Below, in pieces: positions 1 to 58,555 of a stretch of 58,555 bases of DNA (position 1 is the stretch's first letter; every line of letters begins with the position of its first letter). The position numbers and the translations under genes were made by a program. The notes under the pieces are model-generated. The model was not told where the DNA came from. It saw nothing but the letters and a program-made list of their open reading frames with translations, and made no database searches. The DNA is from Seison nebaliae (taxonomy: Eukaryota): the NCBI GenBank assembly GCA_023231475.1, contig JALJEE010003272.1, positions 1 through 58,555 of the forward strand, written 5' to 3'.

Positions 1-183
1 GAGGATTGAACGTGTTCGTGGTCGTCCACGTTTCCTGCCAATACTGTTATCATTTTTCAAATTTATCTCGTCATTCGCCTCTTGAATAATAGTATCAACC
101 ATTGTCTGCGTGAGATTATCAGTTGGCAAACTGAGATCGTCTTCCGCTTCTTCATTAGCTTTATTATTTTTTATAGTTGACAT
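1..183 (-). CDS. 5' fragment of an AT-hook-containing protein; runs off the window edge
   Basis: Open frame from ATG at 183 to base 1: MSTIKNNKANEEAEDDLSLPTDNLTQTMVDTIIQEANDEINLKNDNSIGRKRGRPRTRSIL. RKRGRPR is a canonical AT-hook core. Not in the ORF track. Confidence 0.65.
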   Translation of the reverse strand, partial: MSTIKNNKANEEAEDDLSLPTDNLTQTMVDTIIQEANDEINLKNDNSIGRKRGRPRTRSIL

Positions 184-899
184 GTAAAAAAAAAAATTTT
201 TTTTTTCGAATTTCAAAAAAATCTTATGAATTGACTTATGAATTATTATAATAAATGTTCACTTCAAGAATGAATTTAAGATTGAGAACCGAGAAGACAT
301 ACAAAATGAAAAAGAATATGTGAAGATTTAATTTTTCCGAAATTTCAATTATTTATAGATTTACTTCACAATTTACTTTTGTCAGTAAAGGGCATAATAG
401 AGTTTTATTGAAATAAATCAGATTGTTAATTATCAATTTCCAAATTTTCATTCTTCGAAATTCCATAAGTTTATTTTTATAATCATTAAACGGTTTAAAT
501 GGTATGAACAATGCGCTAAATTTTCTGTTGAAATTAAATAAAAGAATAAATTAATTTTGCACTTTTCAGAAATTTGTCATTATTTAATCTAATAAATTTT
601 TGTTTGGCGCAAAACTCATAAATAATATGAGAAGTATCGTTGAATTTCCAACTTACTGTCTGCTCATGTGGCTGAAACAGCTCTACATTAAAGGAATCGA
701 TGATAACTATTTCGAACCGCCATTAGAATGTCATTATGGGTTGTTAGACGGAATCATTCCAAAAACAATGTGGATGTGTAATTGTCAAATGGTGTTAGGA
801 AAGAAATATGATCAGTTGATATGGGAAATATCTCAAATATTTAATGTACTTTTTTGGTATGTTGTATATAAACTATCATGTAGAATAGGTCGAAGATGG

Positions 900-2393
900 A
901 TGAGGAAGGAGAATGTTAATTCTGATGAAAAAATATTGGAGGATGGAGATCATGATCGTTCAGTTACTCTTCCATTACCAGACAGAAGTGTTAGTTTATC
1001 GGATATCGGAGAAGATGTTCATAGTATAATGACATCATCTTCACTTATCAGTAGCGATTCTGATATTGGAAAAAAATTATCATCGCTCTATTCATCTAAT
1101 TTACAAGACGAGTCCTGTATAATAGAAGCATTAAATTCAGCATCAGAATCTACGGACAAAACTGGAAGTTGTGAATGGATCGAACGGACAGATCATCGAT
1201 CACTTTCCGATATTTCTTTATCCAGTTCCACTACGATGGAAATCTTAATGAATTATGGACAAGTGATACCAGTTGAAATTAATTGGAATTTAACAACATC
1301 ATTTTCAATCGCCAATCAATTTATCGAACGCTGTCATTGTAATTATGTGAAGAACAAGAGGGAAAATGCAGAAATTCATGTTCATGAGAAATGGATCGAT
1401 TTGGGACCCACACCTGATTTATTGGTTAATATTAAACCGATTATTTTAGAAAGAAATTCGTTTGTAGAAGAAAATGGAACTACTTGGAAAAATGAGTTGT
1501 CATCAATTCAACATTTGGATAAATCTGAAGGAGATCAGAAAAACAATTTAGATTTACAATATTTCTGGGAAGGCGATGAGAAACTTTCACAATTATCAGT
1601 AGAAAATTCATTTAAAGATTTCGAGACATCAGATACATATTTTAAACCGTTAACTCCACCATCTATGAAGAATTTGATTGAGGAAGTCAACTATTCTCTA
1701 ACTAGTGATGATCCGTTATTAATCGAATCATATATGAATGGACGGCAAGATAATATTGATGATCCCAGAGGCTTTCTTATCAGACGAGAATATCAAGAAA
1801 ATACATTATCATGTAAAACATCCACAGGTAGTGTGCAGAGTAACAATGATAGTTTTAGTCGATTTTTACGAGATTTGCCGTTATTGGAAGAAGCTCAAAA
1901 ATTTCAACCATTCACCTCGTCTAATTTTACACAAATTAGAGATCGTAAACCGACCACGTTAGATCTATTAACGATTGAATTATTAAAAAAAAATTACGAT
2001 CTGTCATGTAGACTTTGTGGTTGTAAATTAGACCGTTCGATTACTCATTGTGTTATACCTGCTCGTTGTTCTCACATGTTCTGTTTTAATTGTGCACAAG
2101 AAAACTTAAAATTACCGACAACCGAAGTCCATCATGAAATTATGGAGGAGTTGAGCTTAAACGAAAAAAAATTGATATTAGAATATGAAGAATTATTAGA
2201 ATTTCATAGTTATCAATCGATTATTAGTCCGGAAGATATATTAATTCCATGGAATGTCACAACGTACCAAATCCCAGGGACGGAAATGTTATTCGGTTGT
2301 AATTTTGAGACTGATCAACCGAAACCATGTCCAACATGTGGTGTACTATCAGAGAAATATTGGGAAGTAATTCCTCCGCCCATTCAGGAATAA
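900..2393 (+). CDS. C-terminal RING (C3HC4-type) finger protein with a long acidic/Ser-rich N-terminus; putative E3 ligase
   Basis: CRLC-x-CSHMFCFNC-x78-CPTC near the C-terminus. Start is placed at ATG 900 (MRKENV) and is uncertain, because the frame is open from 600. Confidence 0.6.
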   Translation: MRKENVNSDEKILEDGDHDRSVTLPLPDRSVSLSDIGEDVHSIMTSSSLISSDSDIGKKLSSLYSSNLQDESCIIEALNSASESTDKTGSCEWIERTDHRSLSDISLSSSTTMEILMNYGQVIPVEINWNLTTSFSIANQFIERCHCNYVKNKRENAEIHVHEKWIDLGPTPDLLVNIKPIILERNSFVEENGTTWKNELSSIQHLDKSEGDQKNNLDLQYFWEGDEKLSQLSVENSFKDFETSDTYFKPLTPPSMKNLIEEVNYSLTSDDPLLIESYMNGRQDNIDDPRGFLIRREYQENTLSCKTSTGSVQSNNDSFSRFLRDLPLLEEAQKFQPFTSSNFTQIRDRKPTTLDLLTIELLKKNYDLSCRLCGCKLDRSITHCVIPARCSHMFCFNCAQENLKLPTTEVHHEIMEELSLNEKKLILEYEELLEFHSYQSIISPEDILIPWNVTTYQIPGTEMLFGCNFETDQPKPCPTCGVLSEKYWEVIPPPIQE

Positions 2394-3169
2394 GATATGT
2401 TATTTAAACAAATTATAATTCTTTCTTTTCTCCCATATCCCTTTGCTTTGCTTCCTTCCATTTTTTTTGAACTTTCCATTCAAATGGAATCTTCAATTAT
2501 ATTGTAAATATTATTCGGTCCAATTACTTTATTGAAATATGAATATCTACTAACTTCCAGATAATAAGTTGATTTTAGAAATTAAACCAAATTTGTTTTT
2601 AATTTATTTTATTTTTGTTAATTATAAAATCCAAATTTCGCCCGGAGTAAATTAAACTAATTTATTTAAATTTAAAATTGTTTTAAAACTAATTTAACAC
2701 AACAGCAAAACTGTATCATATTCTTACACTAAATTTGATTATCAAAATGTTTTTTCCATTCAAAATGATTATTTGAGAATTTAAAGAATGAGATCATTAT
2801 ATATAATATAATATAATGAACATTATTAATAACGGAATAATTAAATCCGTTCGAATTCAATAACATTTTTTATTATTCGATGAATGATTAAATAAGAATA
2901 TATAAATAGAATAAATAGGAAAATTTTTTATTTTCGATGTATATTAACTAACATATTTTATATAGAATGCTATAACATTTATGTGGAATAGAAAATAAAA
3001 ATAAGAAATCAGAAAGGAGAAGTTTTGGAGAGAAATGTTTTTGAAGCTCGAAAATTAATTAGAAGAGAAAGCGAAAAATAATAAAATGATAATTGAAGGA
3101 AGATATATAAATAAATAATAAAGAAAATTTATTAAAGTCGATTTAGGAAGTTCATTTTATTATATTGCG

Positions 3170-6100
3170 ATGGAGCTTCCTAGAATTCATGAAACAAATA
3201 CTAAACGAATTTGTCAATTATTTGATGAAACTTATCAAGAGACGTTATTCCAAGCGTTATCGACCGATTATCATGATAGATTATATGAAGTTAACATTTC
3301 AGGTTATTTTAATTTCTTTCCAATTTCAATTAAATTCCATCTCTAATCAGATGATGAACCCAAGAAGAATCTTCAAAATTTATGTTTCGACGTTCTAGTC
3401 GAGAGTTATCGTGACCATCTTCCCGATCTCCTTTTACTCTTAAAAAAATATGTAATTGAAATTGAGCAAAGTTATTTGGATGTCCCAGAAATTCTACAGA
3501 ACTCTCAAAATTTTCCAAATTTATATAAAAATTTTCTTTCGACTCAATATCTGACTAAGAAGAAAGTGAAGAAAATGTCATCGAAAATTCCATCGAAAAT
3601 TCTCGTGAAATTATTAATGGTAATTTTTCAGGAAACGAAAATGAATTCATTAAATGAATCCTTTTTTCCTTTCTGGTATTTTCCCACATTGATCCTCAAT
3701 GATTTCATTCGTAAAATGAAAAAATCAGAATTTAATCCTCTCAAAAAAATTTCAATTTGTATCCACAATAAAGAAACATTAATAATGATAACGAAAATCT
3801 TATCGAATTATATTCAAAATTGGAGACAAAATCAAATTCAATATCTCGACATCTCTCCAGCATATCTATCACCTATGACGTTGACTTATCTGGCAAGAAA
3901 GACGGAATTACACAACAACTTCTCCAGTCGAACAATTGCTCTATATCAAGAGAGGAAATTACATTTACAAAAACTCATGTACTTCCGTAATGGATTACAA
4001 TCACTGGTTGGAATCGGTTTGAAGAATTTGCAGAAAAAAATTGACAATTGTCATCTGGAAATTCAAGAATATAAGAATAAAATCGGAAATGTTATCGATC
4101 CCAGAAAGATCGATGAAAATGATTTCTCACTTTATTCGAATGATGATAATGAAATTTTTAAGAATAACAATAATAATTTCACAGATAAAACAGAAAGAAA
4201 AGATGGTGAGAATGTAATAGGAAAAATTCAAGTTGAACGTGAAGGTTATTTACCAGAAAATATCGAAATTGGAAAAAGTGAAAGAAATTTACAATCTCCA
4301 ACTGAAAACAATGAAAACTTAGAATCGTCAATTGAAAATAATGGAAATTTACTATCGTCAATTGAAATTGATGAAAATTTACCATCAACAATTGAAACTG
4401 ATGGAAATTTACCATCAACAATTGAAAATGATGGAAATTTACCATCAACAATTGAGAATAATGGTAACTTACCATCAATAAGTGAAAATCGTGAAAACTT
4501 AGAATGGTCAGTCGAAAATAATGGAAATTTATCATCAACAATTCAAAATATCGGAAATTTATCGTCAACAATTGAAAATAATGGAAATTTATCAGAAAAA
4601 CTGAAAGTTGGAGACGGTGAAATTTCGTTGAAAAAGAATGATGTGAATAAGATTATGACAAAGAATCCAGTCGCACAAATTGATGAAATGTTAGATGAAA
4701 CGGTAAATTTTAGAGATGATAAATTAGTAGAATATTTATTGGCATCAGTACATTATTTGAAGACATGTATTATTCTCTCATTAAAGATAACGTCGAAAGA
4801 CCAATTGGAAGATTTGAAGACGTTATTAAATAATCAGAATCGATCGAATATTAATTTTATAATAAAACAATTGAGTATAACGAATTGTAGTTATGATGAA
4901 TTATACGAAGTATTTCGATTAATGAAACATGTGAATAAGTTTATGGAATCGTTGTCAATTCATTGTTGTGTGACATCAACCGTTTTTCCGATATTAACAT
5001 TATTCTTATTGGATTCCTTTTATTTACCTATAACTCATAAATGGTCGACGAAAGTATTTCCCAATTCAACAACATTTAAAAATTTGACATCTCTCAATCT
5101 ATCGAGATGTAATCTTAATTTCAATACAGAAACTAATCGATCGATAATGAAAGAAGTAATGAAGGAATTGAAGAGATTAAGATGTTTAGATCTCTCAGAA
5201 AATAGAATTGATGGATCGCTTGTATACATTTTACCACGACCGTTCCGTGTGGATGGAAAGAAAACGAACGATCATATCAAAGTGTTAATATTGAGGAAAT
5301 GTGAATTGAATAGGAATGATATTTATGGAATTGGTGCGACATTCGAACCGAATATAAATTTTGAATATTTTTCAAAATGTGTAACAAATCTTCCAATATC
5401 GGCGACGAGCTGCACAAACGGAATTAATACCGGATTGGAATATTTGGATTTGAGTGAGAATAATTTGAGCAAATATCAGGAAATGATGAGTAAAGATTTA
5501 TTGCCGAAATTAATTAAACGTACATCAGATTTAACGACGTCAATTACTGATTTTTGTACTTTGACATTCCTCAAAGAATATGACAAATCCACGTCGACCT
5601 TCAGTGATTATTTGAGGAAGAAAGATAATTTGACAGCGGAAGACAATAACACAATTTATGAATCGGTGATGAAAATTCAAAAAAAGATTCCTGCAATCGG
5701 ATTAAGAAGTCTGATTTTGGACAACGTCTCATTTACGGACGATCAATTTCTCAGTTTTCATTTATCACTTCTCAGGAATTGTAATTCGGCATTAACTTTT
5801 CTGAGTTGTCTCGGTGATTTTGAGGTGGCGAGAAATATGGCGGTTGGATGGATTTATAATAACATTTTCCAGAGAGGTTTCCGTATCAACAATAATTTAT
5901 TTCTACGATTGGCAATTCCACGATTGGGATTATCCGATCTCGTTTTTCTCGATCGATATGCAGTTCGCCCTCCATTCCGATTGAATCAACGACATGTCGT
6001 TCGAAATATCGAAGTTCGCAATCATAACCCAGACAACAACAACGACCACCAAATTATTAATGATGATAATGGTAACAATGAATTGAGGAATGAGGAAATC

Positions 6101-6805
6101 AATAATCATTTGATAAACGATGGAAATGACGTGGCAAATGACATTAGAGATGATGGTCAACTTCCTCAGAACGACAATATCGCTGGTGATGGTAACATGA
6201 TAATTAATGAAGAAATTATCATGGACAATGAAGGAAATGATGATTTAAATGATAATTTGAGAAATCACATAAATGACGGTGGGGAAGACGATATCATGGA
6301 GTTCGATGATGATGTTATTCTAGACAATCAAAATGTTGAACCAAACGGTAATGACATCATCAATTATCAGGATGATATCCGACATGATTTTATGGAAGAT
6401 AACGGTAATAACATCATCAATCATCAGGATGATATCCGACATGATTTTATGGAAGAAAACGATAATGATATTATTAACCATCAGGATGATATCGAACATG
6501 ATAATATGGAAGAAAACGATAATGATATCGAACCTGATGATAATTTAAATAACCGTGATATTGTTGTGGAAGATGAAATCAACAATAACATCAATAACGA
6601 AAATGTTAACGAAAATGATAATGGAAATGATAATGGAAATGATAATGAAAATATATCAGCATCATCAGAAAGACAGCATCCTGCCAAAGTGTTCAGTGTT
6701 GAAGAAATATTGACGATCGTTGCCATGCAATTTCCACAATATGTCCGGTTAATTTTCGATGAGAATGAAAAGAAAGAAATAAAAAAAACGTCGAAAGAGA
6801 TCTGA
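3170..6805 (+). CDS. Leucine-rich-repeat protein, PRAME/LRRC14-like, ~1195 aa; exons 3170-3302 and 3351-6805
   Basis: Removing a 48-nt GTT..CAG intron (3303-3350, contains an in-frame stop) joins ATG 3170 to the 3476-6805 ORF. LRR motifs: LTSLNLSRCNL, LRCLDLSENRI, LEYLDLSENNL, LRSLILDNV. N-terminal PKKNLQNLCFDVL is BC-box-like, and IPSKILVKLLMVIF...FWYFPTLIL resembles PRAME LPRELFPPLFMAAF...AWPFTCLPL. Confidence 0.65.
4301..4600 (+). repeat. Coding minisatellite, about ten 30-bp units (10-aa consensus IENNGNLPST)
   Basis: attgaaaa(t)aatggaaatttaccatcaaca-like units recur with 30-nt period inside the LRR gene. Confidence 0.9.
6344..6530 (+). repeat. Coding minisatellite, about three 60-bp units (20-aa NDIINHQDDIRHDFMEENDN-like)
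   Basis: atcaggatgatatc(c/g)..catgat recurs with 60-nt period in the Asn/Asp-rich tail of the LRR gene. Confidence 0.85.
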
Positions 6806-6806
6806 T

Positions 6807-7652
6807 TTAATTTGGAAATAATTTTTTCAAATTCTCCTCAAATGTCCACAACAAAAATAATCGTTCTTTTATTTCAACACTTTCTTTCTTCATCAACCGA
6901 TCAATTTGTTCGTTTAATAACCATTTCAATTCATCGACGAACATTAAATTATTTGATCGATATAACTCCTCCAATAATCCATCCCATTTTTTAACGATTT
7001 TTCCTTCATCTTTTTCCTTATAAAATTCGCTCATATAAAAACGTAACAAATCGAACGCCGTTTCATGCACATGAACTTTATATTGCTTATTCGTCTTCAT
7101 CCGAATGAATAGTTCCTTTTCTAATAAAGAATTTTCACATTTCTCTTCTTCTTCGTTCTCTTCCACATTTTTTTCAATTTCTTGTTGTCGAATTTTCAAT
7201 TGACGACGTTTCCAATAGTTGATGATGAGATAATTCAAAGCTTCATAACAAGCGTCTTTACATTGGATGAATGAAGGTAAAGAAGATGAATGTGTCACAT
7301 CATGACGTAAATTTGTGAAATATTTCGGTAGATTCAATTTGACGATCGAAGTTCTGATACTCGGTCGATTTCTTTCTAGTTGTAATGGCTCCACCATAAT
7401 ATTGACAAATTTCGAAATAGACAAAGCATATGATGCATGTGCGCCGATATTATGAATTTGTGAATCAGATTCGTCTTTTGATGACGGATCATTTAAAATG
7501 GACGATAATAAAACGATGGTGGCGAGTATGGACGTATCTAAATTTTCATCAATTCCTTCCAATTCCTTCAGTTGATAATAAGCTCTCCAATAATCATCTC
7601 GATCACCTTTCAATAAATTTGTACAAATATTTTCTAATTTATCATCAAACAT
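6807..7652 (-). CDS. LAS1: LAS1-like rRNA-processing (HEPN) endonuclease, short form
   Basis: YALSISKFVNIMVE...KLNLPKYFTNLRHDVTHSSSLPS...ALNYLIINYW matches the Las1 domain, with its RHxxTH motif intact. Likely ATG at 7652. Confidence 0.85.
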   Translation of the reverse strand: MFDDKLENICTNLLKGDRDDYWRAYYQLKELEGIDENLDTSILATIVLLSSILNDPSSKDESDSQIHNIGAHASYALSISKFVNIMVEPLQLERNRPSIRTSIVKLNLPKYFTNLRHDVTHSSSLPSFIQCKDACYEALNYLIINYWKRRQLKIRQQEIEKNVEENEEEEKCENSLLEKELFIRMKTNKQYKVHVHETAFDLLRFYMSEFYKEKDEGKIVKKWDGLLEELYRSNNLMFVDELKWLLNEQIDRLMKKESVEIKERLFLLWTFEENLKKLFPN

Positions 7653-7796
7653 TCCAATAGACCGATAAAATATATTGTCTAACAATTTGTAAAAATTGAG
7701 AAATAAAAAATTGATTTCTATGGAAAAAAAAAGATTCACTGAATTTTCAATTTATTAATCGAATTTTATCGATAAATTATATAGGAAAAAATATTT

Positions 7797-9703
7797 TTAA
7801 TGTGCTGCTCGTTTTCTGATACTTTTCTAATAAAATGAGAATAAATTGAGGAAAAATTTCGAAATAATTTAAAAGAAACTTTTCGGCTGATTTCACTTCG
7901 ATTATCCATATCGGTATCATCCGGTTGATGTGTATCATTATTGGAGAAACGGGAAACGCTACTGTTAGTACTGGTAAGTCGAGTTCGAATTCCAGAGCAG
8001 ATAGAATTAGTTCCCGAGAGTCCGATACCGTCATTAGGCAAAGATGGTTTCGGTAACGGTTTTGCAGTGAGTGTTAAACTTTCTAATTTTGATGAAGAAT
8101 TCATGAAGAAATTGAAAATTTTCGAAATATTTCTCGAAAGTGCGTCATTATCATTCAACAGATTCTTTGATTGACAAACATTTCTCATTTCCTTTATATC
8201 TTTCTTCAACGCGTCAACAATTAACTTGAGATCATTCATGAGATTGATATCCGATCTCAATGTGTTGTATCGAATACATATGTCTTCATTCCACATACTT
8301 GGTTGGAATGTGGTTGATGTGAGAGAAGTCATTGATGATGGTTGAACAATCATTCGATGAAGATTCGACATGACTTGGTCGAGTGAACGATTCCGTTTAT
8401 TCGATAATGAACTACTGACAATTTTACATCGTAACGATCTAAATGTGACTTCATGAGTCAATTCAACAATTTTGATTGGTGGTGTTTTAATCATGAGTTG
8501 GAAGAGATTAGCAGACATGTCATTCGATTTCGTTTTCTTCTCAATATAATTCGATATATCCACCGCTCTCTGAAGTAGACTAGAACAATCGGGATTCGAA
8601 CTCAAATATGAAGTGGAGAATAAAGAAGATAATATAGATAATAATGATGGTAATTGAACAGTTAATTCATTGGAATGTTCATTTTTTTGTTTCTTCTCCA
8701 TTATTAAACCGGTGGTTGGAATGATGTTGGAATTGAGTGAATTGGCATCGCGTAATTTATGTTCGACAACTCGTGCCTTCTCATCTTGTTTCTTTCGCTG
8801 ATTATTTATGAGAGCGAGATTCTGTATAATCTCTTCTTCTTCTTTCACTTCCTTCATCGTTCTGGTAGAGAGAAGATGTAATTGTTCACGTCGTTTTCTT
8901 TCATGATTTCCATCAAATCGATAATTCCTAAATAAATGAGACACATCAATTATATTGGGATGTTCATTCAATTTATCACTTCGTCTTAATGGATCGCTTT
9001 TCACTTTATTCCGAATATTCTTTATCGCCAAATCGATATTATTCGAACTGGATTCATAAAATTTCGCATAGAATGACATAAAAGAATAAAACATTTCTTT
9101 AATCTCGATAATATCCTTCTTCCCATAATCTCTCTCATTCCAACGATCTGTCACTACTAGAAATTTAAAATCAAAATCGTACACCAATTCAATCAAATAT
9201 TTCAATTGATTGAATGAAACATTTCCAAATTTCCCATTCAATTTAATCCAATGGTCCACGATCTTCTCCGTTATTTCTGGTACTTTCCCTTTCACGTTAC
9301 ATCGTACAAACGGATATATTCTCTTCTCAATCTCTTTCGACTCCTCATTATTTTGTCGATGCCAATGAAATAATTTCAAGTTATCGGAACGAGCTTGATT
9401 AACGAATGGTTCCCATTTCCATTCAACCTTCGCCTGTGAATTCCCATCGTTCAATCGACGAACTTTTGTATAATATGACGCATTATTTCTCATTAACTTC
9501 TTCATTGGATTTATCGAGAAATAATCAAGAGATCCATTATCATAATCCGCTTTCTCCTCATCTTTCAACAACGCCCATATCTCCTTTGGAATATGTTTCG
9601 GTTTCTTTATTCGATTCGACGTTCTTCCTTTCGTCGATTGCGTTCGATCAGTAGTTGATGAAGAGATTGATAAAATATCTTTCACATCTGAAGTCGATGC
9701 CAT
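7797..9703 (-). CDS. DMAP1: DNA methyltransferase 1-associated protein 1 (Swc4/Eaf2 homolog), ~617 aa; intron 7827-7879
   Basis: Motifs SDVKDIL, KKPKHIPKEIWALL, WKWEPFVNQARSDNLKLFHW, YPFVRCN, SANT-like FDFKFLVVTDRW and FDGNHERKRREQL. Removing a 53-nt GTT..TAG intron gives the basic C-terminus SRKKSIRKRAAH*. Confidence 0.93.
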
Positions 9704-9757
9704 TTTCTATTTGAATTAAGTATAAATTTTAGATGAGAACCGTTAAATTTTTTCATT

Positions 9758-9763
9758 AAAAAA
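9758..9763 (-). terminator. Pol III terminator (T6)
   Basis: TTTTTT on the minus strand directly after the U6atac 3' hairpin. Confidence 0.75.
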
Positions 9764-9851
9764 TTGTGTTCCCAATGCTGTGCGGGCATCGGGAGAAGGA
9801 AGTCCGTCCTTGTCAAGGGGGCTGCTAACTATCTCTCCTTCCTTCGAATTC
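9758..9851 (-). ncRNA. RNU6ATAC: U6atac minor-spliceosomal snRNA (compact, ~90-95 nt)
   Basis: The minus strand reads AAGGAGAGATAGTTAGCAGCCCCCTTGACAAGGACGGA, against the human U6atac core (from memory) AAGGAGAGAAGGTTAGCACTCCCCTTGACAAGGATGGA. It is followed by a CCCGATGC/GCATTGGG hairpin and a T6 run. It is a GC-rich island in AT-rich DNA. The exact 5' end is inferred from TATA spacing. Confidence 0.92.
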
Positions 9852-9875
9852 TTAAATTCGATTCAATAAACTTAC

Positions 9876-9883
9876 TTATATAA
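9876..9883 (-). promoter_or_regulatory. TATA box of a type-3 (U6-like) Pol III promoter
   Basis: TTATATAA lies about 30 nt upstream of the inferred U6atac start G (9851). Confidence 0.65.
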
Positions 9884-10261
9884 GACTTCCTAACGAACAT
9901 ACAAAATTAACGAATTACAATAAATGCAATAACGGAAATGTGTGACTTATTAATGCGATATTGAAAAGATCCGCCCTATTCCTTCCTCCTAATTTTTTTT
10001 TTGCGCTTCCGAAAAAAATTTTGTGAAATTAAAATGAACAAAATATTTGGAATTTCAAAAAATTATGAGCCAAAAATTTTAAAATATAAATTTGAAATTT
10101 GAATTTTATTAATTTTATCCAATCTTATTAATCTTTTTTTGAATATTTATTATTCGCTTAATTTCTTATAAACATACAAAAGCCAATGTCACATTGAGAG
10201 GTACATATTAAAAAAGTGAAAGAAATTTTTTTGTGTTCATCCTCGTTTTGGTTGGGAAGAA

Positions 10262-13201
10262 ATGGGCTTACCAGAACAATATATGTTTCAAGGGAAGCAA
10301 CTGATCCAATATCGGGTGGTTGAGTTGCAGAAGATGTTGAAGAGGTTCGCCATAAAATCGAAGAACAAGAAGAAGGCTGAATTGATTCGTCTAATATACG
10401 AAGTTTGAATTTATTCGATTTTCATTCAATTCAATTTTCTTTTAGTATCTACTCGATCAAGAGAAAACTGATGAGGTTCATTCATTATTTCCATTATCAT
10501 TAATTTTGACATTTTATTATTAAATTAGGTGAAAAGTTCAGATTCGACGGAAAAGAAACGAATGGAAGAGATTTCTTTTAGTTCTTTGAAGGATGAGTCA
10601 TCGATTTTAGTGGAGGAAGGGGAGGAATGTGTGAGTGAATCGAGAGATGCTGTTATGCAAAGTGATCATTCCGAGTTAGAGAAGAAGTCACTTGAAGATA
10701 GTAAATCGGGTAATAATGATGTTGCTAATCTACAGAATAATTCTTCACTTTTTCTTAGTACAATTAATTCGACAGATTCCTTATCGAATCCATCAATTCC
10801 AACTCTCTCCATAAATGATGACGAGATCATAATTGATAAAACGGAATCGTCTCAATTGGTTAATGTAATCAAATCGACAGATGATAAGAACGAAGAAACT
10901 GAGAATATTTCTCTTCAACATACATCAGAAGAAAATGAAACAGAATTTGTTTCTTCCCAACAAAAATCAGAAGAGAATGAAAATAATTCTTGTCAAGAAA
11001 AATGTGAAAAAATTGAAAATAATTCTCCTCAACAACAATCAGAAGAAACGAAAAATAAATCTCCTCAACAACAATCAGAAGAAAATATTTCTCCTCAACA
11101 GAAATCGAAAGAAACAGAAAATGATTTGGCTGAACAGAAAGAGCAGGAAATTGATATGGAACCATCATCGACCGATCAAATTGATGAGAATGTCTTGACA
11201 ATAAAAGAAAATGAAATTGACATTTCTCAAAGTGAAATTGTGGAAACAAAAGAAATTCCTTCAGAATCGAATGAGAAAATAGAAGAAATAAAAATTGGAG
11301 ATAATGTGATGGAAACTAAGGATAAGATGGATGGAGAGATGTCGAAGGAAGATGATGGTAAACAATTATCGAAGATTGTTGAAAGTTCTAAAACGACGAA
11401 ACTCGTTGACGGTTACCGGATAACGGTGACGGAATTGAACGAACATAAACCGTTAAATGTGATCAGTCGTCAATCAGATTTATCAGTTTGTGTCATTTAA
11501 TTTGTTTAAATTTATATTCATTTTTAAAGATTGTTGAGGAGGAAGAAGAGAAGGAGAAGGAGTTGATGGATATCCGAATAAATCGAAAGAGGAAATGGAG
11601 AAATAGAGATTTCATCGAAGAACCGTTACACTCATTCAAATTACCTGCAAATACGGCAAATGTTTTCGATTATTTAAAAATTTTTTAATTTAAAATTTTT
11701 CGTTTTTTAAGCAATTAATCAAATCTTCACCAACAATTACCGTTTCAGGATTGGAAGATTCTTTCATCAATATAACTGGAAAGAAATTGGAGAAGAATGA
11801 GGAAATTACTCCTCAAATAGATATGGTCGTCGCTCCCCCACCACCATCCTCCAAAGATCCCACACCATTCCTTTATATTCGGAAATTGACACGTCCATTC
11901 ACGAAATATGGTCTGATTAATATGTTGAAGAATTTCGGTGAAATAGTTCCACTTGTTCATCATGAAGAAATTTGGTTAGATGGAATTAAATCGAAATGTT
12001 TTGTTAAATATAGAAATGTCGAGAATGCGATTAAGGCGAGAAACTCCTTACATTCTTCCCGATGGCCGTTAACTAACGATAAACGACTAATCGTCGAATT
12101 TTCAAGTATGGAAGAAGTTCCGTTTTTTTTTCCTTCCAAAACCATCAATTTGTATTTGTAGTTGAAATTAATTGTTCTTGATGAGAGGAAATCATCGAAG
12201 AAGGATAGTTCATTGGATAGGTTATTTGGACTTCATTTGGGTATAGATAAACCGTTTGTAATTTTCTTAAATTCTATTTGTTTTTTTCATTAGATTTTTC
12301 AGTATGTTCAACAGTAACGAATCTTTCGAACTTATTCAACGCACCACTACCAGAGAAGAGAAGTTTTTGATTTTTTGAAAATTTAAAAAATAAATTTTTC
12401 TCAGAATCATTAATGATGACAAACCATCGAAATCAAACGAGTCAATTGAACATGATGAAAATGAGGAAAAGAAGATCGAAGAAAATTATGAAGATGAAAA
12501 GAAAAGTCTTTCAAATTGTGAAGAGAAATGTGAAAAGTCATCAGAAAAAGAACAGAAAACGTTAATTTTTCCGAAATTTAAAATTTAAAAATTTGAAAAT
12601 TTGTTTCAGAAAAAAAATCGTTTTAGATAATCGGTTCATTCCGACGAATGCATCACCAATTATTTATTGGACACAATTAACGGAGGATGAGATTCATAAG
12701 AGAAAATTGAAAATAGAGAAGGAGACACAATTGATGAAGGACCGTGCGAATAATCGAGCACCACGACAAAAGGAATTTAAAAATTTTCGAAATCGACCGA
12801 GATATTCTCCGAAACGTTATTCTCATCGACATGATCCTTATCCATCTCGTCGAAATGATTATGGACGATATCGTAATCGTTATAGAGATTATAAAGATCG
12901 ATATCATTATCGTCATGAAGATTATGGTGGAAGACGACCATATCGTACTCATGTAGCAGACAGAAGATCACCGAAACATCGTCCTCGATCCGTTTCATCC
13001 TCCTCATCTTCCAGTGCATCGAGTCGTTCATCCTCTGGATCAGGATCGTCATCAGCAACCGATTCGTATTCGAGTCGTTCGGGTTCGTCGTCATCGAATC
13101 ATTCGTCGATAAAAAATCGGAAAAAGAAGAAATTGACCACACCATCTCCACCACCAAAAAAGAACAAAACTGGAGCATCAAATGTTTTATGGAACTACTG
13201 A
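10262..13201 (+). CDS. ACIN1: Acinus (ASAP/EJC component), ~857 aa, 9 exons; introns 10403-10445, 10476-10528, 11486-11529, 11662-11711, 12117-12161, 12254-12293, 12363-12404, 12561-12609
   Basis: N-terminal SAP-like domain (QGKQLIQYRVVELQKMLKR...KKAELIRLI), RKRKW, Acinus RRM (YIRKLTRPFT...WLDGIKSKCFVKY...RWPLTNDKRLIVEF), RSB motif (LDNRFIPTNASPIIYWTQLT) and RS-rich tail. The exon lengths sum to 2574 nt with no internal stop. Confidence 0.93.
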
Positions 13202-13520
13202 ATTATTCGGAATATTTTTACGTGTGCGAGAAAAGAGAGAGATGAGAGAGCAGAGAGAACGAGTGATGGTATTTCATTATTCTGTAATTTTCTTGAGTAG
13301 ATGGTTCGTGCTCAGTTAGAATATGTTTTTCTTTTTGCAAATAAAAAAAAATTTCTTATATCTTTTCACTTTGTTGGAAGAGGGAGGAGGAAAGTGAATT
13401 ATTAAATTCTCATTCATCCTAATCATTCTAGATTTTCGAGTACTTTTTAATTGAATTATTTCTCAACATCATTAACATCTTTTTATGATGAAATACTAAT
13501 AATTATTAAGAAAAAGTCTT

Positions 13521-13965
13521 ATGGAGAACAATGGGAAAGAAGAATTGAATAGACAAGACATGAGGAAATCTCGTTCTATTCACTTACTGGTCTATCTCGG
13601 TGTCGTTATCGTTTTCTTCATATTCATCTTCATCGGTTCAAATTTCATTCAATTATTCAAAATAATTATTCATTCATCAATTTCAGTATTGAAAATGTTT
13701 CATTTTGGAAATGGGAAAAATTTAGAGAATAAAAATTTCAAATATTGTAACAACGATTGTTCGTCCGATCAAATTTGTTTCAGTTTTCATAATAAAGATT
13801 GCGTTGGAGAGAAATGTCTCTATTTATATCGATGCGTTCATGAATATAAGACGTATGAGGAATGTAAAGTTCCCATTTCTTCTTTCATAATTACTTCATA
13901 TTTTTTAGGATATCTGTCAATCGCTTTGTATTGAATATGAAAATAAATTTTACTGTAATCAATAA
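13521..13965 (+). CDS. Small orphan single-pass (type II-like) membrane protein with a 10-Cys C-terminal domain, ~117 aa; introns 13636-13686 and 13869-13908
   Basis: Hydrophobic segment LLVYLGVVIVFFIFIFIVL, then CNNDCSSDQIC...KDCVGEKC...RC...ECKDICQSLC...FYCNQ* after removing two GTT..AG introns. Confidence 0.65.
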
Positions 13966-14280
13966 ACTTATTGAAATAAGCTCCTTTATAAATTAAATAA
14001 ATTATTTATTAGAATTATTTTTTTTTCTTATTTTACAATATCAAATAATTACCCTAAAAAATGTTAATTGATTCATGATCGATTAATTTTAAAATTAATT
14101 AAAAACTTTCCACACATTGAAATTGGCAAATTGATAAATACAAATGCAGAAATATTAATAAAAAGAAAATATTTTAAAGGTTATTCATAAAAGGAAAAAA
14201 TTGATGAAATAATTTCCATCGTTAACGCCATAATAATAATTATTATTTAATATAATAAGAAAGAAATAAAATTATGATGT

Positions 14281-14754
14281 TTATCCTGATTCCTTCACCT
14301 TGCAAAAAACGGCATTCGCAACATTGTCCATATCACGTCGACCATATTTGGAGAGGACACGTCCCTTCTTGATCTTTTTCACCATCTTCAATTTCTCTAA
14401 AATTATTAAAGATTTCCTGCAAATATTTCCCGATGCCAATTGGAAGTGACTTGGACTGTTACCGAAATTCTTCTTTCCACCGAAGATCTTTTGCATATCT
14501 CTAGTGGAAGCCGGATTTCTCAAATAGACGTGACGAGCAACAGCAGCAACTCGTTTCCAGAACCAATCGGGATCCATTGGCGCCAATTCTTTGTTGGTAC
14601 CCGTTTTCACGTAACATATCCATTTGGGTTCTAAACTCTCTTCTTTCGGATGATCGTTGGCATACGTATCACGACGATCTTTCAACAATTGAGCGAATGC
14701 ATCAAGGAATAATGTCGGTTCGACATCTTTCACACTAACTGGTCTGCGAGACAT
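14281..14754 (-). CDS. RPS19: 40S ribosomal protein S19 (eS19)
   Basis: Motifs VSVKDV, YVKTGTNKELAPMDPDWFWKRVAAVARHVYLR, FGGKKNFGNSPSHF and GRRDMDNVA. ATG at 14754 is preceded by a TTTCATTAG acceptor. Confidence 0.97.
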   Translation of the reverse strand: MSRRPVSVKDVEPTLFLDAFAQLLKDRRDTYANDHPKEESLEPKWICYVKTGTNKELAPMDPDWFWKRVAAVARHVYLRNPASTRDMQKIFGGKKNFGNSPSHFQLASGNICRKSLIILEKLKMVKKIKKGRVLSKYGRRDMDNVANAVFCKVKESG

Positions 14755-16999
14755 ATCTAATGAAATAAATTTCCTCAGTTTAAGATTACATAAAAAATTC
14801 AGTAGGAAATGATACAAAATATTACAAAGATGATTGTTGTTGTTTAGAGAGAAATGCGTGTGTTTGAAAATTGATATGATAAAAGCTTAAAATTTGAATT
14901 TTAAAATTATTCTTGAAAATTTAAAAAATTCTTTGAAATTCTTCTTTGGGAATTATTCTTAGAAATAATTAAATTTCCTATTTGTTTATGATCAAATCGA
15001 AGCATTTTCCATTCGCGCTATATTCAATCGATTGAAAGAGAAGTCGATATAAACAATCTCGTTGGAATATTGTAAAATTGACTTTCTTCTCATTTTATTT
15101 GAGTAGAAATAAATTAATGTTTCTTCTTCTCTAACTTGTGGACTAAATTACTCGGTCGCGAAACATTTTTAATTGAACAACTTTTTTCCATGCTCTTCCC
15201 TTACGAATAAATAAAAGAATTCTCGTAATTTTAGGAGGTATGAAGATTAAATGTTTGTCCTTCTAAAAGAAATCTAAATATTCATGGAATGAATTTTACT
15301 TCTTTTTATCATTAGTCATCTTACGAATATGTTAATTTTATCTCATATCTCCATCACAACATATATTTACTAATAGGCAATTTATTATGTGTGATACATA
15401 TATGTGACCATGTAATCTTGTAGTATGGAAATAATTCGTTAATTTTCTACGATTCTTTCCTTTTGATGAAAAGAATCGATTTGGAACAGTCGACAATGGA
15501 ATAAAGTCAGATAGTTGAGGAAAAATAAATTGAATGTTGTCATAAAGTAAAACTTTCTCTCATGATATTTAATCATGCTGATGATGATGATATGGTAATG
15601 ATGATTCGTCCGATCATTGAAGTGTTAAAAGGATTATGGGAAAGGAATTTGAAACGATTCCACACTTCCCGAGAAAGAGAATTGATTTTATTGATGTTAT
15701 TGTGTAAGTCAATCGAGTAAGCTAAGTGGATGTGGATGTTAAAGGAGTAGAGGAAATTAATTAGATCTCGCATATATAGACCATTCGTCGATTTGACTCT
15801 TCCTCTCCCTCCTTTTCGTTCATTAGAGATTTAATTATTTCACATTTGTTTCGTGCATTCTCTCATAATTCGGCTTTGAATGGATGTTGGGGAGGAAGAA
15901 AGATAAGTAATTAGGTATGCAGGTAAGTAGATAGATGATGGGAAGAGATAAGATGAAATAGTATGCAGAAAACGAAGTACCATCACAATATTGATGTAAA
16001 AAAGATGATCATACTCCTACCAACCAGAATGATGGACATAAATATATGAAAATCGAAATTCTGTAATGAAATTGAATAAGTTTATGAATAAAAAATGATG
16101 AATTTTATTTATGTGCTAATACATTTAAAAAAGATCGAGGTCTTTCACTCCATAAGGCAAACTATCAACTTTTTATGAGTAGACAAACCATCAACAACAT
16201 TTCAATCTATTCTCTTTTAACTACTTGTATTAACTAACAACATTAGAAGTATCATTGGATCGTGATGGAAAGAGAAGGAATAAAATATTATATATTCTTT
16301 TCTACCGTTTTATCAGATATTTTTATGGTTTTGTGTCATGTGAATTTCTTGTCCGTTCAGTTTATTTGAGCGGGCGGGAAGGATAGAATCTAAACCAAAT
16401 GGATGTCAAATAATAGAAATTTACATTAATAAGTTCAACTATCATTTCTCATCATCATATAATGGAACACCATACATATGACGAGAATCATCATTTCTCC
16501 TCAATTGCTGATGTTTATTCTTCTAGAATGAAAGTCTAGAAGGAATTTATCTTTCTCTTTAACATTTCTTCTTTTCCCTTATTAACATTAGTATAAATTG
16601 ATGTGCGACAAATGTGAGATTAACATCGTCATCGTCATTGATGATGACCGTCAGTCTATTATTATAAGTTGCTTGAAGAAATGGATTGACATAGAATTAT
16701 TTTTCAGGCTAGAATTCTGTCATACATGTCGTTTATTGATTATTGAGTCGCTGAAAGAATTGTCGATGTTCTTGTCTTGTTGAGTCATGATAATTATTGT
16801 TGATATGTCGGAAATGAGAGTGATGACCTTGTCGTAAACATAAATCAAAATTTTTATAAAAATCCTCTTGTTTTACATTTCAGATAAATTTCCTCTTCTT
16901 TTTTACATTCTTTCAACAATTCATCATCACCATCACCATCAGCTAATGAATCTGCTCAAACAATCATCTATCTCATAATTTGTGAGGAATATATTTGTC

Positions 17000-19900
17000 A
17001 TGACGAAGAAGAATCTAATTTCAACTCTTAATAGTGAGACTTTGTCGTTGACATATCTGAGGAAATTGTTCTATGAATATCAACATTTGTCGACGGCAGA
17101 GAAAGCGGAAGATGGAAATGATAATATTCTCGAAATGTTACCATTATTTCAACGTGCATTCACATCACCACAACAAACTCGATTACATGACATTCTTGAT
17201 AAGTTTCCTAATGTGGTGGAATTCGCTTCAGTTATCGGGAAGTTTTTCGTTGAAGAAATTCGTCGATTTGGAAAGAATCAGACGACATTAAATGCTGCTA
17301 TTTCCATCGCCCAATATTTGGAGCGAGGTAATTTGGAATGTGCATATTTATTTTCCATCGAAAATATCGAAAAAGTTGACTTGTCCATTCTATCGAATCG
17401 ATCGACATTGAGAGAATATCGTGGACATCTTCTCTTGTCCACATTGATGAGATTATCAACTGGACCAGTAGCGGTAATCGAAGCGATGACACGAACAGCC
17501 TTACCATCGACATTGGTGAAATGTATTTACATTTTCTATGATCTACCCACCATATCTAAAGAAGAGAAAGATGACGAAATGAAATTAATTGAACGTCGAA
17601 TTTTATTACATTCCACATTCTCCCAATTAATAATTCGATTAGCTGAATTCTCATTTGTCAGTGAAGAATTAGTACGTCGAGATGATTTCGCTCTTTTATT
17701 ATCTGTCTTATGTTCCTGGTGTTCCATTTCCAATACCAGTTGGAAGATGTTGACATCGAATATTTTGAATATTATTGCTAAATCGTCATTGACACAGAAT
17801 GTAGTGAATAATATTAAACAACGGAAATGTATGTCTAATTGTATTTCCGCTATCAATATGATGATTGATGTGATTATAAAAAATTATGAAATATTAAAAG
17901 ATGAATCGAATGAAATTATCGATAAAAATAAATGTCTCATTTTCAATCAGACAACCACTACCACGACCAATCCGTTAAATTCTCAACTTTCCATTCCAAA
18001 TAATGAGAAGAAAGATGTGGTTGGATTAATCAGAAATTTAAATGATGCTATTGTCGATGTATTAGCATTCCTGACTAATTGTTCACTTCAATCGAGAGAA
18101 CCGTTAAATAGTTTCCAATTAGCCGATGGTTATGATATGATAGTTCGATGTATGTTGACATATGAAATGTTTCTCATCGATTCATCATCAACGATCATTT
18201 CGGGAGAAATCAGATCAGAAATAAATTTATCAATTCAAAATATTGTGGATAAAATTAAAGAGTTATTACTCACCGGTTATATGGAACAGAAATTGAGGAA
18301 TATCGAAGCGATAATCGCTGACGAATCATCGTTATTGATCGGTTTCGTTCTTCCCTCCAAATCGAAAGGAAAAGGATTTACAATTCGAAATTTGAATGTT
18401 TATGTTATCCTTCACGAATGTCTTCAACATTCGAGATCGTCGGAAATTACTGTGAAATTTATCGATCTCATATTTTATCTTTTTGAATTGGATATTTATA
18501 ATTATCTTTTGACATTCAAATCATTTCCGTTAGCTGCCATTATCGAGAAATTATATGAACATTCAGTGAGTACTCAATTGAGAATTTTGAGTTTATTGGA
18601 ATGGTTTATATTTTATACGAAATTAATCGTGAAAAAAGAATTAACATCATTAACCATTGTCATGAAATCGTTAGTGATGAATGATCAGAATGAACCGATT
18701 AATTTATCCATCGATGAACGGAATGAATGTCTTTTGAGAATTATTACAAGTTTGAATAAGATCCTCCGATTTAACACACCCGTTTTCCGAGAAGTTTTCC
18801 GTCAAATCGGTCTCGTCGATATCATCATAACGATTCTCAAGAAGAATATCGCAACACTCCGTAATGACGTTAGTGATGATTCGGAAGAGTATTCGGGAAA
18901 ACATCGAGAAATTGCCACGTCACTTTTCCAATTTATTCAAACAATTTTATCTTCCAATTCCAGTAATATGACAAGTGGATCAATTCCACCAAATATCCAT
19001 CATCAATCAACATCATCAATTAGTAGTTGTTCGAGTATTCCGTCGAAAGAGACAAAATCTCCATATGATAACGCTCAATTAGTTGCTTCACTTATGAGGG
19101 ACTTAGGCTTATCTCGAGTTATTCATAATCTCATTCCATATATTCATTTCCGTCAACAATCACTTCATCTTATCATACAATTAATTTTCAACGGAATTCA
19201 AATCACTCAACAAACCACTCACAACAAATTAGATCGACGTCTTAATCAACAAAATAATTCATGTCCAGCCGAAGATGATTTAGCCACATTATTGGGCACT
19301 TTATTACTACTCCAACCCAAATCAGAAGTGAAGGAGAATGACGAGAACATTTATCGATCATTACCAATATCGTTCGACGATTTCATAGAATTCAAATTAG
19401 ATATTTTAACTGCTCTACTTTATTTGTTGAGAGAGTCACATAAAATTCGATTAATTTTCAGGAAAATTGGCGGTTTCGTTTATATGATTTCGTTGTTAGC
19501 TCAATTACAAAATTGTTTTTCTTTCCGCCATGAATGGAAGGCAAATGAAGAGAATAATTGGAGAGATATCTGCTTCTATCGACGATTACTCCTCCTCCAA
19601 CGTATCATTTATACGATTGGGACAGTTCTCAAATTAGAACCGGGTTCGTCCCGTCATTTCAATTCGGAAGTCGGATGGAATTTAGCGTTCTTACAAGCGA
19701 TGAAATTGAATGAAACTCTTGTCGATTCATCGACAAATGTGGATACATTAATTAATTATGGTCCAATTGATAACCATTGTGATGGTTCGGAAGAAGTTGA
19801 GGATTGTCGTTCCAAATTGAATAGTGTTACAATGATGTTGGTGATGATGTATGGTATGGAGAAGACGGAGAATATTTTATCGAATGCCGAGAAGGAATCA

Positions 19901-22900
19901 GATATCCTTAATAAAATGTTCGCTAATCCAATTCTCAGTCTCAATGAAATATCAATGACGGTACAACAATATTATTATCCGACATATCAATTATTATATG
20001 AATGGTTCTTCACTTGTCATATCGATGTTATTATTCATCATCGAGAGAAATTAAAGAAGAATATTTTGGATTCTTGTTGTTCGAAACGACAAGGCAAATT
20101 TTCGAGCTTAGCACAACAAACTTTAGATTTGTTGAAATTGAGAAAATGTTTCCGAGCGAATGAAACCGACAAAATATTATTAGATGAATTAGGAAATGAT
20201 GAGGAATTATTCGAATATTTCTTCAACTCTTATAGACAATGTTATTCATCCATATATTTATTGAGATGTATTTATGACACGATATTCGATCATCGTATCG
20301 ATTTAATTTATTTTATTAATCAGAAAAATCTCCAAACTACCGAACAATTATATTCTACTTATGAATTATTATTCTCATCGATTATCCAATATTCAATGAA
20401 TTGTCAAGAGATTACCATCATCAATAATGAGATGATGGTACATTGTAATATCGTGGAATTTCTCCTTCAATCGCTGTCGTTGATGCCTAATTATTCACTT
20501 CGACATTTCCTCATCGAACACATTCTCCAATTATTCATGTTCGGAGAGAAATATTCGTTACAATTAAACGAAAAGAGTTTCCTCGTTCAAAACATGAGAT
20601 GTGAAGTAAACGTTCAACAAGCTGCATTTTCCTCTCTTACTCAGACTTTAGTGCACAACGTGATGAGTTGTGGGAAAGTGGTGGAAAAGAATTGGATAGG
20701 CAAATTAAATTATCGTAATTTTTATTTAAAAAAATCCAATTCCGATATATATGATGGTCATAATTCATTGAAATTTTATGAATTATTAATTAAACAATTT
20801 TTAAAATTAATTAAAGATTTCCTTCCATTTTATTGTCTACCAAATGATTTGACACAATTATTCCGATTATTACCATTACCAAACATCTTCCCTTATAATC
20901 GTCTTCAAAATCTCGTTAATTTATTTACTGAAAATAATTCTTCAATTTATCAACATAATCAACTCGTTCCCTATGATAACAATAATAACAACAATACTAA
21001 TTCTTTATCGACTATTCATGGATGTTGTACATCATACTCATCTTATATTGATTTCGATTTATCGTTAGAAGGTTATTCATGTATCATTCTACCATCAATC
21101 GCTCCTCAAACCATCAATGATCATAATTCAAATAATTCAACGATTAATGCTATGAGTCTGGCTAAGGGACGTGTTGCTAATATTATATCGTTAACAAAAT
21201 ATCAATCATCGACAGATAATCTGATTAATGGAGGAGTTGGTAGTGGAGAACGTGTATTCCCTCCAAAAGATGGAATGACATTCAGTACATGGATTTCCGT
21301 TAAACGATGGTGTTCTGCTAATACACATCCAGTTCGTTTATTATCTTTGATACGATCGGTGGGAAATTTCTCAACGAAAAGTATGAAATGTTTTTCAATT
21401 CTATTAACGAATCAAGGAAAATGTATTATAATCAGTACTCAAGAAATGAACAATAATAATGATCCTGTTAAATGTGGAATCGAATCATCCAATTCAAATT
21501 CGACTGATAATGCTGATGGAATTACTTGTATCGCTCTACCATCATATATCACTGATGTCATATTATCGAAAGGAAATTGGGTTCATTTCGTGGTGACATT
21601 AGCTCGACGTACTTCCTCCGTTTTATCGAAACAACAAACTAATCTTTTCATTTATATCAATGGCATGTTCATCGCTTCACGTCGATTACCATACATCTCT
21701 TTAAATATCGGTGGTACGAATACACCATCATCTGGTATTGGTCTAGTTCCAAACACGTTAGGCAGTGCCGTTAGTGGAATGTTGAATGTAGCAATTGGTG
21801 ATACTCAACAAACATTAGGCACTTCCATCCCAACAACAACAACAACAATAAATGAATCGTTAGGAACAACAACAACAACAACAACAACAAATTCAAATTA
21901 TAGAAATCAATCGACAATTTCATTAACGCCTAATACCATCGTACAGATTTATGCGGTTATTGGAACAGCAAGAAGTCAAAGACAATTGTCCGATTTACAT
22001 TGGCGTCAAGGTGGATGTTTGTTGGTGGAGGAGTGTCTACAATTAGATCAAATTTTCATTCTTTATGCTCTCGGTCCAAAATATATCGGTAATTTTCAAA
22101 ATGTTCCAATCGATCTTCATATCGCTCTCTCGTTAACCTTATCTCAAAATAGTTCGATGGAGAATCAATTCAATTCATCAGACGATTTCCAATTAACCGA
22201 TTGTCAATTAAACAAACAACAACATTCGTATCAACAGAAAATGCAATTGAAGAAAATCCTCCAAAATACTCGACTCGTTCAAGCCATTCGTCAAAATAAT
22301 CCGATCGATTCAATCCGACAATTATGTGGACAATTGATTAATGAAGATAAAATCACTTTCTCACTCCATACCACCGCTTCCTGGGATGTTTCAATATCGA
22401 AAATCCGAAAATGTTTCAATCGAAATGATGCCCGTTTCATAGCGAGACAATTGAACATCAGTTGCCATGACAACTTAGTCCCAATAAAAATTATTTATAA
22501 TGCAGCCATGCATTTGAGTGGAGCGGCACGTAGTGTTGGTGGTTTTCTTATCGGACATTTGGGCGTTCGCCTAATTCAGCCATGGTCCTCCTCCATCAGT
22601 TTTACCCAGATTGATGGTTCTCACATTCTTTTAGCGTCGATCGCTATGACGAAAAATCGATCTGAACTTTATAGCGCTTACAAAATTCTTGTTCAATCCA
22701 TTGGAAAAAATAAGAAATTATCAGACGAATTCGAAGAGAATAATCTTTATTCTATTCTCGGTACTCTACTTCATAAGAAGAAGAATTTGTTAACTCCACA
22801 AGCATTCAATCAAACTATCCCGCTGGTTTTCAATACGAACGATTATAACGGAATTATTTACGAAGCGAAATTCCATCCATTAAATGAACAATCATCATCA

Positions 22901-25900
22901 TCATCATCATCATCATCTTCTTCTTCACTTCCACAAAACTTATCGACAAATGACAATGATAATAATTGTAGTTTAGGTTTATATCAGATGAATATTATTC
23001 GTTCATTGAAAGCTTTCCATAATTTGATTTCCGCCATCTATATTTGGCAAGATACGATCGATGGAACGGAGAAACTTTTATATGATCATCTCTCCGAAAC
23101 GATGGTAATGATATCCACCTCAAGAAATAATATAATAAATTATAAATTTCTCAAAAATTTATATTCGGTTGATCTGTCGAAGAAGTTGTTGAATCGACTC
23201 GATTTCCTTCCCAACATTTTAGATCATCACAATTATTTCATGTCCACTTGTGAAATTTTTATTCCGTTAATTTATGTATTAAGAAATTTAATTTTATTCG
23301 AATATGACGTTTTTCGAGAGGAGGCTATTAATCTCATTAATAAATCAGGACGACATATCATTCATTTGGCACGAGAGTCCAATACCAATCATCAACATGA
23401 CGATGAAGTATTTATTAGTTGGACGAGTGAAATCATTTCAATTATCTTATCATCAAATGATATTCAATCATCATTTACTCATTTTATCGATTATATCACA
23501 TTCCTCAATTCTCTACATCCCAACATTCCACATCTCGATGAGAATTGTCAAAATGATTTGAATCAAATATTAAGAATATCGACTATCGATTATAAAAAAT
23601 ATATTTCCACTAATTCCACTCCCAACGGAATGGATGATGATGAGAAATATTTCGATACGAATCCATTCGCTAATCGTCATCAATCCAATTCATCATCAAC
23701 ATATATTAATGAGAATGATTATATTCCATCATCATCATCCATCGGTATAATTACTTCACGTCGTATTCAAAATATTCTCAAATCGGAAAATTTGAATTCA
23801 TCAATTTCATCGAATCATTTGGAAAACGAAGAAAAATTATCATCATCATCATCATCATCATCATCATCGTCATCGTCATCGTTTCCAGATATTAAAGATA
23901 GTTCGATCAATGACGAATCATCATTATCGATGAAGAATGAATTGATAAAGAATTTATTTAATCTCATTCTCATTGATGAGAAGAATGAGGATCATATTTA
24001 TTATTTTATCGGTTATCGAATTTTCTTGAGGAATCTTTTACTGAATTATCTTCTGGAAATATTTGAACATTCGTCATTCATCGAATTTACAGAAATGATC
24101 TTTCTCACTTTTGGATTCCAATGGCTACTCACTTTCCTCCATCCATCAATTCATGAATCAACTCGTTCTAGAATTCTTTTATTCTTTTCAAATCTCCTCC
24201 CATACAATATCAAATTATGTCACTTGTTCTTCAATGAACCGATTCTTTTCAATCGTTCATTCTCTTCATCATCACTCACCACATCATCCACCAGTTCCTC
24301 TACCACCAATCCTACCAATCAATCGACAACAACCTCCAATAATTCAGGTAATCAATCGACAACATCGATCGGTAATCGAACTTTCAAATATCGGAATGGC
24401 GAATTCCTTTTTCGTCAACGATGGTTATCCACACAGCATCTACCCGTTCTCTATTCGGCTTTGTCATCAGTACGAACGTTCGACGGTAAACCGTTCACCA
24501 TCGCACTTCAACGATCGAATATCACACCGTTCGAATATGTGAGTTATTTGTGGCGAATAAATTCAAATAATTTAATTTTGTATCTCCCACTAATTTCCTT
24601 ATCATTTGTACATTCGAAATCATCAGAATTTTATTCGATTTGTGCACAATCCAAATATTTCTTCTTATCTAATCGAACCTTCTTAAACATTCTCAGTGAG
24701 TCATTCAATTCCGAACAATCCGATTGGAAGATCGATCGAATTAAACAAACTCTCAAAATTAGGAAATCTTTGAAAAAATTACAAAACGTTCGACAAGTCA
24801 TGAGTAAATCATTCAAATCTTATCTTTCATATGAGCAACATAATCGATATGGACAATATTCGAAAAATAATCAAAAAAATACAAATAATCAGAAATCGAT
24901 GAATGAACGTGGAACTTCGTTCCATTTGTCGAATGAGAAAGAGAAGAAACAAAAGAAGATTTTCACCGATTCAAATTTATTTCGTTTGTTAAGTGGAAAT
25001 ATTATTTGTGGGAGTTTCACATCAGCCGCTATTCAATTATTGGAATCAAATGAGAATTGTAATCGAATGAAATCACCTAATGTTACAAATCAAAATTGTC
25101 AGTCAAATCTCGTCAATAATGATTATGGAGATTTGTGGAAATTATTTGAATCAGGTAAATTATATAAGAAATTAAATCATACTGATATCTTCTCATATTC
25201 TTTAAAATTCGATTCGGATTATCGAGATAATTTCTCTTTAAATAATTCCATTGTTGGAATAAATATTCGACCGATTATTTTCCTTTGGAAAATCATTAGA
25301 GAATTATTAGGGAAAGTTCAGACTATTCATCTTCATTCCAATCCTTCACTTTTACTACCATCCAATGATGATAATGAACAAATGAATGAAACGAGAACTT
25401 TAAAGAAAGATAATGAAAAGAATGAATCTGAATTGGAATGTATTCGAGTTCTACTCGTTTCTTTCATGTCGTTATTCTCCGAATTATATCATCGGAAAAT
25501 TGGAGGATTTCCAATTCATTGTTTAATCGATCGACAATTATTAACTGCCATTATCTCCTCCTTATCATCATCATCATCATCATCATCAACAACACAACAA
25601 TCATCATCGATATCATCATCATCATCATCATCATTAAAAGAACAGGAATATAATCAACAACAAGAAAATGAGAAAAAATTATCAAACCATCAGAAAACCA
25701 TCAATGATGATAGTGAGAGTCGGAGTGATAGTGACATCAGTATTGATAGTAATGAATTAGATGAGAAATTAGAGGAGATGGACAATCGTCGAAAACAAAT
25801 GGTGGCAGCAATCGAATCGAATATCGTCGAAAATGAAGAGACGCAATCCATTCTAACAACAACAACAACAACAATAACGAATGAGATAAATCCAATATTT

Positions 25901-28900
25901 CATTCAATTAAAATAAATATCATAAATTTTTTAAGAAATCTTATCACTGATAATATGGCGATAACTGCTGGTGACATATCGACAATTCAACGATGTTCAA
26001 ATGCGTCAGAAGGTTTGAAAAAATCATCAAAAGAATTTATGAATCTCATCGCTCCATTTGATGCCATCGATCGATTACATGATGATAATTATTCCATCTA
26101 TTTACAGAATGATCAATCTGGCAATAATTTAACGACAAACTCCACAATCAATTTAACATCATCCACTTCCACATCACAACCATCATCATCATCATCATCC
26201 ATCAATCAGATATCGTCAAATAATTACGAATATCAATCACTTTATTTCGAACATTTCCAATTGTATGTAACAGCCTCACAATTATTAACGAAGAATCCAA
26301 TTTTCACTCTCAATAACATCATCTCATTGACAAATGATATTTTCTTCAATTCTCTTACCATTTCAACAACAACAACAACAACAACGTCATCGAATAATCG
26401 TATTAATTTATTGACTCAATTATATGATTCTGTTATCGATCGATTGTTTGAGACGGAGGCAGTAACAGCGCCATTACTTTCTGGTTTATTTAATCAACAT
26501 ACCGTCACATCGTTAAGAGCACAAGGATGTATCGCTTCGTTCGTTTGTCGATGGATTGATAGTGTGTGGTTGAAGGAATATGGTCGTGATTGTCGTGAGA
26601 TCTTCGATATTTGTGTGAGATTTATGAAACAGTTTAAAAACGGTTTACAATTATTACCATCAAACGGAAATAATAATCTTTCGTCTTCCGTTTCAACATC
26701 ATCTTCATCATCACACAACGATTTATTGAGATGTGATTGTAGTCAAAAACAATTGATTGTAGATGTTCCTTCCATCAATCGATCTTTTCTCAATTCATTA
26801 CATCGAAGTGTTTTATATATGTTGTCTCGACCGATTAATTCCAGTCAAGAATGTCATATTCGATTGGATAGTCTCATGAGATTATCCTCAAACAAATCTT
26901 TCTTTCTCGATCGTTCATCAACTCATTCGCCAACTGAAAATGAATTTCTCGTTTGTTTAACTTATTGTCTCTTGAGATTGACTTCATCGGAAACTGGAAA
27001 GAATTTCAATTCACGTGAAACTCAATATCGGACAGCATATAATGCCTTAATAATTGAATGTAATCGATTATGGCAACAAATTTATTATTCGAAAAAAAAT
27101 GAATTACAAGACGCATTCAAAATTAATTTTGCCCAAATTTCAATTTCACCATCAAAATTAGGAAATGACGAACTCAATTCATTCAACAAACAATTGAGCA
27201 CTACCGTCATTCTGGGAACGACTTTGAATGATCGTTGTCCATTATTAGATGATATTCGATCCGAAATTTCCATCATCGTTAACGAAACATGGAATACTTT
27301 CATATCATCTACCAATAAACAATTTTTGAATATCTCTCAAAATTTTATGGGCAGTGGAATTTTCTCCACAACACACATCGCTCAACGTCTTCAAAAAGTG
27401 ATGTCTGGCGTTCGAATTTGGAGTTCATCCACATCATCATCAGCTGCCACATCAATAGTAGCAACAACAACATCAACAACATCATCGAATAATTTAATGA
27501 ATAATGGTGGAACATCGACATCATCATCATCAGTATTTCTCCAACAACAAAATTCGATATTTGCTGATGGTTTAGAAACGATCGATGGGAATATTCTTAT
27601 AGAGAATAATAATTTGAATAATAATTTGAAAAAACATCATATTAATCGATTTGATGATATTCAGATGAGAAAAGATCAGGATAATGAGAATCTTCTTCAT
27701 TTATTTCATTCTTTCATTCTTCCCATCGTCAGTTCTCGTCTCAGACATGATGCTATCCAATTGAGACAATTGATGAAGAATGAACAGATTAATGGATGGA
27801 AACGATGGAAATTATTCGTTGAATATAATTTGATTCGTGAACGAGGAATTTGGGGCGATCAATTACCAGACATCCATCAGAAATATTATCTCGATTCAAC
27901 CGAATCAGGAGGAAATCGTAAACGTCGACGATTATTGCCGAATCCCACCTTTTATGACGTTTATCCGCCACTCGCTCTCGATACACCGATGGAAGCCATT
28001 CTCAATCTTCCCGTTAATTCGAGATCTGCTTATTCAAAAAAATTTAATATGCCTACCAGTTTCGATAGTGTCTTCCATTATTATCTTCGAAAATATTCGG
28101 ATAAAACACAAGATTTATTCATAAGCAATGAAGGAACGAAAACGATAGAGAATCATCCAAATTCCGTTTTAACGGAAATTAAAAAAGAAGAAATTGATGA
28201 AAGAAAAGAAGAAATTGATGAAGGAAAAGAAGAAATTGATGAAGGAAAAGAAGTTAAGTCGAATAACGAGAATATTGATGAAGTACAAGATGTGGAGAGT
28301 ATAATGAAATCGGCAGTTGCGGTTCTTGGTGTCACAACGTCTAACACTTTAACATCCTTAAATGAGATTAATGAGGAGAAGAATTCGAATAGTGATGAAA
28401 TTGTAAATGAAGAGACATCGACATTAGACGAGAAAAGGAAAGAGAATGAGAAATTGTTTGAAAAATTGAAAAATGAGAATGAAACGTCGGAAGAGAAAGA
28501 TGTGGATAAACAACGACAAATGATGACGAAGAATACGAAAATTTCACGTTCGAAAAAAATGAATGGAAAATATGGGAATTATTTCAATCAGAATTCCATT
28601 CTTCGAGAATTAATGGTAAACGATTCCGTTCAATTAATTTATCGTACCAGTCGAGTTTATGGATTGGATGCTTTTGATGGAATATTTATTATTGGACGAT
28701 CTTACATCTACGTCATTGACGGATATACAATCGTTAATTATGATAAAATTAATGAGGAAGAAGAAGAACAACAACAACAATCATCTAAATCGATAGTGTC
28801 ATCATCTCAGCAGAATGTGGAGGAGCAGAATGAATTTGCTCAAGAGACGGGCGATGTTGCCGATATTGGATATATGGAGAATTATGAACCGATAATGCCT

Positions 28901-31900
28901 CACACACCATCGTCAACGGATTTACCGTTGAGTTATGAGAGACGAAAAATCCCCATCAAAAATATCAGTGAGATATATCGTCGACGTTATTTGTTGCAAC
29001 ATCAAGCCATCGAAATTTTTTCTTATGATGGAAATAATATTTTATTGGCATTCGATTCTCCAAAACGTTTGGAAGGTGTTTATTCTGCTTTATTGAAAGT
29101 ATCAACGAAATTAGAAGACTCGCCACATTTGTCCGTTTCCGGACAGAAACGAGGTGCTCATGTTGAAAATCAAGGTGGAATTTTTAATTCATTAATAGAT
29201 CGTAGTAATAGTCGTCATTCAGTAACTGATCGTTGGCAAAGAGGAGAGATTTCCAATATGCAATATCTCATGTGTCTCAATACGTTGGCAGGACGATCAT
29301 ATAATGATCTGATGCAATATCCGATATTTCCTTGGATTTTAGCTGATTATACGAGTTGTGATTTAGATTTTTATTCGAGTGAAACTTTTCGTGATTTGAC
29401 GAAACCAATGGGAGCTCAAACGGAGAAAAGACGTCAACATTTCATTCGACGTTATGAGGAATGGGATGAATTCGCCGAAGAAGGACCACCATATCATTAC
29501 GGGACACATTATTCATCTGCCATGATAGTGGCATCATATCTGGTACGAATGGAACCATTCACCAGTACATTTCTTCGTCTCCAAGGCGGTCATTTCGATT
29601 TAGCGGATAGAATGTTCCATTCTATTAATGAAACATGGTTATCAGCTAGTCGAAATACGATGGCGGATGTGAAGGAATTAATTCCTGAATTTTTTTATTT
29701 ACCCGAATTCCTTTTGAATGAGAATCGTTTCGATTTGGGAAAGAAACAAAATGGAACGGTCTTGAACGATGTTATTTTACCGCCATGGGCAAAAGGAGAT
29801 GTTCGTGAATTTATTCGAGTACATCGAGCGGCATTAGAAAGTGATTATGTTTCCGCTAATTTGAATCATTGGATCGATTTGATTTTCGGTTATAAACAAA
29901 TGGGAGAAGAAGCCATTAAAGCGACGAACGTTTTTCATCATTTATTTTATGAGAGTCAAATTAAATTACATGAAATTGTCGATCCAATGAAAAGAAATGC
30001 TATTGTTGGATTTATTAATAATTTTGGACAAATTCCTACACAACTTTTCCGTCGACCACATCCATCGAAGAAATTATCGATTCATCTCCTTCAATCTCTC
30101 TCACTCAATCAACAATCAGATGAGGATAAACCATCAGGAATGAATGAATCAAATGAATTGAATAAATATGCTCAAGAAACAATTCCAAAGAATGTAACGA
30201 GTAGTCTTTGTGGATGTTTAGCTGGATCGACAATTCTTTTTTATCATAATCTTCATCATCATTTAATTCCACCAAAATCTCCATTAAAAGAATTGAAATT
30301 TGCTGTTGGTCAAATTATAACGAAACAAGCACAACATCTTCTCTATTCGACTGGTGCTCGTTATAGTGCCAATATGGGATTACCATCATCAACGATAGCG
30401 TCAATGAATGTCGTTGCGACAAAAGGACAATTAACAAAATTGAATATTAATTCATCAATCTCTGAGGAACAAATGAATCAATTTATTGCGGTGGAACAAA
30501 ATAAAATTTTAATTCCTCCAAATTACGATAAATATATCGCGTTCGGTTTCTCTGATCGATCTCTTCGATTCGCTCAATCAAATAATGATCGAGTCATTCA
30601 AGTTTACGAAAATCTCGTTGGTGTCAACGAGATAAATGATGGTGGTGATATTTTATGTGCAGCGATGATCTCCCCAACAATTCTCGTAACTGCAGGAAAT
30701 TCTACAGTTCTTTGTGTATGGGATGTGAGTTGTGTTTTATCAACAAACAATTTATCATCATCATCAACAACAATAACTACCAGTAGTACAATTACGAATA
30801 ATTTAGATAATTTCGATAATGACTTTCATAATGAGAGTTTATTAGAGACGGATAAAATTTTCAATGAAAATGGATATTTCGATATCGATAATATTCGCAA
30901 TGCAATCAATGCGACTCGACCGAAATTAGTGGCGAGATTATTCGGACATTCTCAACCCATCACTTGTATCGTTACGAGTCTCACTTACAAAATCATCGTT
31001 AGCGGTTCTCGTGATCGTACGACGATAATTTGGGACTCCGTCAATTTGAAATATCTTCGACAAATGTCCGTTCGACATATTGCTCCAGTTAGCGCGATTG
31101 CTATTAATGAGAGTAATGGAGATATCGCTACTGCCGCTATAACTTATCTTTATATTTGGACTTTGCACGGACAATTAGTCGCCGTTATTGATACATCTTT
31201 CACACAAACATCAACAATTAAATTATCATCATCATCATTAAATTTATCATCAAAACATAAAAAAGAAGAGAAGATTTTTGATGACAGTTTAAGAGATTCG
31301 ACATTTATTCGAACAACTTCTTCATCGAATGATTGGAAAGAAGAATTGAAGAAATTCAAAGACGACGAATATAATAAATATATGAATCATTCGATAATAC
31401 TCTCCAAATCGCAGAAAGATCTTTCGAAAGATAACGACAATTTCTATCATTCACCAACCAATCAACAACAACATCAAATTTTATGTATCACATTCTCCAC
31501 TGCTCACGAATGGGATTTCCATAATGTCATCGTAACAGGTGGAAGTGATGCCATCGTCAAATTCTGGAGTATCGATTATATTCAACAATCGACGAAAGTC
31601 GATACGAATGAAATGAAAACAGATAAATCGAACGAAACCATTAAAGAAGCATCGAACGATAATGAAAGATCTCCTGATGATCAAGAAACGGAAACGATGG
31701 AAGAAGAAACGAAATTATTATACGAAAATATCGATCAGGAACCAGCAGATCAAGATTTCATCGTATTGAACGAAGATAATTTAATGCAACAATGTCAATC
31801 GAATTCCATGGTCAATTCACGTCCTTTATGGCCAATTTATCATTTCCTGAAAAACGGTTTTTTTATATTTTTTTTCTTCATTTCAATTCGTCTAGGAATG

Positions 31901-32131
31901 AAATGGAAACGATGTCTCGTCAATCGAGGACAATTGAAAATGCCAAAAGAAGTTTCTGCTATCACAGCATTAGCCATCTCAAAGTTTGATGACTTTTTCA
32001 CCATTTCTTTCATTTATTCTCATCGATTTAGTGATCATCAATATTTATATATCGGAGACTCATCTGGAGGTGTTTGGTGTTGGAATGCATCTTTATCACT
32101 CACTAAATTCTCAGAGAGTATCGAAAAATGA
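17000..32131 (+). CDS. WDFY3: WDFY3/Alfy (Blue cheese)-like giant PH-BEACH-WD40 autophagy scaffold, ~5,014 aa; probable in-frame introns 31857-31895 and 31984-32031
   Basis: N-terminus LTYLRKLF...MLPLFQRAF...EEIRR and LPSTLVKCIYIFYDLP; YIDFDLSLEGYSCIILPSIAPQ; GGVGSGERVFPP; RRRYLLQ; BEACH (WQRGEISNMQYLMCLNTLAGRSYNDLMQYPIFPW...HYGTHYS...DVKELIPEFFYLPEF...FGQIP); WD40 repeats. No FYVE domain seen. Confidence 0.95.
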   Translation: MTKKNLISTLNSETLSLTYLRKLFYEYQHLSTAEKAEDGNDNILEMLPLFQRAFTSPQQTRLHDILDKFPNVVEFASVIGKFFVEEIRRFGKNQTTLNAAISIAQYLERGNLECAYLFSIENIEKVDLSILSNRSTLREYRGHLLLSTLMRLSTGPVAVIEAMTRTALPSTLVKCIYIFYDLPTISKEEKDDEMKLIERRILLHSTFSQLIIRLAEFSFVSEELVRRDDFALLLSVLCSWCSISNTSWKMLTSNILNIIAKSSLTQNVVNNIKQRKCMSNCISAINMMIDVIIKNYEILKDESNEIIDKNKCLIFNQTTTTTTNPLNSQLSIPNNEKKDVVGLIRNLNDAIVDVLAFLTNCSLQSREPLNSFQLADGYDMIVRCMLTYEMFLIDSSSTIISGEIRSEINLSIQNIVDKIKELLLTGYMEQKLRNIEAIIADESSLLIGFVLPSKSKGKGFTIRNLNVYVILHECLQHSRSSEITVKFIDLIFYLFELDIYNYLLTFKSFPLAAIIEKLYEHSVSTQLRILSLLEWFIFYTKLIVKKELTSLTIVMKSLVMNDQNEPINLSIDERNECLLRIITSLNKILRFNTPVFREVFRQIGLVDIIITILKKNIATLRNDVSDDSEEYSGKHREIATSLFQFIQTILSSNSSNMTSGSIPPNIHHQSTSSISSCSSIPSKETKSPYDNAQLVASLMRDLGLSRVIHNLIPYIHFRQQSLHLIIQLIFNGIQITQQTTHNKLDRRLNQQNNSCPAEDDLATLLGTLLLLQPKSEVKENDENIYRSLPISFDDFIEFKLDILTALLYLLRESHKIRLIFRKIGGFVYMISLLAQLQNCFSFRHEWKANEENNWRDICFYRRLLLLQRIIYTIGTVLKLEPGSSRHFNSEVGWNLAFLQAMKLNETLVDSSTNVDTLINYGPIDNHCDGSEEVEDCRSKLNSVTMMLVMMYGMEKTENILSNAEKESDILNKMFANPILSLNEISMTVQQYYYPTYQLLYEWFFTCHIDVIIHHREKLKKNILDSCCSKRQGKFSSLAQQTLDLLKLRKCFRANETDKILLDELGNDEELFEYFFNSYRQCYSSIYLLRCIYDTIFDHRIDLIYFINQKNLQTTEQLYSTYELLFSSIIQYSMNCQEITIINNEMMVHCNIVEFLLQSLSLMPNYSLRHFLIEHILQLFMFGEKYSLQLNEKSFLVQNMRCEVNVQQAAFSSLTQTLVHNVMSCGKVVEKNWIGKLNYRNFYLKKSNSDIYDGHNSLKFYELLIKQFLKLIKDFLPFYCLPNDLTQLFRLLPLPNIFPYNRLQNLVNLFTENNSSIYQHNQLVPYDNNNNNNTNSLSTIHGCCTSYSSYIDFDLSLEGYSCIILPSIAPQTINDHNSNNSTINAMSLAKGRVANIISLTKYQSSTDNLINGGVGSGERVFPPKDGMTFSTWISVKRWCSANTHPVRLLSLIRSVGNFSTKSMKCFSILLTNQGKCIIISTQEMNNNNDPVKCGIESSNSNSTDNADGITCIALPSYITDVILSKGNWVHFVVTLARRTSSVLSKQQTNLFIYINGMFIASRRLPYISLNIGGTNTPSSGIGLVPNTLGSAVSGMLNVAIGDTQQTLGTSIPTTTTTINESLGTTTTTTTTNSNYRNQSTISLTPNTIVQIYAVIGTARSQRQLSDLHWRQGGCLLVEECLQLDQIFILYALGPKYIGNFQNVPIDLHIALSLTLSQNSSMENQFNSSDDFQLTDCQLNKQQHSYQQKMQLKKILQNTRLVQAIRQNNPIDSIRQLCGQLINEDKITFSLHTTASWDVSISKIRKCFNRNDARFIARQLNISCHDNLVPIKIIYNAAMHLSGAARSVGGFLIGHLGVRLIQPWSSSISFTQIDGSHILLASIAMTKNRSELYSAYKILVQSIGKNKKLSDEFEENNLYSILGTLLHKKKNLLTPQAFNQTIPLVFNTNDYNGIIYEAKFHPLNEQSSSSSSSSSSSSLPQNLSTNDNDNNCSLGLYQMNIIRSLKAFHNLISAIYIWQDTIDGTEKLLYDHLSETMVMISTSRNNIINYKFLKNLYSVDLSKKLLNRLDFLPNILDHHNYFMSTCEIFIPLIYVLRNLILFEYDVFREEAINLINKSGRHIIHLARESNTNHQHDDEVFISWTSEIISIILSSNDIQSSFTHFIDYITFLNSLHPNIPHLDENCQNDLNQILRISTIDYKKYISTNSTPNGMDDDEKYFDTNPFANRHQSNSSSTYINENDYIPSSSSIGIITSRRIQNILKSENLNSSISSNHLENEEKLSSSSSSSSSSSSSSFPDIKDSSINDESSLSMKNELIKNLFNLILIDEKNEDHIYYFIGYRIFLRNLLLNYLLEIFEHSSFIEFTEMIFLTFGFQWLLTFLHPSIHESTRSRILLFFSNLLPYNIKLCHLFFNEPILFNRSFSSSSLTTSSTSSSTTNPTNQSTTTSNNSGNQSTTSIGNRTFKYRNGEFLFRQRWLSTQHLPVLYSALSSVRTFDGKPFTIALQRSNITPFEYVSYLWRINSNNLILYLPLISLSFVHSKSSEFYSICAQSKYFFLSNRTFLNILSESFNSEQSDWKIDRIKQTLKIRKSLKKLQNVRQVMSKSFKSYLSYEQHNRYGQYSKNNQKNTNNQKSMNERGTSFHLSNEKEKKQKKIFTDSNLFRLLSGNIICGSFTSAAIQLLESNENCNRMKSPNVTNQNCQSNLVNNDYGDLWKLFESGKLYKKLNHTDIFSYSLKFDSDYRDNFSLNNSIVGINIRPIIFLWKIIRELLGKVQTIHLHSNPSLLLPSNDDNEQMNETRTLKKDNEKNESELECIRVLLVSFMSLFSELYHRKIGGFPIHCLIDRQLLTAIISSLSSSSSSSSTTQQSSSISSSSSSSLKEQEYNQQQENEKKLSNHQKTINDDSESRSDSDISIDSNELDEKLEEMDNRRKQMVAAIESNIVENEETQSILTTTTTTITNEINPIFHSIKINIINFLRNLITDNMAITAGDISTIQRCSNASEGLKKSSKEFMNLIAPFDAIDRLHDDNYSIYLQNDQSGNNLTTNSTINLTSSTSTSQPSSSSSSINQISSNNYEYQSLYFEHFQLYVTASQLLTKNPIFTLNNIISLTNDIFFNSLTISTTTTTTTSSNNRINLLTQLYDSVIDRLFETEAVTAPLLSGLFNQHTVTSLRAQGCIASFVCRWIDSVWLKEYGRDCREIFDICVRFMKQFKNGLQLLPSNGNNNLSSSVSTSSSSSHNDLLRCDCSQKQLIVDVPSINRSFLNSLHRSVLYMLSRPINSSQECHIRLDSLMRLSSNKSFFLDRSSTHSPTENEFLVCLTYCLLRLTSSETGKNFNSRETQYRTAYNALIIECNRLWQQIYYSKKNELQDAFKINFAQISISPSKLGNDELNSFNKQLSTTVILGTTLNDRCPLLDDIRSEISIIVNETWNTFISSTNKQFLNISQNFMGSGIFSTTHIAQRLQKVMSGVRIWSSSTSSSAATSIVATTTSTTSSNNLMNNGGTSTSSSSVFLQQQNSIFADGLETIDGNILIENNNLNNNLKKHHINRFDDIQMRKDQDNENLLHLFHSFILPIVSSRLRHDAIQLRQLMKNEQINGWKRWKLFVEYNLIRERGIWGDQLPDIHQKYYLDSTESGGNRKRRRLLPNPTFYDVYPPLALDTPMEAILNLPVNSRSAYSKKFNMPTSFDSVFHYYLRKYSDKTQDLFISNEGTKTIENHPNSVLTEIKKEEIDERKEEIDEGKEEIDEGKEVKSNNENIDEVQDVESIMKSAVAVLGVTTSNTLTSLNEINEEKNSNSDEIVNEETSTLDEKRKENEKLFEKLKNENETSEEKDVDKQRQMMTKNTKISRSKKMNGKYGNYFNQNSILRELMVNDSVQLIYRTSRVYGLDAFDGIFIIGRSYIYVIDGYTIVNYDKINEEEEEQQQQSSKSIVSSSQQNVEEQNEFAQETGDVADIGYMENYEPIMPHTPSSTDLPLSYERRKIPIKNISEIYRRRYLLQHQAIEIFSYDGNNILLAFDSPKRLEGVYSALLKVSTKLEDSPHLSVSGQKRGAHVENQGGIFNSLIDRSNSRHSVTDRWQRGEISNMQYLMCLNTLAGRSYNDLMQYPIFPWILADYTSCDLDFYSSETFRDLTKPMGAQTEKRRQHFIRRYEEWDEFAEEGPPYHYGTHYSSAMIVASYLVRMEPFTSTFLRLQGGHFDLADRMFHSINETWLSASRNTMADVKELIPEFFYLPEFLLNENRFDLGKKQNGTVLNDVILPPWAKGDVREFIRVHRAALESDYVSANLNHWIDLIFGYKQMGEEAIKATNVFHHLFYESQIKLHEIVDPMKRNAIVGFINNFGQIPTQLFRRPHPSKKLSIHLLQSLSLNQQSDEDKPSGMNESNELNKYAQETIPKNVTSSLCGCLAGSTILFYHNLHHHLIPPKSPLKELKFAVGQIITKQAQHLLYSTGARYSANMGLPSSTIASMNVVATKGQLTKLNINSSISEEQMNQFIAVEQNKILIPPNYDKYIAFGFSDRSLRFAQSNNDRVIQVYENLVGVNEINDGGDILCAAMISPTILVTAGNSTVLCVWDVSCVLSTNNLSSSSTTITTSSTITNNLDNFDNDFHNESLLETDKIFNENGYFDIDNIRNAINATRPKLVARLFGHSQPITCIVTSLTYKIIVSGSRDRTTIIWDSVNLKYLRQMSVRHIAPVSAIAINESNGDIATAAITYLYIWTLHGQLVAVIDTSFTQTSTIKLSSSSLNLSSKHKKEEKIFDDSLRDSTFIRTTSSSNDWKEELKKFKDDEYNKYMNHSIILSKSQKDLSKDNDNFYHSPTNQQQHQILCITFSTAHEWDFHNVIVTGGSDAIVKFWSIDYIQQSTKVDTNEMKTDKSNETIKEASNDNERSPDDQETETMEEETKLLYENIDQEPADQDFIVLNEDNLMQQCQSNSMVNSRPLWPIYHFLKNGFFIFFFFISIRLGMKWKRCLVNRGQLKMPKEVSAITALAISKFDDFFTISFIYSHRFSDHQYLYIGDSSGGVWCWNASLSLTKFSESIEK
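28187..28252 (+). repeat. Three 21-bp coding tandem repeats (EEIDERK EEIDEGK EEIDEGK)
   Basis: gaagaaattgatgaa(a/g)gaaaa repeated three times. Confidence 0.85.
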
Positions 32132-32672
32132 TATGATCAATTGAGAGAGAGTTTAATTTTATTTATTTTTCTCAAAATTTCAACATGTCGTGTCAATAAT
32201 GACAATTGGAACATTCTTTCTATTTCACTCTATTCTGCAGTCCCAGTGAACCATATTTATTGAAATGTGCATCCATTTCTCTTTATATACTTCTCCCTTT
32301 ATTTCCGTTGCTTTTCATCACGTTTTTCATTGTCATTATTCTAAACATTCTTCATCATCTCATTTCATCATCTTCTATTCCCCAATATCTGATTTTCCAT
32401 TCGAACTCTGTCAATTTACATAAATTATTTTTCTAATAAAAATTATCATATCTTCTCAATTCTCAATTTTAATACTTTCTAAAACTTCATTATCCAAATA
32501 AAATTGACATTTTCCAATCAATTAGAGATATTTTCAAAGAAATATATTTCTCACACCCTAACATTAACATTTCTTATAAATTTCAATTGTTAATTTCTAA
32601 GAATTTATGCACATAAGATTTTAAAGAACATATATATTGAAAAAGAGAACAATTTTTTTAAAAAAGGGAAAA

Positions 32673-42095: not shown

Positions 42096-44401
42096 TCACT
42101 TATTTCGTTCGTCATGTAATTTTTCCAGATATCGATTCCTCGACACATCATGTCCATATAAGAGGTCTGACGTTTTCGCTTGAAAGAGAGAATATTGAAT
42201 TTCGTTCACGTACAAAATTTGTCTCATCATCCCGTCAATTCTCTCCAATTCCAACGGAACATTCTCGAACCATTTCTCTTCACTCACAACATTCATATTT
42301 ATCCCATCACTCACCAAACGATTATGATCCATTTGAATATCGTTAGGAATACTCTCCTCTGGTAATCCGTCGTCATATCGTTCAATTCCTGTACTGGGCA
42401 ATTCCAAATTTGCCGGTTTTAAATAATAAGAATTTTGTTCGTTCGATATTTCTGGAGGGAAATTTGGACTGAATTTCAAATTAGAATATCATCAAATTAA
42501 ATAATTCCATTAACCATTTTTGAGCGTAGAACTCGTGAAGACGAACTGGACATTGTTGAGGCTTCCCCAAATTTTCCGTCACTTCCAACAATAAAACATA
42601 TCCATTGGGAATGTTATGTTTACCCAAATCTCAAATTAGATGAGAATAAATCGTTAAAATGATTTGAAATGAATAAAGAGGAACCTGTCGGTTTAGTCGT
42701 TGGGAAGAATCTTAATGAGAATGTATTGAATAAATGATTCGGTTGTCCACGTGGATAATGATTTCGGACATTTAATACTAATTGTTGACGAGTAATAAAA
42801 GAATGATCGAGAGCAGTTTGAACGAAAAAATGTTTCGTATTCAAATAAATTAATGTGAATAAAAGTGTGGCTGGTGTATGTGCTCCCAACATTCGAGCAT
42901 CGAATAAATTTTTTTCAGTTATTCGACATTTCTTCTCTAAAGCCCAAATATGTCATTTTATGGACGATTGTTGATGAATGAGATAAACCTGTAATGATAT
43001 TCTTCGACTGATGTTTCTTCAAATGTTTATCGAAAGTCAATTGGAATTCTTTGAATATTTCGTCTTGGAATATGTTTAATGCTCGATTATTCTCCACCAG
43101 ATAATATTGAATTCCTGGAAAATTTGAATTTTAACGGAAAATGGAAAATTTAATGGAACCGATTAATAAGAAGAATAAATATTCTCCTGATGGTGGCGCT
43201 TCAGTTGTCGTAATGTATTCAACGAATTCTCTCAGATAAACGTTCAATTCGACATCTGATAAAGTGATGAAATCTTTGAAATCTTTCGCTGTGAGAAAAG
43301 AATGAACATTTTTTGATATTTCATAAAATTCTCAACTTTCTTCATTGGATGATAAAAAATCGTGAAATTGCTCAACACCATATTGGAATTGTAAATCCGA
43401 TTGTCGAGGAGTTACCATCTGAATAAAATTAATTAAATTTTTTTTTCTTTAAAAAATTTATAACTTGTTGAATGACATCTTTGTAAAATTGACATCGTTT
43501 GGCAGGATGAATTGATTTATATGCAGCTAACTATGAGGAAAAAAAAAATTAAATAATTTGTTAAATAATTTGTAAAATAATCGAATTAATTAACTTGAAT
43601 ATCCTCCTGAATTTTCTTGGATGATTTGACTGATGTTGGAAGAAATATTGGAACCGGCACCGGTACCGGTATGAACATCGCCACTGGAGTATGAGTAGTA
43701 TACATAGCCATTGGTACGGGAACATTGTAAGGGACAGGAAGTGGTAGAACTCTCCAATTATCAGTATTAATCGAATTGGACGTTTGGAGATTGACGTCAC
43801 GTTTTAAGTGACGACACTCGATCAATTTGGATTGAGTTCTCGGATTACATTGAATTCCACAATTTCTGTAGATTTTTGTCTGAATTTTATTATTTGGGAA
43901 ATTGTCATTATATTTCCGTGGATAATTTTTATAATCGTCAAAATTATTCGATCCACTATCTCTCAATATGTTTCCCGACGGGATATTTTCCGTATCAAGA
44001 AAACCATTCTTTCCTGGAATCATATTCTTCCCACTACCAATCTGATTGGTTGTGGAAGAGATTGGATCATTTATGTTACTTCCTTCCACATCATCCATTC
44101 CACCATTATTATTATTATTGTTGTTGTTTTCGGATGTTGATTCATCGTCTCCCGTGGTTTGAACTAACATCGTTTTCACACCGTTTGTGACGATATAATT
44201 AAAACCAGATTTCGGACCGACTTGTTGCATAATATTCCTAATGTTACTATCAGTCATTTCCTGATCTTGTATGTCGATGATGACCACATTCTTCTGTCCA
44301 CTCTTACTCAATTTATCTACATATTTTTGGACATCAGGGGGGAGTGGTTTATCCGTTTCGCCCGTTTGTTCCACTTGTGACATATGACGCTCACCTTCCA
44401 T
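42096..44401 (-). CDS. ZMYM2/3/4 / Woc-like protein with Pro/Val-rich motif and DUF3504 (Crypton recombinase-derived) domain, ~649 aa, 8 exons; introns 43531-43594, 43419-43464, 43289-43336, 43115-43159, 42937-42988, 42630-42684, 42469-42514
   Basis: Motifs LPVPYNVPVPMAMY...PVPVPVPIFLPTS, LQFQYGV, LIGIQYYLVENNR, RITEKNLFDARMLGAHTPATLLFTLIYLNTKHF, CPVRLHEFYAQKCP and YYLKP...WFENVPL. The exons sum to 1950 nt in frame. Confidence 0.85.
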
Positions 44402-45480
44402 TATTCCTCACTACCAATCAATTACTTCACTCAATTAAATGAATTTTATTCAAATTGAACAAATTCGAAAACTAACAATATTTCAGAAATCTCCCACTTG
44501 ATCTCTTCTTCAATTTCGAATATTTTACCAATTCTTGTAAAAGATTGGCTCACAATCCACAAAGTTTATCGATTTCCTTAATTGTCTTCAAATACAAATG
44601 ATATTTCCTTTCTTTTCACAAACTATTAATTTTGTTCTTTCAAATCGCATTTTCGTCCCTCATTTTTCATCTACAATACATCCAATACATATTCTTAACT
44701 ATTTTTTTCATTTGAATTGTAAGCTTAGTTTTATAACATTTTCGTCTATCCCCACTTTTCATTTAGTGTACATAGAATCACTGTTCAAATCCTTTCTATA
44801 TTTTTCCTCTTTCACTCATTCTACTCTCTTACTCGTTAAGAATCATAAGTTTTAAGAATAATTTAACTGTTTGAGAAAAATAATTTCTATTATTATAACA
44901 ATTAGGAAGTACAATCACATTTGTTCGTTGTACAGAAATTTTCCCAAGCAATCATTTTCGTAAAATTCTGTTTGAATCATTAAAATAAAACCGTAATACA
45001 ACCTGAGTTTAGTATGAAAAATATAGTTTTAGATATTTTTTCCATTTTTCAGACTGACCTAGCAAATTTGGACTAACCTGAATAATAATTAAAATAAGAA
45101 ACATCTAAATTTTTGGTTCTTTTAGATTCTAAAATATCTTGTAAATTGTGGACAAATTGAAAATTTAAATTAATTTCATTGCTTCATAAAACTAATAAAT
45201 TTAAATATTGATTAGTTTAGAAACCTTAATAGGATAATTAATTTTTCAAAAGTTTATAGCTATGATTCATGTTCAAAAATTTAAGTTGCTTTGTTGTTAA
45301 AATTCAATATTTCTTATTGTTCTGACGACTTATCATAAAAGATATTTGGGTAAGATTAAAAGAAGAAAAAAATAATTTTCAGATAGATTTATAGTTTTCT
45401 AATGAATGAGTCAATAAGCTATTTTTGTAATGAAAGTAATGAATGAACTAAATAAGTGATGGAAATTTGAAGTGTTGGAT

Positions 45481-45491
45481 GGGGGGGGGGG
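45481..45491 (+). repeat. G11 homopolymer in the divergent intergenic region between the ZMYM-like and PKD1-like genes
   Basis: A run of 11 G in otherwise AT-rich DNA. Confidence 0.8.
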
Positions 45492-45981
45492 AAATTGATT
45501 AGAAAATGAAACATTGAAAAAAGTTTCATGGAAATGATGTTGTTTCGATGAAAAATGGACACACTTTGTCAATGACACCTATATTGGGAAGGACCATTTT
45601 AATATCGAGAGTCGTGTTTTGCCCTCAGGAGTATTAGACGGAAAATTTCCAATGTTATTAGATGGAACGAAAACAATCAAAAAAGATTGTGTTGATGGGA
45701 AATTTTGATATGAATAATTCGGGGGATATTTCCTTTTCATCGATAACAATTCCGTTACGTAATGACATGAGTCGAATTACTTTAATGTACAGACAAATTT
45801 GTGCTACTCCCAATTGGATTGAATTATTGATAGGTCGTTGTGCAAAAGAACGTTCAGAATTCGTTCATTCTCTCTCATTTAAATGAGAAGAATGAGAAAT
45901 ATTCTTTTATTCGATACATTTCTCTGAAAAAATTTTCAGTGAAAAATATCATTATTTCGCGCAAAACAAGTCGATGAAATT

Positions 45982-48900
45982 ATGTTTCTCATAATTTCTA
46001 TTCTTTATTTCTTCCTCATGCCCAATGGACAAGTATTGTCGATTGGTTATGAGGAAGTGACGACAATTCAGGAACGTTCGGAAGATATTCTGTTGAATTT
46101 GAAGAAAGTTCAGTCGTGTTCGGAGGTCGAACCCTGGAAGTTGTTTCGTTTTGACTTATCAGAAATTGATTGTTTTAATGATTTTGAGAATTTCGAGAAA
46201 TCATGCAAAGTTAATCATTTTTATAATCAAAATATATTTAAATAAATTTTTTCAAAATTTTTTCAAAATTCCTTGGAAATGTTAGAACGGATTCTCGATA
46301 ACTTTACAATTGAGATTGAATAAGGAATTTATGAATGGAACATCTCTGATTAATCCGTCAAAACTTTTATTTAGTACGGGAGGAACAGATTTCAGTAATG
46401 TTGGTGGTGTCTTCATTCAACAAAAGTTATCTGATGGAAATGAACGGTTACAAATCGGAGTATTCTTACGGAAAGAACTTTGGACGAATGAAGTTTTTTT
46501 TTTATATCGTCAAATTTATTTTCATTCATTCTCAATAGTTATATGTTCCGATGACATCAGTTATTCGTCTATCAATTGTTGTTACAAATGATCTGAGAAT
46601 TTTTTTATATGCAGATGGATTACAAGTTCATACGAGTATCAAAAATCAGAAACGATCATATTCTTCTAACACCACAAATCTCCAACAGAAGACAAATGAG
46701 ATGATCATTCGAGATACAGGATCTGGTGCTTGTGTCAACCCACCTGAAATGACGACAATCGAACAAGTGATATTGATTGATCGAACGATGACTCGAAAAG
46801 ATTTTTTGAAAACGAAAAAAGATTATTATTTCGGATGTGCTACATTGCTAGAAGATGTAGATGATGATTCTTTATTACAATTGAAAGTGAAAGAAGAAAG
46901 TGGTGACGACGAAATATTTTTATGTCGTGTCGGCTGTGCAGAAAAAGGACGTCAATATCAATATGCGATTTGTCGTCCGGGAAAGACGATTTGTGTCGAG
47001 AAAAATATCGAGAATTATTTTCGTATGGAAAAAAATGTGAATTTGGAGAAATGTTTTTCCAATTATGTGAAAGAGAAACCTGATTTTTATCGAGCTTTTC
47101 GCACCAGTGTCGAAGCGTCGTTACCCGAATTAGATATTCAATTATCAATCGCTTTTATTGAAATGAATGAATTGCATCCAAATTTTCAAATAGATGAATT
47201 TGCCACCAGTTCAAATCAAGTCAATGAATCGATCGCTAATTTACAAGAGGTTTTCTGGATGGTCGAAGAAGGTTTCCCTATTGCACTTAATGTCAGTGTA
47301 AAATACAAGAGTGTTCGCACTTGGGTCGATTGGGGTGACGGGACGAAAATGAAAGAATATTCACCATCAATTACGATTTATAAATATAAAAAATCGGCTA
47401 ATTATACGATATTAGTTCAAGCTAAATCTGAAGTTACTCAAGATCAACAAAACATTACGGCTGTAGTTTGGGTGACACCAAAACGTGATGTTTCTGACAC
47501 GAACATAATTGCCGTTGAAGTTCTCCAGAATATTGGAGAAAATAATCAATTATTGAGGAATATGGATATTCGGGCATTTGTAGCTGGTGGAATGCCGATC
47601 ACTTGTGAAATTCTTCCAAATGATCCGAGAAAGAAAATTTCCCTCTTTTCACCACCATCAAAACTCGTTGCTTATACACCGGAAGATAGATATCTCAATT
47701 TTACTTTATCATATAATTATACGAATTATGGTTTATATCAAATGAATATTACATGCACTAATGAATTCTCAACGGCTAATTCACGTCCACAAGTTATTGT
47801 CAGGAAACAACAAGAAATTTATCATTATGATTTATATGAGAATTATGAGAATGATAAAATTCTATTACCGTTAATTGATGGTTTCATGATTGAGACGTTA
47901 GATTTCGTCTTGTTAAATGTTAAGACACCAGTTAATGGTAAGATGATAACTTATCGTGTGAACGATTTGAAATTATTAAATAATTCGTTTATCGAAGTAA
48001 ATAAGAAAAAATTAGGATTGGCTCCAGGAACTTATTTGTTCCAGTTATTGGCGTTCAAATTTGTCGTTCTCGTCAACTATCAAGTGACGATTGAGAAACC
48101 GATAGAAGTGGAAAATAAGTCGTGGTTGAAATCGTTAGAGAAGAGTAATGTGGTAAAACCGATGGAAGAAATCATCATAACGGTAGAAGTTCAAAAAGGA
48201 TCTCATATCATTTATTTGGTGGAATGGAATTTCTTACGGAATAATTCCCAGTTATTATTGGATGCGATCAATATGCAGAATCAGACATTAACTAATTTAA
48301 CGAAATTAGAAGAAGAACTTTCTTCACTTTTTCCTCATCAATTATTTATGATGATATTCGTTGTGAATGGAATGAATTCGAATCAGAAATTCGCTTTCGC
48401 TTATCCTCCCCAATTGATTGGTGAGAGAATTGTTCGAGTGACGATCATGAATCACTTCTCTCAGAAACAATCATATTTACGATTTGACGTTCAATCTCCT
48501 TTACCAGAAATAACTAATTTAAATTTATCCACTACAAATGTTCAGTCGTTGGATGATGAAATATCATTTGAATTACAATTGGGAGATAAAACTTCTGATG
48601 TTCCTTCGTTATCGAAAGAACGACAATCGGATGATACAATTCATGGCGGATTGAATCTCGCTCAATATTGGGCGAACAATCTGAAGAAAGTTCCGAGACA
48701 ATTCTCTGGAAATGTCTCTTTGTATGTTGGTGATCGATTATGTAAAACATTTCCTTGGTCGAATGTTGGTAATCCGAATAAGAAGATTGCACTTCCCAAA
48801 GGCAAATGGTTCGACGATTTCGGTAAACATAATATTAGTATCATCTTCTCCAATCGAGTTTCAACACATCAATTATCGATGAATATGGTGGTGGGAGAGG

Positions 48901-51900
48901 AGATGGGAAATCTTGGTTGGTTATCGATTGAGAAACCGATTATAAATTTAGGCGAGAAAAAAGTGAATGAAAAACCAATCCAATTTACTGTTGGTTGGAA
49001 GAAAGGACGTGGATTTGATTTATATTTGAAATTCACTAAGGATAAAACGGTGGACGGTGAAGAAATATCGGAAGAAGACGGTTTCTCTCAATTGATGATT
49101 CGTGGAAAGACCTTACAAAAAGCGGTAAAAAATCCAAATGCGATAACGGCGTTAGATGAAATTTGGTATTATTATTACGAGAAACATTTCAATCGAGATA
49201 TCAGGAAAATGGAATGGCGATTAATGAAAAATCAATTGCCTATTAATTCCGTTTTGGCGAATTATAGTGAGACGAAAATTGACAAAGATATCAAAGTTAA
49301 TATCGTCAAATTATTCTTGTCGGAATCAGCAGAAAAAACTCTATTCTCATTAAAACCGGATTATACGAAAACGAAAGGAATCATTCACAGTTATCGAGTG
49401 GCGGCTGAATTTCGTACAGATTTCAATTCACTTCATGTCTCGTCATGTCTTCCTTTGTCGGTAATTCGAACGAAAGTTAAATTATTGAAATTGAAAGATT
49501 GTTTCGTTGTATATTTGAAACAACAAGATCTTCTCGTCGGAGATATGAAACGATTAAACGGAAATTATTTAGAGAAATCTTATTTGTATGAATATCTCAT
49601 CGAAATGATTCCGTCATGTCCACTCTTGAAAATTATTCCAAATAAATTAAAAATTGAATTAGCTAAATATATTTTATTCGATTTCGAAATTAAAACGAGA
49701 CGTTCTGGTCGAACATTCTCGAGAATGTTGAAATCGGAAATGATTCCAGATAAACGGTTTGAAGAGAAGCAATTCGATTCTACTCGTTTCAACACATTTC
49801 AATCTTATTGTTTATCGTCAGTACAATCGAAACATTATATTCGAAAACCGTTCAATGACGACGAGGGAACATTTCGAAAAGTGAAAGAAAATATTCAATT
49901 TCCGAGAACGAGATTTTTGATTAATGTCAAAGAAGATTTTCTAATTGGCGACGAAATTGTTCTACATTTGAATGTGAAATTTTTGACGGGAAAAAAATTG
50001 AAAATGGAACATGAAAATAATATGGTAAGTATTCGAGAGCAGAAAGCAGAAGCATTTCATTATCGACATTTAGATCATTCGGTTTATTATGATTTCCTTT
50101 TTTCAGAGACGAAATATTTCACTATAATTCGTCCTTGGATCAAAGCGGAAATTGGAGGGGGTCCAATTCAATCAGTTCAACCATTTTCACCTATCACATT
50201 AAATTTTATAGAACAATCGATTTATCCTTTAAGCGGAGAGATGACAAAAGTGAATTATCATTATGATTTGACATGTCTCCCGAAGAAGTTGATGGATTCG
50301 ATTAAATATTCCGATGTCACAAATCAAATTGTTTATGATACGAACAATATTTATACACATCTCAGAGAGTTCTGGCCGGAAATATATTCGGATGAGAAAT
50401 TAAATTTGAAAATTTATGATTTGGGTTGTATAACTAATGACATCGATCAACAACTATTGAGTGATGGAATGAATTATGATGAGAGTTCAAAGATATTTAG
50501 TTGGCAATCTGAATTTCTTGATATGTCTAATGGAACTTTAACGATTGAATTGCGTGTTTGGTCTGATGATAAATTGTCGGAAATGATGGATTGTGAAAAT
50601 GGTGTCATATCTCCCGAACTCTCCATCAATCCATGTGATAATGTTTATGAAATACATGATGGGAAGTTCGTGCAGGATTTATTTTTGAATGAGACTATCG
50701 ACGAATTAGATTTCGAGGCATTAGACGCTCAAGCAGATCGTATTGATGAAATTGCAAAAAAAGATCCAAAAACAGCCTTGAAAGTTATCGATAAATTAGC
50801 TGCTACAATGAATCGTGTAAGTTTCAATCCGAATAAAACAATAACAACAACAACAACCACCACCACTACCACCACAACGACAACGACGACAACAACCGAA
50901 ATGATGACGACAACTGGATTATGGTTAAATTCCACCACCGTCGTCCTGAAGAGTGGAGAGAAAGTGAATGCCAATAAGAAATTGGGATCGATTCGTAAAA
51001 AAGTTCTGACGACTGTCGATGATATGGTGGATAAAGTGTCGACCGATGCTAATTTAGTGAAAGGAACTGCTGAAGCTGCTAAATCGTTAACGGAGAATCC
51101 GAGACAAATGCCGAAAGATAATCGAGATAAAGGAGCAAATATCGTAGAGAAGATTGGAAAGAATGCAGAAGGAATGACAGACGAAGATGATGATGTTGTT
51201 GATGGTATGTCAATTAATGTGTTGAATGCCGGAGGGAATTTGATGGAAGCAGCTGATACCAATGTTCCACCCGTGTTAGATGAGAGACCAAAGGACATGC
51301 CAGATTTGGAAGCGGAAGATCGAGCGAAAGCTCTAAAGGATTCTATGCCAGCGAAAATTGCAGCGCCATTAGAATATTACGAATGTGATGATTGTGAAGA
51401 TTTTCCTGAAGAACGATATGAAGTCGTCAAACAAACGAAAGAAATAACTAAGAAAAAATTCGATATCGAACGAGAAGACGTTGCCATGATGAGTAGAAAG
51501 ACAGATAATGGAATCAATGGAATTGCTAAAGTTCTCACAAGAAAATTGGACAAAATTGAATTTACAACTGAAAATCCATCGAATTCCATCATCATCACCA
51601 CCACTATCGGAACCACAACGATTAGCATTCGTTCAACCACTATCACCACCGATGATGGAATTATGTTGAAGAAAGAGAAAATCATAAAAGCGAACGGAGT
51701 CATTTTATCTGTTTCGGTTATTAGTGAAAATGCGACAAATAACGATCAGGATTTCTCTACTGGTGATTCGAAAGTGAATATGCCCCCAATAAACGGAAAT
51801 ATTAGTAGTTCGAAATTTCTAGTGACGAAAAGTAATCCGCATGTTAATTCGGATTCCGCTTCCAAAATTAAAAGTCCCATCGTAACATTCGCATTAAATA

Positions 51901-54900
51901 ATGAGGATGGAACTGAACTGAAAATTAATGGAACGAAAAAACCATTCCAGATATTCGTACCATCAACATCACCAGAACCGGAATTCGTAAAATATTCGAT
52001 AATTCGAGGTAGTGCTCGAAGTGTTCCAGATGATCGAATGAATGTGAGTAATTTCAATGAATCGAATATTTCTCATTATGAAACAACAACGGAAAAGATG
52101 ATTGAAATTGATGAAGATGATTTGAAAATCGTTTCAACTATTCAACAAAAATCTGCTACCGATTCAATGAAACCACACATGAATGAATATATTCGATATA
52201 CGAAGATTTATATTCCAGATAACGATTCCGCTTTACACGTTCAATTAGTTCCAGAGAATCTGAATGATATTTATCATATTTATATCAAATTTGGGGGAAG
52301 AAGAAACTATTCACCACATGATAATGATTTCGATTATTTATTTACCATTCCGAATAATCGATATCCATTTGAAACCTTTGAACAATTTGAAGATAATTGT
52401 CGAAATGTTAATTTTATTTTTGAAATTTTATTTTTAGATAAATTATAATTTAGATCAATTTCCATTCTGATGACGGTTTTTTCGATGAAAAACCGGTAAA
52501 TAAATCGATGGATAATATGATGAAGGATTGTAAGATGGTTGATACGCAATTAAAATTCAAATATTTGAAATATTCATTCATCATCTCAAACAACGATACG
52601 AAAGGAGTTGGCAATTACATTTTGGGCATTCAATTATTTAGTTAGTGAAATTCGAAAAATTTTTAAACTTTACTTCCTAAAATTCGCCTTTAGAAAATAG
52701 AAAATTTAATTTCAATAATTCTGGCCTCTATCGGACATCGTTCCAATTTCGAAGTTTCATTTCTGGTTGTCGTTATTGGAATGAGTTGGATAAGAATTGG
52801 AAGACAGATGGGTGTCAAGTTGGAGCGTATTCGACTTATATGAATACTGAATGTCTTTGTAATCACTTGACGGCGTTTGGTGGAGATTTTTATGTTCCTC
52901 CCAACTCCATCGATTTTTCCACCGTATTTTTGAAGTTTAAAGATTTGAGTAATAATGCAGCGGTATTCGGAACAGTTTTTGCTATTATTGGTGTTTATAT
53001 ATTAGTGGCAATTTGGGCGAGACGAGCGGATAAAAACGATCAAATAAAATGGGAAAATTATCCGTTAGTCGATAACGTACCATCAGATCGTGGACGATAT
53101 TTATTAAGTATTTATACGGGATTGAAGTCAGATGCACAAACTGAATCGAAAATTGGATTTATTCTGAGCGGAGAAAAATCGGATTCTGGTATACGACAAT
53201 TATACGATGGTCGACGGAAAACAATGAGTAAGGGAGGTATTTTCAATTATGTATGTACAACAGACAAACATTTAGGTGCGTTGAATTATTTGAGAATTTG
53301 GCATGATAATTCGGGGAAAGGAGCTGCCGCTTCCTGGTATTTCAAAATGATGATCGTTATTGATATGTTGACAGGTGAACGATATTGTTTCTTATGTGAG
53401 AAATGGTTGGCAGTGGAGAAGGATGACGGAGAAATTGAACGAATAGTTCCAGTTGCTAATAATGAAGAATTGAGTTCATTTAATCATTTGTTCAATTCAT
53501 CAGTCAGGAAGAAATTTTCTGATCAACATTTATGGTTTTCTGTCGTTTCCAGACCATCGAGATCATCATTCACTCGATTACAACGTGTGTCATGTTGTCT
53601 GACATTATTGATGGCGACGATGATCGCCAACGCCATGTTCTATAGAAGTGAGAAGAAAGTTGGGAAGAAATTAACAGCGATCAATATCGGTCCCATTTCC
53701 ATCACGATGACTCAAATTTATACTAGTTTCATTAGTGCCCTAATTGTGGCACCAGTGAATATTATGATAGCTCTTTTATTCCGTAAAGCGAAGACAAAAG
53801 AAGAACATTCGAAAGAAATGAAAACGGAATCTCAAGAATCGTTGACAGACAAATCGGCCAATACGGAACCGAATTTTTCGTGTATGAGAAAATTCTGGAA
53901 TAGAATTTGTGGAAAGAATGCAACAAATGTCGAGGAATCATATGTATCTGCTCAGTCTGATGATGGTAATGTAAATATCGATGAAGCTTTGAAATATGAA
54001 AATAAGACCAATATACGGACGTGGCCGTATTGGTGTACATATGTTGGTTGGGTGTTGGTTGGGCTTGTCGTCTTAGTTTCGGGATTTTTCATAATTCTCT
54101 ATTCGTTGGAATGGGGTAAAGAGAAAGCGGAAGGTTGGCTCGTCAATATGATGTTGTCATTCTTCCAAAGTGTTCTAGTAATCGATCCGATTAAAGTCTT
54201 CATAATTACAGCTATTATTTCATGTTTAATTAAGAAACCACAAATGACAGGCGACGACAGTGAATTGGATGATGCAATAACATCGACAAAATTATTGATT
54301 GCACCAAATACATTGAAAGAAGCGAAAGAATCGAAGAATAAGAAGGAATATTATCGAGGAATTATCAGAAAAAGGAAAATGATTCGTAATGTGAATAGCG
54401 GTGATTCGGTGAATCGAGATCTGGTAAATACACCGTCGAAAAGTGAATTGTTAAAGGCGAGAACTAAACGATTGAAAGATAAACAAGTGGCGAATGTGTT
54501 GAAAGAAATCGGATTCTATTTCATTTATTGTATCGTTCTCTTCTTTCTTTGTAACCATAATCGTGATTCCAATTCACATTATGTCTATACCGATATTCGT
54601 CGATTGTTCATTGATGGTCATTTCGATGGAGTAAAGAATCTGGATGATTTATGGAATTTTATGGAAAATCAAATGGTTACATCATTATATGCTGGAAAAT
54701 GGTATAATGGAGGAAGGATTCCTTGGCGGCAACGATTGATGATTAACGATCGTTCCAGTTTACGAGTTGGACCAGCGAGAATAAAACAACAACGAGTAAA
54801 ACCAGGTTCCATTTCTATATCATTATTAAATTTATGAAATTCTTTGAATTATTTTTTAATATTTCAATTTTTAATAATAATTAATTGTTTCTTGTAGACT

Positions 54901-58555: not shown

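What the first reader, a model, noticed from the sequence alone, without database searches (positions are those of the whole stretch)
9758..9851. Unannotated, shortened U6atac snRNA gene: the minor spliceosome survives in a highly compacted genome
Seen: AAGGAGAG box, GTTAGC (catalytic AGC triad), ISL core CCTTGACAAGG, a single 3' hairpin, TATA at about -30 and a T6 terminator. Total is ~90-95 nt versus ~125 nt in human. Known: U6atac is the catalytic RNA of the U12-type spliceosome, which many small-genome lineages have lost. Inference: the intact promoter, core and terminator suggest a functional gene, although no clear U12-type intron (RTATCCTT donor plus TCCTTAAC branch) was found in this window.
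Basis: partly seen in the sequence, partly recalled or inferred. Interest (0 to 1): 0.8.

Follow-up and report, generated by a model that had tools for sequence, protein, structure and literature searches.

The report
Short U6atac minor-spliceosome RNA gene
This is a gene for U6atac, the catalytic RNA of the minor splicing machine, in a fast-evolving animal; it is short but no shorter than other known copies, and it is likely functional, so the find is mostly ordinary apart from a predicted rewiring of its 5' end.

Summary
Confirmed: a U6atac snRNA gene on the minus strand, 9851 to 9758 (94 nt). Rfam RF00619 scores it 54.3 bits (gathering 33; E 2e-10). It has a TATA box at -31 and a T6 terminator, and DNA contigs of two studies match it without a difference. 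The shortness is not special: it ties the shortest of 38 metagenome homologues, the Drosophila hit in a published table spans 98 nt, and the missing distal hairpin is dispensable in human cells. Small-genome animals that keep minor splicing are already on record. What is unusual is the 5' end: five positions conserved in at least 35 of 37 homologues differ, and the usual 5'/3' stem is predicted to be replaced by an 8-bp helix (nt 7-14 with 50-57). The catalytic stem-loop has lost one pair and gained another. Function is inferred, not shown: no genome or RNA run was available, so U11, U12, U4atac, minor proteins and expression are untested. No U12-type intron lies in the window, but under 0.1 is expected. 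The host is an unplaced long-branch animal. Verdict: new member of a known family; modest interest.

The parts
9758..9851 (-). U6atac snRNA gene, 94 nt; +1 inferred at G9851
   Evidence: Rfam RF00619 54.3 bits, E 2e-10; +1 lies 11 nt before the AAGGAGAG box, where most homologues begin their conserved 5' motif, and 31 nt after the start of the TATA box
9876..9882 (-). TATA box (TATATAA) at -31 to -25, Pol III type-3 promoter element
   Evidence: a TATA-like hexamer starts at -34 to -28 in 22 of 36 homologous loci with 45 nt of upstream DNA
9897..9917 (-). possible proximal sequence element (unproven)
   Evidence: ATTC lies about the distance from the TATA box described for insect U6/U6atac promoters, but the following CAA of the fly element is absent; its recurrence at 15432 is not above chance
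9833..9840 (-). AAGGAGAG box (nt 12-19); G14/G15 would pair with C5/C6 of a U12-type donor
   Evidence: pairing shown in the mammalian suppressor assay (PMC4980772)
9823..9832 (-). U12 helix I segment with the catalytic AGC triad (nt 20-29; triad 9826-9824)
   Evidence: G23-A29 invariant in alignment A1 (inside the search pattern); U21 found in 1 and A22 in 5 of 37 homologues
9801..9823 (-). internal stem-loop (nt 29-51): 5 conserved pairs intact, A45/C46 bulge, pair 31-49 lost (C.A), pair 30-50 gained (G-C)
   Evidence: C at position 46 occurs in 33 of 41 distinct homologues
9838..9845 (-). 5' arm (nt 7-14) of the predicted re-registered 8-bp helix
9795..9802 (-). 3' arm (nt 50-57) of that helix, at the place where L043 and L059 carry the arm that pairs with nt 1-7
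   Evidence: 27 of 5000 shuffles of the 3' region give such a helix
9770..9794 (-). single 3' hairpin, 9 bp with a 7-nt loop ending in GCACA; no distal 65K/RBM41-binding hairpin
   Evidence: same 9-bp stem and 7-nt NNGCACA loop in L043 and L059
9758..9763 (-). T6 Pol III terminator
7766..9703 (-). DMAP1 gene; its start codon lies 54 nt downstream of the terminator
   Evidence: Pfam SANT_DAMP1_like; residue 2 aligns with residue 2 of DMAP1 in PDB 8qr1_F; distance
10262..13201 (+). Acinus-like gene (RRM and RSB motif), divergent, starting 410 nt upstream of the snRNA +1
   Evidence: the name Acinus is inferred from the domain set

Best explanation
This is a U6atac snRNA gene that is likely transcribed by RNA polymerase III into a 94-nt RNA and likely still serves as the catalytic RNA of a reduced minor (U12-type) spliceosome acting on a few introns elsewhere in the genome. 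Shown: family identity, promoter and terminator positions, intact box, triad and five stem-loop pairs. Inferred from the human system: Pol III starts at G9851 and stops in T6; the RNA is held by U4atac in the tri-snRNP; on activation G14/G15 of the AAGGA box pair with the minor donor, nt 20-29 pair with the U12 5' end, and the stem-loop with its 45/46 bulge forms the active site. The trimmed 3' part keeps one stem with a GCA-containing loop and has dropped the central and distal hairpins. Predicted from folding only: in the free RNA nt 7-14 pair with nt 50-57 in place of the usual stem of nt 1-7, covering the first three bases of the box until partners open it.
For: Rfam 54.3 bits against gathering 33, above the published thresholds 39.23 (PMC2396436) and 22.9 (PMC11347168). 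TATA at -31, box at +12 and T6 agree with homologues. Stem-loop pairs 34-44, 35-43, 36-42, 33-47 and 32-48 are kept. The lost pair 31-49 is flanked by a new G30-C50 pair seen in 0 of 37 homologues, which looks compensatory. This core persists in a lineage whose protein branches are about 10 times the median (2.1 vs 0.16; 1.38 vs 0.13). DNA contigs span the gene and its neighbours with 0 differences at ordinary depth (X4 6464-11984; X1 6464-19900). Deleting the distal hairpin leaves human U6atac active (PMC4980772). The Drosophila hit is 98 nt in a species with all four minor snRNAs and 16 minor introns (PMC11347168 tables S4, S7).
Against: No expression data and no view of U11, U12, U4atac or the minor proteins; none of those RNAs lies in the window. 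Outside the search pattern the gene matches only 9 of 16 columns conserved at 90% or more; it misses 2, 3, 6, 7, 11, 30 and 31. Pair 31-49 is formed in 37 of 37 homologues but is C.A here. Decay of a recently released gene could look like this. A lone minor snRNA without conserved minor introns is on record (two copepods lacking 75% of the set, PMC10639083). The inferred major donors are degenerate, which has been suggested to ease minor-to-major conversion.
Confidence: 0.75

Rival explanations
1. A recent relic: the minor introns were lost or converted, and the gene is decaying while its promoter region is partly protected by lying in the shared DMAP1/Acinus promoter interval.
For: Seven of 16 highly conserved columns outside the search pattern differ; pair 31-49 is broken; species with a lone minor snRNA are known; the gene lies 54 nt from the DMAP1 start.
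Against: The changes cluster at the 5' end and lower stem and make new pairs (an 8-bp helix, 27 of 5000 shuffles; G30-C50) rather than scattering. Box, triad, bulge, TATA and terminator are all intact in a fast-evolving lineage.
Confidence: 0.15
2. A remodelled or hybrid spliceosome: this U6atac works with changed partners (for example U4 in place of U4atac, no CENATAC), or helps to splice part of the short GTT-donor introns.
For: The 5' end and the U4atac/U12-pairing segment differ from near-invariant bases. The central stem-loop that CENATAC binds (PMC11874965) is absent by eye in alignment A1. A U4/U6atac hybrid has been proposed for other lineages (PMC11347168). Inferred donors mostly begin GTT.
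Against: The box still reads AAGGA, suited to an ordinary U12 donor and not to GTT donors. Several homologues also lack the central hairpin (L003 type, L043, L047, L059). There is no direct evidence for any changed partner.
Confidence: 0.07
3. Not U6atac: a divergent U6, a chance match, or foreign DNA in the assembly.
For: The 5' end departs from the U6atac consensus; two lower-scoring overlapping same-clan matches were left out of the table (families and places not shown).
Against: U6atac is the best family, full-length, E 2e-10. The box is AAGGAGAG and sits 11 nt from +1 with no 5' stem-loop, and a 3' hairpin is present. Single contigs join it to the flanking genes at the same depth.
Confidence: 0.03

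Closest known systems
U6atac snRNA, Rfam RF00619 (human type, about 125 nt)
   Same: AAGGAGAG box, GUUAGCA helix I segment with AGC triad, stem-loop core, Pol III TATA promoter, U-run end, 3' stem
   Different: 94 nt; no central hairpin and no distal CUACUU hairpin; 5' end changed at nt 2, 3, 6, 7, 11; pair 31-49 lost and 30-50 gained; C rather than U at 46 (common in homologues)
Short U6atac genes L059 (92 nt) and L043 (96 nt) from metagenome contigs, organisms unknown
   Same: ISL followed directly by a 5'-pairing arm, then one 9-bp stem with a 7-nt NNGCACA loop and the terminator
   Different: They keep the standard 5' end and pair nt 1-7 with nt 49-55; the window pairs nt 7-14 with nt 50-57
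Drosophila melanogaster U6atac
   Same: Similar length (98-nt hit), TATA-type Pol III promoter (PMC1761439), genome with few minor introns (16)
   Different: Sequence not compared here (not available from a call); its function is established, whereas this one's is untested
U6 snRNA (major spliceosome)
   Same: AGC triad, bulged internal stem-loop and Pol III promoter type (established knowledge, recalled)
   Different: No 5' stem-loop, a different 5' splice-site box and a 3' hairpin; Rfam prefers U6atac

Membership tests
U6atac snRNA (RF00619) | Covariance-model score above the family's gathering threshold | tested here: met
   54.3 vs 33 bits, model 1-126, E 2e-10
U6atac snRNA (RF00619) | AAGGA box near the 5' end for the U12-type 5' splice site | tested here: met
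   nt 12-16, G14/G15 at the human numbering
U6atac snRNA (RF00619) | AGC triad within the U12 helix I segment | tested here: met
   nt 26-28
U6atac snRNA (RF00619) | Internal stem-loop with 2-nt bulge | tested here: met
   5 of 6 conserved pairs kept, 31-49 mismatched, 30-50 gained; the minimum-energy fold of the naked RNA shows another hairpin here
U6atac snRNA (RF00619) | 3' stem-loop domain | tested here: met
   one 9-bp hairpin; 9 of 38 homologues also fold to a single 3' hairpin
U6atac snRNA (RF00619) | Distal 3' hairpin with the CUACUU loop for 65K/RBM41 (not required in vivo) | tested here: not met
   absent; dispensable in the mammalian assay, so not defining
U6atac snRNA (RF00619) | Conserved 5' heptamer pairing with a downstream arm (seen in most homologues) | tested here: not met
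   nt 2, 3, 6, 7 differ from bases held by 35-36 of 37 homologues; replaced by a predicted 7-14/50-57 helix
U6atac snRNA (RF00619) | Pol III type-3 promoter and T-run terminator | tested here: met
   TATA at -31, T6; PSE unproven
U6atac snRNA (RF00619) | Base pairing with the organism's own U4atac and U12 | not testable with these tools
   no genome held; neither RNA lies in the window
Working minor spliceosome | U11, U12, U4atac and minor-specific proteins present | not testable with these tools
Working minor spliceosome | U12-type introns present | tested here: inconclusive
   none in the window, where under 0.1 is expected
Working minor spliceosome | U6atac RNA expressed | not testable with these tools
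   no RNA holder listed

The most novel reading that the evidence does not exclude
The animal runs a rewired minor spliceosome. Its U6atac has swapped the near-universal 5' stem for a helix that hides the splice-site-reading box, has shed the CENATAC- and 65K-binding hairpins, and is matched by compensatory changes in U12 and U4atac (or uses U4). It would be a natural minimal U6atac, in a genome whose major introns have also shifted to GTT donors.
Probability: 0.15. Interest if true: 0.6.

Novelty: new member of a known kind. Interest (0 to 1): 0.28.

Why it matters
It adds one data point that a very fast-evolving, compact animal genome likely keeps minor splicing, and it offers a natural near-minimal U6atac. 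The recurring 9-bp stem with a GCACA loop in three short copies points to the part of the 3' domain that may matter for targeting to the minor spliceosome. The changed bases at nt 21-22 and 30-31 give a sharp test of co-evolution with U12 and U4atac. It would matter more if the rewired 5' helix or a changed partner were confirmed. Presence or absence alone may already be recorded: PMC10639083 ran RF00619 on every genome in its set, and its species list includes several small-genome animals.

Tried and rejected
Second snRNA gene behind a repeated promoter element: a 15-mer upstream of the gene (9917-9903) recurs exactly at 15432-15446, but 31% of 300 GC-matched 100-nt control stretches have an equally long repeat and no Rfam family lies there; rejected. 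C at the bulge position 46 as an oddity: found in 33 of 41 distinct homologues; rejected. Masking of the box as unique: pairing probability of nt 12-14 is 1.00 here but 0.64-0.93 in 5 of 38 homologues, so only the helix register is unusual. My scripted test for the central hairpin was too loose (it flagged 4-5-bp stems in short-type RNAs) and is not used. Expression: no RNA holder listed; X1 behaves as DNA with no joints, and nothing was laid from X6 or X7. Lineage: two single-gene trees left the window unplaced (quick tree, 60 of 120 rows, the window plus 28 of 120 hits); the RPS19 search gave only 3 fungal hits besides the window's own protein; the protein atlas did not complete. Records behind L043 and L059 are not held, so their organisms are unknown. 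Dietrich et al. 2009 on the 3' domain is not held and is cited only through PMC4980772 and PMC3584512. Among the 25 of 161 papers listed for candidate small-genome lineages none contains 'U6atac'; PMC12256650 has no spliceosome terms. The marks in figure S1 of PMC10639083 could not be read. Earlier findings of this scan: none.

Full report
OBSERVATION. A scan of the window against 4227 Rfam families gave one match at gathering level: U6atac RF00619 at 9851-9744, 54.3 bits against 33, E 2e-10, model positions 1-126. A permissive scan listed four more rows, all below gathering and none a spliceosomal RNA. The model's tail runs past the first T6; the gene most simply ends at 9763-9758, giving 94 nt. 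+1 at G9851 is supported twice: it lies 11 nt before the AAGGAGAG box, where most homologues begin their conserved 5' motif, and a TATA box starts at -31, against -34 to -28 in 22 of 36 homologous loci.

IS IT REAL DNA OF THIS ORGANISM? Five runs of two studies hold at least 98% of the sampled words. An X4 contig spans 6464-11984 and an X1 contig spans 6464-19900 with no differing letter, at the depth of neighbouring contigs; two X2 contigs meet at 9816-9845, also without differences. These runs may include the source of the assembly, so they confirm the sequence but not conservation. No RNA holder was listed and no whole genome is held.

HOST AND NEIGHBOURHOOD. The window is about 31% GC and encodes animal proteins: the CCA-adding enzyme is 37-42% identical to its 119 best listed relatives, the named ones all animals, and the WDFY3 BEACH domain is 69-76% identical to WDFY3 across animals. 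Two single-gene quick trees leave it unplaced on branches about 10 times the median. The gene sits in a 558-bp interval between two divergent start codons: DMAP1 begins 54 nt after the terminator and an Acinus-like gene 410 nt upstream of +1. So the DMAP1 promoter or 5' leader probably overlaps or abuts the snRNA gene (inference); an AG four bases before the DMAP1 ATG could be a splice acceptor.

COMPARISON WITH HOMOLOGUES. A core pattern fetched 59 loci from metagenome contigs. Four lacked an end and were dropped; 38 distinct full sequences remained. The set is biased: it was selected by a pattern made from this gene's core, many rows are close kin, and organisms are unknown. Lengths to the fourth T run from 92 to 125 nt; the window is 92, tied with L059, next to L043 at 96. 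These three share a 9-bp 3' stem with a 7-nt loop ending in GCACA, and 9 of 38 fold to a single 3' hairpin. C at the bulge position 46 is the majority state (33 of 41 distinct rows). In 37 colinear rows (L039 left out for a 1-nt insertion) pairs 34-44, 35-43, 36-42 and 33-47 are formed in 37 of 37 and 32-48 in 36 of 37; the window keeps all five. Pair 31-49 is formed in 37 of 37 but is C.A here; 30-50 is G-C here and paired in 0 of 37. On a 20-row subset the lower stem shows two pairs with changes on both sides, both from L050, 10 of 500 shuffles; this supports the register only weakly.

THE UNUSUAL PART. Positions 2, 3, 6, 7 and 11 differ from bases held by 35-36 of 37 homologues. In 37 of 38 homologues nt 1-7 are predicted mostly paired (mean probability 0.64 or more); here it is 0.16. 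Instead nt 7-14 are perfectly complementary to nt 50-57, where L043 and L059 carry the arm for nt 1-7. Such a helix arises in 27 of 5000 shuffles of the 3' region, and the whole RNA folds at z -2.4. The helix would cover A12-G14 of the box and compete with the new 30-50 pair. This rests on one sequence and on folding alone, and 5 of 38 homologues also show nt 12-14 paired at 0.64-0.93. Against function: outside the search pattern only 9 of 16 highly conserved columns match; the 25 of 25 inside it are circular.

U12-TYPE INTRONS. Seven RTATCCT sites exist, all ATATCCT: five antisense to open frames, one inside the long WDFY3 frame with no branch-point-like motif in 220 nt, one in a decayed retroelement. 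This says nothing about the genome. At the minor-intron shares tabulated for Drosophila (16 of 60,269), Sarcoptes (5 of 20,748) or Adineta (24 of 203,249) (PMC11347168 table S4; totals summed by me), roughly 20 inferred introns would hold under 0.01; at human-like shares, 0.1 or less.

WHAT IS KNOWN. PMC4980772 (parts 1-4 of 7 read): U6atac G14/G15 pair with donor C5/C6; the distal hairpin binds 65K but its deletion leaves splicing active; 3' ends of fly and Trichinella do not work in the human RNA. PMC11039992 (passages): RBM41 and 65K bind that hairpin, RBM48/ARMC7 bind the cap. PMC11874965 (passages): CENATAC binds the central stem-loop. PMC2396436 (passages): the AAGGA box and a threshold of 39.23 bits. 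PMC11347168 (passages, section 17, supplement rows): minor snRNAs in almost all metazoans; U6atac hits of 98 nt in Drosophila, 109 in Sarcoptes, 110 in Tetranychus, 121-122 in Adineta. PMC7738191 (one passage): a spliced U12 intron in a 32.5 Mb mite genome. PMC10639083 (passages, section 25, supplement names): every genome was searched with RF00619; extreme but incomplete loss in bdelloids, mites and springtails; apparent full loss in tardigrades, chironomids and two copepods. PMC1761439 (passages): insect U6atac promoters. PMC3584512 (passages): assembly pathway. That the 45/46 bulge binds catalytic metal like U80 of yeast U6 is recalled, not from a call. None of my 8 answered paper searches turned up a re-registered 5' helix in U6atac, but none was aimed at it and alignment figures were not visible.

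MECHANISM AND VERDICT. Shown: a U6atac-family gene with promoter, core and terminator in place. Inferred (0.75): it is expressed and works in a reduced minor spliceosome by the standard route. Rivals: recent relic (0.15), remodelled or hybrid machine (0.07), misassignment (0.03). The rewired 5' end is the one feature a specialist might want to see tested. New member of a known kind; interest 0.28.

Noticed in passing
window, e.g. 10403-10445, 10476-10528, 12363-12404, 12561-12609, 41815-41864, 46493-46538 (+); 43594-43531, 43464-43419, 42514-42469 (-): Inferred short (about 40-56 nt) introns mostly begin GTT rather than GTA/GTG. In a whole-window scan 11 of 13 acceptors had a GTT donor and 8 of 10 with one kind of donor were GTT, against 52% GTT among GT in low-GC stretches. 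No RNA to confirm; would predict a changed U1 5' end or relaxed donor reading.
   Followed up: partly
window 9703-10262: The whole snRNA gene and its promoter fit in a 558-bp interval between divergent DMAP1 and Acinus-like genes; an AG lies four bases before the DMAP1 ATG (possible cis- or trans-splice acceptor).
   Followed up: partly
window 16979-32131 (+): WDFY3/ALFY-like gene as a 5050-codon open frame, longer than the roughly 3500-residue homologues, with many low-complexity S/T/N insertions; two short in-frame introns seem likely near its 3' end.
   Followed up: partly
window 6807-9706 (-): DMAP1 and a Las1-like gene lie in tandem with only about 110 nt between the first open frame's stop and the next ATG.
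   Followed up: no
window about 32670-34770 and 56840-57460 (+): Decayed non-LTR retroelement-like remnants (reverse-transcriptase-like peptides with stops and frameshifts, recognised by eye; no Pfam hit for three pieces), so the window is not free of repeats.
   Followed up: no
window 57480-57645: Long imperfect inverted repeat (about 7 bp to 40 bp arms around T/A runs) next to the second retroelement remnant, seen by eye; possibly a MITE-like element.
   Followed up: no
window 35343-35412: Hairpin giving weak mir-81/MIR9563 scores far below gathering; probably a plain inverted repeat.
   Followed up: no
window 46539-56540 (+): Large polycystin-1-like gene with PKD, GPS, PLAT and channel domains and few introns.
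   Followed up: no
L043:249-344 (-), L059:290-381 (+): Two further very short U6atac genes (96 and 92 nt) with the same 9-bp stem and NNGCACA loop; organisms unknown.
   Followed up: partly
L016:20-100 (+): A U6atac 5' half embedded in telomere-like TAACCC repeats; probably a fragment or assembly artefact.
   Followed up: no
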